62,805 nucleotides of DNA. It comes from an uncultured bacterium (GTDB lineage: Bacteria > Sysuimicrobiota > Sysuimicrobiia > Sysuimicrobiales > Humicultoraceae). A model generated the notes under the pieces. It made no database searches. It was not told the origin of the DNA and saw only the letters and a program-made list of their open reading frames with translations. The stretch lies in assembly GCA_964526945.1 (NCBI GenBank), contig CAZGNA010000001.1, forward strand, positions 1 through 62,805, written 5' to 3'. Below are positions 1 through 62,805 of this stretch, piece after piece. Each line of letters opens with the position of its first letter. Position 1 is the stretch's first letter. The position numbers and the translations under genes are program-made.

Positions 1-143
1 CTTTCGCGTCTGCCCCACAAGTGTCAACATCATTACGACTCAGTACACTCTAGAGATCGGGACTTTTGGCGCGCGGTTGGCGGTGTCCAGTGGCCGGGGG
101 TTGGCCAGGCTACCGACGAGCCGCAGGAGTGGGTACCGGAGGC

Positions 144-737
144 ATGCATGCTCGCTGGGCGATCGGGCTGGTGGCTGTGTTCATCGCAGGGGCGCTCGCT
201 GCGCCAGTAGGGCTTCAAGCCGTGGGGGACTTCCTCGTCGTCCGCGACGTGCTGCAGCCGGCTGACGTCATCATCGTCGTCAGCGGCGATGGTACCGGGG
301 AACGGGCGCGGAGCGCGGCAGCGCTCTGGCAGCGAGGCCTGGCCCCGTGGGTATTCGTCAGCGGGAGTCGCGCGGGCGCGGCCCGCGGCGGCGCGGCAGC
401 TGAGATGGTGCGGGTGCTCGTGCGAGCCGGCGTGCCCCGTGACCGAGTCGTGGTCGACGATCAGGCTGCCAGCACCCATGACAATGCCCGGCAGAGCGCG
501 GCGCTCATGGAAGCCCGCGGATGGAAGCGCGCAATCCTCGTGACCTCACCCTACCACAGCCGGCGTGCAGCGGTGATCTTCCGCGCCGCCTTTCGTCCAC
601 GCGGGCTGGGGCTCCGGGTGTATGCAACAGAGGCGAGTTTCTTCGAGGTGCGGGCGTGGTGGACGCGCGAGCAGGACCGTGCCCTGGTGCGTAGCGAGTA
701 CCTGAAGCTGGGGGCTTGGTGGCTTGGTATCCGGTGA
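144..737 (+). CDS. DUF218 / YdcF-SanA-ElyC family protein
   Basis: ORF 66..737. The motifs VVSGDG...WVFVSGS...STHDNA...ILVTSPYHSRRA are typical of DUF218. ATG at 144 precedes a hydrophobic N-terminus (MHARWAIGLVAVFIAGAL). The upstream start at 66 is not excluded. Confidence 0.75.
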   Translation: MHARWAIGLVAVFIAGALAAPVGLQAVGDFLVVRDVLQPADVIIVVSGDGTGERARSAAALWQRGLAPWVFVSGSRAGAARGGAAAEMVRVLVRAGVPRDRVVVDDQAASTHDNARQSAALMEARGWKRAILVTSPYHSRRAAVIFRAAFRPRGLGLRVYATEASFFEVRAWWTREQDRALVRSEYLKLGAWWLGIR

Positions 738-804
738 CGACTGCCCGGACCAGGATGGACCGTTACGGGCGTGCCAGCGGAATCGTGAGGAACGGAGCGA
801 ACGC

Positions 805-1395
805 ATGACCGATGAGGAGCAGCAGCGGCGCGGTGAGGAAGGACCCCGGGTGCGCGTGCGTCCGCGGCCGGGTCGGCGGGCGGAGCCGGTACGGGCTGTC
901 CTGGGCGAGGTGCGGACGCGCCTGCGGGACCTCGAGCGACGTTTTCTCGCGGTGCAGGCCGCTGCCGAGGCGCGCCCGCCAGCCGAAGTGCTGGGCGAAT
1001 ACCTGGTGCTGCTCCAGCAGGTGAAGGAGGTGGACCAACGGCTGGAGGGCGCCGCGGGCCGACGCGATCTGCAGTACGGAATGCACCTGCGGCTTCGTTA
1101 CCTGAACGACAACTGTCGATGGCTGAGCCGCCAGATCGCGGCGGAGGTGGTGTTGACCCTGCAGGTGCATCTCGAGCAACGGTTCAAGCGCGCGACCGAC
1201 CCGGATGCCTACCAGATGTTCCTGCGACTGGAGGAGCTGGCGGACACGGGGCGCGAGATCGAGCGGTTGTCGGACCGGGAGTTGATGGAGCGCCTGCGGG
1301 ATGGGACGCTGGTGCGCGATGTGCTGGAGGCGGTGCGTCTGGCGGACGTGGTGGCCTGGCCACTGCAGACGCCGCAGGCGCCGCAGACGTGGTGA
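805..1395 (+). CDS. hypothetical protein (charged, helical; no recognised domain)
   Basis: ORF 724..1395. ATG at 805 is preceded by GAGGAACGGAG. Its stop overlaps the GTG of the next gene (GTGA at 1392-1395). Confidence 0.5.
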   Translation: MTDEEQQRRGEEGPRVRVRPRPGRRAEPVRAVLGEVRTRLRDLERRFLAVQAAAEARPPAEVLGEYLVLLQQVKEVDQRLEGAAGRRDLQYGMHLRLRYLNDNCRWLSRQIAAEVVLTLQVHLEQRFKRATDPDAYQMFLRLEELADTGREIERLSDRELMERLRDGTLVRDVLEAVRLADVVAWPLQTPQAPQTW

Positions 1396-2678
1396 GCCAG
1401 TTTCCCGGCGAGGTGGACGAGGCAGCGACGGTGCCGACAGTTGCGGAGCGTCCGGATCTTCAGGTGCTCCCACCTGACGACGGGGCGACAGACGGACGCA
1501 CGCGCCTCACCGTGCTCCACGTGGTGGAGACACTGCGGACGGGAGGGACAGAACGGCAGCTCGTTGCCTTTCTGCAACGGTCGGACCGCCGACGGTTCCG
1601 ACATATCGTCTGCGTGCTTGCGGCCGGGGGACGGTTCGAGCACGAGCTGCAATGTCAGGGTGTTCCCGTATACCACCTGAACAGCCGGGGGCGGCTAAAC
1701 CCGGTGACGGGGGGGGTGCGCCTGCGACGGTTGGTGCGCGCCCTGCGCCCCGACGTGGTGCATGCGGCGTTGTTCTGGCCCGGTGTCCTGGCGAGGACCG
1801 TCGGACGCTGGAGCGGGGTTCCAGTGATCACGACCCTGGTCAACACAACGTACGAGCCCGAGTGGCGTCTTGACAATCCCCAGTTGACTCCGTGGAAGGT
1901 GTGGGCCGTGCGTATCGTCGATCGGGCCACGGCCCGATTGCATGGCACATGGTACGTGGCCATCACGGAGAGCGTGAAGATCTCAGCCGTGCGGCAGCTG
2001 CGAATCCCTCCTGAGCGCATCGAGGTCATTCCGCGAGGGCTGGTGCCTGAAAGCTATGCAGTGGAGGAGGACCCGGCGCGCATCCGGCGGGAGTTGGGCT
2101 GGGAGGACACGTATCCGCTGATCCTCAACGTCGGGCGGCTGGTGCCCCAAAAGGGCCAGCGGTACGCCGTTCGCGCCATGCCGGCTGTGGTTGCACGGTT
2201 TCCCAACGCCAGGCTGGTCATCGCGGGGGAAGGCCGGCTGCGGTCGATATTGGAGCGCGAGGTACGAGAGCTGGGCATGGACGCGCATGTCAGCCTGCTC
2301 GGGGAACGGACGGACGTGCGCAGATTGTTGCACGCAGCGGACCTCTTCGTCTTCCCGTCGCTGTTCGAAGGTTTTGGAAACGCGCTGCTGGAAGCTATGG
2401 CGGCCGGGCGACCGTGCGTCTGCAGCGACATTCCTCCCCTGCGTGAGGTGACCGACGGGGGACGTGTGGCAGTCTTGGTCGAACCACGATCGCCTGCCGG
2501 TCTGGCAGCAGCTCTGGTTCGTTTGGCGGCCGATACCACGACTGCCCGCGCGCTGGGGCACGAGGCGCAGGCATGGGTGCGCGAGCGCTACGACCTCCGC
2601 AGCGTCGTAGCGTCGCAGGAGGCGTTCTACGAGCGCGTGGTTCATGCGTCGGCCGTGCGCAAGGTGCAGGGGCCGTAG
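1392..2678 (+). CDS. glycosyltransferase family 4 (GT-B, RfaB-like)
   Basis: ORF 1119..2678. Homology starts at LTVLHVVETLRTGGTERQL, and a C-terminal EGFGNALLEAMAAGRPCV motif is present. The GTG at 1392 overlaps the upstream stop. The first ~90 codons of the ORF overlap the previous gene and look non-coding. Confidence 0.85.
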   Translation: MSQFPGEVDEAATVPTVAERPDLQVLPPDDGATDGRTRLTVLHVVETLRTGGTERQLVAFLQRSDRRRFRHIVCVLAAGGRFEHELQCQGVPVYHLNSRGRLNPVTGGVRLRRLVRALRPDVVHAALFWPGVLARTVGRWSGVPVITTLVNTTYEPEWRLDNPQLTPWKVWAVRIVDRATARLHGTWYVAITESVKISAVRQLRIPPERIEVIPRGLVPESYAVEEDPARIRRELGWEDTYPLILNVGRLVPQKGQRYAVRAMPAVVARFPNARLVIAGEGRLRSILEREVRELGMDAHVSLLGERTDVRRLLHAADLFVFPSLFEGFGNALLEAMAAGRPCVCSDIPPLREVTDGGRVAVLVEPRSPAGLAAALVRLAADTTTARALGHEAQAWVRERYDLRSVVASQEAFYERVVHASAVRKVQGP

Positions 2679-2780
2679 TCCCTCCCGAGTGGGCCGGGGT
2701 GGTCGGATCGGTGCAGTCGACTCAGCGCTCGTAGCCCCGTACGGCGGGAGGGGGCGCCCGACAAGGGGGTCAGTGGTCGG

Positions 2781-4256
2781 GTGTGCTCCACCGATCAAGG
2801 CGGCGACGGTGTTCTGGCTGTGGGTGACGTTCCGTACGGTGCGAGCGTGAACGCGAGAGACCGCGTGCTTCCACCTCGTGAGTCTGCGGCTTCGGTGGGG
2901 AGCTTCGTTGTCACGTTTCGCCGGCCAGGTGCCGTGCAGGACACGGTCCGGGCGCTCGAGAGGCAGACGTGGCCACCGAGCGAGATCGTGGTGCTCAACA
3001 ACGACGGAGCTCTGGCACTCGCTAGGCTCTTGGGGGAGCGGTTTCCGCGCGTTCGCGTTGAGAACCTTTCGGACAACCGCGGTTCCGCAGGAGGCTTCGC
3101 CCGTGCGTTGGAACTCGCGCGGGGCGCAGGGTTCACCTGGGCGTGGTTGCTCGACGACGATGCCACTCCCGCCCCCGATGCGCTCGAGCGCCTGTTGGCG
3201 GCGCACCGGACGTGGCCCACACGTGATGGAGGACCGGTCGGCATCCTCGCGCCCGTTCAGGTGTCTTCGCGACGGGTCTACGGGGTCGCGGCCTGGGAAG
3301 ACCGCATCGCGCCCTCTTCGATTCCGGGCGCGCAGGCCGATGGCCCCCCGTTCGAGGTCGACGTGACCTACTGGGCAGGCATGCTGGTTCACCGGTCGGT
3401 GGTGGAGACCGTGGGGCTGCCCAACAGCGCGTTCTTCCGCTGCTACGCCGACTACGAGTACTGTCTGCGTGCCCGGGCGGCCGGCTTTCGGATTCTGGCG
3501 GTGCCCGACAGCCGCATCTTCCACGAGCACAAGACCGTGACCGTGGTCCGATTTGGCCGCCCCAGCGTCCGCACGGTGCAGTCGCCCGAACGCACCTACT
3601 ACCACGCGCGGAACGCAGCGTACACCATGCGGTTCGTCCTTCGGAGCCGACGGGCCTTGGTCAATCACGTCGCACGCCAGCTGCGTCTTGCGCTTGGCGA
3701 TGTGCTCTACGAGGACCAGAAGGTGTGCCGGCTGCTGCTACGATTTCTCGGGCTCCTTGACGGGTGTCGTGGACGACTGGGGCGACGCGATCGGTTGGGC
3801 GGCGAATCTTGGAACGGGCAGACTGGTCACGCACTTCATGGCCATAAGCCACGCGGTGGCCGACGACGTCCGGCGTGTCTACCGCGTGCCGCCGCAGCGT
3901 GTCTCGGTCATTTATCGCGGCCTCGAGCCGTCGTGGTTGGTGCCCGAGTCTCCGGAGTGTGTAAGGGCGGTGCGCCGCGCCCTGGCTCCGCCGGACGCCT
4001 TCCCGATCTTGATTACGGTTGGCCGGCTGGTGGCACAGAAAGGGCAACAGTACGTGATCCAGGCCATGTGGGGTGTCCTGGCGCGTTTTCCGGGGGCGTA
4101 CTTGTGGCTGGTGGGAGATGGGCCACTTCGCGACACCTACCTGGCGCTCGCGGAAGGCGCCGGTGTCTCCGGCCGTATCAGCTTTCTTGGGACCCGCCGG
4201 GACGTGAAGCTCCTCTTGCACGCCGCCGACATCTTCGTCTTCCCGTCTGTCCATGA
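2781..4256 (+). CDS. glycosyltransferase family 2 (rhamnosyltransferase-like) with a non-native 3' extension
   Basis: GT2 motifs are present: SFVVTFRRPG..., NRGSAGGFARAL, WLLDDDATP. Recognisable GT2 sequence ends near LLRFLGLLDGCRGRLG (about 3790). The frame then stays open to 4256 only by running across a GT4 fragment encoded in another frame. Confidence 0.6.
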   Translation: MCSTDQGGDGVLAVGDVPYGASVNARDRVLPPRESAASVGSFVVTFRRPGAVQDTVRALERQTWPPSEIVVLNNDGALALARLLGERFPRVRVENLSDNRGSAGGFARALELARGAGFTWAWLLDDDATPAPDALERLLAAHRTWPTRDGGPVGILAPVQVSSRRVYGVAAWEDRIAPSSIPGAQADGPPFEVDVTYWAGMLVHRSVVETVGLPNSAFFRCYADYEYCLRARAAGFRILAVPDSRIFHEHKTVTVVRFGRPSVRTVQSPERTYYHARNAAYTMRFVLRSRRALVNHVARQLRLALGDVLYEDQKVCRLLLRFLGLLDGCRGRLGRRDRLGGESWNGQTGHALHGHKPRGGRRRPACLPRAAAACLGHLSRPRAVVVGARVSGVCKGGAPRPGSAGRLPDLDYGWPAGGTERATVRDPGHVGCPGAFSGGVLVAGGRWATSRHLPGARGRRRCLRPYQLSWDPPGREAPLARRRHLRLPVCP

Positions 4257-4560
4257 GGGGCTGGGGGTGGCCATGCTGGAGGCCATGGCCGTGGGGCGCC
4301 CGATCGTCGCTGCGAACATTCCCGCGCTGCGGGAAGTGACCGGGGGAGCAGCCGTGTTGGTGCCCCCGCGCCACGCAGATGCCCTTGGGGACGCCATCGT
4401 AGCGCTGGCAGAGCGGCCGGAGGAATGGGCAGTGATGGGTGCACACGGGCAGAAGACCGTGCGAACCCGGTTCGACATTGGCCGGAATGCTGACGCGTTT
4501 GCTGCACTGTGTATGAGGCTGACCACCGCAGCCAATAGACACGTCACCATTCCCGGATAG
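3769..4560 (+). pseudogene. glycosyltransferase family 4, C-terminal half only (N-terminal domain missing)
   Basis: Frame of ORF 3553..4560. It reads ISHAVADDVRRVYRVPPQRVSVIYRG..., ITVGRLVAQKGQ, HEGLGVAMLEAMAVGRPIVA. No GT4 N-terminal Rossmann half is present upstream in any frame. Confidence 0.6.
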
Positions 4561-4565
4561 CGTCG

Positions 4566-5921
4566 TTGGTCGTCCCGGCCTGGTTCGTGCGCCACGTGAC
4601 CTACCCGCTCTGGCAACAGCGGCGGGGTGGGGCTGTCCTGTCCGCCCTGGCGGAGTTGCAGAGGACACAATGGCTTTCGCCGGCGCAGCTGGAGTCGCTG
4701 CGGCTGGCGAGACTGCGCAGGGTGATCGACCACGCTGTGCGCTGCTCCTCGCTGTACAGGCAACGGTTTCTCGACGCGGGGGTGAGTGCAGACCGTGTAC
4801 AGTCCCTCGAGGATCTCGCACGGCTGCCGGTGCTGGAGAAGGCCGACTTACGGGACCGCGGATCTGAGGTGCGGACCGCCGCCACGACGGAGGGGCTGGT
4901 ACTGCGGCGTACGGGTGGTTCCACCGGCATCCCGCTTGCCCTGTGGGCGACTCCGGCCGCCCGCGACGCGTGGACTGCGGCCAGTTTGCGCTTCATGCAG
5001 TGGTGGGGGGTTGCCATTGGCGACCCGCGGCTGACGCTCATCAGCCGACGGACCCTCACGCGCGTGGGGTGGGTCAAGCAGTATCTCGGCGCCAACGTGC
5101 TTGAGCACTCCGCAAAGGACCTTTCGCCCCGAACGCTCGAGAAGATCTACCGTCGGCTCACAGCCGGCGGCATTGCCGCGTTGATGGGATACCCCTCCTC
5201 ACTCACCTATCTTGCCGACTACGTCCGCAGTCGAGGCGGATTGCGTCGGTCGTCGCTGCGGGCAGTGTTCACCACCGGCGAGGTTCTGCATGCGGATCAG
5301 CGGGCGCTGCTCGAGGAGGTCTTCACGTGTCCGGTGGCCGACGAATACGGTTCCTCCGAAACCGGCCACATCGCTGGCGAATGTCCCCGCGGGAGCCTCC
5401 ACATCGCCGCGGAGCAGCTGATCGTAGAGGTCGAGGGCAGCGGCGGGCGGGTTGGGGTGGAGGGGGAGCTGCTCGTGACCGATCTCCTGAACCTGGCGAC
5501 ACCTCTCATCCGCTACCGGATCGGCGACCGGGGCGCGCTGGGCAGCCCCTGCCCCTGTGGGCGGGGACTTCCCGTGCTCGCAATACGCGTGGCCCGCACG
5601 TCTGACCTGGTGGTGCTACCCGACGGGCGGCGGCTGGACTTCAGCGCCGTGGACGACGTGCTGGACGACCTGGTTCTCGCGGGCTTCCCTCTCCACCAGT
5701 ACCGGGTCGTGCAGCACGCCCTGGACGCTTTCGAGATCCTGCTGGCCACGCCGGCGCCACTCTCTCGCGATGTGGAGGACGACCTGCGACGGCGACTTCG
5801 CATGGCCCTCAACTATCCGGTTCATGTTGATGTCCGGCGCGTGGCCGAGATTCCTCCGGACGGAACCGGCAAACGGCGCCGCTTCGTCTCCAGGCTCCAC
5901 GAGCGGCACCGAACAGCCTGA
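4566..5921 (+). CDS. phenylacetate-CoA ligase family / CapK-like adenylate-forming enzyme
   Basis: TTG start ORF. Motifs RRTGGSTGIPL and DEYGSSETGHIA, a PCPCGRGLP element and a C-terminal GKRRRF are present. Confidence 0.8.
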   Translation: MVVPAWFVRHVTYPLWQQRRGGAVLSALAELQRTQWLSPAQLESLRLARLRRVIDHAVRCSSLYRQRFLDAGVSADRVQSLEDLARLPVLEKADLRDRGSEVRTAATTEGLVLRRTGGSTGIPLALWATPAARDAWTAASLRFMQWWGVAIGDPRLTLISRRTLTRVGWVKQYLGANVLEHSAKDLSPRTLEKIYRRLTAGGIAALMGYPSSLTYLADYVRSRGGLRRSSLRAVFTTGEVLHADQRALLEEVFTCPVADEYGSSETGHIAGECPRGSLHIAAEQLIVEVEGSGGRVGVEGELLVTDLLNLATPLIRYRIGDRGALGSPCPCGRGLPVLAIRVARTSDLVVLPDGRRLDFSAVDDVLDDLVLAGFPLHQYRVVQHALDAFEILLATPAPLSRDVEDDLRRRLRMALNYPVHVDVRRVAEIPPDGTGKRRRFVSRLHERHRTA

Positions 5922-6010
5922 TCGCTGCGGGACCGTAGCGCGCCCGCCAACGCTTCGGCTGCCATGAGTCGTCATAGCACGGCGATCGCACGCCTCGCCT
6001 GGTGGTGCAG

Positions 6011-7588
6011 ATGAAAGTCGCGAAGACGATACTGCGTAATCCCTGGCGCGTGTTCAACGTCTGGCGGCATGCATGGCGCGTGCTGGGGGAGCCGGTGACG
6101 CCCGCTGGGGCGCTGGACGCGGTGCGGCGGCGCATGGCCGAGCGGGAGGAGACGTTCCTCCGTACTGTGGAGCACACGGTGTTCGCCAATCCGGCCAGTC
6201 CGTACCGGGAGCTTCTGGCCGTGGCTGGCTACGACCTCCCGCGTGTGCGGGCTGTGGTGGCTGCGCGGGGTCTCGAGGGCGCGCTGGAGGAGTTGCGCGA
6301 CGCAGGCGTCTACGTGACGGTGCACGAGTTCAAGGGGTTCAGCGAGGCACGGCGCGGGGGGCGGAGCTTCCGCTGGCATCCGCGGCTGTTCGACAACCCG
6401 GCGGTGCGGTGGGGGTTGACTGCCACGTCGGGCGGGACACGCTCCTGGGGCGTGCCCTCAACCATCTCGGCCAGCAACCATCGTATGGGGGCAGAACACC
6501 TGGCCCTGGCGCTCTCAGCGTGTGGGCTGGATGACGCTCCTATGGCTGTCTGGATGTCCCATACGCAGGGTGCGAGCCTGTTCAATGTGTTGAGGCTGGC
6601 GGCGATGCGACGGCCACCCGCTGCTTGGTTTACGCAGTTCGCGAGCAACGGACGTTCCGGCCGTGCCCTCGACGTTCCACTGGTGGCCCTGGCGGCGCGT
6701 GCCCGCGGCGTGCGGTTGCCGCGTCCGACCCACGTCCCGATGGGAAGCGAAGAGCGCCTGCTGCGCTGGACTGAAGGGCACGTAGGACGCCATTGCGGGG
6801 TCTTCACCACGCCCAGTTTGGCCCTGCGGCTGGCGTTGGTTGCCGCACGGCGCGGGGTCAGCCTGCAGCATGTTACCTTCATTACGACTGCCGAGCCGCT
6901 CACGCCCGTGAAGTCGGCCGCTATTCACCGAGTGGGGGCGCGCGCATTTTCGTTACTGGGGTTCTCGGAGTTCGGTCCGGTGAGCTACGGGTGCGTGCAC
7001 GCAGTCGAGCCCGATGATGGGCACGTGTGCGAGGACGCCGTGGTGGTGATTCAACGGCGACGCGCCGTGGATGCGTTTGGCACGGAAGTGGATGCACTGC
7101 TCTTCACGTCGGTGCGTCCGGATGCGCGGAAGATTCTCCTGAACGTGGAGACGGGGGACTACGCGGCCGTGCTGCGGCGACCGTGCGGCTGTCCACTGGA
7201 GCGAGCAGGGTGGACGCAGCACCTGCTGACCATCCGCAGTTTCGAGAAGCTGAACGCGGAGGGGCGGCTGTTCTTTGGGGCGCAGCTCATCACGCTGCTT
7301 GAGGACATTCTGCCGCGGCAGTTTGGGGGTGATCCCACGGACTACCAGCTGGTCGAACAGGAGGACCAGGAGGGGTTCACCCGGCTGAGCCTTGTGGTCC
7401 ACCCGCGACTGGGGCCGCTTGACGAGAGCGCCCTCGTCGCGTGCGTGGAGACCACCCTCCGGGGCCTGCATGCGGAGAATGCGCGGGTGATGCAGCAGGC
7501 GGGGACGGTGCAGGTATGCCGGCGGCCTCCGTACGTGACGGGCGCGGGGAAGTTCATGCCGCTGCACCGCCTGCCGCCAGAGGGGTAG
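6011..7588 (+). CDS. divergent PaaK/GH3-like adenylate-forming family protein (tentative)
   Basis: ORF 6002..7588, ATG at 6011. It has a TATSGGTRSWG P-loop-like motif, RPCGCPLERAGW (compare PCPCGRGLP in its neighbours) and a C-terminal GAGKFMPLH. The assignment is by motif resemblance only. Confidence 0.55.
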   Translation: MKVAKTILRNPWRVFNVWRHAWRVLGEPVTPAGALDAVRRRMAEREETFLRTVEHTVFANPASPYRELLAVAGYDLPRVRAVVAARGLEGALEELRDAGVYVTVHEFKGFSEARRGGRSFRWHPRLFDNPAVRWGLTATSGGTRSWGVPSTISASNHRMGAEHLALALSACGLDDAPMAVWMSHTQGASLFNVLRLAAMRRPPAAWFTQFASNGRSGRALDVPLVALAARARGVRLPRPTHVPMGSEERLLRWTEGHVGRHCGVFTTPSLALRLALVAARRGVSLQHVTFITTAEPLTPVKSAAIHRVGARAFSLLGFSEFGPVSYGCVHAVEPDDGHVCEDAVVVIQRRRAVDAFGTEVDALLFTSVRPDARKILLNVETGDYAAVLRRPCGCPLERAGWTQHLLTIRSFEKLNAEGRLFFGAQLITLLEDILPRQFGGDPTDYQLVEQEDQEGFTRLSLVVHPRLGPLDESALVACVETTLRGLHAENARVMQQAGTVQVCRRPPYVTGAGKFMPLHRLPPEG

Positions 7589-7656
7589 GCTGCCTGGGCG
7601 CGCACGGAGGCAGGCAGTTGCGTCCCCTGGTGCGCGACAGAGGGCTGGATTGAAGC

Positions 7657-8955
7657 ATGAACTGGCGGTTTTTGGCGCAACGCCTGTGGCTCGAGCGAAC
7701 GCAGTGGTACAGCGCGGACCGTCTTCGCGCGTGGCAGGAGCGGCGGTGGCAGAAACTGCTGGTCCATGCCATGGCGCACTGTCGCTACTACCGGGAGGCA
7801 TTTGCAGAGTACCGCGACGGGGCGGCAGGGAACCTGGAGAGACTGCCTTTGCTTCCGGTGCTGACGCGCGCTGACGTGGCGCAGCAGCCGCTAGCCATTC
7901 TGGCCGACAATGCCTGGCGTTTTCGCCCGCACGTGGGCAGGACGGGCGGCACCAGCGGCAGGATGCTGGAGTTCGTGCGGGATCGGGCGACGGTCGACGT
8001 CGGCAACGCCGTGCGCGCGCGCTTTGCCGCCTGGCACGGGGTGCGGCGGGGACACCGGGTCGCAGAACTTCGGAACATGAGGACCTCCACGGGCACGCCG
8101 GACTTCCAGACGCTTGGGGCCTACTCGTCCAGCACGTCGACCCTGCGCCTGAACCTGCTGGTTCTCAGGGATCCCCGGCGATGGTCGGAGGTCGCTGCAG
8201 CGCTGGCAGAGTTCCGCCCCGACGTCGTGCGAGCAGGTTCGACGACGGCTTTGACCTACCTCAGTCTGTACCTGCTGAAACATCTCCAGTACGCTGTTCG
8301 GCCCTTCGTGGTGTTCGTAGGCGGCGAGCGGGTACTGCCGGATCAGCGGGCGACGATCGCCGAGGCGTTCAAAGCGCCGGTGGTCGAGCAGTACGGCAAC
8401 TGGGAGTACGTTGTCTTTGCCGGCGAGTGTCCACAGGGCAGACTCCATCTGGCCGCGGAGATGGGCATCGTGGAAATCCTCCGGGCTGGACGGCCGGCTG
8501 CGCCCGGTGAAGCTGGCAACGTAGTCGTGACGAACCTTTGGAACTTTGCCTTTCCCTTCATCCGCTACGCCATTGACGACGTCGCTTGGTTCGAGAGCGC
8601 CCCCTGTCCATGCGGGCGCGGCTTGCCCACCTGGCGGATCGTCGGTGGTCGCCAGAAAGATCTTCTGGCCACACCTGACGGATACGTGCACGTCCCCACC
8701 TCGCTCGTGGCGACACCACGCTGGCGGGGGAAGGTCGCGGGGATCCGGTTCTATCAGGAGACGCGGACTGCCGTCCTGGCGCAGGTGGTGAAGGGTCCCG
8801 ACTTCCGCCCGGAGGACACCGACGCCCTTCGCAACGAGATCCGGGAGTACCTGCTCGGTCGGCTGCGTGTGGACGTCGCGTTCGTCGATAGCCTCGAGCA
8901 GACCGCGGGTGGAAAGTTCCGGTCCGTGATCTCCACGGTGCCCGTCGAAGTGTGA
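7657..8955 (+). CDS. phenylacetate-CoA ligase family / CapK-like adenylate-forming enzyme
   Basis: ATG at 7657. Motifs GRTGGTSGRMLEF, EQYGNWEYVVFAGECPQGRLH, APCPCGRGLP and a C-terminal GGKFRSV are present. Confidence 0.8.
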   Translation: MNWRFLAQRLWLERTQWYSADRLRAWQERRWQKLLVHAMAHCRYYREAFAEYRDGAAGNLERLPLLPVLTRADVAQQPLAILADNAWRFRPHVGRTGGTSGRMLEFVRDRATVDVGNAVRARFAAWHGVRRGHRVAELRNMRTSTGTPDFQTLGAYSSSTSTLRLNLLVLRDPRRWSEVAAALAEFRPDVVRAGSTTALTYLSLYLLKHLQYAVRPFVVFVGGERVLPDQRATIAEAFKAPVVEQYGNWEYVVFAGECPQGRLHLAAEMGIVEILRAGRPAAPGEAGNVVVTNLWNFAFPFIRYAIDDVAWFESAPCPCGRGLPTWRIVGGRQKDLLATPDGYVHVPTSLVATPRWRGKVAGIRFYQETRTAVLAQVVKGPDFRPEDTDALRNEIREYLLGRLRVDVAFVDSLEQTAGGKFRSVISTVPVEV

Positions 8956-9051
8956 CCGATCGGCAGCGCCGCCGCCTTTGACGGTCTGGGGCGTTCCCGG
9001 GCGGGCACAGGCAGCGCGAGTTTGGGCAGTAGGGTCTAGCGTTCGTTTGTT

Positions 9052-9827
9052 ATGGCCGCCCCACGTCTTGTCGGCGTGATTCCTGCCGCCGGGCTCGGCC
9101 GCCGCCTGGGCCTGACGACGAGCAAGGAGATCCTGCCGATCGGTCAGCTGGATGCGACCGGCAGAGTACGGCTCCGGGCGGTTTGCGAGTCCCTGCTCGA
9201 GAGCATGGCGCAGGCGGGCGTGCAGCAGGTGTTCGTCGTGCTGCGAGCCGGGAAGTGGGACATCCCCGCCTTCCTGGCCGACGGCAGTCGCGTCGGCCTG
9301 CCGCTCGCCTACCTGGTCGTGCCCCCCACGCCAGGCGTCCCCCACACGGTGGCCGCCGCCCTCCCCTTCGTGCGTGGCGCGCTCGTGGCGTTTGGTTTCC
9401 CGGACATCCTGCTGCCGGCAGGATCGCTCTTTGCCCCACTGGTGGCCCGCGTGCGGGAGGCCGGGGCGGACGTCGCGTGCGGCCTGTTTCCGTTCTCTCG
9501 GCCGGGTGAGCAGGACGTGGTCGGCGTGGACATGCCGGGCGCGTTCTGGACCTGGTGGTCCGCGGGGCTGGCGCCCGGTCGTCGTACACCTGGGGCGTCG
9601 CCGTGTGGGGGCCTACGTTCAGCGAGTTCCTGGAGACGTACGTAGCCCGTCTGGCCGATCCTGCTGCGGGGGAGGTGGCGATGGGCGCGGCTTTTCGGGC
9701 TGCGCTGGAGGCGGGGCTGCGGGTGGAGGCACTCGTCGTGTCGGACGAGCCCTACATCGACGTTGGCACCCCCGCGGGGCTTGCTGCAGGCTGGCGCGGC
9801 GCGCTTACGGGGGTACCGCAAGCGTGA
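9052..9827 (+). pseudogene. sugar-phosphate nucleotidyltransferase (RmlA/GlmU N-terminal-like), frame-disrupted
   Basis: The N-terminus VIPAAGLGRRLG..SKEILPIG lies in the frame of ORF 9052..9645. The C-terminal part (RVLDLVV...YTWGVAVWGPTFSEF...YIDVGTPAGL) continues in the frame of ORF 9555..9827. The switch is at the G run 9537-9539. Confidence 0.75.
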
Positions 9828-9977
9828 GGCCGTCGGCGGAGGCCGCGCGGATGTTGCGGCGGCGAGACCCTACGGCGTGCGGTGGCCGGCCCGGCGTCTA
9901 GACCGTGCGCCGACCGGGCATACTCATTGGTGAATCCGGTACGAGATGAATCCGGTACACTTGGACACGGGAGCCTC

Positions 9978-10060
9978 CGACAACGGCAAACCCGGAGTGA
10001 TCCGGGGGCGCAAAGCTACGGGTCTCATGGGGGTGAACCCATGAGATGGCCGAGTTGCCG
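9978..10060 (+). promoter_or_regulatory. c-di-GMP-I (GEMM-I) riboswitch aptamer
   Basis: Conserved cores GGCAAACC and GGCGCAAAGCU are present. P2 is CCCGGA-GUGA-UCCGGG with a GNRA loop. The P3 hairpin is GGUCUCAUGGG/CCCAUGAGA(U)GGCC. P1 is CGACAAC (9978-9984) paired with GUUGCCG (10054-10060). It lies about 60 nt upstream of the start codon at 10121. Confidence 0.8.
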
Positions 10061-10120
10061 AAGAGGGCTTCGCGCGCGGGACATGCGCGCCGGATGGCTC
10101 CGGAGATGGAGGCGGATCCG

Positions 10121-12355
10121 ATGCGCGTCCGCGCGGGTGTCGCGCTTGTCTGCACTGCTGCACTTCTCGCTGTCGTTGCGCCGGTAGGCTTCGGTTCTGG
10201 CGGCGTTGGGTCTGCACACCGCGGACACCAACGGAACGATCACTTCGTACACTACCGGAACGATCGGGCGCACGAGGCGAGTTTTCGTGGGTTCGGGGAT
10301 CTCCAGGCCGCGCTGGTAGAACCGGCAAACCGCCCGCGGCTCCCCAGCAGGCGTCCTTCCCCCTCCCCCAGTCCCACCCCTGGGCCATCGCCCACACCCA
10401 CGCCGGCACCGACGCCCGTCCCCTCACCGACCCCAACGCCCAGCCCTGGGCCATCGCCCACACCCACACCGACACCGACGCCCGTCCCTTCACCGGTTCC
10501 GACACCCAGTCCGTCCCCGGGCATCACGGGCGCCCGCTGGAGCGATCCGCGCACGTGGCCCGGGGGGCAAGTGCCCTCACGCACGACCGACGTGCTGATT
10601 CCAGTTGGCAAGGCCGTCGAGGTCGACACGGAGCAGGCGGAGGCACGTGTGCTGATCGTCGAAGGGACCCTGGTATTCAGCCGCACCCGCGCTGCGCGGC
10701 TCGCGCTGTACGGCAACCTCATCGTCCGCCAGAGCGGACGGCTCGAGATGCGCCCCGGTGCGCCGGAGATCGTGCACACGATTCAGTTTCTGGGGATCGA
10801 CGAACGCCGGTTCGTGGGCGGCCACACGATGGAGCCGTTGCCGTCCGATGTGGGCCTGTGGGTGCAGGATGGAGCCCTGCTGGACGTGCAGGGCAGCCCC
10901 AAGCTGGCGTGGGGGCGGTTGGCGGGAAGTGCCGCCGCGGGCGACAGTCGGCTCGTGCTGGCGCAGGACCCCGTGGGCTGGCGGGTGGGTGACGAGCTCG
11001 CCATCACGCCGACGCTTCCGCCAACCGTGTGGGGGCACTACGACGCCTACGACTATGCCACTGTCACGCGCATCGTGGGGCGCGAGGTCACCATCGACAG
11101 GCCCCTGCGCTTCGCCCACCCGGCCGTCGAAGTGCGGCCGGGCGTGACCATGACCGCCGAGGTGCTGAACCTGACGCGCAACGTGCGCATCGAGGGTACA
11201 CCCCAGGGGCGTGCGCACGTGATCTTCAACATGGCTCTCCGGCCGCAGGCGCTGCGCTATGCCGCGCTGCGGTACATGGGGCCCCAGCGGCCGCCCGATG
11301 CCGATGGCAACGTCGTCGGCGTGCTTGGACGCTACGGGGTGCATTTCCACCGAATGGGTGACGCAGCGCGGGGGAGCATGGTCGAGGGGGTCGTGGTCCG
11401 GGATGTCGGGCACATCGGCGTCAACGCCCACGGAAGTCACGGTGTGGTGGTCCGCAGGACCATCGTGCACAATGGCTATGCGCCAACGGCCTTCGGCTGG
11501 GACCCCATTGCGGTCGATACGCGCACCAAGAACTTTGCCAACGGGAGTCACGACGTGCTCTACGAGGAGTGCGTGGCATCCCGCATCACCGTAATCCCGG
11601 CATTCAGGGGATACAGGCTCTCGGGGTTCAGCCTGGTCGGGGGGAAGCGCAACCGGTTGATCAACAGCGTCGCCGTTGGCGTCCAGGGGAACAAGGACGC
11701 CAGCGGGGCTGGCTGGGGCGAAGGAGAGTCGGTGGAAGCCACCAAGACGCCAGACGGTGAGCCGTGGGGCGTCTGGGACGTCCAGGGCTTTGTCGGGCAC
11801 AACAACAGACGCCATGGGTGGTTCGTGTGGCAGAATACCGACAACCCGCATGTTGTCGGCGACGGCTCGGTCTTGTACCACAACGGCGGATTGGGGATCA
11901 ACCACGGGGCGTACCTGAACGTCTACCGGTACCGCAACATGACGTTGTTCGGGAACGGTGAAGGAGGGATCGCACTCCGGGCGCGGGGCGCCATCGTCTT
12001 CGAGAACCTGCACATCGACCAGGGCGGGATGACGGACTACGCGGTGCACACCGCCGAGCACGCACTGTCATCGGAGGGGCGCACGCTCTTCCTCGGCGGC
12101 GTGATGCGCGGGTACCGGAAGGCCGGTGTGGCCTTGTTGTGGCCGGGCAGCAGCGGGGTCGCCGACAAGCTCGACGTGGTCGATGTGCAGTTCGGCGGCA
12201 ACGAGTTCTGGGTGAGCGATAGCACCGCGGCGACGTCCAGTGTGCGATGGCAGCGCGGCGGCGACGCGCTGCTGTTGCAGCGACGCGACCAGCCCGGCGA
12301 ATACGTGGAGTCGCGATGGAACGCGAGCGTCACGCGGATCCCGGTGTTCCGGTAG
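10121..12355 (+). CDS. secreted G8-domain / right-handed beta-helix protein with Pro-Thr-Ser linker
   Basis: ORF 10046..12355. ATG at 10121 has GGAGG 8 nt upstream and a signal-peptide-like [28 protein letters not shown]-rich linker follows. The G8-like segment is [30 protein letters not shown]...EGTLVF, followed by GRYGVHFH and beta-helix repeats. Confidence 0.8.
10379..10510 (+). repeat. two tandem copies of a 66-bp (22-codon) unit inside the PT-linker coding region
   Basis: cctgggccatcgcccacacccac... occurs at 10379 and again at 10445. There are 3 substitutions in the first 51 nt. Confidence 0.8.
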
Positions 12356-12530
12356 CGACGGACTGCGCCAGCGGTGCGAGGGCGCGGAGGCGCGGACGTC
12401 GGTTGCCATGGAGGTGACGAGACGCGCCAGCAGCGTGGCGTGTGGTGTGTGCGGGTACGCGGTGTGCGGGTACTGCGGTAGGCGGCCCCCGTCCGGCTCG
12501 GAGCGCCTGCTGGCGCTGGCGCCGTGGTGG

Positions 12531-13412
12531 CTATAGCTCGTCGCGTAACCGTAAGAGCACTCCGCGACACAAGTTGGTAAGGTTACGCCACGCCCGACGT
12601 CGCCGAGAGCGGCGGGCGACCGCCGCACGGGCATGGCGGCGCAGCTCCGCTGCCAGCATCGTGCCCGCCCAACGGTCGCCGCGGAGCAGGAACTTGCAGT
12701 AGAAGGCACCGCGCCCCCGGGCGGAGGCGTCGAGGACGCGGTCAAGATCTTCGGGCGTGCGCCGACTCAGGTCATGCCACACGAGGGGGGCGGGCGTGTA
12801 GAGAATCTGGTACCCCCGACGCAATACCCGAAAGGCATACTCGGTGTCGCTGGCCGCGCCCACGGGCGTGCCCGCCCCCATCCGCTCGTCGAACTCGCCC
12901 ACCTGTTCGACCAGCGTCCGTCGAAACGCCATGTTGTTTCCGTGTCCAATGGCCCAGGGCGGTGTGGGATACGCATACAGGCGGCGTGCCGGGTCGTCTT
13001 TGACGGACAGAGCGACAGCCGAGCCAGCGGCCAGGCGGGTTCGGCCAAAGACCATCGGAACGTCGGGGTGAGCGTCGAACTCTGCCGCCAGGTGGGCGAG
13101 CCAGTAGCGGTCGACCACGCAGTCGTCGTCGGTGAAGGCGAGAATGGTACCGCGGCTGGCGCGGAGCCCACGGTTTCGCGCTCGGGCCAGGCCGGGGTGG
13201 CGGTCATAGAGGTAGTACGTCGGCAGACGTGGTTCGCGCATGAACCGGTCGACCACACGGCTGGTCTCGCCGGCGGTTCCGTTGTGGACGATGATCAGCT
13301 CCGCCCGCAGTCCCTGGGGCAGCACGAGGTTTGCGAGGCTGGTCAACGTGTCGACCAGGCTGGCAGGGCGATCGCGCGTGCAGACAATGACGGATACATC
13401 TGCCGAGTGCAT
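12531..13412 (-). CDS. glycosyltransferase family 2
   Basis: ORF 12531..13613. Motifs VSVIVCTRDRP, LARARNRGL and LAFTDDDCVV are present. ATG at 13412 (MHSADVSVIV) is preferred; 13454 is an alternative. Confidence 0.8.
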   Translation of the reverse strand: MHSADVSVIVCTRDRPASLVDTLTSLANLVLPQGLRAELIIVHNGTAGETSRVVDRFMREPRLPTYYLYDRHPGLARARNRGLRASRGTILAFTDDDCVVDRYWLAHLAAEFDAHPDVPMVFGRTRLAAGSAVALSVKDDPARRLYAYPTPPWAIGHGNNMAFRRTLVEQVGEFDERMGAGTPVGAASDTEYAFRVLRRGYQILYTPAPLVWHDLSRRTPEDLDRVLDASARGRGAFYCKFLLRGDRWAGTMLAAELRRHARAAVARRSRRRRAWRNLTNLCRGVLLRLRDEL

Positions 13413-13613
13413 GCTCGACGTCTCTACAGCGGGTGAAGACTTGGGGCCGTGCATCGTTGAGGCGCTGCCGTGATGGCGTGCCTCGCCCTTCGGATACTTG
13501 CCTCGGCCCGTGGTCCGGCCGGTCCCGTGGCGCCGTGAGCGTTCACGGCGTTTCCCGGCGCGCCCCCTGGTGCGACCCGCGGTGGCAGCTACTCTTGGGG
13601 AGCACGCGGGCAC

Positions 13614-14951
13614 TCATCGCCGCATGGCAGGTACAGGGTAGCTGACCGCCAGGCCCCGCGCCGGCACCGGTCGTCCGCCCTCGGACCGTGACTGCAACCC
13701 GAGCACGCTGATGCCTGTGGAGAGCAGCGTGCGCTCCACGGGTACCGGCGGCCGACCCGTGACGAAGAACTCGACGAGCGCGTGCACCAGGTACCCGAAG
13801 TGCTCGTAGGGCGCGCCCTCGAGCACCAGCCCTCCCACGTAGTCCTCGCCGCTGTCGTAGCGGACCCCCAGGCGAAATTCGGCGTCGTCGAACTGGCCCG
13901 GCAGCAGGGCCAGGACGCCACGCGCTCCGTCGAGGTATTCCACCAGGACGACGAAGTCCCGGTCGCTGAGCCCCCCCGGCACCCGCGGAGCCCGGGGCGA
14001 CCGGGTACGGGCGCCTGTCAGCAGCACCTCCAACAGGTCGACTCCCCACCGCTCGCGGTCGGGCAGCGTCCACAGGTCGCGCCCGACCTCACGCACCCAG
14101 GCCACGCCTACTTCCCGCGGGCTGCGCGACTCCATCACAGCCTGCAGCAGTTCCGCGGCGTGAATGGCGTACAGGCGGTACGGAGCGGCCGCCGCTGCGA
14201 TCACCAGCTGTGGCCGCCGTCCCAGGGGGAGCGGCGGCACGAGGGGCACCCAGGGGACTACCGAGCCGCCCATGAGCGGAACCCGCCGCCGGCCGCCCTC
14301 GGCGACGACTGCCAGGCTCTCGTCGAGCGTCGCTGCCAGGTTCTTGTCGACGAACACCGGTGCACCCCGGCCGGCGCGATCGAAGGCCGCCATGGTGGCG
14401 CGAAACAGACGGAACTGCGGCGAGCCTTCCGGTGGTGCCTGGAGGTCTGGCAGGGTGCGGGCGGCGATCACCACGCCGTCGACGGTCAGCTGCGGCCGCG
14501 CCGCTGCGGGCGCATCGAGCAGGGCCTCGGCGGGCGACGACACCGGCCGCACGCCGAACCGGGCCGCGAGCTGCGCGCCAAGGTGGTCGGGACGGGGTGC
14601 CGCCTGGTACATGGTGGCGATCGTGACCGGCGAGCTGTACTGCACGTCGCCCCGCCGGTAGCCGGTCAGGAGGCGCGTGCCGATGACGTCGGCGTGGGAG
14701 ACCGGGTGCCAGCTGTCGACGAGGAACGCCACCGCACGCCGGGCGGGCTGGGCTGTGAGCGCCCCCTGGGCGGCGACGACCGCGTGCAGCAGTATCACGG
14801 CCAGCGTCACCGCCGCGCCTGGCCGTCGCCGGTGAGTGCCGACCGCTGTCCGTAACACGCGTCCCGCGAGGCTCACGCGCCAGCGCCATGTCGGCGCGGG
14901 GTCAGGGCGCGGCGGGCCGGGCGATCCCGTGGGCCAGTGGAGGCGACGCAC
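13614..14951 (-). CDS. hypothetical exported protein (weak Gfo/Idh/MocA-like resemblance)
   Basis: GTG at 14951 has GGAG 7 nt upstream. There is an N-terminal hydrophobic segment, AVTLAVILLHAVVAAQG. The segment APVFVDKNLAATLDESLAVV resembles the oxidoreductase family only loosely. Confidence 0.5.
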   Translation of the reverse strand: MRRLHWPTGSPGPPRPDPAPTWRWRVSLAGRVLRTAVGTHRRRPGAAVTLAVILLHAVVAAQGALTAQPARRAVAFLVDSWHPVSHADVIGTRLLTGYRRGDVQYSSPVTIATMYQAAPRPDHLGAQLAARFGVRPVSSPAEALLDAPAAARPQLTVDGVVIAARTLPDLQAPPEGSPQFRLFRATMAAFDRAGRGAPVFVDKNLAATLDESLAVVAEGGRRRVPLMGGSVVPWVPLVPPLPLGRRPQLVIAAAAAPYRLYAIHAAELLQAVMESRSPREVGVAWVREVGRDLWTLPDRERWGVDLLEVLLTGARTRSPRAPRVPGGLSDRDFVVLVEYLDGARGVLALLPGQFDDAEFRLGVRYDSGEDYVGGLVLEGAPYEHFGYLVHALVEFFVTGRPPVPVERTLLSTGISVLGLQSRSEGGRPVPARGLAVSYPVPAMRR

Positions 14952-14970
14952 GGAGGCGCTCCGGCTCGGG

Positions 14971-16155
14971 TTACGGCGCTGCCAGCCGGGGGAACAGCAG
15001 CAGCCGCAACGGGTAGGCGGTCATGATCACCAGGGTGCCGTCGCGCGTCGCCGTCGATCCCTGGATGATGAGGTTGCGGGCCACGGTGCGGGTATAGCCC
15101 GGCGGTGGGGGGCCCAGCGGTGCGACCCGTCCGACCACACGGGGGACGCCGTCGTCGGGGTGCACGCGGAGGAGGTACAGGTCGTTGCCGTAGGTGGCGG
15201 TGTAGTACAGCGCTCCGTCGGGTGCAGCCGTGATGGTGTAGTGGACCCCGGGCGGCGTGTACCCCGGAGGGATCGCGGCGCCGAGCACGCGGACGAGCAC
15301 CTCACGCTCGCGCGGCTGATAGAGGTAGACCTGGCCGGATCCTTTGCCTACACCAACGAAAGACCGCCCCTGGGGTGTCGCAGCCAGCGCATACGGCGCC
15401 TCGTAGGTGCCGGCGCCCGTCAGGACCAGCGGCAGGCGTTCGACGACGCCCCGGGCGGCACTGTACCGTGCGATGGTGGCCTCGGGCCAGGGGTGGAAGG
15501 CATCGCCGTTGGCGAGTACGACCAGGTAGCGGGTCGGGTCCTGTCCGGGCGGCCCGAACTGTCCCCGGTCGGTGAACGCGCGCGTGCGCAGGTCGTAGGT
15601 GACCAGGTGGCTGTCCGGGTCGGTCAGCACATAGACAAGATGCCGCTCGGCATCGAGACCGACGGCGATGATGCTGACTCTGGGCTTGACGATACCGAGG
15701 TCGGTCGTGGTGCCCGTCTTGGGGTCGAACACCAGCAGATGTCCGCCTGGATAGTGCGCCTGGGCGGCGGCATCCCGCGCGGGGCGGCCCGACTTCGTCC
15801 CGAAGTACACCCGCCCGTCCGGCGCGATGACCGGTTTCGTGTGGATCTTCGCCTGGGCATAGGGTCCCGGCATGCGCTCACCGGTCACCGCGGACATCTC
15901 GGCAAGGCTTTCGAACCGCCCGGTGCTTCCTGTGAAGGCCAACAGGTGCGCGTAGCCATTGTAGACCGTCGTCCCGAGGTAGATCCGGCCGTCCTCGGCG
16001 GCCTGGACGGCGGTGTAGGCGCCGCCGGTGTGATACTCCTCGGGTACGTAGACGACGGTAGGGGTCAATACGGGAAGCGGGGCCGCTCCCGCAGCGGTGC
16101 CCGTGAGCCCGAGGGTGATCGCGGCCAGTACGAGATGTCGTCGAAGCATACCCAT
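14971..16155 (-). CDS. secreted hypothetical protein, beta-propeller-like repeats
   Basis: ORF 14971..16239. An internal start gives the signal peptide MGMLRRHLVLAAITLGLTGTAAGAAP. Motifs of the form DGRIYLGT / DGRVYFGT / DGALYYT recur. Confidence 0.6.
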   Translation of the reverse strand: MGMLRRHLVLAAITLGLTGTAAGAAPLPVLTPTVVYVPEEYHTGGAYTAVQAAEDGRIYLGTTVYNGYAHLLAFTGSTGRFESLAEMSAVTGERMPGPYAQAKIHTKPVIAPDGRVYFGTKSGRPARDAAAQAHYPGGHLLVFDPKTGTTTDLGIVKPRVSIIAVGLDAERHLVYVLTDPDSHLVTYDLRTRAFTDRGQFGPPGQDPTRYLVVLANGDAFHPWPEATIARYSAARGVVERLPLVLTGAGTYEAPYALAATPQGRSFVGVGKGSGQVYLYQPREREVLVRVLGAAIPPGYTPPGVHYTITAAPDGALYYTATYGNDLYLLRVHPDDGVPRVVGRVAPLGPPPPGYTRTVARNLIIQGSTATRDGTLVIMTAYPLRLLLFPRLAAP

Positions 16156-16460
16156 AGGTCGAGGCCCGACCGGCATGTGTCGTTCCCAGTATACCCCAGA
16201 CGCCCTGGCCCCGGGCGTTCCGGGCTGGTGGTCGGCCATCGTCGGTGGGCGCGCGGTGCGCGGCCCGGGGGGCGCTGCGTGGCACCGGATCTCCGGGAGC
16301 AGCCGGGTGGCGACGGTCTAAAAGGTCGAGGACTTGGCCATTAGTACTGTGTGGGAGCACCACCTGGGTCTGGACGTCAAAGTGAGCGGCATACGTGCCG
16401 CCATGTCGTGGTAGAACCTGCCGCGACCGGCGGGTATCGTATGTCTGGCAGGACGGGGCA

Positions 16461-17585
16461 ATGGTGGCTGATGACCTGCTGGCGGCGATGGAGCGCATTG
16501 CGCGCGCTCCGGGTCGCAGCGGGGGGCGTGCGCCGCTGGCCGCCGCGGTGCGTGAAATCGCCAGTCGGGTCGGTGACGGTATGGTCGCGCTCCAGGTGCC
16601 CGGGGCACCCGCTGTCTGGTATCCACGCCAGGCAGCCGGGTCCCTGGCAAGGGCGCTGCAGCCGTGGCATGCCCGGGTGGTCCAGCGCGGGCGTGCGCTG
16701 CCGGTCAACCTCCCGGCCGGTCCGCGGCGACCGTCTTTGCGACAGGGGGTCGTCTTCCCCGTGCTTCTCCCGACGGGAGACGTGGGTGTCCTGGCGGTGT
16801 GGCATGGTGCCACGCGCCCACCCCTGTCGGAGGAGCGCATGGCCGAGTGCATGCTCCTGGCGGGGTGGGCGGCCGCCCTGGTGGCGTGTACGCGCGCAGG
16901 TCAGCGTGCAGAGCTCGCCGCGGCGACAGCCGTGCGCGAGCGCATCGCACGCGATCTGCACGACGGGCCGTTGCAGCTGCTCTCGGCGGCCCTCCTGCGC
17001 CTGCGGGCGCCCGTGCAGGCCGGGACGACGTCGAGCGGCGCGCTGCGGGCAGCCGAGCGCGACCTGGCCAGGGCCGTGCGGCAGCTGCGTGCGCTGGTTG
17101 GCCGTGTGCGAGCGCCCCGATCCCGGCGGCCGCTGTCCGCGCGTATTCGGGACGCCCTGGCCCGCCTGGGGGAAGCCGGGCAGTTCGTCTGGACGCTGCG
17201 CTGGCAGAAGGCGGCCGGGGCGTTGCGCGACGAGGTGGCCGACGAGGTATTCGCCGTGGTCCAGGAAGCCCTGGTCAACGCGTCGCGGCACGCGAGGGCG
17301 ACCCGCGTGGAGGTGCGCGGTCGACGGCGCGGGGACGTGCTCGAAGTCGTCGTGCGCGACGACGGCGTGGGGTTCGATCCTGCGGCACGGCGCGGGCGGC
17401 GGGCAGCGCTGGCGTTCGGGCTGCGCGGGATGCGCGAACGGGTGCGGGACCTGGGGGGGACCCTGGCGATCCGGTCACGGCCGGATCGAGGGACCCGGGT
17501 GGTGCTCAGGGTCCCGGTGGCACCTGCCCGGCACAGGGCGAACGGGACCCGAGAGGGAGGAGTCGAGCGCCGCGGTGGGGAATAG
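16461..17585 (+). CDS. sensor histidine kinase, HisKA_3/HATPase_c (NarL-partner type), GAF-like N-terminus, no TM segment
   Basis: H-box RIARDLHDGPLQLL, N-box EALVNASRHA, and DDGVGF...GLRGMRERVRDLGGTL are present. ATG at 16461. Confidence 0.85.
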   Translation: MVADDLLAAMERIARAPGRSGGRAPLAAAVREIASRVGDGMVALQVPGAPAVWYPRQAAGSLARALQPWHARVVQRGRALPVNLPAGPRRPSLRQGVVFPVLLPTGDVGVLAVWHGATRPPLSEERMAECMLLAGWAAALVACTRAGQRAELAAATAVRERIARDLHDGPLQLLSAALLRLRAPVQAGTTSSGALRAAERDLARAVRQLRALVGRVRAPRSRRPLSARIRDALARLGEAGQFVWTLRWQKAAGALRDEVADEVFAVVQEALVNASRHARATRVEVRGRRRGDVLEVVVRDDGVGFDPAARRGRRAALAFGLRGMRERVRDLGGTLAIRSRPDRGTRVVLRVPVAPARHRANGTREGGVERRGGE

Positions 17586-17693
17586 AATACTGGCCTCCGA
17601 GCACAACGCGCATCCAACCTGTGACACTCCGGCATACGCCGCTGCAGGCACCGGCCCCAGCATAGCGGCCGTGTGGCACGGCCGGGGGAGACC

Positions 17694-18347
17694 GTGATCA
17701 ACGTCCTGCTGGTGGAAGATCAATGCCTGGTGCGCGCCGGCCTCCGGGCGCTGCTGGACCAGGAGAGCGACATCCGGGTCGTCGGCGAGGCCGAGGACGG
17801 CGAGGAAGCCGTGCGGCTGGCCCGCGAGCTCCAGCCCGACCTGGTCTTGATGGACGTGAAGCTGCCCAAGCTGGACGGCATCGCGGCCACCCGACGGATC
17901 AAGGAGCTCAACGGCAACATCGAGGTGCTGATCCTGTCGGCCTACGAGGACGACGAGACCGTCTTCCAGGCCATCCAGGCTGGCGCCAGCGGGTACGTGC
18001 TGAAGGACATCACGCCTACCAACCTCGTGCGGGCGATTCGGTCGGTTCGAGCCGGGATGTCGACCGTGCATCCGGGGATTACCCGACGGCTGCTGGAGCG
18101 CATCTCGCACATGTCGCGCGTGCGCAACGCCGGGTCGGCCCCGATCCACAGCAACGGGTTGACCGACCGCGAGGTCGAGATCCTCGTGGGGATCGCCCGG
18201 GGGGCGAGCAGTCGGGAACTGGCCGCCCAGCTCTTCGTGTCGGAGAGCACCGTCAAGAGTCACCTGCGTGCCATCTATCGGAAGATCGGAGTGCGCGACC
18301 GCTCGCAGGCCGTCGCCTACGCGATCCGCAAGGGCTTCGTGCGGTAG
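17694..18347 (+). CDS. response regulator, NarL/LuxR family (REC + HTH)
   Basis: VLLVEDQ...[14 protein letters not shown]..., then [39 protein letters not shown] at 17694 follows GGGGGAG. Confidence 0.9.
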
Positions 18348-18350
18348 CCT

Positions 18351-18818
18351 ATGAAGCCCCCCGGGGGCTGGGCTCTGGTCGTCCCCGCCGGCGTCGCGGC
18401 GGGCGCCTACGGGGCCGCGACCGATGCCGGGGCAGGTTTCTACCTGGCTGCGATCGGTGCGGCGGCGGCCGTCACCTTCGGCGTGTCCGTGCAGTCCCGG
18501 GCGGCCCTCATGGGCGCCGGAACGCTGGGCGGGTTGTTGTGCCTGGTGGGAGGCACGCTCGGCCTGTACGGGGCGGCCATGCGCGCGCCCTGGCGGGGCG
18601 ACACGGGCGTCTACCTCCTCGCCCTCGGCGGCGGCCTGGCCGCGGCGGCGCTGGTCGCGAGCGGGGGGACGCTGCGGGGTGGTACAGAGGTTGTCGAGCG
18701 CGTGCGTCCTCAGGCGGTGATCATCGGCATCCTTTCGCTGGTCCTCTTCCTTTTGGGCAGTGTCTTCCTCCTGATCCGCACGCTTCCCCCGGGGCTGGCC
18801 GAGCGGCCGGGCTTGTAG
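18351..18818 (+). CDS. small integral membrane protein, unknown function
   Basis: ATG lies 3 nt after the regulator stop. Four to five Gly/Ala/Leu-rich hydrophobic segments are present. Confidence 0.6.
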   Translation: MKPPGGWALVVPAGVAAGAYGAATDAGAGFYLAAIGAAAAVTFGVSVQSRAALMGAGTLGGLLCLVGGTLGLYGAAMRAPWRGDTGVYLLALGGGLAAAALVASGGTLRGGTEVVERVRPQAVIIGILSLVLFLLGSVFLLIRTLPPGLAERPGL

Positions 18819-18853
18819 CCCGGGGGAAGGGCGGCGGGTGGCCTGCGCAGGGC

Positions 18854-18881
18854 TTGACGCCGCGCGGCAAGACTTTACAAT
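18854..18881 (+). promoter_or_regulatory. sigma-A-type promoter of the hspR-like/hsp20 operon
   Basis: TTGACG (18854-18859), a 16-nt spacer, then TACAAT (18876-18881), in a locally A/T-rich stretch. Confidence 0.55.
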
Positions 18882-18914
18882 GATATTGGCAAGATTCTTG
18901 ACATCGATCTTGCC
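18866..18914 (+). promoter_or_regulatory. candidate operator: four copies of a GnCAAGA half-site
   Basis: GGCAAGA is at 18866-18872 and 18888-18894. Inverted TCTTGAC is at 18896-18902 and TCTTGCC at 18908-18914. Positions 18888-18902 form a 7-1-7 near-palindrome just downstream of the -10 box. Confidence 0.4.
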
Positions 18915-18953
18915 ATGTCGTACGCCAGGCCAACCCTGGTGGAGAACGCGGCG

Positions 18954-19307
18954 ATGCGGATCCGGGTGATGCGGGAGACCAGGCCGGTGTACGTCATCAG
19001 CGTGGCCGCGGAGATCTGCGGGCTGCACCCGCGCACCCTGCGGATCTACGAGGAGAAAGGGCTCCTCCACCCGGCGCGGCGGAACCGGATCCGGCTGTAC
19101 TCGGAGCACGACATCGAGCGGGTACGGCTGATCCGCCAGCTGATCGAGCACCACCGGTTGAACCTCGCGGGGGTGCGGCTGGTGCTGGAGATGCTCGAGC
19201 GGCTGGAGGCGCGGGTGGGTGCCGCCGCGCCGGGGCAGCGGGGGCAGGACGGTGACATCGTGCGATGGCTGGTAGAACGACTACTCGAAGGAGGGCGAGG
19301 ACGATGA
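18954..19307 (+). CDS. hspR: MerR-family heat-shock regulator, HspR-like
   Basis: PVYVISVAAEICGLHPRTLRIYEEKGLLHPARRN.IRLYSEHDIERVRLI is present. ATG at 18954 has GGTGGAGAA upstream. The ORF-track start at 18915 lacks an SD. Confidence 0.75.
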   Translation: MRIRVMRETRPVYVISVAAEICGLHPRTLRIYEEKGLLHPARRNRIRLYSEHDIERVRLIRQLIEHHRLNLAGVRLVLEMLERLEARVGAAAPGQRGQDGDIVRWLVERLLEGGRGR

Positions 19308-19753
19308 GCCTGATGCGGTGGGATCCGTTCGACGACCTGATGTCGCTGCGGGAGTCGATGGACCGCCTGTTCGAGGACTTCTTCGGACAGCGGCGCACCC
19401 GGCGCGCCATGGTGCCGGCGATCTGGGAGCCCGCCGTCGAGGTCTACGAGACGGACACCGAGGTCGTGGCAAAGGTCGAGCTGCCTGGCCTCGATCCCAA
19501 GAACGTTGAGGTGACGGTGACGCCGGAGGGGCTGAGCATCAAGGGTGAGCACAAGGCCGAGCAGGAGGAGAAGGGCCGGAACTACTACCGCCGCGAACTG
19601 CGGTACGGGGCGTTCCAGCGCTTGATCCCGCTGCCGGGCGAGGTGAAGAGCGAAGAGGCCAAGGCGACGTTCCGTCACGGCATCCTGGAGGTGCGGGTGC
19701 CGAAGTCGGAGCGGGCGCGGCCCAAGACGGTCAAGGTCGAGGTGGCGTCGTAA
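19304..19753 (+). CDS. Hsp20/alpha-crystallin small heat-shock protein
   Basis: MSLMRWDPFDDLMSLRESMDRLFEDFF...AFQRLIPLPGEV...A.F.HGILEVRVPK is present. ATG at 19304 overlaps the hspR stop (ATGA), with GAAGGAGGG upstream. Confidence 0.9.
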   Translation: MSLMRWDPFDDLMSLRESMDRLFEDFFGQRRTRRAMVPAIWEPAVEVYETDTEVVAKVELPGLDPKNVEVTVTPEGLSIKGEHKAEQEEKGRNYYRRELRYGAFQRLIPLPGEVKSEEAKATFRHGILEVRVPKSERARPKTVKVEVAS

Positions 19754-19922
19754 CCTTGTCGGTGGGCGCGGCGGCGTCCGGTGTGGGACTGCAGGAGACG
19801 GGCCGACCGGACGGCGCCGGTGAGCGGTCGTCGGCGGGTGCATGACGCAGTGATCAGAGAGGTGCCGGGCGGCGTGCCCTGCACGAGGGCCTGCCGCCCC
19901 GGTACCGCAGGGGGAGTGAGCA

Positions 19923-21824
19923 ATGGGCAGGGTCGTGGGAATCGATCTGGGCACGACGAACTCGGTCATCGCCCACGTGGTGGGCGGCGAGCCGCAGGTG
20001 ATCGCCAACGCCGAGGGCAGCCGGCTTACGCCCTCGGTGGTGGCCTTCACCAAGACCGGCGAGCGTCTGGTCGGCCAGATGGCCAAGCGCCAGGCGATCC
20101 TGAACCCCGAGAACACGGTCTACTCCATCAAGCGGTTCATGGGTCGCCGGTACGCCGAGGTCGAGACCGAGCGCAAGATGGTGCCCTACAAGGTCGAAGA
20201 GGGGCAGAACGGCATGGCGGTGGTGCGCATCCCGGCCGCCGGGCGGACGTTCACGCCGGAGGAGATCTCGGCGATGATCCTCCAGAAACTCAAGACCGAC
20301 GCCGAGGCGGTGCTGGGCGAGAAGGTGACCGAGGCGGTCATCACGGTGCCCGCGTACTTCAACGATGCGCAGCGGACCGCCACCAAGAACGCCGGCGAGA
20401 TCGCGGGGCTGAAGGTCCTGCGCATCATCAACGAGCCTACGGCCGCCTGCCTGGCCTACGGCCTGGACAAGAAGGGCGCGGAGACGGTGCTGGTCTTCGA
20501 TCTGGGCGGGGGCACCTTCGACGTCTCGATCCTGGAGATCGGCGAAGGGGTCTTCGAGGTGAAGGCCACCAGCGGCGACACCCACCTGGGCGGCGACGAC
20601 TGGGACGAGCGCATCGTGAACTGGCTGGCCGACGAGTTCAAGAAGCAGCAGGGGATCGACCTGCGCCACGACCGCCAGGCGCTCCAGCGGCTGCGGGAGG
20701 CGGCCGAGCGCGCCAAGGTGGAGCTGTCGACCGTGGTCCAGACCACGATCAACCTGCCCTTCATCACCGCCGACGCCACCGGCCCCAAGCACCTGGACAT
20801 GGTGCTGACCCGGGCGAAGTTCGAGGAGCTCACGGCCGACCTGGTCGAGCGCTGCATCGGGCCTTTCAAGCAGGCCCTGGCCGACGCCAAGATGACCGAG
20901 AAGGACATCGACGAGGTCATCCTGGTGGGCGGAGCCACCCGCATGCCCATGATCCAGGAGCTGGTCCGGCGCCTGACGGGGAAGGAGCCCAACCGCGAGG
21001 TGCACCCCGACGAGGTGGTGGCGGTGGGGGCGGCGATCCAGGCCGGCGTGCTGGCGGGGCAGGTCCGCGAGGTGGTGCTGCTGGACGTGACGCCGCTGTC
21101 GCTGGGCGTGGAGACCCTGGGCGGCGTGATGACCACGCTGATCCCCCGCAACACGACGATCCCCACCCGCAAGAGCGAGACGTTCACCACGGCCGCCGAC
21201 GGCCAGACGCAGGTGGAGATCCACGTGCTGCAGGGCGAGCGGCCCATGGCGCGCGATAACCGCACGCTGGGGCGCTTCATCCTCGACGGGATCCCGCCGG
21301 CGCCGCGGGGGGTGCCGCAGATCGAGGTGACGTTCGACATCGACGCCAACGGCATCCTGAACGTCACGGCCAAGGACAAGGCCACGGGCCGCGAGCAGTC
21401 CATCAAGATCACCGGCACCTCGACCCTCTCGAAGGACGAGGTCGAGAAGATGGTCAAGGAGGCCGAGCGCTTCGCCGAGGAGGATCGCCGGAAGCGCGAG
21501 GCGGCCGAGGCGCGCAACCGCGGCGACTCGGTGCTCTACCAGGTCGAGAAGCTGCTGCGCGAGCACGGCGACAAGGTCTCGGCCGACGAGCGTGCCCGTG
21601 TGGAGCAGGCGCTGGGGGAGCTGCGCGAGGCGTTGAAGGGCGACGACATTGCGCGCATCACGCGCGCCGCGGACGCCGTGCAGCAGGCCTCGTACAAGCT
21701 GAGCGAGGCCATGTACAAGGCGACGGCGGGCGCCCCGACCGGCGCGGGCGGGCCGACGGGCGGGCCTGCCGGCAAGCCCGGCGGTGACGACGTGATCGAC
21801 GCCGAGTACAAGCCGACGTCGTAG
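19923..21824 (+). CDS. dnaK: molecular chaperone DnaK (Hsp70)
   Basis: [17 protein letters not shown]..., [12 protein letters not shown] and the full-length pattern are present. Confidence 0.98.
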
Positions 21825-21833
21825 GCAGGACCG

Positions 21834-22499
21834 ATGGACAGGGAACGGACGATCAACGGCGAGGTCGCAGGCGACGAGCGCCCGTCGGCGCCCCACGAGG
21901 CGCAGGCGACCACGCGCACCGGGGAGCCCGAGTCCCAGGTCCCGGGGGCAGCGGCGGCCGGGGACGTCGCGGAGGGCGAGACGGCTGCCGGTGAGGAGGA
22001 GGCCGTGTCCGCGCGCGACCAGGAGGTGGCGGCCTTGCGAGAGCAGGTCGCCCGGCTGACCGAGGAGGCCGAGCGCAACTGGCAGCAGTTCCTGCGGACG
22101 GCCGCCGACCTCGAGAACTACCGAAAGCACGCCGCCCGGCAGCGGGAGGAAGCGGTCGCCACCACCCGGCGGGCCCTGCTGCGGGTCGTGCTGGGGGTGG
22201 TCGACACGCTGGAGCGCGCCCTGCAGCACGCCAGCGAGGGCGCGGGCGAGGCGAACGCGGCTGCCATTCTCGACGGGATCCGCCTGGCGCACCGCGAGGT
22301 GCTCGAGACGCTGCGCGGCATGAACGTGCGCCCTATCGATGCCGTGGGGCAGCCGTTCGATCCGCGCGTGCACGAAGCGGTCGAGGCCGTGGCATCCGAC
22401 GACCAGACGCCCGCGGGCACGGTGGTCGGTGAGGTGCAGCGGGGGTACATGATGGGCGACGAGGTCTTGCGGCCGGCCAGGGTGCGGGTGGCGCAGTAG
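21834..22499 (+). CDS. grpE: nucleotide exchange factor GrpE
   Basis: NYRKHAARQREEA...FDPRVHEAV...V..V.QRGY..GD.VLRPA.V.VAQ is present, and it sits directly after dnaK. Confidence 0.95.
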   Translation: MDRERTINGEVAGDERPSAPHEAQATTRTGEPESQVPGAAAAGDVAEGETAAGEEEAVSARDQEVAALREQVARLTEEAERNWQQFLRTAADLENYRKHAARQREEAVATTRRALLRVVLGVVDTLERALQHASEGAGEANAAAILDGIRLAHREVLETLRGMNVRPIDAVGQPFDPRVHEAVEAVASDDQTPAGTVVGEVQRGYMMGDEVLRPARVRVAQ

Positions 22500-22525
22500 T
22501 CGTGCCCCGGCGCCCAGGGTGAGCC

Positions 22526-23506
22526 ATGGAGTTCAAGGACTACTACAAGATCCTGGGCGTCGACCGGCGGGCCGATCAGAAGGCGATCAGCCAGGCGTTC
22601 CGCCGCCTGGCGCGTCAGTACCACCCGGACGTCAACAAATCGAAGGGCGCCGAGGACCGCTTCAAGGAGATCAACGAGGCCTATCAGGTCCTGAGCGACC
22701 CGCAGAAGCGGGCCCAGTACGACCAGATCTACGACGCATACCAGTCCGGGGTGCCGCTGCACGACCTGTTCGGGCGCATGGGCGGCGCGCGCACGTGGGC
22801 GGGCCCCGGCGGGTTCACCGTGACCGTCGGCGGCGAGAACCTGGAGGACCTGCTCGGCGGCACCCTGGGCGGGTTCTCGGAGTTCTTCCGCGCGTTCTTC
22901 GGCGACCTGGGCGGTCTGGGCGGGTTCGGCCGGCCCGGCCGGGCCGGACGTGCGGCCGAGGCGTGGGACCAGGTTCAGCCCACGGGGCCCACGGCGGGCG
23001 CACGACCGGCGGAACACCGTGGCACGCTGACCCTCACCCTCGAGGAGGTACTCCACGGGGCCCGGCGGCGCATCCGGCTGCCGGACGGCAGGCAGGTCGA
23101 GGTGCAGGTGCCGCCGGGAGTGCGGGCGGGTCAGACCATCCGCCTGCCCGGTGCTGCCGGCGGGCAGGACGTGTACCTGACGGTCGAGGTGGCCCCCCAC
23201 CAGGTCTTCGAGCGCACGGGCGACGACCTGGTGGTGGACGTCTCGGTGCCGTTCGTCGACGCCGCGCTGGGCGGCCAGGTCGAGGTGCCCACGCTGGAGG
23301 GCAGGATGGTGGTGACGGTCCCGCCCGGGACGCAGTCGGGCCAGCGGCTGCGGCTGCGCGGGCAGGGGTTGCCCCGGGCACAGGGGGGCCGGGGCGACCT
23401 GTACGCCCGCGTGAAGGTTGCCGTGCCCACGACGCTGTCACCCCGGGAGCGGGCGCTGCTGGAGGAACTGCGACGGCTGCAGCGTGAGCCGTCGCGGAAG
23501 GTCTGA
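22526..23506 (+). CDS. dnaJ: J-domain co-chaperone, DnaJ/CbpA type without zinc-finger domain
   Basis: The J domain DYYKILGV...YHPDVNK is followed by a G/F-rich linker and C-terminal substrate-binding domains. No CxxCxGxG repeats are present. Confidence 0.9.
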
Positions 23507-23538
23507 GAGAGACGGAAAGCCTGAAAGAGGGACGGGAG

Positions 23539-26169
23539 ATGGCGATGCGATTCGATCGGTTGACTGAAAAGGCGCAGGAGGCGTTGCTGACGGCGCAGCA
23601 GGAGGCGACGACACGGGGACACCAGGCGCCGGACCCGGAGCACCTGTTGCTGGCCCTGGCCACGCAACCGGACGGGCTGGTGCCGCGTATCCTGGCCAAG
23701 CTGTCCGTGGACCCGCGCGTGCTGCGCACCCGGCTGGTCCACGGGCTCGATCGTCGTCCCCGCGTGGTCGGGGGGGCTGCGCCCGCGGGGGGCATCGCGC
23801 TGACCCCGCGGCTGGCCCGCGTGCTGGAGGCCGCGCAGCGCGAGGCGGACCGGTTGAAGGACGACTACGTCAGCACCGAGCACCTGCTGCTGGGGCTGGC
23901 GCAGGACGCCGACGGCGAGGCGGTCGCGCTGCTGCGCGAGGCGGGCGTCACCGTGGACCGCATCTACCAGGCGCTGGAGGAGATCCGGGGCGCGCAACGG
24001 GTCACCGATCCCCATCCGGAGAGCAAGTACCAGGCGCTGGAGCGCTACGGCCGCGACCTGACGCAGCTGGCGGCGGCGGGCAAGCTCGACCCCGTCATCG
24101 GCCGGGACGAGGAGATCCGCCGGGTGATCCAGATCCTGGCCCGGCGCACCAAGAACAACCCGGTGCTCATCGGCGATCCGGGCGTGGGGAAGACGGCCAT
24201 CGTCGAAGGGCTGGCGCAGCGCATCGTCCGCGGCGACGTGCCGGAAGGGCTCAAGCACAAGCGCGTGATCCAGCTGGACATGGGCGCGCTCGTGGCGGGC
24301 ACCAAGTACCGCGGGGAGTTCGAGGACCGCCTGAAGGCCGTGTTGCGCGAGATCGCCGCCGCCGAGGGGCAGATCATCCTGTTCATCGACGAGCTCCACA
24401 CGGTGGTGGGCGCGGGCGCGGCCGAGGGCGCCATCGACGCGGCCAACCTCCTCAAGCCCATGCTGGCCCGGGGCGAGCTGCACGCCATTGGGGCCACCAC
24501 CCTCGACGAGTACCGCAAGCACATCGAGAAGGACGCAGCGCTGGAGCGCCGCTTCCAGCCGGTCTACGTCGGCGAGCCGTCGGTGGAAGAGACCATCAGC
24601 ATCCTGCGCGGGCTCAGGGAGCGGTACGAGGTGCACCACGGCGTACGCATCGCCGACTCGGCGGTGGTGGCGGCCGCGACGCTGTCGGACCGGTACATCA
24701 GCGGGCGCTTCCTGCCCGACAAGGCCATCGACCTCATCGACGAAGCCGCCAGTCGTCTGCGCATGGAGATCGACAGCAAGCCCGCCGAGCTCGACGAGGT
24801 CGATCGGCGGATCATGCAACTGGAGATCGAGCGGGAGGCGTTGCGTCGGGAGACCGACCCGGCCAGCCGCGAGCGGCTGCAGCGGCTGGAGGAGGAGCTG
24901 GCGGGGCTGCGCGAGCAGTCGGAGGCGCTGCGCCGCCAGTGGGAGCAGGAGAAGCAGGCCATTCTGGCCATCCGTGCCACCAAGCAAAAGATCGAGGAAG
25001 TCCGCCACCAGATCGAGGAGGCCGAGCGCCGGGCCGACCTGGAGCGGGCGGCGCGGCTGCGGTACGGCGAGCTGCCCGACCTGGAGCGTCAGCTGCGGGC
25101 CCAGGAGGAGCAGCTGCGGCAGGTGCAGGCCCACGGGCGGCTGCTCAACGAGGAAGTGACGGCCGACGAGATCGCGGAGGTCGTGGCCCGCTGGACGGGG
25201 ATTCCGGTGCAGCGGTTGCTGGAGGGCGAGATGGCGAAGCTGCTGCACCTGGAAGCGCGGCTCCACGAGCGGGTGGTCGGGCAGGACGAGGCGGTGGCCG
25301 CGGTGGCCGACGCCATCCGCCGCGCGCGCGCGGGCCTCAAGGATCCGCGCCGGCCCATCGGGTCGTTCCTCTTCCTGGGGCCGACCGGTGTGGGCAAGAC
25401 CGAGCTGGCCCGGGCGCTGGCCGAGGTGCTGTTCGACGACGAGGGCGCCATGGTGCGGCTGGACATGTCCGAGTACCAGGAGCGCCACACCGTCAGCCGC
25501 CTGGTGGGCGCGCCACCCGGGTACGTGGGGTACGAGGAGGGCGGCCAGCTCACCGAGGCCGTGCGACGGCGACCCTACCGCGTGGTGCTGTTCGACGAGA
25601 TCGAGAAGGCGCACCAGGACGTCTTCAACTTGCTGCTGCAGATCATGGACGATGGGCGGTTGACCGACGGGCACGGCCGCACCGTGGACTTCCGGAACAC
25701 GGTGATCATCATGACCAGCAACCTTGGCAGCCGCCACCTCCAGGGGCTCGAGGAGCGAGATCCGGCAGCGTTCGAGATGGCGCGGGTCCTGGTGCTGGGG
25801 GAGTGCCGCAAGGCGTTCCGCCCGGAGTTCCTGAACCGGATCGACGAGATCGTCGTCTTCCGGCCCCTCACGCGCGAGCAGCTGGTGGCGATCGCGGGGC
25901 TGCAGCTGCGACAGCTGGCAGCACGGCTGGCGGCGCAGGGGATCGGGCTGGAGGTGACAGACGCCGCCAAGGCCTGGCTGGCCCGGGAGGGCTACAACCC
26001 CGACTTCGGCGCGCGGCCGCTGCGCCGGCTGATCCAGAAGGAAGTGGAGAACGCCATCGCGCGCGGCCTGCTGGCGGGCGCGTTCCGCCCGGGGCAGACG
26101 GTGGTGGTCGATCTGGAGGGCGAGCGGTTGACGTTCACCGCCCGCGTGCCGGCAGAGGTGGTCTCGTAA
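23539..26169 (+). CDS. clpB: ATP-dependent disaggregase ClpB
   Basis: There are two AAA modules ([15 protein letters not shown] and [12 protein letters not shown]), a long coiled-coil middle domain and a Clp_N N-terminus. Confidence 0.97.
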
Positions 26170-26185
26170 CAGGGAATCGGCACGT

Positions 26186-26215
26186 GCGGCCGCACCGTGA
26201 CCACGGTGCGGCCGC
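26186..26215 (+). terminator. GC-rich hairpin downstream of clpB (no U tract)
   Basis: GCGGCCGCACCG (26186-26197) pairs with CGGTGCGGCCGC (26204-26215), loop TGACCA. It lies 17 nt after the clpB stop. Confidence 0.5.
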
Positions 26216-26349
26216 GCTGCGTCCCGTTGGCGCGCACCCGGCTTCGTGGGCCGGTGCCCGTCGGTTTCCGCCGTCGCCGGGCGTCGCGCTGTGGTGGCCC
26301 CGAGGGGTGGCCAGCCGGTATCTGCGCCGCGGTGGGGTCGTGGTAGCAT

Positions 26350-27882
26350 GTGGGCGAACCAGCCGGCGAACGGGAGGTGGCGTCGATCCTCGAGGTCATC
26401 GTCTTCACCAGCGGGGGCGTGCTGCTGTCGCTGGAGATCATCGCCAGCCGGGTCCTGGCCCCCTACTTCGGCAACTCGATCTACGTCTGGGGGAGCCTGA
26501 TCGGTGTCTTCCTGACGGCGCTGTCCGTCGGCTACGCCGTGGGCGGTCGGCTGGCCGACCGCTTTCCCTCGCCGACGGTGTTCTCCGGGATCGTCTTCCT
26601 GGCGGGGCTGCTCACGGTGCCGATCCCGGTCATGGCCCCCACGGTGCTGGACGCCATCGCCCGGGCCGACTTCGGCCCCCAGCTGAACCCGCTGGTGGGA
26701 GCCACGGTGCTCTTCGTGGTGCCCAGCATCGTGATGGGCATGGTGTCGCCCTTCGCCGTGCGCCTGCGCGCGCGCGCGGTGGCCACCATGGGGCAGACGG
26801 CCGGGTCGCTGTACGCCATCAGCACGGTGGGCTCCATCGTCGGCACGCTGGCGACGTCGTTCGTCCTCATCAACTACCTGGGGGTGCGGGCCATCATCCT
26901 GCTCATGGGCTTCGCGCTCATGGGGATGGCCGTGCTGGGCTGGCTGGTCGGGCGCCGGATGGTGCCGGCGGGCGCGGGCGCCGCGCTGGTGGTGGTGCTG
27001 GTGGGCGGCGTGGCGCGGCCGGAGGCGCTGGCGCCCCCGGTGGTCTACGCGCGGGATACCGTCTACCACCGCATCACGGTCACGGACGAAGGACCGATCC
27101 GGTACCTGAAACTCGACAACTACTGGCAGAGCGCGACCGACCGCGAGCAGCCACGGCGGACCGTGTTCGCCTACGCCGACTACATGCACCTGCCGCTGGT
27201 CTTCGTCGCCGAGCCCCGGCGGGCGTTCCTGATCGGGCTCGGCGGCGGGACCGTCCCGGCCCGCTACGTGGCCGACTACCCGTCGGTCGTGATGACCGTG
27301 GCCGAGCTCGACCCGGAGGTGGTCCGGACGGCGCGCGAGTTCTTCGCCGTGACGCCCGGCGAGCGGCTACGGATCGAAGCGCGCGACGGCCGCCTGCACC
27401 TGCTGCGGCTGGCGGAGCCCCAGGACGTCATCCTCACCGACGCCTACCTGATCGATACCATCCCCTTCCACCTGGCCACCCGCGAGTTCTTCGCGCTGGC
27501 CCGCGCGCGGCTGGCGCCCGGCGGCGTGGTGACGTCCAACATCATTGGCGCGCTGGAGGGCCCCGACAGTCGGCTCTTCCGCGCCATCTACAAGACGATC
27601 CGGCAGGTCTTCCCCACCGTGTACGTGTTCCCCGTGGACTTTGCCCGCTACGGGTCGCCCGCGTCGTTGCGAAACATCGTCGTGGTGGCCACCGCCGCGC
27701 CCCGCTGGTCGGCGGCGGAGGTGCGTCGCCGCGCGCAGACGCTGGCGGCAAGCGGTCGGGTGACGGTCGAGCGCTTCGTGGAGGCGGCGGCCAGCCTCTA
27801 CGAGGTGCCGATTCGAACCGACGATGTCCCGGTGTTGTCCGACGACTTCGCGCCCGTGGATGCCCTCATTCCGCGTCGCTGA
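26350..27882 (+). CDS. membrane-anchored spermidine synthase-like (polyamine aminopropyltransferase family) protein
   Basis: A multi-TM N-terminal half is followed by LIGLGGGTVPARY...VAELDPEVV...DVILTDAY. The start codon is uncertain. Confidence 0.75.
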   Translation: MGEPAGEREVASILEVIVFTSGGVLLSLEIIASRVLAPYFGNSIYVWGSLIGVFLTALSVGYAVGGRLADRFPSPTVFSGIVFLAGLLTVPIPVMAPTVLDAIARADFGPQLNPLVGATVLFVVPSIVMGMVSPFAVRLRARAVATMGQTAGSLYAISTVGSIVGTLATSFVLINYLGVRAIILLMGFALMGMAVLGWLVGRRMVPAGAGAALVVVLVGGVARPEALAPPVVYARDTVYHRITVTDEGPIRYLKLDNYWQSATDREQPRRTVFAYADYMHLPLVFVAEPRRAFLIGLGGGTVPARYVADYPSVVMTVAELDPEVVRTAREFFAVTPGERLRIEARDGRLHLLRLAEPQDVILTDAYLIDTIPFHLATREFFALARARLAPGGVVTSNIIGALEGPDSRLFRAIYKTIRQVFPTVYVFPVDFARYGSPASLRNIVVVATAAPRWSAAEVRRRAQTLAASGRVTVERFVEAAASLYEVPIRTDDVPVLSDDFAPVDALIPRR

Positions 27883-28011
27883 GTCCTCCCTCGACGGGCG
27901 TTGGATGCCCCGGGGGAACGTGGTAGTCCGGGGGGACTCGCTGCACGGCCGGGTGGGCAGAATATCTCTGCGCGGACGGTGTCGCCCCGTCGGAGGGGAG
28001 GTCGCGGCACC

Positions 28012-28248
28012 ATGCCAGTGCTGAAGATCGTCCTCGGCGACGTCGTACGCATGCGCAAGACGCATCCCTGTGGCAGCGACCAGTGGGAGGTCGTGCGGCT
28101 GGGCGCCGACATCGGCATTCGATGCCTCAAGTGTGGACGCCGGGTGTTGATGCCGCGGGTGAAGTTCGAGCGGCGCATCAAGACGTTCGTGCGCCGGGGG
28201 CCGGGTGCGCCTCCGCCCCCGCCCCCCGCCGAGGCGGGGCCCGTGTGA
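28012..28248 (+). CDS. DUF951 family small protein (YyzM-like)
   Basis: [49 protein letters not shown] is present. ATG at 28012 follows GGAGGGGAGG. Confidence 0.75.
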
Positions 28249-30500
28249 CCCCGACCGGTGAGCCGCCGAGAGGGGAGCGTGGGGCGAGGCTCGCGATCGG
28301 CGCGTGCGTCGGCCTCACAGTCCTGCTCGCGGTGCTCGCGCTGGCGGTGCCCAGGGTCCGGGCACCGGCGGCGGTTGCGGCAGCAGGCACCGTGGTCGGC
28401 GCCGCGGTGGTGTACGCGGCGGCGCGCAGAGACCGCATATCCGACCGGACGGCGAGGACAGCGGATACGCTTGCAGCGCGATCGGAACGGCTGCCGGCGG
28501 CTCCTGTCGTGCCGCCGTCCACCCCCGTCCCCCAGCGCCTCCGCCATCTGGAGGCATTGCTCCGGACCGCCCGACACCTGGCGGCTGCGCGCCACCTCCA
28601 CGAGATCTATGGGACTGTCTCCGACACCGCCCGGGAGGTCTTCGGTGCCGCCCGGGTGGCGCTCGTCCATGGCGGCGGTCGGGGCCACCACGCGACGGTG
28701 CTGGCGGACGGCCTCTCGCAGGGACTGGCCCGGGCCCTGGCCGACCACACGGTCGGGGAGGCGGCGCTGTTCGCTCGGGCCACCGATCCCGTGGTGGTGC
28801 CGGTGTTCGGGGACGACCATCGCACAGCGGCGCTGGCGGCGACCGCGGCGGCCGACGGCGTGACCGGTGGCCTGTTCCTCCCCCTGCGGGTCCGGGAGGA
28901 GAGCGTGGGCATGCTCGTCTTCCTCTACGCACGGCACCCCGCGGTCTCTGCAGGGATGCTCGACCTGGCCAGGGAGCTGGCCGACCACGCCGCAGCCGCG
29001 GTGCACCAGACCGCGCTGCTCGCCAAGAGCGTGCGCGAGCGCCGGGAAGCGGCGCTGCTCACCCAGATCCTGCAATCGGTCAGCGGGTCGCTGGAGCCCG
29101 TCGAGGTGCTGACGCGGGCCACCACCGGCATCGCGAGCGTCTCGGGCGCCCTGCGCATCTGCGCGTACCGGGTGCACGGACAGCGGGTCGAAGCGGTGGC
29201 ACAGGCCGGCGCGGCGCCGTCGACCCCTGAGGCCCCGCTGGTGGCCGACCTGCTGGAGCGTGTGGTGCGCACCGGACGGGCGGAGTTCGTGATGGGCTCC
29301 GACGATCCGAAGACCCGTGGCGAAACGCCGGCGACGAGTCGTGCGGCCGTGCCGATTCTGCTGGACGGAGCGCCCGTGGCCGTGCTGGTGGCGGAAGGCA
29401 CCGCGGACCACCCGGTGACGGCGGAGCTGTACGAGCTGCTGGTGGCGCTCGCGCAGCACCTGGTGGTGGCCATGCGCAACGCCGTGCTGTTCGACGAGGT
29501 GCGGCGGGCGCGCGACGAACTGCAGGTCCTCTATGAGGCGGCGCGGGCGGTGAGCGGCACGCTGGACCTGCCGACGCTGCTGGACACGCTGGTGTCGGTG
29601 ACCTGTCGCGTCTTCGGGTACGACCTGGGCGCGCTGCTGCTGGTGGATCGCGAGACGGGGGAACTCGTGGTGGAGGCCGCCTACGGCTACCGGACGTCCG
29701 TGCGCGGGTTGCGGTTGCCACCCGGCACAGGGGTCACGGGCTGGGTGGCGCGCACCGGGACGCCGCTCATCGTCGACGACGTGCAGCAGGATCCCAGGTA
29801 CTACCCCGGCGACGGCCGGACCCGGTCGGAGCTGGCGGTGCCGCTCATCGCCGAGGGCACCGTGCTCGGCGTGCTCAACGTGGAGAGTGGGCGCGTGGCG
29901 GCCTTCGGGCAGCGCGACCTGCAGCTGCTGACCACGGTGGCGTCGTACGCCGTCCTCGCCGTGCAGAACGCCAGGCTGTTCGAGCAGGTGCGCCGGCTGG
30001 CGATCACCGACGGGCTGACCGAACTCTACAACCACCGGTACCTGTACGAAGCCCTGGAGCGGATGATCGAGCGCGCGCGCCGCGACGAACAGCCGCTGTC
30101 GGTGGTCATGCTGGAGATCGACAACTTCAAGCGCTTCAACGACGTGTACGGCCACCGGCGTGGGGACGAGGTGCTGCGCACCGTGGCAATGGTGCTGCGG
30201 CGCGGCAGCCGGCCGTCCGACGTCGTAGCGCGGTATGGCGGCGACGAGTTCATGGTCGTCTTGCCTGGCACCCCCAAGGCAGCGGCCGTCGACACGGCCG
30301 AGCGCCTCCGCCGGAGTGTCGAGCTGCACCCGTTCGCGCTGGGCGACGAGGACGTGGCCTCGGTGACGCTGAGCGTGGGGGTTGCCAGTTTCCCCGTCGA
30401 CGGGCAGACCGTGGACGCCCTGGTCGAGGCCGTAGACCGCGCGCAGTACGCCGCCAAGCGGTCCGGTGGGAACCGGGTGCACGTGGCCCACGGTGCGTGA
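28245..30500 (+). CDS. diguanylate cyclase: N-terminal TM segments, GAF domains, GGDEF domain
   Basis: The C-terminus reads [19 protein letters not shown]...[20 protein letters not shown], with an intact GGDEF and an RxxD I-site 5 residues upstream. GTG at 28245 overlaps the DUF951 stop (GTGA). Confidence 0.85.
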
Positions 30501-30545
30501 GCGGCCCCAGGCGCGGCGCCGCCCGTACCGCGGGGGCGGGCGGCC

Positions 30546-31640
30546 ATGAGCCTGGCGCTGGGGATCGTCGGGCTGCCCAACGCCGGGAAATCCACGCTGT
30601 TCAACGCGCTCACCCAGGCGGGGGCTGCGGTCGCCCCCTACCCCTTCACCACCATCGCGCCGCACCTGGGCCAGGCAGCGGTGCCGGACGACCGGCTGGC
30701 CGCCATCGCGGCGGTGACGCACCCCGAACGGATCGTGCCCGCGGCGGTACGCGTCGTCGACATCGCGGGTCTGGTCCGCGGCGCGTCCCGCGGCGAGGGG
30801 TTGGGCAACCGGTTTCTCGCCCACATCCGTGACGTCGACGCGATCGTTCACGTGGTCCGCTGCTTTGCGGCCGGTGACGTCGCCCACCCCGAGGGTGCGG
30901 TGGATCCCGTGCGCGACGCCGGCGTGGTCGAGACGGAACTGGCGCTGGCCGACCTGGAGACGGTGGAGCGGGCGATCGAGCGCACTGCCCCCCGCGCCCG
31001 GACCGGCGAGCGCGCCGCGCGAGAGCACCTGGCGGTGCTGGAGGAGCTGGCAACCGTCGTGGGACGGGGCGAGCCCCTCCGGCGGGCTTCGCTCTCCGAG
31101 GGGGCACGCGTCCAGGCGGTCCAGTTGCGGCTGCTCACCCTCAAGCCGGTGCTCTACGTGGCCAACGTCGACGAGGCGGCGCTGCCCGACGGCGGTCCTG
31201 CCGCCGCGGCGCTGGCCGCCCTGGCGCAGCGCGAGGGCGCAAGGTGTCTGGTACTGTGCGCGCGCCTGGAGGCCGAGCTGCGCGAGATTCCCGAGGCGGA
31301 CGCCCGTGCCTACCTGGCATCGGTCGGGCTGGCAGAGCCCGGGCTGCCGCGGCTGGTGCGGGCTGGTTTCGCGTTGCTGGACTTGGTCAGCTTCTTCACG
31401 GTCCTCTCGCGCGAGGTGCGGGCCTGGCCGGTGCGCAGGGGCACCACGGCAGTGGAGGCCGCCGCCCGGATCCACACCGACATGGCGCGCGGATTCGTCC
31501 GTGCCGAGGTGGTTCCCTGGGACGTGCTGGTGGCGGCCGGGGGGCTCCAGGTGGCTCGCGAGCGCGGGCTCGTACGGCTCGAAGGGCGCGACTACCTCGT
31601 CCAGGACGGCGATGTGATCACGGTTCGCTTCGCGGTGTGA
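30546..31640 (+). CDS. ychF: ribosome-binding/redox-regulated ATPase YchF
   Basis: GIVGLPNAGKSTLFNALT..., a TGS-like C-terminus and DGDVITVRF are present. Confidence 0.95.
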   Translation: MSLALGIVGLPNAGKSTLFNALTQAGAAVAPYPFTTIAPHLGQAAVPDDRLAAIAAVTHPERIVPAAVRVVDIAGLVRGASRGEGLGNRFLAHIRDVDAIVHVVRCFAAGDVAHPEGAVDPVRDAGVVETELALADLETVERAIERTAPRARTGERAAREHLAVLEELATVVGRGEPLRRASLSEGARVQAVQLRLLTLKPVLYVANVDEAALPDGGPAAAALAALAQREGARCLVLCARLEAELREIPEADARAYLASVGLAEPGLPRLVRAGFALLDLVSFFTVLSREVRAWPVRRGTTAVEAAARIHTDMARGFVRAEVVPWDVLVAAGGLQVARERGLVRLEGRDYLVQDGDVITVRFAV

Positions 31641-31742
31641 CCAGTGCTCCCCGAGCGCGTCACCCGCACCAGCGGCATCGCGTCGTCCGGGGTCCGCGCC
31701 AACGGACGCAACGCCGCGTGGACGCCCCCGCCACCCCCGTAC

Positions 31743-31771
31743 TTGTACCGTGCGAGCGCCGATGCTAGAAT
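31743..31771 (+). promoter_or_regulatory. promoter of the rpsF-ssb-rpsR operon
   Basis: TTGTAC (31743-31748), a 17-nt spacer, then TAGAAT (31766-31771). About 140 nt of leader precede rpsF. Confidence 0.5.
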
Positions 31772-31915
31772 TGGCGTCGCTTGTAGCGGTGCGGTTGCGT
31801 GTACCGCGCGTTCCTCCTGCCCTCCGGCGGCGCCCGTCGTGCGGGGGGCCGCGGGCGATACGCCCTCCGGACCTGGCGCTGCGGGTCTGGAAGTCCAGAG
31901 GAGGAGGGGGCTGTG

Positions 31916-32302
31916 GTGAAGAGCTACGATCTGGTGTACATCGCGAAACCCGACCTCGACGGCGAGGCGCTGGCGGCACTGGTCGAGCGCGTGCATCAGC
32001 GGCTGCGCGAGCAGCACGCCGTCGTCGAACACACGGAGGTCTGGGGCAAGCGCCGGATGGCCTACCCCATCCAGCGGCATCGGGAAGGGCAGTACGTGTT
32101 CGTCCGCTTCACGGCCCCGGGGGATGCCATTCCCGAGATCAAGCGGGCGTTGCGCCTCAGCGAGGAGATCCTGCGCGCCTCGGTAACCGTCGCGGTCGGG
32201 CCCCTGGCCAAGGCCGCGTCCGCGCCACCCTCCGGTCAGCTCAGCGCCGCGCAGCCCGAGGCGACGCCCGCAGCGGCAAGAACCGAGACGCCCGGGACCT
32301 GA
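31916..32302 (+). CDS. rpsF: 30S ribosomal protein S6
   Basis: VKSYDLVYIAKPDLD...WGKRRMAYPI..H.EG.YVF is present. GTG follows GGAGGAGGGGG; a start at 31913 is also possible. Confidence 0.9.
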   Translation: MKSYDLVYIAKPDLDGEALAALVERVHQRLREQHAVVEHTEVWGKRRMAYPIQRHREGQYVFVRFTAPGDAIPEIKRALRLSEEILRASVTVAVGPLAKAASAPPSGQLSAAQPEATPAAARTETPGT

Positions 32303-32327
32303 GGCCCCGGCGGGGGGAGGGAGTGCG

Positions 32328-32723
32328 GTGCTCAACCGGATCATCCTCATCGGCAGGCTCACCCGTGACCCTGAGCTGCGGTACGTGCCCAGCGGGCAGC
32401 CCGTAGCGTCGTTCACCCTGGCGGTCGACCGCCCGTTCACCAACCAGCAGGGCGAGCGCGAGACCGATTTCATCGACATCGTGGCCTGGCGGAAGCTGGC
32501 GGAGCAGGTCAGCCAGCACCTGTCCAAGGGGCGCCTGGTGGCCGTGGAGGGCCGGCTCCAGATCCGGTCGTTCGAGACGCAGGACGGCCAGAAGCGGCGG
32601 ATCGCCGAAGTGGTGGCCGACGCGGTCCGGTTTCTCGACCGCAAGGCAGCAGGCGCGGCGGTGGCGGCGCCCGCCCAGGGCGAGGAGTTCGCCGAGGAGG
32701 TCGAGGAGGACATCCCCTTCTAG
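32328..32723 (+). CDS. ssb: single-stranded DNA-binding protein
   Basis: LNRIILIGRLTRDPELRY...F.LAV.R...DFIDIVAWRKLAE and the acidic tail EEDIPF are present. Confidence 0.95.
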   Translation: MLNRIILIGRLTRDPELRYVPSGQPVASFTLAVDRPFTNQQGERETDFIDIVAWRKLAEQVSQHLSKGRLVAVEGRLQIRSFETQDGQKRRIAEVVADAVRFLDRKAAGAAVAAPAQGEEFAEEVEEDIPF

Positions 32724-32825
32724 TGTCCGGCTCGTGCCCGGCGCGGCGGACGCCGCGGACCGGCGGGCACAGGGCATGGGGTGACGACAGACGGCAATCG
32801 GACAGGAGCATCCCGGAGGGACCGT

Positions 32826-33077
32826 ATGGCCGACGCAGCGCCGAAGAAACAGTGGCGGGGACGCAGGCAGAAGCGCAAGACCTGTGCGTTCTGCGCCGAG
32901 AAGGCCAGGGAGATCGACTTCAAGGATGCGCAGCGCCTGCGGCGGTACGTGACCGACCGCGGGAAGATCGTGCCCCGGCGCGTCTCGGGCAACTGCGCCC
33001 GGCACCAACGCCTCCTGGCCGTCGCCATCAAGCGGGCCCGCGAGCTGGCCCTGCTGCCGTACACGACCGTCGATTAG
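32826..33077 (+). CDS. rpsR: 30S ribosomal protein S18
   Basis: [44 protein letters not shown] is present. ATG at 32826 follows GGAGGGA. Confidence 0.95.
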
Positions 33078-33147
33078 ACGCGCCTTGTAGCGGTGCAGGC
33101 GGCCGGCGGGGACGGCGTGCGGACGCGCCGGCCGGGGCCAAGACGAC

Positions 33148-34164
33148 GTGGCGGGAAGCGACGCGAAGACGATCAGTACGCGCGGGCTGACCGAGGGCGC
33201 GATCCTCGCCGCCCTGGTGGCCCTGTTCGCCGTAGCGACGCGCTACCTGCCGCTCGTGGGGATCGCGACGGCCCTGCTCTGTCCGCTCCCCCTGGCCGTG
33301 TTGGTCATCCGACACGGCCTGCGGGTCGCGGTCGTCGCCGCGGGGGCCAGCGGACTCGTGGGCGCGACGCTGGCGGGCCCGCTGGTGGGGGTCGCGATCC
33401 TGATCTCGTTCGCGCCCATGGGGCTGGTGATCGGCACGGGCGCGGCGCGCGGGTGGCCGGCCGCGCGCGTGGTGGCCGCGGGCTCGCTGGTGTCCGCGTG
33501 CTCCACGGCCTTGAGCTTCCTGGGGCTGCTGGGCGGTGGGCGCATGAGCCCCACCGCCCTGGCCCAGGAGATGCAGCGCACCATGGAGCGCAGCGCGGCG
33601 ATGGCCACCGGGCTCTATACCCGCCTGGGCGTCCCGCCGGAACAGCTCGAGGCCGTGACCCGGCAGATGACCGAGGCGGCGCGCTTCCTCCCCTACCTGC
33701 TGCCCGCGTCGTTCGTGCTGGGCGCCGTGCTGGCCGCGTGGCTCAACTACGAGGTCGCGCGGCGCGTGCTTGGGCGCTTCGGTTTCAGCCTGCGCCCGCT
33801 GCCACCGGCCCGGCAGTGGCGGCTGCCCGCCTGGGCGGTCTGGTTCCCCGTGCTGGGCTTCGTGCTGAGTGCGGCGGGACCGCGGGTCGGTGGCGTGTCG
33901 CTGGCGGGCGCGGGCCTGTCGGTGCTGTTTGCGTCGATGATCGCCTTCATGTTCCAGGGGCTCCTGGCCACCTGGGTGATCCTCGGCAACCTGGAGCTGT
34001 CCCGCCGCGAGCGCTGGTTTGCCGTCGTGCTGGTGTTCATGCTCTCGACGGCGCTGCCGTTCCTCAACCTCGTGGTGTTCTACCTTGGGATCGCCGATAG
34101 CCTCCTGAAGGTTCGGGATCGCTGGGGACTGCCGCGGGAGCAGCGGTCCAAGGTGGGCTCATGA
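33148..34164 (+). CDS. polytopic membrane protein, DUF2232 / YybS-like
   Basis: The protein has many TM segments. It sits between rpsR and rplI, as yybS does in Bacillus. Its stop overlaps the rplI ATG. Confidence 0.7.
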   Translation: MAGSDAKTISTRGLTEGAILAALVALFAVATRYLPLVGIATALLCPLPLAVLVIRHGLRVAVVAAGASGLVGATLAGPLVGVAILISFAPMGLVIGTGAARGWPAARVVAAGSLVSACSTALSFLGLLGGGRMSPTALAQEMQRTMERSAAMATGLYTRLGVPPEQLEAVTRQMTEAARFLPYLLPASFVLGAVLAAWLNYEVARRVLGRFGFSLRPLPPARQWRLPAWAVWFPVLGFVLSAAGPRVGGVSLAGAGLSVLFASMIAFMFQGLLATWVILGNLELSRRERWFAVVLVFMLSTALPFLNLVVFYLGIADSLLKVRDRWGLPREQRSKVGS

Positions 34165-34607
34165 AAGTCGTCTTGCTGAAGGACGTGCCGGGAACGGGCA
34201 AGGCCGGTACGGTCGTCGACGTCAAGGAAGGGCACGCTCGCAACTACCTGCTGCCGCGCGGGCTGGCCGTGGAGGCCACCGAGGGCACGCTGCGACAGCT
34301 CGAGCAGCAACGCCGCGCGCTCCAGCAGCGCCTCGAGCGCGAACGTCGGGAGATCGCCGATCAACGGCGGCGGTTGGAGTCGCTGGTGCTGGAGATCCGT
34401 GCCCGCGCCGGAGAGCGCGGACGGCTCTTCGGCGCTGTGACGGCCCAGCAGATCGCTGCCGCACTGGAAGCGCGCGGGTTCTCGGTGACGCGGAAGCAGG
34501 TCGAGCTGGACGAGCCCATTCGGGCGGAGGGGTTCTACAAGGTGCCGGTCCGCCTGCGCCCCGGGGTGGTGGTGCACGTCGAGGTGAACGTCATCGGGAG
34601 CCGCTGA
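34161..34607 (+). CDS. rplI: 50S ribosomal protein L9
   Basis: MKVVLLKDVPGTGKAGTVVDVKEGHARNYLLPRGLAV is present. Confidence 0.95.
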   Translation: MKVVLLKDVPGTGKAGTVVDVKEGHARNYLLPRGLAVEATEGTLRQLEQQRRALQQRLERERREIADQRRRLESLVLEIRARAGERGRLFGAVTAQQIAAALEARGFSVTRKQVELDEPIRAEGFYKVPVRLRPGVVVHVEVNVIGSR

Positions 34608-34642
34608 CCCCGCCGGCCGCCTCCCGTGGCGGCCGTGGCGGG
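34608..34642 (+). terminator. GC hairpin after rplI (weak call)
   Basis: GGCCGCC (34615-34621) pairs with GGCGGCC (34628-34634), loop TCCCGT. The stem can be extended with bulges. No U tract follows. Confidence 0.3.
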
Positions 34643-34877
34643 ACGTGCCGGTGCCGCCGTCAACGGACAGTCGGCGCAAAGCGGTGGTGCAGATCCCTGT
34701 CCATGGGGCAGGTGGCTGCCGCATCCCCGCCTGGCCTGCTGTCGATTCCCACCGGATGCCCACCGCCAATCCACCGTTATTGAACGGCGTGGTGTGCTGT
34801 TGCGCGCAGGGCGTCCCCAAGGGATTCCACAAGGGAGCGCCAAACCGTTGTGCCTGTGAGTTCCTTGCTCGGGCCTC

Positions 34878-34907
34878 TTGACATATCGTACATTTGTTCG
34901 ATAAACT
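34878..34907 (+). promoter_or_regulatory. candidate dnaB promoter
   Basis: TTGACA (34878-34883), an 18-nt spacer, then TAAACT (34902-34907), in an A/T-rich patch. Confidence 0.4.
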
Positions 34908-34937
34908 TGGAGCATAGGAGCGAACGGGAGTTCGGCT

Positions 34938-37277
34938 ATGGCTGATGGCCCGGTCCTCGACCGCGTGCCGCCGCAGAACCTCGAGGCGGAACAGAGTGTG
35001 CTGGGCTCGATGCTGCTCGAGCGCGACGCCATCGCGCGGGCCGTGGAGATTCTCCGCCCGGAGGACTTCTATCGCGAGGCCCACCGGCGCATCTTCGAGA
35101 CGATCGCCGACCTGTTCGAGCGCGGCGAGCCCGCGGACCTGATCACCGTCACCGACCGGCTGCGCGCCCGCGGGCTCCTCGACGACGTGGGCGGGGTGGC
35201 CTACGTCACCTCGCTGCTGCACACGGTGCCGACCGCCGCCAACGTCGAGTACTACGCCCGGATCGTCGTCCAGAAGTCGATGCTGCGCCAGCTGATCCAC
35301 GCGGGCACGCGGATCGTGGACATGGGCTACCGCGAGGACCAGGACGTCGAGGTGCTCGTCGACCAGGCCGAGAAGCTGGTCTTCGGCATCGCCTCCCGTC
35401 GCATGGGGCAGGAGTTCGTGCCGCTGCCGGAGATCCTGCGCGAGAGCTTCGACCGCATCGACAAGCGCTACCGGGAGAAGGGGACCATCACCGGGGTGCC
35501 CACGGGGTTCGTCGAGCTGGACAAGCTGACGTCCGGCCTGCAGCCCGCCGACCTCATCATCGTGGCCGCCCGACCGTCGATGGGCAAGTGTCTCAAGTTC
35601 GACGCCGAGGTGGTCGACGCCGTCACCGGCGAGGTGCGGACGATCCAGGAGCTGGTGGCCGCCGGCCGCGCACGCCTGCTGACGCTTGGGGCCGACCACC
35701 GGTTCCGGCCCGCCGAGCCCAGCCTCTTCGTCGACGACGGCATCAAGCCGGTCTTCCGCGTCACCACCAGCGGCGGGCGCCAGGTGGAGACGACGCTCAC
35801 GCACCCGTTCCTGACGCCCCACGGGTGGGAGCCGCTGGCTGCCCTGCAGCCGGGCGCGCTGGTGGCGGTGCCACGCCGCCTGCCGGTGTTCGGCCGGGGC
35901 GAGCTGCCCGATCACGAGATCAAGCTGCTGGCCTACGTGTGCAGCGGGCGTCTGCCCACCCATCCCGCGATCGCCGAGGACTTCGCCGACGCCGCGGCCG
36001 CGGCCGAAGCGATCCTGGCGGCCGCGCGCCGAACGGTCGACGTCCGCGCCATCGGCGGTGGCGCCGAAGGCGGACTGGCCATCGAGGACCTGCGCTGGCG
36101 CTACCCCGAGCTGGCGCAGCCCCCGGGCGCCCGCGGGCTGCCCGCAGCCGTCTTCACCCTGCGGCGCGAGAAACTCGCCCTGTTCCTCAACCGCCTGCTG
36201 GGAGCCACCGCCGAGGTGGCCGAACACCCGGACGGCTACCGGGCGACGGTTGTGTTGCCGTCGGCGCGCATGGCGCGCCAGGTGCAGCACCTGCTGCTGC
36301 GGTTTGGGGCCCCGGCCGTCCGGGACGGGGCTACGCTCGCGCTGGGGGTGAGCGCGACGCTGGCCGTCGTGCGCGAGTGCGGCCTGTTCGGGTGGGAGCG
36401 GTTGCGCCGGTGGGCCCGGCACGCCCAGCGTTCGCTGCTGGACGACGTGGACGTCATGTGGGAGGAGATCGTGCACATCGAGGAGATCGGGGCCTCGCAG
36501 GTGTACGACCTCACCGTGCCCGAGACCCACAACTTCGTCGCCAACGACGTGTGCGTGCACAACACGACGTTCGCCCTGAACATCGCGCAGCATGCAGCGC
36601 TGGAGCACAAGATCCCCGTGGCGATCTTCAGCCTCGAGACCAACAAGGAACAGCTCGTGCAGCGGATGTTGTGCAGCGAGGCGCAGGTCGACTCGTCCCG
36701 GTTGCGCACGGGCTACCTGACCGACGCCGACTGGCCCCGGCTGGCGGCGGCGATGGGGCGACTGTCGGAAGCGCCCATCTTCATCGACGATACCGCCAAC
36801 CTCACCGCCATCGAGATGCGCGCCAAAGCCCGCAAGCTGCGGGCCGAGCACGGCCTGGGCCTCATCATCATCGACTACCTGCAGATGATCCAGTCGTACA
36901 AGCGGGCGGAGAACCGTACGCAGGAGGTGTCGGAGATCGCCCGCGCCATCAAGTCGCTGGCGAAGGAGCTGGACATCCCGGTGCTGGCCGTCTCGCAGCT
37001 GTCGCGGGTCGTGGAGCTGTCGGGGACGAAGCGTCCCCAGCTGTCGCACCTGCGCGAGTCGGGCGAGCTGGAGCAGGTCGCCGACCTGGTGTTGTTCATC
37101 TACCGCGAGGACTACTACGACCACGCCAAGGCCCGCGCCGAGGGCAAGGAGCACATCGCCGAGATCCGCATCGCCAAGCACCGCAACGGGCCGGTGGGCG
37201 ACATCGAGATGTTCTTCCACAAGGAGTACGGGCGGTTCATGGACCTCGACCGGCGCCACGCGGCGGCAGGGTCGTAG
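34938..37277 (+). CDS. dnaB: replicative DNA helicase DnaB, interrupted by an intein
   Basis: The N-terminus is PPQNLEAEQSVLGSML. Walker A is split as ARPSMGK | intein | TTFALNIA. The C-terminal RecA-like domain is intact. The exteins total 454 aa. Confidence 0.95.
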   Translation: MADGPVLDRVPPQNLEAEQSVLGSMLLERDAIARAVEILRPEDFYREAHRRIFETIADLFERGEPADLITVTDRLRARGLLDDVGGVAYVTSLLHTVPTAANVEYYARIVVQKSMLRQLIHAGTRIVDMGYREDQDVEVLVDQAEKLVFGIASRRMGQEFVPLPEILRESFDRIDKRYREKGTITGVPTGFVELDKLTSGLQPADLIIVAARPSMGKCLKFDAEVVDAVTGEVRTIQELVAAGRARLLTLGADHRFRPAEPSLFVDDGIKPVFRVTTSGGRQVETTLTHPFLTPHGWEPLAALQPGALVAVPRRLPVFGRGELPDHEIKLLAYVCSGRLPTHPAIAEDFADAAAAAEAILAAARRTVDVRAIGGGAEGGLAIEDLRWRYPELAQPPGARGLPAAVFTLRREKLALFLNRLLGATAEVAEHPDGYRATVVLPSARMARQVQHLLLRFGAPAVRDGATLALGVSATLAVVRECGLFGWERLRRWARHAQRSLLDDVDVMWEEIVHIEEIGASQVYDLTVPETHNFVANDVCVHNTTFALNIAQHAALEHKIPVAIFSLETNKEQLVQRMLCSEAQVDSSRLRTGYLTDADWPRLAAAMGRLSEAPIFIDDTANLTAIEMRAKARKLRAEHGLGLIIIDYLQMIQSYKRAENRTQEVSEIARAIKSLAKELDIPVLAVSQLSRVVELSGTKRPQLSHLRESGELEQVADLVLFIYREDYYDHAKARAEGKEHIAEIRIAKHRNGPVGDIEMFFHKEYGRFMDLDRRHAAAGS
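35589..36563 (+). mobile_element. intein (325 codons) inserted in the DnaB P-loop
   Basis: It starts with Cys (CLKFDAEVVDAVTGE) and has block B TLTHPFLT. It ends ...THNFVANDVCVHN and is followed by Thr. The central region carries only degenerate LAGLIDADG-like segments (KLLAYVCSGR, LALFLNRLLGATAEV). Confidence 0.9.
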
Positions 37278-37556
37278 CACCGGCGCCGCCGGGGGGAGAG
37301 GAGCGGCGGTCCAGCGCGGCGCTAGGAGTGGCTGCAGGCGGCGCCGGGCGCGGTGAAAAGTGGGCTGCAGGCGGCGCGGGGTGCGGCGGGATAGGGCCGC
37401 GAGCGGCGCAGAGGGCGGCCGGAGGGGCACCCAGGCGCGGCCCGGCAGCCAGAGCCCGCTTGCTTGTCAGTAGCCGCGGGCCGCGGCTACACTAGACACT
37501 GCACGAGACGCTGCTGGTGCAGCCGTCACAGCGCGGTGCCCGCGCGGGGAGGACGT

Positions 37557-38699
37557 ATGGCCACACCACCCGGGAAGGTCCAGGTCGCTGAGGGCCTGGA
37601 GGGCGTTGTTGCAGGGCTGTCCTCGATCTGCCTGGTCGACGGCGTCCACGGCCGGTTGATCTATCGGGGATACGACGCCATCGAGCTCGCCGAGCGGGCC
37701 ACCTTCGAAGAAGTGGCCTACCTGCTGTGGCATGGCGACCTGCCATCGCGGTCCGCCCTGGACCAGCTGCGTGCCGACCTGGTGGCGGCGGGCCGTCTGC
37801 CGACGCCCGTGGTGCAGGTGTTGCGGCTGGTGCCGCCCGATGCGCATCCGATGGCCGTGCTGCGCACGGCCGTCTCGGCCCTGGCCCACTTCGACCCCGA
37901 GGCCGCCGACAACGCGCCGGCGGCCAACCTCCGCAAGGCGGTGCGCCTGACGGCGCAGATAGCCGCCATCGTGGCCGGGTTCCACCGGCTGCGCACCGGG
38001 GCCGAGCCGCTGGCCCCGCTGCCAACGCTGGGGCACGCGGCCAACTTCCTGTACCTGTTGCACGGCGCCGCGCCCGACCCGGAGGTCGCGCGGGCGCTGG
38101 ACGTGGTGCTGATCCTCCACGCGGACCACGAGTTCAACGCCAGCACCTTTTCGGCGCGCGTGACCGCCGCCACCCTCTCCGACCTGCACTCGGCCGTAGT
38201 GTCGGCCATCGGCACGCTCAAGGGTCCCCTCCACGGGGGGGCCAACGAGGAGGTCATGCGACTACTGGAGCAGATCGGCACCGTCGATCGGGTGGAGCCG
38301 GTGATCACCGAGATGCTGGCGGCCAAGAAGAAGGTCCCCGGGTTCGGGCACCGGGTCTACCGCACCGAGGACCCGCGGGCCCGAATCCTGCGGCCGCTCT
38401 CGAAGCAGCTGGGCGAGCGAGCCGGCGACGTCCGCTGGTACGAGCTCACCCGGCGGGTCGAGGACGTGGTGACCGCGCAGCGCAAGATCCACGCCAACGT
38501 CGACTTCTACTCGGCGTCGGTCTATCGCGCGATGGGCATCCCCACCGACCTGTACACGGCGGTGTTCGCCGTGAGCCGTATCGTGGGCTGGACCGCCCAC
38601 GTCATGGAGCAGTACGCCGACAACCGGCTCATCCGGCCGGTGTCCGAGTACGTGGGCCCGCTGGACAGGACGTTCGTCCCGCTCGAGGAGCGGCGGTAG
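37557..38699 (+). CDS. gltA: citrate synthase (short, type-II-like)
   Basis: GLEGVVAG.S.IC.VDG..G.L.YRGY, HADHEFNASTF, GPLHGGANE and GFGHRVYRTEDPR are present. ATG at 37557 follows GGGGAGGA. Confidence 0.9.
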   Translation: MATPPGKVQVAEGLEGVVAGLSSICLVDGVHGRLIYRGYDAIELAERATFEEVAYLLWHGDLPSRSALDQLRADLVAAGRLPTPVVQVLRLVPPDAHPMAVLRTAVSALAHFDPEAADNAPAANLRKAVRLTAQIAAIVAGFHRLRTGAEPLAPLPTLGHAANFLYLLHGAAPDPEVARALDVVLILHADHEFNASTFSARVTAATLSDLHSAVVSAIGTLKGPLHGGANEEVMRLLEQIGTVDRVEPVITEMLAAKKKVPGFGHRVYRTEDPRARILRPLSKQLGERAGDVRWYELTRRVEDVVTAQRKIHANVDFYSASVYRAMGIPTDLYTAVFAVSRIVGWTAHVMEQYADNRLIRPVSEYVGPLDRTFVPLEERR

Positions 38700-38724
38700 C
38701 GACCGGGCCCCGGGAGGCGCGGCC

Positions 38725-39519
38725 TCAGGGGCCCGGCACTTCCTCCAGGAACGTCCGCACGGCCTCCGTGAACACCTCGGGCCGCTCCAGGTTGCTCAGG
38801 TGGCCCGCGGCGGGGATCACCACGAGCGCCCGCGGGGAGTGGCCGTGGCCATCGTCCGGGCGACCTCGGGCGGGCTTAACGTGTCTTCCTCGCCGACGAG
38901 CACGAGCACGGGGACGGTCAGGCGCGGGAGCAGTGGCCGGCTGTCCGGACGCGCGGCCATCGCGGCCAGCGCCGCGGTCAGGCCCCGGGGATGGGCATCG
39001 GGCCATGGCCCGGACGGTCTCCAGGACCGCGCTCCCGCGCGCCCGGGTGGTGGCTCCCACGAGCGTGGCCGTGAAGTCGGCCAGGAACCCGTCCGGTCCC
39101 TCGCGCTCGATGCGGGCGATCGCGTCGAACCGACGCTGCCTGCCCTCGTCGGTATCGGGGTCGGCGCGGGTGTCGGCGAGGATGACCGCGGCCACGCGGT
39201 CCGCAGCCCTCGCCAGGACACGGAACACCACGTAGCCGCCCATGGAGAGCCCTCCCACCACGAACCGCGACAGCCCCAGGGCATCGGCCACCCGCAGGAC
39301 GTCGTCGGCATAGGCGTCGAGGGACACCGGCGCGCCCGGCGGGTCGGAGCCGCCAAAGCCGCGGAAGTCGGGCGCAACCACCTGCCAGCCGTCTGCCAGC
39401 GCCTCGCCCTGGACGCGCCACATCGCCCCGCTCAGCGGAAACCCGTGGAGCAGCACGACCGGCGGGCCTTTCCCCCATGTGTGGACACAAAGGCGCTCGC
39501 CATTCACCTCGAGGTACAT
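38725..39519 (-). CDS. alpha/beta-fold hydrolase with an internal out-of-frame segment
   Basis: ATG at 39519 follows GGGAGGAGGAAG. It reads VVLLHGFPLSGAMW, with nucleophile elbow GLSMGG and C-terminal AAGHLSNLERPE. About 56 central codons read correctly only in the frame of ORF 38817..39377 (see findings). Confidence 0.75.
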   Translation of the reverse strand: MYLEVNGERLCVHTWGKGPPVVLLHGFPLSGAMWRVQGEALADGWQVVAPDFRGFGGSDPPGAPVSLDAYADDVLRVADALGLSRFVVGGLSMGGYVVFRVLARAADRVAAVILADTRADPDTDEGRQRRFDAIARIEREGPDGFLADFTATLVGATTRARGSAVLETVRAMARCPSPGPDRGAGRDGRASGQPATAPAPDRPRARARRRGRHVKPARGRPDDGHGHSPRALVVIPAAGHLSNLERPEVFTEAVRTFLEEVPGP

Positions 39520-39838
39520 CGTCGCTTCCTCCTCCCGTCCGTGGCGCAGCGGCCGCGACGCCGCCCCGGGGCCGGGAACGGGTAGTCGGGCAGGTCGCCA
39601 CACCGAGGCGTCGCGCCGCAGGCGGGGACCATCCCTGCGTCTTCCGACAGGCGGCACCGGCGTCCGAGCGCAGGGTGTCACCTGCTGGATAGCATACTGC
39701 CTCGTGCGCGCGACATCCCGTCTGCATCTCGCGTGCACCCGTTTGACGGCCGCGTGCCCCTGTTGCCCCGGGCGCTGTGTCACCGTGGGCGGCGTCAGGC
39801 ATGGTGGAACCACCGCCAGGTGCATCCGGAGGTGCAGC

Positions 39839-40546
39839 ATGTCGCAGCCAGCGCAGCTGGTCGAGAGCTACCTGCCCCTCGTCCGCGCCATCGCCCGGAT
39901 GGTGGCACGGCGGTTGCCGTCCACCGTTGATCGGGGCGACCTGATCGGCGACGGAATGGTCGGCTTGATGGAGGCGGCGCACCGCTTCGACCCCCACCGT
40001 GGCGTGGGGTTCAGCGCCTACGCCGGCTACCGCATCCGCGGAGCGATCTACGACGGCTTGCGGGCGCGTGATTTCTTGCCGCGCGCGGCCCGCCGCGCCC
40101 TGAGAGCGACCGGCGGCCCGCCCCCCGTGCAGCTCGTCGAGTTGGAGCAGGCTGCCATGCTCCCCGACGACGCCGACGACCCCGAAGCGCTGGCGCTCGA
40201 GGCCGACCTGCGGGCGCGGGTCTGGCGCGGCCTGCTGGCGTTGCCACCGCGCGACCGCGAGGTGCTCACCTTGCGGTTCGTCCGGGGGCTGTCGGTGCGG
40301 GGCGCCGCTGTGGCCATGGGGCTGTCAGTGACGCGCGTGCTGGAGATCCAGCGGCGCGCCCAGCACCGGCTGCGGCGGTTCGTCGATGGTGAGGCGGTCG
40401 GTACGTCGCTGGCCTGCGCCGGTGGGCAGGAGCCGCGCCGGCACGCCCCGAATGGGAGGTGTGCCGCACGGCACGCCTCATCCGTCGACCCGTCGGTCCG
40501 TGCTCCGACGAGGCGAGCTCCGGCGGCCCCCCGTCCGTCCCGCTGA
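39839..40546 (+). CDS. sigma-70 family sigma factor, group 3 (FliA/WhiG/SigB-like) with ~55-aa unrelated C-terminal tail
   Basis: Region 2 is DLIGDGMVGLMEAAHRFDPHRGVGFSAYAGYRIRGAI. Region 4 is LPPRDREVLTLRFVRGLSVRGAAVAMGLSVTRVLEIQRRA. ATG at 39839 lies 6 nt after GGAGG. Confidence 0.85.
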   Translation: MSQPAQLVESYLPLVRAIARMVARRLPSTVDRGDLIGDGMVGLMEAAHRFDPHRGVGFSAYAGYRIRGAIYDGLRARDFLPRAARRALRATGGPPPVQLVELEQAAMLPDDADDPEALALEADLRARVWRGLLALPPRDREVLTLRFVRGLSVRGAAVAMGLSVTRVLEIQRRAQHRLRRFVDGEAVGTSLACAGGQEPRRHAPNGRCAARHASSVDPSVRAPTRRAPAAPRPSR

Positions 40547-40592
40547 GGCATCCGGCCTGGTTGGGATCCAGGCCGGCCGAGCGTGAGGGCCC

Positions 40593-41300
40593 GTGACGCG
40601 CGACCGACGCCGGGCATCGGCGCTGTCCGCGCTGCGCGGCTTGCCGCACTGGCAGGCGCGGGCGCAGGTCCACGCGTTGGCCAACGCGCTGGCCGCCACG
40701 GCCCTGCTTGCGCGACGTCGTCCGGAGGCAGCCGAAGACCTGTTGGCGCACCTGGCCGGCTACCTGCGTGGATTGCTCCAGCCTGCGCGGCCGGTCGTGC
40801 CGCTTGCGCAGGAGATCCGCCTCGTGCTGGCCCTCGTGGGGGTGGAGCGGGCGCGCCTGGGCGGGCGGCTGCGCCTCCACGTCTCGTGTTCGCCTGCGGC
40901 GATGGAGGCGCTGGTGCCGCCGCTCGTCCTCCACCCGCTGGTCGAGAACGCCATCCACCATGCGGTGGTCCGACGCCCGGAGGGCGGCTGCGTGTGCGTG
41001 CGCGTGCGCCTTGCTGGAGGGCACCTGCTGCTGGCAGTGGCCGACGACGGCCCGGGCGTTGCGCGGCCGTTGCCGGCTCACACCGGTGGCGGGCTGGTAG
41101 CGCTGCGGGGGCGGCTGGCGGCGTTGTGGGGCGCGCGGGCGCGGCTCCGGGTATGGCGTCGGCGGCCGCGGGGCACGCTTGCGGTGGTGGTCGCACCGGC
41201 GACGTGGATAGCCCCTGGCAGGGACAGTCCCAGGACGCGGTACGTCGCGCGGCCACCGCACGGGGAGTCCGTGGGGCCTGTGAGGCCGGGAGGGCCGTGA
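40593..41300 (+). CDS. LytS/YehU-type histidine kinase core (His_kinase + HATPase_c), no sensor/TM domain
   Basis: QVHALANALAA...LAGYLRGLL...VPLAQEIRLV.A.V.VERARLG.RL...PPLVLHPLVENAIHH...VADDGPGV is present. Only about 15 residues precede the kinase core. Confidence 0.75.
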   Translation: MTRDRRRASALSALRGLPHWQARAQVHALANALAATALLARRRPEAAEDLLAHLAGYLRGLLQPARPVVPLAQEIRLVLALVGVERARLGGRLRLHVSCSPAAMEALVPPLVLHPLVENAIHHAVVRRPEGGCVCVRVRLAGGHLLLAVADDGPGVARPLPAHTGGGLVALRGRLAALWGARARLRVWRRRPRGTLAVVVAPATWIAPGRDSPRTRYVARPPHGESVGPVRPGGP

Positions 41301-41411
41301 GGACGAGGTGAGTCGCGCTATCCGCCCTGGGCGCCGACGGCACTGCCTGGTGCCCCACGGGGAGGACTGAGGACGAGGTGAGTCGCGCGCTCCGCGCCCT
41401 GGTCGCCGACG
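41298..41411 (+). repeat. duplicated kinase-stop / regulator-start segment (two ~43-nt copies, 70 nt apart)
   Basis: tgaggacgaggtgagtcgcgc occurs identically at 41298 and 41368. The next ~22 nt match apart from 4 substitutions and a 1-nt gap. Confidence 0.8.
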
Positions 41412-42244
41412 ACGAACCACCGGCCCGCGCGCACCTGTGCGGGCTGCTGGCGGCCAGCGGTGTGCGGGTCGTCGCCGAGTGCGCCTCGGGCCGGGAGGTG
41501 CTGGCGACGCTGGCGCGCGTGCCGTGCGACGTCGTCTACCTGGACGTCCGCATGCCCGAGGGGGATGGCGTGGAGGTGGCGCGTCACCTGGCGTCGAGTG
41601 CCCGCCCGGTGGTGGTGTTCACCACGGGGTTTGCCGACTACGCCGCCGCCGCCTACGAGCTGGATGCGGCCGACTACCTGCTGAAACCGCTGTCGGCTGC
41701 GCGGGTGCGCGAGGCGGTCCGTCGGGTGCGCCTGCGTCTGCGTCGGATGGCGAGCAGCCCCGCGGGGGCGACGGACCCCGTCGCCGGCGGCGTTGGCCGC
41801 CATGCGGGAGGCGGGGGCAAGTTGCCCCGACTCTTCCTGGCCGCGGGCGACCACCACCGCGCCGTGGCGCCGGAGGGGATCGTCTACGTGGAAGCGCGCG
41901 GTAGCACCTGCATCGTGTACGGGGACGCGGGGACCGTGACGGTCCGGGCGTCGCTGCAGCGGTTCGAGCAGGTGCTGGGCGCCTTCGGCTTCCTGCGTAC
42001 CCACCGCGCGTACCTGGTGAACCTGCGCCGGGTGCGCGCGCTGGTCCCGTGGTCGCGTCACGTCCACACCCTGGTGCTCGACGACGCGCAGGAGACGCAC
42101 GTACCGGTCGCCAAGTCACGGCTGGCTGCGTTTCGACGGAGCGTGATCTGGTTCGCGGCAGGAGGGGTGCATGGACCTGGGGTTGCGGGGGCGCGTGGCG
42201 ATCGTGGCCGGCGGGAGCCGGGGCCTGGGACGCGCGATCGCTGA
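41378..42244 (+). CDS. LytR/AlgR-family response regulator (REC + LytTR)
   Basis: ALVADDEPPAR...VVYLDVRMPEGDG...ADYLLKP is followed by LytTR: IVYVEARGSTCIVY...FLRTHRAYLVNLRRV. The 3' tail overlaps the SDR gene by 74 nt. Confidence 0.85.
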   Translation: MSRALRALVADDEPPARAHLCGLLAASGVRVVAECASGREVLATLARVPCDVVYLDVRMPEGDGVEVARHLASSARPVVVFTTGFADYAAAAYELDAADYLLKPLSAARVREAVRRVRLRLRRMASSPAGATDPVAGGVGRHAGGGGKLPRLFLAAGDHHRAVAPEGIVYVEARGSTCIVYGDAGTVTVRASLQRFEQVLGAFGFLRTHRAYLVNLRRVRALVPWSRHVHTLVLDDAQETHVPVAKSRLAAFRRSVIWFAAGGVHGPGVAGARGDRGRREPGPGTRDR

Positions 42245-42980
42245 AGGGCTGGCCGCCGAGGGCGTGCGCGTGGTGCTCTGCGCGCGCACGGCCGAGGTGC
42301 TGACCGCGACGGCGGCGGCGATCAATGCGACAGACGGGGTGCGCGAGGCCGGCGGCGAGGCCGTGCCGGTGGTTGCCGACGTCGGGCAGGCGGCCGATTG
42401 CCAGCGGGTGGTCGACGAGGCCCTGCGGCGGTGGGCGCGCGTCGACATCCTGGTGACCAATGCGGGTGGGCCGCCCTCGGGCCCGGTGGTGGCGGTCTCC
42501 GACGCCCAGTGGGAGGCCGCGGTGCAGTCGCTGCTGCTGGGCGCGGTGCGGCTGTCCCGCGCGGTCGTCCCGGTCATGCAGGAGCGCCGCTGGGGGCGCA
42601 TCCTCCACATCACCTCGTTCACGGTCAAACAGGTGCTGCCGAACCTGGTGCTGTCCAACGCGGTGCGCCTGGCGGTCGTGGGGCTGGCCAAGACCCAGGC
42701 GGTGGAGCTCGGGCCGCACAACATCCTGGTCAACGTGCTGTGCCCCGGGCCGATCACGACCGACCGTCTGGTGGACCTGACCCGCCAGTACGCGGAGCGC
42801 CAGGGCATCTCGACCGACGACGCCCTGCACCGCCTGTGGGTGTCGCAGGTGCCGCTCGGTCGGTTGGGGGAGCCGCGCGAGTTCGCCGCGCTGGCCGTCT
42901 TCCTGGCCTCCGAGCGGGCGTCGTTCATCACCGGCGGCGTCTTTCAGGTCGACGGGGGCGTGATCCGGGGGCCGTTCTAG
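42171..42980 (+). CDS. SDR-family oxidoreductase (FabG-like)
   Basis: VAIVAGGSRGLGRAIA, NAGGPP, and S..Y...K-type spacing with LAKTQAVELGPHNILVN are present. Confidence 0.9.
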   Translation: MDLGLRGRVAIVAGGSRGLGRAIAEGLAAEGVRVVLCARTAEVLTATAAAINATDGVREAGGEAVPVVADVGQAADCQRVVDEALRRWARVDILVTNAGGPPSGPVVAVSDAQWEAAVQSLLLGAVRLSRAVVPVMQERRWGRILHITSFTVKQVLPNLVLSNAVRLAVVGLAKTQAVELGPHNILVNVLCPGPITTDRLVDLTRQYAERQGISTDDALHRLWVSQVPLGRLGEPREFAALAVFLASERASFITGGVFQVDGGVIRGPF

Positions 42981-43306
42981 TGGCCGGCGACGCTTCCGCC
43001 GAGGTCGGCGCAGGCCCCCGGCACGTACCGCCGGTGGGTCTCCGATTCCAGGGATCGGCGGCGTCGTTGTTGGGTCGACACGCACGCTCGGTCGCCGCAG
43101 CTGGCGCGCTCCGGGGAGCCGGCGCCGCCATGGCGCGGTGGCCGTGCCGGTGGTGGACGCGCGCTGTGCTCAGGCTCGCCCGGCGCAGATGCGACTGCTA
43201 TACTCAGGAGGCGGCGCTGCGCTTAGCGGTGCGGGCTGGCGCAGCGAGCAGCGGGTCGCGTGTCGTGGCGAGCGGCTGTGTGTGCCACGTCGGCACGCCG
43301 CGGGCT

Positions 43307-43384
43307 GCCCCCATCGTCTAGGCAGGCCCAGGACACCGGTCTTTCAAGCCGGTAACGCGGGTTCGAATCCCGCTGGGGGCACCA
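43307..43384 (+). tRNA. tRNA-Glu (anticodon UUC)
   Basis: Manual cloverleaf: acceptor GCCCCCA/TGGGGGC, anticodon arm CCGGT-CTTTCAA-GCCGG, T arm GCGGG-TTCGAAT-CCCGC, encoded CCA. It resembles E. coli tRNA-Glu. Confidence 0.95.
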
Positions 43385-43709
43385 CCGACACTTGCTCCTC
43401 GGGCACCTCGTGAGACCGCTCGGTACCCGCGTCCCGGCACGACGCGCGCCGGGAGGAGGACCTCTGGGGCGCGGCGGGCGCTACCGGACCACCAGTCGAG
43501 CGAACTCCCCCCCACCGTACCTGTCGCCTAGCCCGCAGCCCTCGCAGACCAGGCCCGTGATCTGCTACAGAACTGCTACACGCCCGGGCGAAAGTCTAGT
43601 CGCCGCTTTAGGCGCGGTCAGCCACCGGACGCGGAGGGTGCGAGCTTGACACGGGCGGCGCAGCGTGTACCCTGCCCCCGGGCTAGACCGCTTGAGGGGG
43701 TGGGTGACC

Positions 43710-44174
43710 ATGTCGAAGTGGCACTACGACAACACCCCCGACGAACTCCGGGGCCGCCCGCAGTGGGTGTGCTGGCGGTACGAGGATCGCGCGGGGAAGA
43801 AGACGAAGGTCCCGACGGACCCACGCACGGGCGCTAACGCCAGCATCAAGGAGCGCACGTGGGACTTTGACACCGTGCGCGAGGCTGCCGACCAGCACGG
43901 CTGGGGCGTAGGCTTCGTGCTCAGGGAGGCAGACCCGTACGTGGCCTTCGACCTAGACGACGTGGTCGACGAGGCGGGGCAGGTCCAGCCCTGGGCCGCA
44001 GCCCTTGTGCGGGGGCTGGGATCCTACACGGAGCGAACCCCTTCTGGCCGGGGTCTGCGGGTTATCGTCCGAGGATCCCTGCCGCCCGGCAGCCGCCGGA
44101 AGCTGGGCAGCTATTTATCCACCCGTTCCGCCCGCCCCTTGAAGTGGTTCCGGGCATCCTGCCGGTCGGGCTAA
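43710..44174 (+). pseudogene. bifunctional DNA primase/polymerase (Prim-Pol) N-terminal fragment
   Basis: RGRPQWVCWRYE...KKTKVP...GWGVGFVL...YVAFDLDDVVD...SYTERTPSGRGLRVIVRG is present, then the sequence degenerates. ATG at 43710 follows GAGGGGG. Confidence 0.65.
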
Positions 44175-45456
44175 CGCTTCTGGCCGGACCGCCCAAGATC
44201 GGCAAGTCCTGGTTGGCGCTGCACGTGGCGGTGGGGGTCGCCTGCGGGCGCCCCGTGTTTGGCGATATCGCGTACTGGCCCGCCGGTCCGCGCGGCGTAC
44301 TGTGCCTGGCCCTGGAGGATAGCGAGCCTCGGGTGCGGAAGCGCCTCAGCGAAGTGGCGGACGACTACTTGGCACGGCTGGGGCGCTGGACGTTGGAGGG
44401 GCGGCCTCTGCCGGAGCCGATGCTCGAGGGCAAGCCGCTTCCGCAGCCGGAGCCCTGGTACAACACCCTTATGCCCCTGGCCCTGGAGATCGACACCCGC
44501 CTGGAGCAGGGCGAGACCGAGGAGGACATCGTCAAGGACCTGGGCCAGCGCGGCTACACGGCCAAGGAGATCCGGAACGCGCAGCGCGTGCTTGAGGAGG
44601 CGGACGATGCCGCCCTGCGGCCGATGCACCTGGCGATGCACCTGATGACCCGGGACCCGCTCGGCTTTCTGGACCGCTTTGCCGTGGCGTGTCGGGAGGC
44701 CCCGCCCGTGGACGAGCTGGTCGGCGCCCTCGACACGTGGCGCCAGCAGCACCCGGACCTCGGCTGGTCGTGGTGGACATCCTGGCCGGAATACGGCCGC
44801 GGGCCAAGCCCAACGTCAGCCTGTACCAGCAAGACATCGAGGCCCTCCGACCTCTGCGGGCGTGGGTGCACGAGGCAGAGGTCGCGGCCCTGGTCGTGCA
44901 CCACACGCGAAAGCGAGGAGCGGGCGGGGTGGCCGACGACCTCGTGGAGGCCGTCAGCGGAACCATGGGGCTCCCGGGGACCGCTGACACGGTGTGGGGG
45001 CTACGGCGGAAGGGAGACCGGTACCTGCTGGAAGTGCTGGGGCGGGACGTGGAGGGCCGCACGCTCGAACTGGAGGGGCCCACGGCGTGGCGCGTGATAC
45101 CCTCTGGCGAGGGGCAGGGGGACGCGATTCTGAACTTCGTCCGCGGGCACCGGGGGTGCACGGAGCTGGACATCAAGACGGGGATGTCCGGCGACAACAC
45201 GGAGATAGCCAAGGCCCTGCGTGCCCTGGTGAACCGCGGGGTAATAAGGCGCGAGGGCACGGGCAGGAAGGGGCCGCGGCCACCCAAAGTACCCGACGGC
45301 GCAAGAAGCCGCCGTGGTTTCCGACCCTTAGCTTGCCGGGCAGAAATATGGAGGCGGACGAATGGCCTGCAAGTGCGGCCGTCAGCCGATAGCCGGGGAA
45401 GTCATGAACGCGGTGTCGTTTCCTCCGCACCACGAGGAACTCGCAGCTGCCCTTGA
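44144..45456 (+). pseudogene. AAA_25 / RepA-like RecA-fold helicase, frame-disrupted
   Basis: The first frame gives LTLLAGPPKIGKSWLALHVAV...VLCLALEDS. The second frame gives LVVVDILAGIRP...AALVVHHTRKRG...GLPGTADTVWGLRR plus a C-terminal wHTH-like end. The switch is near 44759-44763. Confidence 0.7.
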
Positions 45457-46267
45457 ACACGCCGCCCGCCACGGGACGCTGGCGGCTCTGCAGCGCTCCA
45501 CGCCGGGCGAGAAACCGCGGACGAACCCCTGGCTGCCAGATCCGTTGAAGTGGTGGATTTTGCCCATGATGTCCAGGAAGACGGCCATACAAATGGGGAT
45601 GACGACCCTGCGCGTCCTCTACATGTTCTTGGCAGTACTGCGCCCACTGAGAATCCTCAGGGCAGTCCGGTGTCTAGGCGAGAGTCAGTTGCCCACGCAG
45701 GTGGTAGTCGACGCCGTGGTCCTGGCAGCCATGGAAGGCTACAGGATCAGCTGGAACTTCGACGAGCCCGACATGCCTTACTGGTGGTACTTCGAGGCCG
45801 ATGGCTCGTACTTCTGGGTTTGCGAGCACGGAGAGGGATCCCTCGTCACACCCAGCGAGCTGTTCAGTCGTCGCAAGCCGTTTCCCTGGTTGTTCCTGGA
45901 TCGGCCACATAGCCAGTGGATGACCGTCAGCTATCCCGCCCGATACATGGAGCTGAAGCCGCAGTTCCATCCGACCTTCGACTACCCAGCGTACCGCATC
46001 CCGTCTCGGTGCAGGGAGTTGGTCTTTGACCCCGACCGCGAGCGTTTCTTCCTGCTGCGGGTCTCGGGAGGGGCATCGCGGAAGATCAGCGTCGAGGAGC
46101 TGCCGGGTTACACTTCCGGGGACGACGAAGAGTGGGGCGCCCTGGGCAAGGGGCTCCGGAAAGTGGTGAGGCTCCTCCGGCCTCCCCGGTCGTCGCACGG
46201 AGACTGGCTGGCCTGCGCCCGGGAGGCAGGGGAAAGACTGGCCAGGCTCGCGGGGCACCAGGGTTGA
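45404..46267 (+). CDS. orphan hypothetical protein (Trp/Phe/Tyr-rich, one hydrophobic segment)
   Basis: ORF 45362..46267 has no recognisable motif and lower GC than the flanks. The start is uncertain (45362, 45404 or 45566). Confidence 0.4.
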   Translation: MNAVSFPPHHEELAAALEHAARHGTLAALQRSTPGEKPRTNPWLPDPLKWWILPMMSRKTAIQMGMTTLRVLYMFLAVLRPLRILRAVRCLGESQLPTQVVVDAVVLAAMEGYRISWNFDEPDMPYWWYFEADGSYFWVCEHGEGSLVTPSELFSRRKPFPWLFLDRPHSQWMTVSYPARYMELKPQFHPTFDYPAYRIPSRCRELVFDPDRERFFLLRVSGGASRKISVEELPGYTSGDDEEWGALGKGLRKVVRLLRPPRSSHGDWLACAREAGERLARLAGHQG

Positions 46268-46439
46268 ACCGAGCTGTGAGCCAGGGGCAAGGCAGAACGT
46301 GCACTCCGAGGGCACGCGCCCCACGGGCAGCGGAACCACCGCGGCAGGAGCGGCCCGCGACTCCCGCGAAGGCGCCTGCGGCGTCAGCGCGTGGCCACCG
46401 TGCGGCGCGCCGGAAACCGGAGGACGAGGGGTGGGGGCG

Positions 46440-47057
46440 ATGCCACGAATTCCGTACGTCGATCCCGAGACGATCGCTGACCCGGAGATCCGGGGCTACC
46501 TGGAGCGGGCCCGGCGCGAGGGGACGCCGCGTCCCGAGAGCCAGGCGATTCGGGCGCACAACCCCGGCGTCATCCGGGCCTTTTCGCAGGCGTGGGAGCT
46601 GACGTTCCGCCACGGCGTGCTGGACCACGCCATCAAGGAGCTGTGCCGCGTTTACGTGTCGAAGTCCATCGAGTGCGAGTACTGAGGGGTCCAGCGGTCC
46701 GTCCAGGCTGGACGGAAGGGCCTGACCGAGGAGAAGTACGACGCGCTCCTCAACTTCGCTGACAGCGATCTGTTCACCGAGCGCGAGAAGGTGGCGCTGA
46801 CGTACGTCAGCGCCATCGTCTGGAACGCGGAGATCGCCGATGATGCGCTGTGGGCCAGGCTGTACCAGCACTTCACCATTCCCGAACTCGTGGAGCTGGG
46901 GTTCTTCGCGGCGCTGACCCTGGGCCAGCAGCGGTGGATCAAGACCCTGGGGATCGCCCACGGTGAGGTGCTGGGCGATACCACGGCGGGCCTGGCGCCG
47001 ACCGCGCGCCCCGGGGGCCCTGCAGCCGCCGGCCCGGCGGAGTCGCGGTCGTCCTGA
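46440..47057 (+). CDS. carboxymuconolactone decarboxylase / AhpD-like family protein with in-frame TGA (codon 82) at the second redox Cys position; candidate selenoprotein or nonsense allele
   Basis: ORFs 46299..46685 and 46791..47057 share one frame with a single TGA (46683-46685) between them. Read-through gives ...VSKSIECEY[TGA][24 protein letters not shown]...REKVALTYV..., a full-length CMD fold. Confidence 0.6.
46689..46716 (+). promoter_or_regulatory. SECIS-like hairpin(s) immediately 3' of the in-frame UGA
   Basis: One hairpin is GTCCAGC (46689-46695) paired with GCTGGAC (46707-46713), with a loop starting GGUC. The alternative is TCCGTCCA (46698-46705) paired with TGGACGGA (46709-46716), loop GGC. 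Confidence 0.4.
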
Positions 47058-47188
47058 GCGCCGGCACGCATGTGTTCGAGAGCAACCGGCGTGCCGGGTG
47101 CGGAATTGGCGTACGAGCCGGGGACGTTTGCTACTGTGCGTCCGATTCTTCCGCACACGGTCGCCTGCTGGCGAGAGGAGCCGGAGTG

Positions 47189-48340
47189 ATGGGTCGTCGG
47201 ATCACGCACGTGCTGCTCAGCGTCACGCTGGTTGGGTCCCTGCTCCTGCCCCTGCGGGCACAGGCGCAGGCGCCCCGTTCCCCCACCCCCGAACCCACGG
47301 CAGCCCCCGTACGGGTGGTCACGGTGGCAGAGGGGTTGGAGCGTCCCTGGGGGCTGGTCTTCCTCCCCGACCGGCGCATCCTGGTGACGGAGCGCCCCGG
47401 ACGTCTGCGGATCGTCGACGGCAACGGACGCCTCTCGGCCCCGCTGGGGGGCGTTCCCCAGGTCCTGGCGCAGGGACAGGGCGGCCTGCTCGACGTCGAG
47501 CTGAGCCCGACGTTCGCGCAGGACCGCTTCGTCTACCTCTCCTTCGCAGAGCCGGGTGATGGCGGGGGCAGCACGGCGGTGGCGCGGGGGCGCCTGGGCG
47601 AGGCCGGCCTCGAGGGTACCCAGGTCATCTGGCGCCAGCAGCCGAAGGTCCCCAGCGTCAACCACTGGGGCTCGCGGCTCGTCTTCCGCCGTGACGGCAC
47701 GTTGTTCGTGACGCTGGGCGACCGGTTCGCCTACCGGGAGCGCGCGCAGGATCTGTCGACGACGATCGGCAAGATCGTGCGAATCGCCCCCGACGGATCG
47801 GTTCCCCGCGACAACCCGTTCGTGGGGCGTGAGGGCGTGCGCCCCGAGATCTGGTCGTACGGCCATCGGAACGTGCAGGCGGCCGCCCTCCACCCGGAGA
47901 CCGGACAGCTCTGGACCGCCGAGCACGGCGCCCGCGGCGGCGACGAGCTGAACCGGGTCGAGGCGGGGAAGAACTACGGCTGGCCGGTCATTACCTACGG
48001 CGTGGACTACTCGGGGGCGAAGATCGGTGAAGGGACCGCGAAGCCCGGCATGGAACAGCCCGTCTACTACTGGGACCCGGTCATCGCGCCCTCGGGCATG
48101 ACGTTCTACACCGGCGACGCCTACCCGGGCTGGAAGGGCAGCGTGTTCATCGGCTCACTCACTCCGGGGCTGCTGGTGCGGCTGGTCCTCGAGGGTGACC
48201 GTGTGACGCGGGAGGAACGCTACCTGGCAGACCTCCACGAGCGCATCCGCGACGTGGTGCAGGGGCCCGACGGGTTGCTCTACCTGGCGACGGACAACCC
48301 CCGCGGGCGCATCCTCCGGCTGGTCCCGATGGGGCGATGA
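47189..48340 (+). CDS. PQQ-dependent soluble sugar (glucose/sorbosone) dehydrogenase family
   Basis: The signal peptide is [66 protein letters not shown] and GDELN are present. Confidence 0.9.
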
Positions 48341-48422
48341 CGGACGGCAGCATGGCAGGCACGCGGACGATCCTCCCCGCAGCAGGAGCAGGGTCGACCC
48401 GGAAGGAAGCAGGGGGCGCACG

Positions 48423-48566
48423 GTGCTCCGCCGCGTAGCCGAGTTCGTCGGGCGGGTCACCGGCGACAGCCGTAAGGAATGGCTGGTGGTCGCCAGCGTG
48501 CTGGTGCTGCTGGCGCTGGCGGTCGCGCTGGGCTGGATCCGTCTGGAACTGCCGCGCGTGCCGTAG
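48423..48566 (+). CDS. possible 47-codon single-TM peptide (weak)
   Basis: GTG at 48423 follows GGAAGGAAG. The sequence is VLRRVAEFVGRVTGDSRKEWLVVASVLVLLALAVALGWIRLELPRVP. It is too short for the ORF track and has no homology support. Confidence 0.25.
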   Translation: MLRRVAEFVGRVTGDSRKEWLVVASVLVLLALAVALGWIRLELPRVP

Positions 48567-48639
48567 CCCACGGGTGGCCAGCGGGCGACACAACGGGCCG
48601 ACGCCAGGCCCGCTGCTCGTCGGTGCGCGCCCCGGCCGT

Positions 48640-51600
48640 TTACTTCCCCTCGGTCGGCTCCACTGCCCCCGCGGGCAGGGCACGGCGAGTGCGCGCCCAC
48701 TGGAGGGCGCGGTCCAGCACGACGTAGAACGCCGGGATCAGGAACAGGCTGGCCAGCGTCGACGTGACGAGCCCGCCGACGATGGCGCGGGCCAGGGGCG
48801 CCTGGAGCTCGGCGCCTTCCCCGATGCCGACAGCGAGTGGCAACAGGCCGAACATGGTCGTCGCCGTGGTCATCAGGATCGGCCGCAACCGCCGCTGGCC
48901 GGCCCGCGCCAGGGCTTCCAGCAGGGGCAGACCACGGTGCTGGAGTTGCAGTGCGTAGTCGATGAGCACGATGGCGTTGTTCACCGCGACGCCCACCAGG
49001 ACGATGGCGCCCAGCCCCGACTGGACGTTGAGGGTGGTGCCGGTCAGCAGCAGGGCGCCCAGCACGCCCACCAGGGCGAACGGGACCGCCGCCATGATCA
49101 GGAAGGGCTCGAACAGGCGCTCGAACTGGGCTGCCATGACCATGTAGACCAGCACCAGGGACATCAGGAAGCCGGAGAGCAACTGGGAGAACGACTCCTG
49201 CTGCTCCTCGAACTCGCCGCTGAAGGCCACGGCAAACCCCTGCGGGAGCCGCTCGGCCAGGACCGCGCGACGGACGTCGCGGAGGGTGCTGGCCACGTCG
49301 CGGCCGGTGATGTTGCCGGTGAGCGTGACGACCCGCTCGCGGTTGCGGCGCTGGATCTGCGTGGGCCCCGGGGTGCCGGTGACCTGCGCCAGCTGGCGCA
49401 GCGGGACGATTCCCCGTGGGGTGCTGATGGGGAGGGCCGCCAGGCGGTCGGGTGTCAGGCGGTCGGCCTCCCGGAGCCGCACGACGACGTCGACGTCCTC
49501 GCCGCCACTGCGCAACAGCGCGGCCGTGCGGCCGCCGACGTAGGTGCGTACCGACGCTGCGACCTGGGCCGCCGTCGTACCGAAGGCGGCGGCCCTCACC
49601 GGGTCGACCTGCACGGTGAACTCCTCGGCGCTCTCCTCCCGGCTCACCTGCACGTCGGTGACGCCGGGGATACCCTCCAGCACGCTGCGCAGCCGGCGGG
49701 CGGTGGCGTTGCCGACTTCCAGGTCGAAGCCGCGCAGGTCGATGCTGATCGGGTCGGGGGACCGGAAGAAGAACAGCGAGCTGAAGGGGCGGAAGATCAC
49801 CGTGGCGCCAGGGATCCGGACGCGGCGACGCAGGTCGGCGATGACCTCCCGCGTGGGCGGAGCGTCGGGCGTCAGGCTGACGCGGAAGGTCGTGACGTGG
49901 GTGCTGGTGGCGGCGAACGTGCTGCCCACCAGCGACAGCACCAGGTCGGTGCCCGGCGTCTCCGCCATGAGCACCTGCTCCAGGCGACGCGCGGTGGCGT
50001 CGGAGACGTCGAGGGCCGTCCCGCGCGGGAGCTGGACGATCATGAAGAACCCGCGCTCGTCGGCCTGAGGGAACGTCTCGCGGCCCAGCAGGGGCAGCGC
50101 GGCGAACGCGACGACGATCAGCGCGATGGCGGCGCCGCTGACGACGAAGGGACGGCGCATGGCCCGGACCAGCACCGCCCGGTAGACGTCTTCCACGGCG
50201 CCGAACGCCCGTTCGGCCATGGTGGCCAGACGGCCGGCCGTCCCGCGCCCATGGCCCATGACGAGGGCGCGGGCGGCCAGCGACGGGATCAGGGTCAGGG
50301 CGACCACCAGCGAGCAGAGCAGGGCGAACGTGACCATGTAGGCCAGCGGTCGGAAGAGCACGCTGGCGATGCCGGTGGTGAAGAACATGGGCAGGAAGAC
50401 CACGACCGTGGTCAGCGTGCTGGCCATGATGGCCGTGCCCACCTCGCGGGTGGCCTCTTCGGCGGCCAGCAGCGCCGGGCGGCCTTCCTCGCGGTGCCGG
50501 AAGATGTTCTCGAGGACCACGATGGCGTTGTCCACCAGCATGCCCACTGCCAGCGCCAGGCCACCGAAGGTGATGAGGTTGAGGGTGAAGCCGCCCCAGA
50601 ACATCAACAGGAAGGTGGCCAGGATCGACGTGGGGATGGCCGTGGAGATGATCAGGGTGCTGCTGACGTTGCGCAGGAACGCCAGCAGCACCGCGACCGT
50701 CAACGTCGCGCCGACCAGGGCGGCGCTGCGCAGGGTGTCGATGGCCCGGCGGATGAACCGGCTGCCGTCGTTGATGGTCACCAGCCGGGCCTGGGGGAAC
50801 TGCTCGTTGATCTCCCGCGCCACCCGGAAGATGCTGCGCGCCACCGCCACGGTGTTCGTGCCCGACTGCTTGGAGATGGCGATGAGGATACCCGGGCGGC
50901 CGTTGATGCGCACCAGCGACGTGGGCTCCTCCCGGGTGTCCACCACCTGAGCCAGGTCGCCCACGCGCACGGGGAGGCCCTGGCGCGTGGCGACCACGAC
51001 CCGCGCGATGTCGTCGACGGACGTGAAGCGGCCGACGGTGCGTACCACCCGGCGCTGCGTGCCCACGCGCACGTCGCCGCCGGGTTCGACGGTGGCCTCG
51101 GCGCCGAGCGCAGCGATGACCTCGCGGTCGGAGACGCCCAGGGCTTCCAGGCGCTGGCGGTCCAGGAGCACGTGCACCTGGCGCTCGCGGCCGCCGCGGA
51201 CGTCGACGTTGGCCACGCCGGGAATCTGCTCGAAGCGCGGCTTGTACTCGTTCTCGGCCAGGTCGCGCAGGGCATCGACGTCGCCGCGGGCCTCGATGCC
51301 GAGCAGCACGATGGGGAACAGGTTGGGGTCGAACTTGGCGATGCGCGGGGTCTCTGCGCCGTCGGGGAGGCGGTCGCGGATGCGGTCGATGGCGGGGCGC
51401 ACGTCGTTGGCGGCCACGTCCAGGTCGGTGCCCCAGTTGAAGCGCAGCTGGATGCTGCTCCGTCCCTCGACGGAGTTGGACGAGATCTGCGTGACCCCGG
51501 GCACCGTGCTGAGCGCGTTCTCCAGGAGGACCGTGACCTCGCGCTCGACCTCCTGGGGGCCCGCCCCGGGGTAGTTGGTGGTGATGTTCAGGGTGGGGAA

Positions 51601-51723
51601 GGAGATGTCGGGGAGGAGGTCGACCGGCAGCCGGGTGAACGCCACCAGCCCCAGAAAGGCCACGGCAAGGTAGATCATGGCCGTGGTCACGGGCCGGTGG
51701 ATGGCGCCGCGGGCCAGGTTCAC
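48640..51723 (-). CDS. RND efflux transporter permease (AcrB/HAE1-like)
   Basis: The product is 1027 aa. It starts AIHRPVTTAMIYLAVAFLG and has a 12-TM plus two large-loop architecture. Confidence 0.95.
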   Translation of the reverse strand: MNLARGAIHRPVTTAMIYLAVAFLGLVAFTRLPVDLLPDISFPTLNITTNYPGAGPQEVEREVTVLLENALSTVPGVTQISSNSVEGRSSIQLRFNWGTDLDVAANDVRPAIDRIRDRLPDGAETPRIAKFDPNLFPIVLLGIEARGDVDALRDLAENEYKPRFEQIPGVANVDVRGGRERQVHVLLDRQRLEALGVSDREVIAALGAEATVEPGGDVRVGTQRRVVRTVGRFTSVDDIARVVVATRQGLPVRVGDLAQVVDTREEPTSLVRINGRPGILIAISKQSGTNTVAVARSIFRVAREINEQFPQARLVTINDGSRFIRRAIDTLRSAALVGATLTVAVLLAFLRNVSSTLIISTAIPTSILATFLLMFWGGFTLNLITFGGLALAVGMLVDNAIVVLENIFRHREEGRPALLAAEEATREVGTAIMASTLTTVVVFLPMFFTTGIASVLFRPLAYMVTFALLCSLVVALTLIPSLAARALVMGHGRGTAGRLATMAERAFGAVEDVYRAVLVRAMRRPFVVSGAAIALIVVAFAALPLLGRETFPQADERGFFMIVQLPRGTALDVSDATARRLEQVLMAETPGTDLVLSLVGSTFAATSTHVTTFRVSLTPDAPPTREVIADLRRRVRIPGATVIFRPFSSLFFFRSPDPISIDLRGFDLEVGNATARRLRSVLEGIPGVTDVQVSREESAEEFTVQVDPVRAAAFGTTAAQVAASVRTYVGGRTAALLRSGGEDVDVVVRLREADRLTPDRLAALPISTPRGIVPLRQLAQVTGTPGPTQIQRRNRERVVTLTGNITGRDVASTLRDVRRAVLAERLPQGFAVAFSGEFEEQQESFSQLLSGFLMSLVLVYMVMAAQFERLFEPFLIMAAVPFALVGVLGALLLTGTTLNVQSGLGAIVLVGVAVNNAIVLIDYALQLQHRGLPLLEALARAGQRRLRPILMTTATTMFGLLPLAVGIGEGAELQAPLARAIVGGLVTSTLASLFLIPAFYVVLDRALQWARTRRALPAGAVEPTEGK

Positions 51724-53102
51724 GGTCGCGCACCGGGTGGCCGGCGCGGCTCCTGGACGGGGCCGGGCGGCGTGGTGCCGGGGGACTGCCCGGGGCGGTC
51801 AGGGCCCGCATCGCTGCCCGCGGGACCCTGGGGCCGGCTGGGGCCCGTCCGGACCTGCATGCCGTCACGCAACCCCTGCTGCCCGGCGACGACCACCTCC
51901 TCGCCGGCGGCGAGGCCGTCCACGATCTCGGCGCGGCTGCCGTCGACGTAGCCGATCCGGACGCGGCGCTCCTCGACGACGGTCGGGGAGCGCATCACGA
52001 AGAGTACCGCCGCGTCCCCGCGGCGCACGATGGCGTCGGACGGTACCATGAGGGCGCTTCGCTCGTCGAAGACCACGGTGGCCCGGACGAACATGCCGGG
52101 GCGCAGCGCGAGATCGCGGTTGGGAACTTCGACCACGAGCTCGACGCTCCGGGAGGCGGGGTCCAGTGCCGGCGCGCGGCGGGCGATCCGTCCCTCGAAG
52201 ACCCGACCGGGTACCGCGTCTGCGACCACGCGGACACGACTGCCCGGACGCAGGCGCGGGAGGTCGGTCTCGGGCAGGCGCACGACCACCTCGACGGGCC
52301 GCAGGGTGGCGATGGTGGCGATCACCGTCTGGGTGGAGACGACGGCGCCGCGCTCCACGGGTACCCGGGTGACGACGCCGCCGATGGGCGCGGTGATGCG
52401 CAGCTCGCGCAGGCGGGCACGCTGTTGGGCCAGCGTGGCCTCGGCCTGCCGCACCAGGGCTTCCTGTGCCTGGAGATCCTCGACCCGCGGCCCCTGGCGC
52501 ACCAGGGCCAGCTGCTCCCGCGCGGCCCGCAGCCGGGCTCGCGCCAGCTCGACGTCGGTCTGGGCGCGATCGACCGCCGCCCGGGCCACGAGGCCGTCGG
52601 CGAACAGCTGCTGCGTCCGGGCGAGCTCCCGTTCGGCCTGGGCCAGCGCGACCTCGGCCTGGTGGACCGCCGCCTCGGCCTGGGCGACCTCCTGGGGGCG
52701 GGCACCCGCCCGCAGCTGGGCCAGCCGGGCCCGCTGCACGTCCAGCGCCGCCTCGGCCTGCCGGACGGCGTGTTCGAGCTCAGGGTCGTCCAGCCGGGCC
52801 ACCAGCTGCCCGGCGGCGACGACCGCACCTTCCTCGACGAGGATCGCGCCCAGGCGCCCGGGGATCCGCGCGATCACGTCGACGACGGCCGACGCGCGCA
52901 CCTCACCGGGGAGCGTGGTCTGTTCCACGAGCCGCGTGGTCGCCACGGTGGCGGTGCGGACCAGCGGCACCGGCCGCGGCCGCTGCTGGGGGGCTTCGCG
53001 GGCGGCAGACCGCCGCCCGATCCACTGGGTCGCTCCAACCACGGCGAGGGCCAGCGCTGCCAGGAGCCCCAACGTCAGCAGGGTACGGAGCAGGCGTCTC
53101 AT
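51720..53102 (-). CDS. RND efflux periplasmic adaptor (membrane fusion protein, HlyD family) with Pro-rich C-terminal tail
   Basis: It has an N-terminal anchor, a coiled-coil hairpin (AQLRAGARPQEVAQAEAAV...) and beta-barrel motifs. Its stop overlaps the permease start. Confidence 0.9.
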   Translation of the reverse strand: MRRLLRTLLTLGLLAALALAVVGATQWIGRRSAAREAPQQRPRPVPLVRTATVATTRLVEQTTLPGEVRASAVVDVIARIPGRLGAILVEEGAVVAAGQLVARLDDPELEHAVRQAEAALDVQRARLAQLRAGARPQEVAQAEAAVHQAEVALAQAERELARTQQLFADGLVARAAVDRAQTDVELARARLRAAREQLALVRQGPRVEDLQAQEALVRQAEATLAQQRARLRELRITAPIGGVVTRVPVERGAVVSTQTVIATIATLRPVEVVVRLPETDLPRLRPGSRVRVVADAVPGRVFEGRIARRAPALDPASRSVELVVEVPNRDLALRPGMFVRATVVFDERSALMVPSDAIVRRGDAAVLFVMRSPTVVEERRVRIGYVDGSRAEIVDGLAAGEEVVVAGQQGLRDGMQVRTGPSRPQGPAGSDAGPDRPGQSPGTTPPGPVQEPRRPPGARP

Positions 53103-53130
53103 GGTGGCAGCCTTATTTGTTTGACAGCCC

Positions 53131-54072
53131 TCAGCCGGGGAGGGTTTGGCCGGTGGTCTGCAGGCGCGTCATGGGGCCAAACCGCGCCACCAGCTCGTCG
53201 AACTCCCGGGCGTCGTAGAAGTCGCACGTGCCCGCGCCGAACGCCTTGGCAACCTCCAGGCAGAACCGCACCGCCACCTCGATGTCGGCGGCGTCGCTGG
53301 CTCCTGTCGCCGACCCCGGGACCATGGTCTGTGCGGTCAGCGCGAGCCCGAGGACGGGCGCCCGGGTCGCCGTCGCGGGTTGGAGGATGCTGTTGATGTG
53401 CCGCAGCCCGGTGCCGTACGGTGTGATGTCCTGCGTGGTCAGGGGAAGGATGACCGGGGGACGCCCGGTCACCCACTGGTAGAGGTCCAGCAGGGCGTCT
53501 GGCGCGGGCAGAATGTACCCCTCCTTCACCGGGAAGGAGATGGCGATGCCCTTGTGGTTGATCACGCGGTTGCCGCGCGTCGTGTCCACGGAGATGATGG
53601 CCTCCATGGCCGGATCCACCTCGCGGGCGTTGAGCACGGCCATGTCCACGGGCGACATCATCATGGGGACGGTCGGCGTCTCGCGCACCAGCGCCCGCGG
53701 GCAGATGTGCGTGGCGAGGATCACGTCGCCGGGAAGGACGTCGCCTTCGCGGCGCATGTCGGCCAGCTTCAGGGCACACGCAATGGCGGTGATGGCCCCG
53801 TCGGCGTCGGAGACGAGGCCCACCCGCGCCGGCCGCGCGCCGATGCCGCCCAGGCGGCCGATGATCCCCAGTGTGCGCGCGTCGCCCCCGCCGGCGCGGC
53901 CGCGGGCGCCGGGGACGAAGATCCGAACGACGTCGGTGGCCCCATGAGGGCCCTCGACCCGCTCGACCTGGCAGTCCACGCCCCGGGCCCGCAGCACGGC
54001 GGCCACCCGCTCGCCGGTGACGTGGGCGGAGTCCAGCAGGTCGTAGGCTTCCAGCGTATGACTCCAGCTCAT
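53131..54072 (-). CDS. DUF1177-like conserved protein
   Basis: LGIIGRLGGIGARP...GLVSDADGAI...HICP...TTQDITPYGTGLRHINSILQPATAT is present. The family assignment is from memory. ATG at 54072. Confidence 0.65.
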   Translation of the reverse strand: MSWSHTLEAYDLLDSAHVTGERVAAVLRARGVDCQVERVEGPHGATDVVRIFVPGARGRAGGGDARTLGIIGRLGGIGARPARVGLVSDADGAITAIACALKLADMRREGDVLPGDVILATHICPRALVRETPTVPMMMSPVDMAVLNAREVDPAMEAIISVDTTRGNRVINHKGIAISFPVKEGYILPAPDALLDLYQWVTGRPPVILPLTTQDITPYGTGLRHINSILQPATATRAPVLGLALTAQTMVPGSATGASDAADIEVAVRFCLEVAKAFGAGTCDFYDAREFDELVARFGPMTRLQTTGQTLPG

Positions 54073-54173
54073 GGCCCGGCCATCTTCGCGCGGGCGCCGG
54101 GCGGCTCCTCCCGCCGCGGTGGCCGGCGTTGTCGACGGGCAACCCGGAGTGCTACGATACCCGCGGCTTGCCC

Positions 54174-54701
54174 ATGGACGTGGAACCACCGGTCGTGCCC
54201 CCCGAGGTCGCCGCGCGCGCCGCTGCCGCCGTGGGCTGGGCGCGTGCGCTGCGCGAGGCGGCAGCGGTCCTGCGCCACCAGGCCGCCACGTTCAAATTCC
54301 ATCCCCTCACCGGCGAGCGGCCGGCGCCCGGGCCCGCCTTCCTGGAGGCGCTGCGGCGTCTGGAACACGTCGTCGGCGAGATCCAGCGCGCGCCCGCGGC
54401 GCTGCCGGCGACCGATGCGGACCTGGCGGCGGCGGGCGACGGCGCGCGGCGTGACCTCGAGGCCACGCGCGAGGCCATCACGCGAGGCGCGCAGCTCACC
54501 GCAGCCGCGGTCCAGGTGCTGCAGGCGGTGCTCCAGAGCCCCAACGGCGCCACGCTCGACGCGCCCTACGGGGGAGGCGCCCCGCGCCGGCACCACCCGG
54601 GCGCGCTGTGCACCATCGTCGCCCAGCGGGCCGAGGAAGTGGCGGCAGCGCTGGAGACGGGCGCCGTGCTGGCCGCGAACCTGGCGCTGCGGCCGCGATG
54701 A
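54174..54701 (+). CDS. hypothetical protein (Ala-rich helical)
   Basis: ORF 54129..54701. Its stop overlaps the UDG ATG (ATGA). No recognised motif is present. Confidence 0.45.
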   Translation: MDVEPPVVPPEVAARAAAAVGWARALREAAAVLRHQAATFKFHPLTGERPAPGPAFLEALRRLEHVVGEIQRAPAALPATDADLAAAGDGARRDLEATREAITRGAQLTAAAVQVLQAVLQSPNGATLDAPYGGGAPRRHHPGALCTIVAQRAEEVAAALETGAVLAANLALRPR

Positions 54702-55444
54702 ACGCGGGACCGCGCGCCACCTCCCCGCACCGTGACGCGCCCGCCACGCTGGCGGCCCTCAACGAGACGATCGTCGCGTGCCGCAAGTGCCCGCGGCTGA
54801 TCGCGTACTGCCGCAAGGTGGCGCGGGTCAAGCGTCGCGCGTTCCGCGACTGGGAGTACTGGGGACGGCCGGTGCCAGGGTTCGGCGACCCGGCTGCCCG
54901 GGTCCTGGTGGTGGGGCTGGCGCCGGCCGCCCATGGCGGGAACCGCACCGGCCGCATCTTCACCGGCGACTCCTCGGGCACCACCCTGATGGGCGCGCTG
55001 TACCGGACGGGGTTCGCCTCGCAGCCGCAGTCGGTGGCCCGGGACGACGGGCTGCGGCTGCTGGACCTCTACCTGGTGGCCGCCGTGCGCTGCGCGCCCC
55101 CTGACAACAAGCCGCTGCCCATCGAGCTGACCCGGTGCCGGCCGTACCTTGTGGCCGAGCTGCGGTTGCTGGAGCGGCTGCAGGTGGTGGTGGCGCTCGG
55201 CCGGATCGCGCACGACGCGGTGCTCGCCGCAGCCCGCGAGCTGGGCGCCGCGCTTCCCAGGCCGCGGCCGGTCTTTGCGCACGGCGCCGAGGCGCGCCTC
55301 GCGTGGAACGGCAGGACGCTCGTGGTGATCTCCTCCTACCATCCGAGCCAGCAGAACACCGCCACGGGCCGGCTGACCCCCGCGATGCTCGACGCGATCT
55401 TCCGGCGCGCCCGGGCGGTACTGACGCCATCGGCGCCCGCATGA
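54698..55444 (+). CDS. uracil-DNA glycosylase, family 5 (UdgB-like)
   Basis: CRKCPRL, VLVVGLAPAAHGGNRTGRIFTGD (GLAPA rather than GEAPG) and SSYHPSQQN are present. Confidence 0.85.
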   Translation: MNAGPRATSPHRDAPATLAALNETIVACRKCPRLIAYCRKVARVKRRAFRDWEYWGRPVPGFGDPAARVLVVGLAPAAHGGNRTGRIFTGDSSGTTLMGALYRTGFASQPQSVARDDGLRLLDLYLVAAVRCAPPDNKPLPIELTRCRPYLVAELRLLERLQVVVALGRIAHDAVLAAARELGAALPRPRPVFAHGAEARLAWNGRTLVVISSYHPSQQNTATGRLTPAMLDAIFRRARAVLTPSAPA

Positions 55445-55607
55445 TGTCCTGATGCCCTCGGCGCCCGCATGACGCCTGCGGACGACGACAGGGCGCCACG
55501 CCCCGGGACCCGACGGACCAGTGCAGGGCACGTCGGTGGGAGGCCCACAGCCGGTGAGCCCCGGTGGTGCCCGGCGATCGGCGATCCGGCGGGAGGGACA
55601 CGGCTGC

Positions 55608-57011
55608 GTGAGTCCGACCGCCGCTGAGATCGGCGCCCGACGCTGGCTGCTGGCCGCAGTGGCGGTGGGGAGCCTCCTGCGCCTGGGACTGGCCGCACGG
55701 GTACCGCTCGGTGACGACGAGCTCTACTACCGGCTGTGGGCGCAGCACCTGGCCTGGAGCTATCCCGACCACCCGCCGATGATCGCCGCCGTGGTGGCGA
55801 CCTCCATGCGGTTGGTGGGCGACGGCCCGCTGGGGATCCGTGCTCTCGGCCTGGTGCTGGCCATGCTGGTGCCGCTGGTCGTGTACGCGGCGGGGCGCGC
55901 GCTGCACGGCGAGGTGCCTGGACAGCGCGCCGCCTGGAGCGTGCTGCTGCTGCCCGCGTTCGCCGTGGGCGGCACGTTCGCCTTCCCCGACACGGTGCTG
56001 GCGCTGTGGTGGGCTGTGGGGCTGTGGTGCGGCTGGCGCGCGCTGCAGCGGGGCGGCGTGTGGTGGGTCGCCACCGGCGCCGCGGTGGGCGGCGCGCTGC
56101 TGTCCAAACTCACGGGCCTGGCGCTGGCGCTGGGTATCGGTGGGGCGTGGCTCGCCGCGCGGCCGCGGCCGCGCAACCCCTGGCCCGTCGCGGGTGTCGC
56201 GGTGGCCGTGGCGCTGTGTGCGCCGGTGGTGCTGTGGAACATGCGCCACGACTGGCTGCTGGTGCGGGTCACGCTGGGGCGCGAGCCCTGGACGGGCGGC
56301 GGCACGTGGGCGCAGCGCGTGGCACTGTTCGCCGGCGGGCAGTTCGCGTACTACGGTGTGCTGGCGCCGGTGCTGGTGGCGGCAGCCGTCACGGCGGCGC
56401 GACGCGGACGCGACCTCCGCTGGCGCTACCTGGCGTGGACGAGCCTGCCGCTGCTGGCCGTCATGAGCGCTGCCGCCCTGGGCGGCCGCACCAAACCCCA
56501 CTGGCCGGCACCGGCGTACCTGGCCGCCGCGCTGGCGCTGGGGGGGCTCGAGGAGGCGTGGACGGGCCGGTGGGGGCGCTGGGTGCGCGGGGCTGCGGTG
56601 GTGACCGCGGCGCTGAGCGCGGGGCTGGCCCTGGCGGGACTCTCGCCGTGGGGTGTGGCCGCGGTGGCCCGTGGCATTGGCGACTGGGACCGCGCCGCAG
56701 GCGTGGTGGCACGGCACGCTGCCGCGCTGGCAGGCCCGGTCGTGGTGCTGGCGGACAGCTACCAGGCGGCAAGTCACCTGGCGTATCGTCTGGAGCCACG
56801 GCTGCAGGTGATCGCCGTCGAGCGCGCCTTCCTGGTGTGGCAGCAGATGGACCGGTGGGCGGGCAGGCATGCGGTGGCCGTAGAAGAGCCGGGTGGAACG
56901 CCGCTGGACCTGCCGCGGCGGTGTCGGCGCCTGCGCCGGCTGGAGGACGTGACGCTGGGGCCCGGGCGCGTGGCGACGGTGTGGGCCTGCGAGGGGCTGC
57001 GGTCCCTGTGA
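55608..57011 (+). CDS. glycosyltransferase family 39 (ArnT/PMT-like) membrane protein
   Basis: PLGDDELYYRLWAQHLAWSYPDHPPM is present and the protein is multi-TM. GTG at 55608 follows GGGAGGG; the ORF opens at 55521. Confidence 0.8.
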   Translation: MSPTAAEIGARRWLLAAVAVGSLLRLGLAARVPLGDDELYYRLWAQHLAWSYPDHPPMIAAVVATSMRLVGDGPLGIRALGLVLAMLVPLVVYAAGRALHGEVPGQRAAWSVLLLPAFAVGGTFAFPDTVLALWWAVGLWCGWRALQRGGVWWVATGAAVGGALLSKLTGLALALGIGGAWLAARPRPRNPWPVAGVAVAVALCAPVVLWNMRHDWLLVRVTLGREPWTGGGTWAQRVALFAGGQFAYYGVLAPVLVAAAVTAARRGRDLRWRYLAWTSLPLLAVMSAAALGGRTKPHWPAPAYLAAALALGGLEEAWTGRWGRWVRGAAVVTAALSAGLALAGLSPWGVAAVARGIGDWDRAAGVVARHAAALAGPVVVLADSYQAASHLAYRLEPRLQVIAVERAFLVWQQMDRWAGRHAVAVEEPGGTPLDLPRRCRRLRRLEDVTLGPGRVATVWACEGLRSL

Positions 57012-57031
57012 AGGCGACGTCGGCCGCGTCC

Positions 57032-57061
57032 TTGACGGTGCGTTTTTGCGCTCCATATACT
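57032..57061 (+). promoter_or_regulatory. promoter of tRNA-Val
   Basis: TTGACG (57032-57037), an 18-nt spacer, then TATACT (57056-57061). The tRNA starts 17 nt downstream. Confidence 0.5.
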
Positions 57062-57077
57062 GGGAATGCCTTCCTTC

Positions 57078-57153
57078 GGGCGGTTAGCTCAGCGGTGAGA
57101 GCGCATCCTTCACACGGATGAGGCCGCAGGTTCAAATCCTGCACCGCCCACCA
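57078..57153 (+). tRNA. tRNA-Val (anticodon CAC)
   Basis: Cloverleaf: acceptor GGGCGGT/ACCGCCC, anticodon arm CATCC-TTCACAC-GGATG, T arm GCAGG-TTCAAAT-CCTGC, encoded CCA. Confidence 0.95.
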
Positions 57154-57223
57154 CGGTCGCGGCCGCGTATCTCGTGGGAACGACCCGCCATGGCGAGCAC
57201 GGCGGGTGTGCTGGAGGACGGTC

Positions 57224-58330
57224 GTGCGTGACCCCAGGGTGGAGAAACTGGCCCAGGTGCTGCTGCACTACTCGCTGCGCGTACAGCCCGGGCAGCTGGT
57301 GCGCCTCAGCGGCATTCCGGCCGCCGCGCCGCTGATCGAAGAAGCCTATCTGGCGGCGCTGGCGGCCGGCGCCCACGTGGTGGTCCGCGTGCACCTGGAC
57401 GGACTGGACGAGATCTTCTACAGGCATGCCAGCGACGCGCAGCTGCGGTTCGTCTCGCCGCTGGCTGCCCAGGAGGTCGAGGTGATCGATGCCGACCTCA
57501 GCATCTGGGGGAGCTCGAACACCCGGGCGCTGACCAGTGTGGATCCGAAGCGGCTCGCGCTGCGGCGCGAGGCCACCCGGGGCCTGGTCCAGCGGTTCCT
57601 CGAGCGGGCCGCGGCCGGGGCGCTGCGCTGGGTGGGCACGCAGTACCCCACGCCGGCAGACGCCCAGGAGGCCGAGATGTCCCTGGCGGAGTACGAGGAG
57701 TTCGTGTTCACCGCGGGGAGGCTGGACCACCCGGATCCGGTCGCGGCCTGGGACGCGGTACGGCGCGCCCAGGCCCGGGTGATCGCGCTGCTGGAGGCGA
57801 AGGACGTGCTCCACGTGCGCGGGCCGGACGTGGACCTCACCGTGCGGGTCGGCGGCCGGCGATGGATCAACGCGGCGGGCGAGCACAACTTCCCCGACGG
57901 CGAGGTCTTCACCGGCCCCGTGGAAGATGCCACCGAGGGGTGGATTCGCTTCTCGTACCCTGCGATCTACGGCGGTCGCGAAGTGCAGGGCGTCCATCTG
58001 CGCTTTGCCGGGGGGCGCGTCGTCGAGGCGGATGCGGAGAAGGGGCGGGAGTTCCTCCGGGCGATGCTCGACCTGGACGCCGGCGCCCGCGTCGTGGGCG
58101 AGGTGGCGTTCGGGCTCAACGAGCGGATCACGCGCTTCACGCGCAACATCCTGTTCGACGAGAAGATCGGCGGCACCATGCACCTGGCGCTGGGGGCCGG
58201 GTATCCCGAGACGGGTTCCCGGAACACGTCGGGCCTCCACTGGGACATGATCTGCGACCTGCGCACGGACACCGAGATCGTGGCCGACGGAGAGGTGATC
58301 TACCGGGACGGGCAGTTCCTGGTCTTCTGA
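57224..58330 (+). CDS. aminopeptidase, M29 (AmpS/PepS/aminopeptidase T) family
   Basis: DPRVEKLAQVLLHYSLRVQPGQ..., NFPDGEVFTGP and GGTMHLALG are present. GTG at 57224 lies 6 nt after GGAGG. Confidence 0.85.
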   Translation: MRDPRVEKLAQVLLHYSLRVQPGQLVRLSGIPAAAPLIEEAYLAALAAGAHVVVRVHLDGLDEIFYRHASDAQLRFVSPLAAQEVEVIDADLSIWGSSNTRALTSVDPKRLALRREATRGLVQRFLERAAAGALRWVGTQYPTPADAQEAEMSLAEYEEFVFTAGRLDHPDPVAAWDAVRRAQARVIALLEAKDVLHVRGPDVDLTVRVGGRRWINAAGEHNFPDGEVFTGPVEDATEGWIRFSYPAIYGGREVQGVHLRFAGGRVVEADAEKGREFLRAMLDLDAGARVVGEVAFGLNERITRFTRNILFDEKIGGTMHLALGAGYPETGSRNTSGLHWDMICDLRTDTEIVADGEVIYRDGQFLVF

Positions 58331-58455
58331 GGACAGCGGGGCGCGACGCCGGCCGGGGAGCCCTGGTGGCGCGAGCCCACGCGACGGCGCGCAGACGGCC
58401 GTGCGTCGGACGTCGGGTTCCCGCGCAGCCAGCGGCGGCGCTGCTGGGGGCGGTT

Positions 58456-58728
58456 TCAGGCGCGCTCGAAGTCCTCGATGAGCTCGTCGAACATCTGATG
58501 CGTCTCTTCGCTCACCTGGTCCGCCATCTCGGCGTAGCGCGGGTGCTCCATCGCCTTCGTCTGGATGTTCTGCACCATGGTGGCTTCGATCTCGCGGAGA
58601 AAGGCGATGACCTCGGCGCGCGGGAACTCGCCGAACTCCCCCGCTTTGAGGCGGCGGACGAACTCGTCGAGGCCACGCATCTCGACCTGACAGAGCTGCT
58701 CGTAGATTTCCCACAGCCGCTCAGTCAT
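58456..58728 (-). CDS. hypothetical acidic helical protein (90 aa)
   Basis: This is the ATG-proximal part of ORF 58456..58899 (MTERLWEIYEQLCQVEMRGLDEF...). No motif is recognised. Confidence 0.5.
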   Translation of the reverse strand: MTERLWEIYEQLCQVEMRGLDEFVRRLKAGEFGEFPRAEVIAFLREIEATMVQNIQTKAMEHPRYAEMADQVSEETHQMFDELIEDFERA

Positions 58729-58986
58729 GGCAGACACCCCGCCGCTGTGATCAGTGCGGGTGTTCGTGCGCGCGTGGAAGATTCCTCCTGCGCCGGCCCG
58801 ACCGTCCGGGGGGCATGGACGGTGCCTTGCCTCCGGAGGGGCGCGCGGCTGGCGGCCCGAGTGGTACGGGTGTGAGGCGGTGGGTGCGGGCGTGGGCAAG
58901 GCAACCGACCACGCGGTCGTTTACGAGCGCTCCGATTTGGCGCGGTCGTGGGGCGGCGGGTGCGGTCGGCGTGACGGACGGCGTCC

Positions 58987-59014
58987 TTGCGCCCGCAGGT
59001 AGCTTTGCTAGAAT
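58987..59014 (+). promoter_or_regulatory. candidate promoter of tRNA-Thr
   Basis: TTGCGC (58987-58992), a 16-nt spacer, then TAGAAT (59009-59014). The tRNA starts 14 nt downstream. Confidence 0.4.
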
Positions 59015-59027
59015 GAGAGCCGGTCAG

Positions 59028-59102
<75 letters not shown>

Positions 59103-59143
59103 GGGATGTTCTGCATGGGCAGCTTCAGCCCTGTCGCAAGCTG

Positions 59144-59800
59144 ATGGCGTCGTACTGGGAGGACCCGGAGGTCGTCGAGCGTTTCGCCGCGCGGCCTCCC
59201 GACGCCCGCATGGTCGAGCTGCTGACCGGCGCGCCGCCGCACACGCGGGTGCTCGACCTGGGATGCGCGGGTGGGCGCAACACGGAGTGGCTGGCGCGCG
59301 CGGGCTTCGACGTGTGGGCCTGCGACAGCGCGGCGGCCATGGTGGCGCGGACGCGGGCACGGGTCGCGCCCTACCTCGGCGAGGCGGAAGCCCGGCGACG
59401 GGTGCAGCAGTGCCGGATGGAGGACCTGCACCCGTTCGAGACCGGGGCGTTCGATCTGGTGGTGGCCCTGGGCGTCTACCACGAGGCCGCGGACATGGCG
59501 GCGTGGCATCGTGCGCTGGCCGAGACGGCGCGGGTCCTCGCCCACGGCGGGCGGTTGCTGGTGCAGCAGTTCAGCCCGCGCTCCGATCCCACAGGGCAGG
59601 GCGTCCGCCACCTGGCAGACCACGTGGTCGAGGTCCCCGGCCCCCGGCTGCGGCGGATGGTCCTGCTGGAGCCGGAGGAGCTGGACGCGCTGGTGGCCTC
59701 CCATGGGTTTGCGCCGCTGGCGCCAGCCACGGTCACCAGGCGTTCCACGGATCTGGGCGGCTTCTGGGTCAACGTCCACGGGCTCTACGTCCGCGGGTGA
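59144..59800 (+). CDS. class I SAM-dependent methyltransferase
   Basis: Motif I is VLDLGCAGGRNTEWLARAGFDVWACD, followed by the post-I and motif II pattern. Confidence 0.85.
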   Translation: MASYWEDPEVVERFAARPPDARMVELLTGAPPHTRVLDLGCAGGRNTEWLARAGFDVWACDSAAAMVARTRARVAPYLGEAEARRRVQQCRMEDLHPFETGAFDLVVALGVYHEAADMAAWHRALAETARVLAHGGRLLVQQFSPRSDPTGQGVRHLADHVVEVPGPRLRRMVLLEPEELDALVASHGFAPLAPATVTRRSTDLGGFWVNVHGLYVRG

Positions 59801-59868
59801 CGGTGCGGTCCGGCCGCCCGACGCCGCACGCCGCCACGAGGTATAATGGACTCCGGAGGTGCGCAGGG

Positions 59869-60051
59869 ATGGGCAACGTCGGGCCCATGGAGATGCTGGT
59901 GATCCTGCTGGTGCTCCTGCTGCTCTTCGGCCCCAGTCGCCTGGCGGGGCTCGGTGCGGCCGCGGGCAAGACAATCCGCGAGTTCCGCAAGGCGATGAGC
60001 GAGGTGGAGGAGGAGATCAAGAGCCCCGGGCCGACGCACTCCGACTCGTAA
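59869..60051 (+). CDS. tatA: twin-arginine translocase subunit TatA/E
   Basis: MGNVGPMEMLVILLVLLLLFGPSRLAGLGAAAGKTIREFRKAM is present. GGAGG lies 9 nt upstream and TATAAT is at 59842-59847. The upstream part of ORF 59263..60051 is not coding for this protein. Confidence 0.9.
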   Translation: MGNVGPMEMLVILLVLLLLFGPSRLAGLGAAAGKTIREFRKAMSEVEEEIKSPGPTHSDS

Positions 60052-60143
60052 CCCCGCGTACCCGCGCCCGGCGTGATGCGCCGCACGGCGTGCGCAGGCC
60101 GCGCGCAGCGTGACGGCAGCCGGAGGATTGTGACCCCACGAGC

Positions 60144-61145
60144 ATGACCCGACGTGAGCGCGTCCTGCGGACGCTCGAGGGCGGGCATCCGGACCGCCCG
60201 CCCGTCAGCTTCTGGCGACACTTCCCCGAGGTCGACCACGATCCGGTGCGACTGGCCGAGACGCTGGTGGCGTTCCAGCGTCGGTACGACCTCGACCTGG
60301 TCAAGCTCATGCCCAGCGGCGTCTACGGCGTCGAGGACTACGGGTGCACGGTGGGCGCGCCCGATCCCGCAACCGGTGCCAAGCGCGTCCTGCACACCCC
60401 CGTGGACGGGCCCGATGGCTGGGTGGTGCTGGAACGCGGGCTGCCACCCGACCGCGGGGCCCGCGGTCGCGAGTTGCGGTGCCTGGAGCTGGTGCGGCGG
60501 GCGCTGCGTGGCGACGAGGACGTGCCGGTGCTGCAGACGGTCTTCAGCCCGGCCACCACCGTCGCCAAGGCGGCGGGCCGGGACCGCTGGCTGGCCCTGC
60601 TCCGCAGCGATCCGGCGCGCGCCCATCGGGTGCTGGCCGCGGTCGCCAGGACCGAGCAGGCGTTCGTTGCGGCGTGTCTGGCTGCGGGCGCCGATGGGAT
60701 CTTCTTCGCGACGCAGCTGGCAGGCGACGGGGTGCTCACCGAGCAGGAGTACGCCACGTTCGGCGTGCCCTACGACCTGGTGGCTCTGGCGCCGCTGGCT
60801 GGCCGGCAGCACCTGTCGGTGCTCCACCTGCACGGTGCGCGGCCGCTGTTCCACCTGTTTGCGGACTACCCGCTGCCGATCGTCAACTGGCACGACCGGC
60901 GCACGTCTCCGGATCTCGTGGAGGGCCGCGCCCGCTGGCCGCGGGGTGCGGTGGCCGGCGGGCTCGACGAGCGCGGGGTCGTCCACGACGGCCCTGCAGC
61001 GCGCATCCGCGACGACGTGGTCGCTACCGTCCGGCGCACCGGTGGAGTGCGGCACCTGCTGGCGCCCGGGTGCGTGGTGCCGGTGACCACGCCGGTGGCG
61101 CACCTGGACGCGGTCCGCGCGGCGGTGGCCGGGTTGCCCGCGTAG
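60144..61145 (+). CDS. uroporphyrinogen decarboxylase (URO-D) family protein
   Basis: RERVLRTLEGGHPDRPPVSFW... is present, with URO-D/MtaA-like length and pattern. This is a family-level call only. Confidence 0.75.
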   Translation: MTRRERVLRTLEGGHPDRPPVSFWRHFPEVDHDPVRLAETLVAFQRRYDLDLVKLMPSGVYGVEDYGCTVGAPDPATGAKRVLHTPVDGPDGWVVLERGLPPDRGARGRELRCLELVRRALRGDEDVPVLQTVFSPATTVAKAAGRDRWLALLRSDPARAHRVLAAVARTEQAFVAACLAAGADGIFFATQLAGDGVLTEQEYATFGVPYDLVALAPLAGRQHLSVLHLHGARPLFHLFADYPLPIVNWHDRRTSPDLVEGRARWPRGAVAGGLDERGVVHDGPAARIRDDVVATVRRTGGVRHLLAPGCVVPVTTPVAHLDAVRAAVAGLPA

Positions 61146-61154
61146 CCGGCGCAC

Positions 61155-61964
61155 TCAGGCCCGGGAGCCCAGGTAGGCCCGCTGGACCTCGGGGTGGTGC
61201 AGGATCTCCTCGCCGCTCCCCTCGAACCGGATGCGACCCTGTTCCAGCACGTAGGCCCGATCCGCGTGGCGCAGGGCCGTGCGCGCGTTCTGCTCGACGA
61301 TGAGGAGCGCGATGCCCCTGGCGCGCAGGTCGTGCACGATGCCGTAGACTTCGTCGATGACCTTGGGCGCGAGCCCGATGGTGGGCTCGTCGAGCAGTAC
61401 CAGCCGGGGCTCGAGCAGCAGCACCCGCGCCAGCTCCAGCATGCGGCGCTCGCCGCCCGACAGCACCCGGGCGGGCTGCCGCCGCCGCGCGCGCAGGATG
61501 GGGAAGAGGTCGTACAGGCGGGCGACGTCGTCGCGGACGCGGCGGTCGGTGCGGATGTAGGCGCCCAGCTCCAGGTTCTCCTCCACGGTGAGGTTGGGCA
61601 GGATGCTGTAGCCCTGCATCACGTAGCAGACGCCGCAGCGGAGGATCTCCGGCGGGGTGCGGCCGACGATCGACGCGCCTTCGAAGCGCACGTCGCCCGC
61701 CGAGGGCGTCAGGTAGCCGAAGACCGTCTTGAGCAGGGTGGACTTCCCCGCGCCGTTGGGGCCGATCATCGCCACGATCTCCGCGGGGCGCACCACCAGG
61801 GTGACCCCGCGGAGCACCTCGCGTCGATCGTAGCCGGCGTGCACGTCGACGACCTCGAGCAGCGGCGGCGCGGTGCTGCGGCCCGGTGCCGTGACGGCCG
61901 GGGGCGCCGTCGCCGCCCCGGTGGGCGGGCCGGCAGGGAGGTCCGGGGGGCGCTGGGAGCTCAT
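61155..61964 (-). CDS. livF: branched-chain amino acid ABC transporter ATP-binding protein LivF-like, with Pro/Ala-rich N-terminal extension
   Basis: GPNGAGKSTLLKTVFG, LSGGERRMLELARVLL and LLDEPTIGLAP are present. The ATG at 61964 overlaps the livG stop. Confidence 0.9.
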   Translation of the reverse strand: MSSQRPPDLPAGPPTGAATAPPAVTAPGRSTAPPLLEVVDVHAGYDRREVLRGVTLVVRPAEIVAMIGPNGAGKSTLLKTVFGYLTPSAGDVRFEGASIVGRTPPEILRCGVCYVMQGYSILPNLTVEENLELGAYIRTDRRVRDDVARLYDLFPILRARRRQPARVLSGGERRMLELARVLLLEPRLVLLDEPTIGLAPKVIDEVYGIVHDLRARGIALLIVEQNARTALRHADRAYVLEQGRIRFEGSGEEILHHPEVQRAYLGSRA

Positions 61965-62692
61965 CGGCCGTAGTACAGCTCCCGGACCGTGGCGTTGGCC
62001 TGAATGGCCTCGGGCGGACCCACCGCGACGATCTCGCCGCCCGCCATGAACACCACACGGTGCGCCAGGCTCATGATCAGGTCCATGTTGTGCTCGATGA
62101 CCAGGAACGTGATGCCGGCAGCGTTGAGACGGCGGATGTGCCGGGCGATGGCGTCCACCAGCACGGGATTCACACCCGCGGCCGGTTCGTCGAGCAACAC
62201 CAGGCGGGGCGCGCGCAGCACCACCATGGCCAGGGACAGCAACTTCTGCTGCCCGTAGGAGAGCGCGCCGGCCGGCAGGTCGCGCAGCGGCCACAACCCG
62301 AACTGCTCCAGCAGCCCGCGGGCGCGCTGCTGGACCTGGGGCGGGGCGGGGCGGGTCGAGGCGGTCCACAGGCTCTCCGCCCGGTGCTCCTGGGCGCACA
62401 GCATGTTCTCCCATGTGGTCAGCTCGGGGAAGATGCGGATCGCCTGGAACGTGCGGGCGACCCCTGCCCAGGCCACGCGGTGAGGCTCGCAGGCGGTGAG
62501 CGGGACCTCGGCCAGGTACACCGCGCCGGCGTCGGGGCGGGTGAATCCCGTCACGCAGTCGAACAGGGTGGACTTCCCGGCGCCGTTGGGACCGATGAGG
62601 CCGCAGATCTCGCCGCGGAAGATCTCGAGCGACACGTCCCGCACCGCCTGCACGCCCCCGAAGCGCTTGGAGAGGCCTGCAATGCGCAGCAC
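61961..62692 (-). CDS. livG: branched-chain amino acid ABC transporter ATP-binding protein LivG-like
   Basis: LRIAGLSKRFGGVQAVRDVSL, GPNGAGKSTLFDCVTGF, LSYGQQKLLSLAMVV and LLDEPAAGVNP are present. The reading frame stays open upstream to the window edge. Confidence 0.9.
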   Translation of the reverse strand: MLRIAGLSKRFGGVQAVRDVSLEIFRGEICGLIGPNGAGKSTLFDCVTGFTRPDAGAVYLAEVPLTACEPHRVAWAGVARTFQAIRIFPELTTWENMLCAQEHRAESLWTASTRPAPPQVQQRARGLLEQFGLWPLRDLPAGALSYGQQKLLSLAMVVLRAPRLVLLDEPAAGVNPVLVDAIARHIRRLNAAGITFLVIEHNMDLIMSLAHRVVFMAGGEIVAVGPPEAIQANATVRELYYGR

Positions 62693-62805
62693 GACCGACG
62701 CCGCGGCCGGCGCGGCAGGTGGCGTGTCGGCCGCGGCGGGCAGGGCAGCGGCGGGCGCGGTGGGATGCGCGGTGCCGGCGTCCCCCGGGCGTGTGGGCGA
62801 TGCGT

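Follow-up and report, generated by a model that had tools for sequence, protein, structure and literature searches.

The 62,805-nucleotide stretch of DNA analysed here (the window) carries at 9976-10063 an RNA element that is almost certainly a genuine aptamer of the c-di-GMP-I (GEMM-I) class and, to judge from its nucleotides, very likely binds c-di-GMP. The element lies on the strand of the downstream gene, which encodes a predicted secreted protein with a G8 domain and a beta-helix, and ends 58 nt before that gene's conserved ATG at 10121. Considered jointly, the data presented below make it probable that a canonical aptamer in the 5' or intercistronic leader of the G8 gene acts as a translational OFF switch rather than by transcription termination.

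An Rfam cmscan of both strands of the 62,805 bases returned a single riboswitch match, together with three tRNAs. The riboswitch match, on the plus strand at 9976-10063, reaches 68.8 bits where the gathering score is 59 (E = 3.6e-14); it spans the whole model, positions 1-80 of 80, and forms every helix. Restricting the scan to 9900-10140 gave the same result. The assignment of this region to the c-di-GMP-I (GEMM-I) class in an earlier note on the same DNA is thus borne out by a covariance search over the full model length, and the sequence quoted there, GGCAAACCCGGAGTGATCCGGGGGCGCAAAGCTACGGGTC, stands at 9985-10024. That note had further expected the element to be recovered by the RF01051 model: a gathering threshold is indeed exceeded, but the best model is the sister family RF03167 (c-di-GMP-I-GGC, clan CL00126), not RF01051. 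One other CL00126 family likewise reaches at least its own gathering score in the window, presumably RF01051, for which that score is 35.

Protein searches identified only two close relatives of the G8 protein (68% identity), followed by hundreds of sequences at 46% identity or less, mostly actinobacterial. The loci L001 and L004 belong to the metagenome-assembled genome "Candidatus Fervidifonticultor quintus", whose genus is placed within Candidatus Sysuimicrobiota, formerly CSP1-3 (PMC11604079). L003 is a contig from a JGI metagenome of the hot-spring type, and L207, a P0003 cluster mate, has a leader identical to that of L003. The aptamer scores 69.1 bits in the orthologous leader L004 and 65.3 bits in L003, and the order of riboswitch, G8 gene and convergent family 2 glycosyltransferase gene is common to L001, L003 and L207. 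Because of the shared genes, the products of which are 61-81% identical by tblastx, the window probably derives from the same lineage as these relatives, and its host would thus apparently belong to the uncultivated phylum Sysuimicrobiota (CSP1-3).

The aptamer is built from the following parts, all on the plus strand.

9976-10063, plus strand: c-di-GMP-I (GEMM-I) aptamer, as delimited by the Rfam cmscan match of 68.8 bits
9970-9976/10065-10071, plus strand: outer extension of P1, from single-sequence and alignment folds
9978-9979/10059-10060, plus strand: P1 (C9978-G9979 with C10059-G10060), from the model alignment
9980-9985, plus strand: J1/2, the unpaired ACAACG ending in G9985 (equivalent to G20), from the model alignment
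9986-9987/10010-10011 and 9991-9996/10001-10006, plus strand: P2, with its GUGA cap at 9997-10000
10014-10056, plus strand: P3, with the distal hairpin at 10022-10047 and GUU at 10054-10056 closing the helix
10057-10058, plus strand: junction GC with C10058, the C92 equivalent, from the model alignment

Two structural elements described previously are recovered here, namely a P2 with a GNRA cap (GUGA at 9997-10000 in the window, GCGA in the orthologues) and a long P3 hairpin, which contains an exact 9-nt inverted repeat at 10023-10031 and 10038-10046. The closing helix that the earlier note drew as P1 (CGACAAC/GUUGCCG) does not agree with the family model, which places ACAACG in J1/2, GUU in P3 and GC in the junction; a nonnative helix close to it, CGGCAA/UUGCCG, is nevertheless predicted by ViennaRNA as an alternative ligand-free fold. 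The distance from the aptamer to the Shine-Dalgarno (SD) sequence, put at 60 nt in that account, measures 45 nt, with 58 nt to the ATG. Likewise, the CCUCC tract at 9974-9978 that was suggested as an anti-SD is not a conserved one, since both orthologous leaders read CCGCC at this place and keep the SD.

In the Vc2 riboswitch of V. cholerae, c-di-GMP is contacted by G20, A47 and C92, and an interhelical Watson-Crick pair between C44 and G83 is universally conserved (PMC4744006, PMC5888326). The model alignment places the equivalents of the three contact nucleotides at G9985, A10012 and C10058, with the same identities in L004 and L003, and at the sequence level the C44-G83 pair corresponds in all three sequences to C10009, in the GGC before the closing pairs of P2, and G10049, in the bulge of P3. 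The window thus shares with the c-di-GMP-I family (RF01051; Vc2, Vc1) the same architecture of P1, GNRA-capped P2 and P3, the cores GGCAAAC and CGCAAAGC, and the five key nucleotides just listed. It differs from the family type in scoring higher on the sister model RF03167, in carrying G instead of A before C44 (GGGGCGC versus GGGACGC), and in a short core P1 of 2 bp that is continued by the 7-bp outer helix.

What the RF03167 score means for ligand recognition hinges on a single position. The window has GCGC-A-AAGCU in place of the ACGC-G-AAgCc of the RF03167 consensus, and the differing position, the first unpaired nucleotide 3' of P2, corresponds in the model's structure line to A47 of Vc2. 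We take the family name "GGC" to refer to positions 20/47/92; the variant was reportedly defined by Weinberg and colleagues in PNAS in 2017. The window and both orthologues score highest on RF03167 among Rfam families, as they would if the element belonged to this variant class and had an altered pocket and possibly another ligand, and the compact G+C-rich scaffold and short P3 loop region of the class are found in the window as well. Two observations make such membership very improbable: the variant has G at the A47 position whereas the window and both orthologues have A there, and aptamers of the A47 type prefer the RF03167 model themselves. For this control, metagenome contigs were scanned for the A47-type core GGCAAAC-N12-18-GGCGCAAAGCNACGG, which yielded 120 loci, and Rfam was run on 20 of them; most of the 20 scored best on RF03167, with up to 80 bits, and the rest on RF01051. 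We therefore attribute the RF03167 label to competition between models on compact G+C-rich aptamers and, as the variant-defining G47 is absent, file the element as an ordinary c-di-GMP-I aptamer. As the A47-carrying aptamers illustrate, a top score on RF03167 does not imply a variant pocket, and canonical aptamers in G+C-rich genomes will be mislabeled by automatic annotation wherever position 47 goes unchecked. An A at position 20 is said, from work by Kellenberger and by Nelson in 2015, to mark the cGAMP-type variant. Position 20 is G9985 and not A in the window, which argues against the c-AMP-GMP (GEMM-Ib/cGAMP) variant. This riboswitch class has been described (PMC7266159).

Among the regions compared across the three sequences, conservation is highest in the aptamer and the linker. 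Identity to the window in the two orthologues is 79-83% for the aptamer together with the 5' element alpha (defined below) and 73-80% for the linker between aptamer and ATG, compared with about 50% for the 100 nt upstream and about 71% for the mature coding region. Paired positions change together: a P2 pair appears as C-G, U-A or U-G, a pair at the base of P3 goes from C-G to U-A, and four of the nine pairs of distal P3 change and remain paired. Outside these leaders the combination was not encountered. Among about 80 genome loci with G8 genes the aptamer was absent except in L004 (by Rfam on 20 and by regular expression on the loci then fetched); it was not found before the next-closest homologues P0004 to P0006; and none of the 120 metagenome aptamers of the A47 type stands before a G8 homologue or carries this linker. 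Since each partner occurs elsewhere in the absence of the other, we regard the pairing of riboswitch and G8 gene as a narrow, lineage-specific acquisition. This restriction to one narrow lineage is also what might be expected of a decayed, nonfunctional relic or of a chance resemblance devoid of any regulatory role, and Vc1 illustrates that strong binding need not follow from conservation of the key residues (PMC4744006). Set against this, the match extends at E = 3.6e-14 across the full model length, every key nucleotide tested is intact, conservation in the aptamer and its 57-nt linker exceeds that of both the flanks and the coding region, and compensatory changes exist, which together leave very little room for the relic or chance reading and argue for a functional aptamer.

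The gene behind the leader and its convergent neighbor are arranged as follows.

10121-12355, plus strand: G8/beta-helix gene, 744 aa, with SD-ATG context and N-terminus the same in the orthologues
12531-13613, minus strand: family 2 glycosyltransferase gene, convergent with the G8 gene (Pfam Glycos_transf_2, 4.2e-20)

We place the start of the G8 gene at 10121 because the two orthologues retain the SD-ATG context as well as the signal peptide. The database product of the contig (P0001) comprises 594 aa; the corrected start replaces it with a protein of 744 aa that includes the signal peptide. An alternative in-frame ATG at 10046 was rejected, as it falls within P3 and the orthologues lack it. 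The gene is monocistronic, as the next gene is on the opposite strand.

As read from the sequence, the protein begins with MRVR and a hydrophobic stretch that would constitute a Sec-type signal peptide, followed by a linker of some 60 residues rich in Pro, Thr and Ser. The G8 domain is recognized by Pfam above cut-off (PF10162, E = 1.1e-8), and the CEMIP beta-helix family PF24606 gives a weak match of 23.8 bits, under its cut-off of 27.3; an NCBIfam search with the protein gave no match. A direct sequence search of the PDB returned only a marginal match to TMEM2 (E = 0.0037), which is why a fold search was needed. The AlphaFold2 model of residues 140-744, a confident one (pLDDT 90.3, pTM 0.92), shows a right-handed beta-helix after the G8 domain, and its best PDB match in Foldseek is the ectodomain of the TMEM2 hyaluronidase (8c6i, E = 2.6e-15, TMq 0.64), with capsule lyases of Klebsiella and capsule depolymerases of phages next, a fold similarity at 12-14% identity. 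The signal-peptide-bearing G8/beta-helix protein that the earlier note had read downstream of the aptamer is thus supported by both the domain match and the predicted fold, and we consider it a reasonable inference that the product of 10121-12355 is a secreted polysaccharide depolymerase.

The surroundings of the gene accord with such a role. They comprise DUF218, two GT4, two GT2, NTP transferase and AMP-ligase-like genes, the last recognized when NCBIfam was applied to the neighbors that have no Pfam match, by weak matches of the AMP-ligase type at 6002-7588 and 7657-8955. Glycosyltransferase genes flank the G8 gene on both sides, in agreement with the glycan locus proposed before.

How ligand binding might be relayed to this gene can be approached through the elements that flank and follow the aptamer.

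9970-9979, plus strand: alpha, the 5' flank plus the P1 5' strand (GGAGCCUCCG), with GGAGCC invariant in the three leaders
10065-10071, plus strand: beta (GGGCUUC), which in predicted folds pairs with 9970-9976 as the 3' side of the outer P1 extension
10072-10090, plus strand: H1, a G+C-rich hairpin (GCGCGCG/UGCGCGC, 5-nt loop), 7 bp in the three leaders
10090-10103, plus strand: gamma, the 14-nt anti-SD strand CCGGAUGGCUCCGG, complementary to alpha, P2 and the SD segment
10108-10112, plus strand: Shine-Dalgarno sequence GGAGG, able to pair in the gamma hairpin together with the spacer GGAUCCG (10114-10120)

The GGAGG at 10108-10112 and the ATG at 10121 are as first reported, and the pattern (A/G)GGAGG...(A/G)UCCGAUGCG is conserved across the three leaders. 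Neither a terminator-like site nor a sigma-70 promoter was found in 9500-10400. With no terminator-like site, translational control becomes the default expectation, and together with the pairing potential described next it makes a translational output of the riboswitch fairly likely. H1 was rejected as a terminator: it is devoid of a U tract, and the terminator scan found nothing. Two of its pairs vary among the three leaders and stay paired (C-G to U-A; G-U to G-C), and its loop sequence varies freely.

We enumerated all helices of at least 5 bp that can form in all three leaders, among which gamma stands out for having three partners. It can pair with alpha (9970-9979) through 10-11 bp with one bulge at -19.4 to -19.9 kcal/mol (window, -19.9), with the P2 strands (9991-10006) at -22.3 to -26.8 kcal/mol (window, -26.8), and with the segment from SD to AUG (10108-10120) at -13.9 to -14.9 kcal/mol (window, -14.9). 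Alpha in turn has two alternatives, namely the P1 3' strand plus beta (10059-10071) or gamma (10091-10101), and the first of these, at -11.4 to -12.8 kcal/mol, is weaker than alpha:gamma. That gamma matches both P2 strands follows from the stem CGGA/UCCG, which P2 and the anti-SD hairpin share; with matches to the P1 5' strand and to P2, the aptamer therefore offers two candidate decoys for the anti-SD strand. When the linker was shuffled with dinucleotide composition preserved, all three thresholds were reached together in 1 of 1000 shuffles and those for alpha and SD in 12 of 1000; the gamma:SD match taken alone is not significant, being reached by 543 of 1000 shuffled linkers (54%). Covariation has little to add at these helices: the alpha:beta extension has none because its core pairs AGCC/GGCU are invariant, and alpha:gamma and gamma:SD are almost invariant, with next to no covariation, because only three, closely related leaders are at hand.

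The named states were also compared in constrained folds, for which the transcript was cut at AUG+6. The alpha:gamma state is the minimum-free-energy (MFE) fold in L004 and lies 1.1 kcal/mol above it in the window, and in L003 the MFE fold is the P2:gamma state. The state that combines the native aptamer and the SD hairpin is 6-12 kcal/mol less stable, leaving aside any energy contributed by the ligand or by tertiary contacts, a predicted switching gap that c-di-GMP binding could plausibly cover. When the aptamer is enforced, an SD-sequestering hairpin is predicted in L004 and L003; when 33 nt of coding sequence are included, the SD of the window is predicted to be open in both states. It is important to note that the ligand-free folds differ among the three orthologues and that MFE predictions are unstable in this sequence of 71% G+C; as they depend on both flanks and orthologue, we use them only as energy bookkeeping of the named states.

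We propose that gamma (10090-10103) would pair at any one time with one of three partners: the P1 5' strand and its flank, the P2 strands, or the SD/spacer segment. Without c-di-GMP the aptamer would be unlocked and gamma held by the aptamer strands, which form the stronger duplexes, leaving the SD and AUG accessible. With c-di-GMP bound, P1, the outer extension (9970-9976/10065-10071) and P2 would be fixed and gamma freed, and the freed gamma would close the hairpin over the SD and turn translation off. The logic for this direction is that ligand binding would fix exactly the strands that otherwise capture gamma, the P1 5' strand and P2, and on these grounds the model leans slightly toward OFF at high c-di-GMP. 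A kinetic trap could nonetheless make the switch insensitive, because alpha:beta forms before gamma is transcribed. The outcome would be that a secreted glycan-cleaving enzyme inside an exopolysaccharide-type locus is held down at high c-di-GMP, and, speculatively, such repression of a secreted matrix-cleaving enzyme would be biologically sensible. In its most specific form, in which a three-partner OFF switch silences a predicted TMEM2/CEMIP-like depolymerase of an exopolysaccharide locus at high c-di-GMP, the proposal is tentative and somewhat doubtful as a whole.

The same canonical aptamer could also be wired to another output, either activation by the ligand or Rho-dependent termination or mRNA decay, and not to SD occlusion, which we judge unlikely, though not to be dismissed. 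Exopolysaccharide loci often require their own glycanase, as with BcsZ, PslG and AlgL, and co-induction by c-di-GMP of an enzyme needed for polymer production would fit that pattern. Both ON and OFF members of the class are known; Vc1 is reported to act as an activator (PMC4744006), and Bc1 exerts dual regulation (PMC11218506). Within the leader itself, the P3 5' strand at 10019-10025 matches GGAUCCG at 10114-10120 and GCGCA at 10008-10012 matches UGCGC at 10122-10126; both complementarities are conserved and could mask the start site in the free state, and the disagreement of MFE predictions between orthologues leaves space for such folds. On the other hand, P3 is a long, stable local helix that is unlikely to open for a long-range pairing of 7 bp, nothing in the ligand-locked aptamer would open a local gamma:SD hairpin, and the strongest conserved alternatives of gamma, the P1 5' strand and P2, are strands fixed by the ligand. 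These points argue for the translational OFF switch over the alternative outputs.

Many SAM, TPP and preQ1 riboswitches of bacteria with high G+C content follow a general design in which anti-SD and anti-anti-SD pairings are exchanged. The window resembles such translational OFF riboswitches in having no terminator and in a P1 5' strand that can alternatively pair with the anti-SD strand, and differs from them in that its anti-SD strand is complementary to the two P2 strands as well, a predicted second decoy. Vc1, located upstream of gbpA, controls the secreted chitin-binding adhesin GbpA (PMC4744006), and the window aptamer likewise occupies the leader of a gene whose predicted product is secreted and surface- or matrix-related. 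Departures from the c-di-GMP-I type are the expression platform, which is lineage-specific, and the target, a beta-helix protein of the G8/CEMIP type. In a full-text literature search, no paper connected G8 domains to c-di-GMP riboswitches.

As the class is numerous and well understood, another c-di-GMP-I riboswitch changes no concept, and what is new here is modest: the target gene family, the host lineage, the model of the expression platform and the caution about Rfam sub-families. The aptamer would assign c-di-GMP as a regulatory input to bacterial G8/CEMIP-like beta-helix proteins, a family without studied function, and would connect the G8 protein with the biology of matrix polysaccharides in a phylum for which metagenomes are the only source. 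It also yields a concrete and mutable model of a translational platform for an organism of 71% G+C. If the model holds, an enzyme that degrades the matrix or serves dispersal would be braked at the RNA level in the uncultivated Sysuimicrobiota, and c-di-GMP signalling would for the first time be linked to G8-type glycanases.

A candidate source of the second messenger is encoded in the same window.

27927-30500, plus strand: GAF-GAF-GAF-GGDEF diguanylate cyclase gene (Pfam GGDEF, 6e-46; GAF, 6e-41)

This gene indicates that the organism can make c-di-GMP and implies no specific tie to the RNA about 18 kb away. The intact active site and I-site (RxxD) that had been read in the cyclase are both present, in the form RPSD-x5-GGDEF.

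Set against the orthologous locus of Candidatus Fervidifonticultor quintus, the window carries approximately 7.3 kb of additional genes in the interval that separates the GT4 gene from the riboswitch (window 2781-9900), comprising genes for a GT2, a GT4 and an NTP transferase along with three AMP-ligase-like ORFs. Third-position G+C is 0.80-0.86 in the ORFs of the first 17 kb (1-17500) and higher elsewhere in the window, where most ORFs have 0.87-0.97. Together, the additional genes and the lower third-position G+C suggest a glycan locus that is variable or has been exchanged horizontally. The NTP-transferase gene 5' of the riboswitch appears to be split over two frames on the forward strand (9052-9645 and 9555-9827), with its N-terminal piece matching NTP_transf_3 in one frame and its C-terminal piece, in the other, ending ...EPYIDVGTPAGL...; it is either a frameshift pseudogene or the product of an assembly error. 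Further upstream, an ORF resembling GT2 (2781-4256, +) shares about 700 nt, in a different frame, with an ORF for a GT4 C-terminus (3553-4560, +), which may reflect another frameshift or the mis-calling of ORFs in G+C-rich DNA. In addition, Rfam places three tRNA genes in the window, at 61-74 bits:

43307-43381, + strand, tRNA gene
57078-57150, + strand, tRNA gene
59028-59099, + strand, tRNA gene

The annotated G8 product (P0001, 594 aa) starts at approximately 10571 and has neither signal peptide nor Pro/Thr linker, whereas the ATG at 10121, yielding 744 aa, is the gene start conserved across the three orthologues; the starts called in orthologous loci L001 and L003 are likewise too short. 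Within the leader, an exact 12-nt direct repeat of period 16, TGAATCCGGTAC (9931-9942 and 9947-9958), lies 5' of the aptamer and 3' of a GGGCATACT motif (9917-9925) common to the window and the orthologous leaders, and the 32 nt of this repeat are absent from both of the latter. Each copy contains AUCCGG, a hexamer found identically in the P2 3' strand and in the SD-AUG spacer, so that the CCGGAU in the anti-SD strand is a potential pairing partner for either copy as well. The repeat may be the result of a duplication, or it may serve as a binding site for a protein or as an additional decoy.

The G8 gene family also adjoins a second, different cyclic-dinucleotide riboswitch class in another phylum, at two Kitasatospora loci:

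L012 1735-1896, - strand, c-di-AMP (ydaO, RF00379) riboswitch, Rfam 64.8 bits
L015 1699-1871, - strand, c-di-AMP (ydaO, RF00379) riboswitch, Rfam 52.2 bits

Both lie immediately upstream of the G8 homologue on the opposite strand, and their target is presumably the divergent gene.

Among metagenome contigs, L166, L089, L090, L101, L104 and L128 have between two and four GEMM-I aptamers each, some of them arranged in direct tandem; Rfam locates four in the first:

L166 373-460, GEMM-I aptamer
L166 487-561, GEMM-I aptamer
L166 1184-1258, GEMM-I aptamer
L166 2256-2330, GEMM-I aptamer

Several metagenome aptamers with the canonical A47 score 70-80 bits on RF03167 (c-di-GMP-I-GGC), and this label therefore does not discriminate the variant pocket, defined by G at position 47.

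Follow-up and report, generated by a model that had tools for sequence, protein, structure and literature searches.

The gene at positions 46440..47057 on the forward strand of the window (the whole stretch of 62,805 nucleotides analysed here) very probably specifies a genuine bacterial selenoprotein with the CMD/AhpD fold, and comparative sequence data indicate that its in-frame UGA at codon 82 would be decoded as selenocysteine (Sec) by means of a SECIS element at 46699-46715. A first-pass annotation had already suggested an AhpD/CMD selenoprotein with Sec in place of the second Cys and a SECIS on the 3' side, and this proposal is now supported by conservation of the TGA, selection on the reading frame, and a covarying hairpin. 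Its statement that AhpD-like selenoproteins had been reported is likewise confirmed in the literature (PMC1088965, PMC2398784): AhpD-like and CMD CxxU selenoproteins have been known since 2005, and the window gene adds a member to them.

From ATG 46440 to TGA 47057 the sequence forms a single frame, yielding 205 residues upon read-through, with the TGA at 46683-46685 (codon 82) as its sole internal stop. ORF finders split this gene into two separate ORFs (46299-46685 and 46791-47057), which do share one frame and one 205-codon product, as the first-pass annotation had noted, and the observation of a CMD/AhpD-fold gene interrupted solely by this TGA, at its redox motif, is confirmed. The complete coding sequence comprises 205 codons, the 82nd of them for Sec, followed by the TGA that ends it, and is predicted to specify a thiol-selenol oxidoreductase of the CMD/AhpD fold based on the frame, the Pfam CMD match, the structure model of a Cys form, and dN/dS ratios. 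All features of the gene lie on the forward strand. A purine-rich, Shine-Dalgarno-like stretch (GGAGGA...GAGGGG) can be read from the sequence at 46419..46432, 5' of the start codon; a similar motif precedes the same start in 121/127 orthologues, and the start codon itself is ATG in 122/127. The first residue of the C-x-x-U redox motif, Cys79, is encoded by TGC at 46674..46676, a codon that is TGC or TGT in every orthologue (this Cys never varies within the family), and the in-frame UGA at 46683..46685 completes the motif of the read-through product as C79-E-Y-U82. The terminal TGA at 47055..47057 is an ordinary stop, and TGA also ends the gene in 78/123 orthologues. Neither a sigma-70 promoter consensus nor an intrinsic terminator was found around the gene.

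The internal UGA is a conserved feature of a large set of relatives. We assembled 128 Sec-form loci, including the window, from genomes and metagenomes at 65-91 % amino-acid identity, of which 122 keep a 180-codon frame uninterrupted except by this one stop. Codon 82 is TGA in 47/47 genome-derived and 77/79 metagenome relatives (124/126 at the DNA level), while TGC was found there in only a few close relatives, such that Sec forms far outnumber Cys forms among these sequences. The TGA-bearing contigs come from dozens of independent projects, and the subfamily was detected in MAGs from soil, groundwater, and hot springs, in many genomic contexts and nominal phyla. This is the reverse of the pattern, namely Cys orthologues without a conserved hairpin, that the first-pass annotation had named as counting against Sec: TGA occupies the column in nearly all close orthologues, and the downstream hairpin is conserved. 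Median dN/dS was 0.087 upstream and 0.125 downstream of the UGA, at dS of about 1. Codons 83-117 taken by themselves gave 0.139, and the part 3' of the UGA gave 0.10-0.11 in the sub-clade to which the window belongs, with downstream values otherwise lying within 0.11-0.15. Judged by these substitution ratios, purifying selection acts as strongly 3' of the UGA as it does 5' of it. The nearest relatives, which include one from a Sysuimicrobiota MAG (L006, 91 % identity) and several MAGs of the same sub-clade, all have intact frames.

Directly downstream of the UGA, the first-pass annotation had drawn two alternative hairpins. Both can be formed where it placed them, and they fared differently upon alignment: the second is conserved with covariation, whereas the first (46689-46695 with 46707-46713) is not, being paired in 83.6 % of cases, with its central pair broken in 15/34 and no covariation, and it was rejected as a candidate. 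The second hairpin provides the core of the putative bacterial SECIS at 46699..46715 (forward strand), with a 5' arm at 46699-46705, an apical GGC loop at 46706-46708, and a 3' arm at 46709-46715, a definition based on conservation, covariation, and energy. Its loop starts 20 nt after the UGA, and the window copy corresponds to the consensus with one extra U-A pair at 46698/46716. Across 81 non-redundant sequences, the six core pairs are 98.8-100 % paired; overall, 97.5 % of cells of this hairpin are paired, a value reached by 0/500 shuffles and compared to 15-43 % pairing in shifted-register controls. Three of the core pairs display compensatory double changes (CG/UA/GC, GC/GU/AU, and UA/CG/UG). 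Third-position entropy is 0-0.25 bit in the stem versus 1.4-2.0 in the flanks, i.e. synonymous sites are frozen inside the hairpin and free outside of it.

Published criteria for bacterial SECIS elements (PMC13188914) include a loop of 3-9 nt, an upper stem of 4-16 bp, a G in the first two loop positions, a UGA-to-loop distance of 16-37 nt, and a minimum free energy of -7.5 kcal/mol or lower. The window hairpin falls within all of these ranges, with a GGC (or AGGCU) loop, a 6-7 bp stem, a spacing of 20 nt, and an energy of -11.7 kcal/mol, and some orthologues carry an fdhF-like GGUC(A/U) loop. Folding energy alone is unexceptional (MFE -21.3 kcal/mol, z = -1.08 vs shuffles). An Rfam scan of the whole window at gathering thresholds returned three tRNAs and a c-di-GMP riboswitch with no relevant family, and a permissive scan of 46600-46800 returned noise only. 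Only 3.6 % of synonymous recodings would keep the stem, which draws on GGA and GCT, two codons that are rare in the host. The locus offers a very clean natural case of an RNA element dictating a protein, with an SVQAGR peptide and rare codons fixed by the SECIS.

At the protein level, the read-through product passes the generic Pfam CMD model (PF02627; 31 bits vs a cut-off of 23, residues 43-123), a match that includes the C79-x-x-U82 motif. Alignment with hundreds of homologues and with CMD proteins from the PDB puts codon 82 in the column of the second CxxC cysteine, a column that is Cys in the more distant homologues, in line with the first-pass assignment of the TGA to the second redox cysteine of the family. 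That annotation was also correct in pointing to an Arg rather than a His at the +4 position, which characterises the entire subfamily: Q85-R86-S87 is invariant, and with Arg86 in this place the site departs from the canonical M. tuberculosis-type CxxCxxxH arrangement (His at +4 from the second Cys). Structure was modelled for a Cys form (P0004) that is 79 % identical to the window protein, rather than for the window's own sequence. This P0004 model (pLDDT 90.5) has the all-helical AhpD-core fold, in which C79 precedes and C82 lies within a short helix (80-83), and it matches the AhpD-core and peroxidase-related structures 2prr, 6k40, and 2oyo with TM 0.74-0.79, though M. tuberculosis AhpD itself only weakly (TM 0.43-0.44). 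Among the more specific families, for which the review PMC13188914 used the HMMs TIGR01926 and NF041047, the window protein scored 24.7 bits against the NCBIfam cut-off of 81.8 for TIGR01926 (peroxid_rel, AhpD-like) and 13.6 bits against 110 for NF041047. The best NCBIfam match, NF053654 (YciW-related (seleno)protein), reached 62.8 bits against an equivalog cut-off of 310. Only the generic Pfam CMD model is passed.

Taken together, these features suggest the following path from gene to protein. If expressed in this host, translation would start at ATG 46440 and would not terminate at UGA 46683-46685. The mRNA hairpin at 46699-46715, with its GC-rich 6-7 bp stem and its apical GGC loop 20 nt after the UGA, would act as a bacterial SECIS, and we infer that it recruits SelB-GTP-Sec-tRNA(Sec), such that selenocysteine would be placed as residue 82. 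Elongation would then proceed to the ordinary TGA at 47055-47057, yielding a protein of 205 residues in which Cys79-Glu-Tyr-Sec82 forms the redox centre. If AhpD-type proteins are a guide, this centre may cycle between selenol/thiol and selenenylsulfide forms, and the protein may act as a peroxide or disulfide oxidoreductase.

Several other explanations of the in-frame UGA were considered. The first-pass annotation had itself offered a TGC/TGT-to-TGA nonsense allele of a Cys-form AhpD-like gene, in which case the hairpin would be a chance GC-rich feature. TGA is indeed one substitution away from TGC, TGC is found in a few close relatives, and the hairpin energy (z of only -1.08) is what such a feature might show. 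However, TGA is kept in 124/126 DNA-level relatives across a dS of about 1, selection maintains the codons that follow it, and the hairpin is conserved, covaries, and has its synonymous sites frozen, so that a simple nonsense mutation is exceedingly improbable and already refuted by the comparative data. A genome-wide reassignment of UGA to Trp or Gly (code 4 or 25) could be read from ten JGI protein records with a W at the UGA column, but each such W is a TGA codon rendered with a different translation table. In this genome, TGA is the most frequent normal stop, ending 23/42 high-GC3 ORFs in the window as well as this gene and 78/123 orthologues, and a scan of the window for further TGAs lying in frame between two stretches with coding signal returned no additional selenoprotein candidate, only ordinary gene-to-gene junctions. 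Stop usage refutes reassignment, to which we assign a next to negligible probability.

It is also very improbable that the locus encodes two polypeptides, with the ribosome stopping at UGA-82 and initiating anew at GTG 46791, or that the UGA is read through by a near-cognate Trp or Cys tRNA independently of any SECIS, the hairpin merely slowing the ribosome. ORF finders do list 46299-46685 and 46791-47057 separately, and low-level near-cognate read-through of UGA is known in bacteria. Yet with re-initiation codons 83-117 would be untranslated, although their dN/dS is 0.139; codon 118 is GTG in only 29/117 orthologues; and both the CMD domain and the predicted fold are continuous across the UGA. 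The hairpin also fits the SelB-type bacterial SECIS consensus in loop G, spacing, and stem, and the UGA takes the place of the catalytic Cys, which Trp could not functionally replace.

An unexpected observation concerned the genomic setting of the gene, which is the last one on a strain-specific, lower-GC insertion of ~3.7 kb (43385..47097). The left junction of this insertion (43384/43385) is the 3' end of a tRNA-Glu(UUC) gene (43307..43384, forward strand), and the insertion is missing in three collinear sister strains (L060-L062) that are 82-96 % identical. Extra DNA at a tRNA 3' end with a deviant composition (GC of 0.60-0.70 vs 0.72-0.77) corresponds to the description of a tRNA-targeted integrative genomic island. 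Besides the selenoprotein gene, the insertion contains an ORF for an AAA_25 ATPase (44144-45097) and two ORFs without a family match. Apart from this ATPase, Pfam detected no integrase domain in the insertion, and a search of the right junction for a copy of the tRNA 3' end (att repeat) was negative. None of the accompanying genes turned up elsewhere, DNA synteny with the other loci was absent, and no conserved neighbour or operon partner emerged, the best neighbour cluster being present in 34/122 loci and not in the window. The gene is a self-contained unit with the SECIS inside its ORF, and in this genome it may have arrived on, or may survive on, a small insertion adjoining tRNA-Glu.

The location of the gene on an insertion that sister strains lack lends more weight to the question of whether this host has a Sec machinery. 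The first-pass annotation had seen no selA, selB, selC, or selD in the window, a statement confirmed with ARAGORN, Rfam, tblastn, and Pfam: ARAGORN detected no tRNA-Sec in the 62.8-kb window or in all related loci, E. coli SelA, SelB, and SelD probes, themselves validated, gave no selA, selB, or selD match by tblastn in 1.07 Mb, and Pfam identified no sel genes among the window ORFs. The sequence covered amounts to the window contig and about 1 Mb of related loci. We also found no published report of Sec use in CSP1-3/Sysuimicrobiota. These results, along with the lack of other selenoprotein candidates in the window, the absence of the insertion from the three sister strains, and its lower GC, would fit an orphan copy or pseudogene, i.e. 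a member of a real selenoprotein family newly acquired by a strain without Sec decoding, making an 81-residue stub and bound to decay. We consider this outcome unlikely, as the copy displays no decay (it is intact from the SD-like motif and start codon through the frame to the terminal stop, and the SECIS is the consensus plus one pair), and the 91 %-identical gene of a Sysuimicrobiota MAG and those of the other sub-clade MAGs are intact as well, with downstream dN/dS of 0.10-0.11.

For the functional selenoprotein gene favoured here, a broader evolutionary reading can be offered tentatively, as a possibility that is on balance doubtful. The gene might represent a self-contained mobile selenoprotein cassette without conserved neighbours, spread across many phyla in soil, groundwater, and hot springs and recently inserted at tRNA-Glu in one strain of a CSP1-3/Sysuimicrobiota-like lineage, with repeated Sec-to-Cys (TGA to TGC) reversion within the clade leaving a useless SECIS as a fossil. 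If true, this would illustrate a Sec-to-Cys direction previously unrecorded for AhpD-like proteins, as well as a phylum without reported Sec use. More generally, a selenoprotein gene on a strain-variable insertion provides a way to ask how such genes move and whether recipients must already decode Sec. The subfamily also has practical relevance for annotation: the window gene and >100 orthologues are mis-annotated as 81-residue "hypothetical proteins", as proteins with an active-site Trp, or as spliced calls, and no dedicated NCBIfam model exists for the subfamily, so that many records could be corrected with the present alignment and SECIS definition.

Compared to known systems, the predicted recoding element resembles the E. 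coli fdhF-type SECIS (consensus in PMC13188914) in forming an in-ORF stem-loop directly 3' of the UGA with a G in the first loop positions, and in a spacing, stem length, and stability within the consensus. It differs in its short and simple 6-7 bp stem with a 3-nt GGC or 5-nt AGGCU loop and no demonstrated bulged U, and SelB binding is predicted. M. tuberculosis AhpD has a CxxCxxxH site and is reduced via the lipoamide of DlaT and Lpd. The window protein shares with it an all-helical CMD fold and a CxxC/U motif at a helix start, and one Cys-form relative (L056) lies inside a 2-oxoacid dehydrogenase E1-E2 operon, which recalls this lipoamide link; in contrast, the window subfamily has an invariant Arg86 in place of the +4 His, a weak structural match (TM 0.43-0.44 for the Cys-form model), and no conserved partner gene that we could find. 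NF053654 (GroundWater_YciW), the best NCBIfam match (E 3e-17, residues 1-158), represents (seleno)proteins of the AhpD/YciW type; the window protein is related to this family but distinct from it, and is no member.

The closest known counterparts are the AhpD-like (COG2128) and CMD-domain (PF02627) CxxU selenoproteins from Sargasso Sea and GOS metagenomes (PMC1088965, PMC2398784; listed in the review PMC13188914). Both sets share the fold family, a CxxU motif with Sec for the second Cys, an in-ORF SECIS directly 3' of it, and widespread Cys homologues, and homologues of the window protein carry the JGI label "alkylhydroperoxidase family enzyme". The window subfamily differs in its conserved motifs [23 protein letters not shown]-x-Y-U-G-x-Q-R-S and [10 protein letters not shown], in scoring below the cut-offs of TIGR01926 and NF041047, and in its sources, namely MAGs of soil, groundwater, and hot springs instead of marine plankton. 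Overall, the finding adds to the AhpD-like selenoproteins a widespread terrestrial clade in which, among close relatives, Sec forms dominate over Cys forms.

The gene under study forms a single reading frame from ATG 46440 to TGA 47055-47057, and its sole internal stop is a TGA at 46683-46685 (codon 82), exactly as the first-pass annotation had described. The 205-residue read-through product scores 31 bits against the Pfam carboxymuconolactone decarboxylase family (CMD, PF02627; cut-off 23) over residues 43-123. Within the surrounding peptide (VSKSIE-C79-E-Y-UGA82-G-V-Q-R-S), the UGA occupies the column of the second Cys of the redox CxxC, as initially proposed, both in alignments of homologues and against the solved CMD proteins 2ijc, 2o4d, 7xw1, and 2gmy. 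Conservation of the UGA, purifying selection downstream of it, and a covarying SECIS (the RNA hairpin directing Sec insertion) all support the original interpretation, and comparative sequence analysis thus identifies this as a true selenoprotein gene whose SECIS is clearly delimited.

Most of the 4,740 homologues recovered in a protein search are Cys forms of full length. At the UGA column, ten of the closest (all of them JGI gene calls) display Trp, and the DNA behind each of these reads TGA at codon 82. We scanned one genome per species and recovered 45 close relatives (71-91% amino-acid identity) from MAGs labelled as Binatia, Rokubacteria/Methylomirabilota, “delta proteobacterium”, Armatimonadota, Chloroflexota, Actinomycetota, Burkholderiales, and Sysuimicrobiota. 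The orthologue comparison suggested at the outset gave a nearly uniform answer: TGA was found at codon 82 in all 45 and in the JGI contigs (47 of 47 tabulated loci), and in 77 of 79 further readable metagenome loci, the other two carrying TGC. This conservation rules out a nonsense allele, i.e. a UGA that is merely a lesion. Including the window, Sec-form loci total 128, of which 122 retain an intact 180-codon frame with UGA82 as the single stop and only two end prematurely. In one of these, L045 from a nanopore-derived MAG, the frame shifts by +1 near 10430 (codon ~143), owing either to misassembly or to pseudogenization.

Two further readings of the in-frame UGA were considered, namely termination followed by restart to give two polypeptides, and reassignment of UGA across the genome. 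Median pairwise dN/dS was 0.087 for codons 2-81 and 0.125 for codons 83-180 (dS ~1.1-1.3), with values of 0.10 upstream and 0.11 downstream of the UGA in the window's own sub-clade (the window and loci L006, L013, L011, L025, L033, L034, and L015). The next in-frame start in the window, GTG 46791, is present in just 29 of 117 orthologues, while codons 83-117, which separate it from the UGA, are themselves constrained (dN/dS 0.139), which together exclude stop-and-restart. As for reassignment, TGA terminates 23 of the 42 high-GC3 ORFs in the window, this same gene ends in TGA, as do 78 of 123 orthologues, and a window-wide scan for in-frame TGAs flanked on each side by coding signal returned nothing beyond this site and ordinary junctions between genes. 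Since TGA is a normal stop elsewhere and no second site was found in the window, reassignment is ruled out, and recoding is specific to codon 82.

Both alternative hairpins drawn in the first-pass annotation are present in the sequence, but only the second proved to be conserved. Folding energy was unremarkable (MFE −21.3 kcal/mol, z = −1.08, in a 71% GC context), hence the question was decided by comparison with other sequences. In a 34-sequence alignment, the first hairpin (46689-46695/46707-46713) has its central pair broken in 15 of 34 sequences and shows no covariation. The second (arms 46699-46705 and 46709-46715, loop GGC at 46706-46708) has 97.5% of its cells paired vs 15-43% in shifted registers, with changes on both sides at two pairs, and none of 500 shuffles reached its observed pairing or covariation score. 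Across 81 non-redundant Sec forms, its six core pairs are 98.8-100% paired, with true compensatory states at three: 46700/46714 (CG 63, UA 12, GC 5), 46701/46713 (GC 75, GU 4, AU 1), and 46702/46712 (UA 74, CG 6, UG 1). Several of these swaps couple a silent change to an amino-acid change (V to A, R to Q), indicating that the RNA constrains the protein. At four-fold codons, third-position entropy drops from 1.4-2.0 bits in the flanks to 0-0.25 bit in the stem, where GTC (47/49), GGA (47/49), and also CGG are near-fixed. The window's stem includes the host-rare codons GGA (4%) and GCT (2%), and when SVQAGR was recoded at random with host codon usage, the six pairs were kept in just 3.6% of cases. 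Among the 81 sequences, 80 have GGC, GGG, GUC, or GGU as the loop triplet, which is thus G-initial; only L144 departs from this, with a shifted-register hairpin of similar stability and the local peptide SARAADSL. The element agrees throughout with the published bacterial SECIS consensus (PMC13188914): the apical loop is 3 nt (GGC) or 5 nt (AGGCU) for a published 3-9 nt, the upper stem 6-7 bp for 4-16 bp, the required G lies within the first two loop positions, the UGA-to-loop spacing is 20 nt for 16-37 nt, and the MFE is −11.7 kcal/mol for −7.5 kcal/mol or lower. Rfam scans returned no family covering it.

The nearest Cys forms (P0003, P0004, P0006, and L071) carry TGC, one base from TGA, and retain the hairpin. 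A SECIS-like hairpin is likewise kept by the close TGC forms L056 (10001-10600; also L057), L058, and L059, with a C-G to G-C swap within it in L056, and is absent (3/6 pairs, −4.8 kcal/mol) from the Cys form L133, whose local peptide differs (SVKGRQQG). In a neighbour-joining tree, which is only indicative as it lacks support values, distant outgroups are all Cys forms, Sec forms make up one large clade, and isolated Cys leaves are nested inside it beside Sec sisters. The simplest reading would be that Sec arose from Cys once or a few times and later reverted to Cys several times, and L056/L057, L058, L059, and L071 look like such revertants with fossil SECIS elements. A study that described SECIS remnants among the Cys homologues of other families recorded solely Cys-to-Sec events for AhpD-like proteins (PMC1794560), and in a 2026 review bacterial Sec-to-Cys changes are characterized as rare (PMC13188914).

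The window's housekeeping genes match those of an “Armatimonadota”-labelled MAG with a 3.15-Mb contig (GCA_031459855.1) at 90% identity or more, and the closest selenoprotein orthologue (91%) belongs to a Candidatus Fervidifonticultor (Sysuimicrobiota/CSP1-3) MAG. The window, a complete NCBI contig of 62,805 bp, is collinear with GCA_031459855.1 at 94-96% nucleotide identity with one exception, the segment from 43385 to ~47097-47169, to which 265 bp correspond in that genome. All three sister strains (GCA_031459855.1, L061, and L062) lack this segment and have adh_short, tRNA-Glu, and GSDH adjacent; the selenoprotein gene is therefore strain-variable here. The ~3.7-kb insertion begins at the exact 3′ end of tRNA-Glu (43307-43384), has a GC content of 0.60-0.70 vs 0.72-0.77, and encodes an AAA_25 ATPase (44144-45097), two ORFs without a Pfam family (43665-44174 and 45362-46267), and, as its last gene, the selenoprotein. 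No integrase or att repeat was found for it; a 12-nt imperfect inverted repeat near both ends (43433-43444/47087-47098) is probably due to chance. In the remaining loci, none of the other insertion genes was found beside the selenoprotein gene, which across the family occupies many unrelated genomic contexts, a pattern that fits horizontal spread of the gene and its SECIS as one self-contained unit. Elsewhere, the window carries a c-di-GMP-I-GGC riboswitch aptamer (9976-10063, + strand; RF03167, 68.8 bits, cut-off 59) directly upstream of, and overlapping the start of, a 769-residue G8-domain ORF (10046-12355). It also encodes an intein-containing, 779-residue replicative helicase DnaB (34938-37277, + strand), with Pfam Intein_splicing lying between two DnaB_C segments in relatives at least 90% identical (P0133, P0128, and P0129) and the intein conserved in all four strains examined, and a heat-shock and chaperone cluster (19265-27882, + strand) of Hsp20, a 633-residue ORF (probably DnaK), GrpE, a 326-residue ORF (probably DnaJ), and ClpB.

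No selA, selB, or selD, searched for with validated probes, and no tRNA-Sec was found in the window, as noted at first reading, or in ~1 Mb of related loci. These orthologue flanks (L001-L144) have a very low tRNA density, with four tRNAs, three of them the same tRNA-Glu in sister strains and none a tRNA-Sec. We found no literature report on Sec use in CSP1-3; Methylomirabilota, one lineage carrying this gene, has very large predicted selenoproteomes (PMC13188914). Because the window's copy shows no decay and its sub-clade relatives are under purifying selection past the UGA, functional Sec decoding in this host is likely but unproven.

AhpD-like/CMD CxxU selenoproteins, which the first-pass annotation also mentioned, have been on record since 2005 (PMC1088965, PMC2398784), so that this kind of gene is not new. 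The novelty is modest and lies in a Sec-dominated terrestrial subfamily that lacks a dedicated curated model and is widely mis-annotated, in the evidence for Sec-to-Cys reversions retaining fossil SECIS elements, and in the gene's position on a strain-specific insertion adjoining tRNA-Glu. Public records (P0001, P0002, P0005, P0007, P0009, P0010, P0023, P0025, P0027, P0028, and P0029, and the cluster of window 46440-46685) show three kinds of error: the Sec-UGA is rendered as Trp in JGI calls, call P0029 splices out 23 codons around it, and NCBI, ENA, and other sources give just an 81-residue N-terminal stub named “hypothetical protein”, whose cluster has 108 members at 90% identity. Among curated models, only generic Pfam CMD claims the protein, which falls below the cut-offs of TIGR01926 (24.7 vs 81.8), NF053654 “YciW-related (seleno)protein” (62.8 vs 310), and NF041047.

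For the Cys form P0004, which is 79% identical, AlphaFold gives a confident (pLDDT 90.5, pTM 0.85), all-helical model with C79 just ahead of a short helix (80-83) that contains residue 82. C79 and U82 could form a thiol-selenol redox couple whose target, by analogy, would be peroxides or else a partner peroxiredoxin or disulfide; no conserved neighbour gene pointing to a partner was found in the orthologue loci. Foldseek places the model in the AhpD-core/peroxidase-related group (TM 0.74-0.79 to 2prr, 6k40, and 2oyo), with PA0269/AhpD (7xw1) and the debrominase Bmp8 as more distant relatives and only weak similarity to Mycobacterium tuberculosis AhpD (TM 0.43-0.44). The His found at +4 in canonical AhpD is replaced by Arg86, a caveat correctly raised at the outset; Q85, Arg86, and S87 are invariant in Sec and Cys forms alike, and Arg86 is a subfamily trait rather than a defect. 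In the Cys-form locus L056, the gene lies inside a 2-oxoacid dehydrogenase E1-E2 operon, flanked by E1-alpha, E1-beta, and peptidase M24 genes on one side and a lipoyl-E2 gene on the other, a setting reminiscent of M. tuberculosis AhpD, whose reduction depends on lipoamide.
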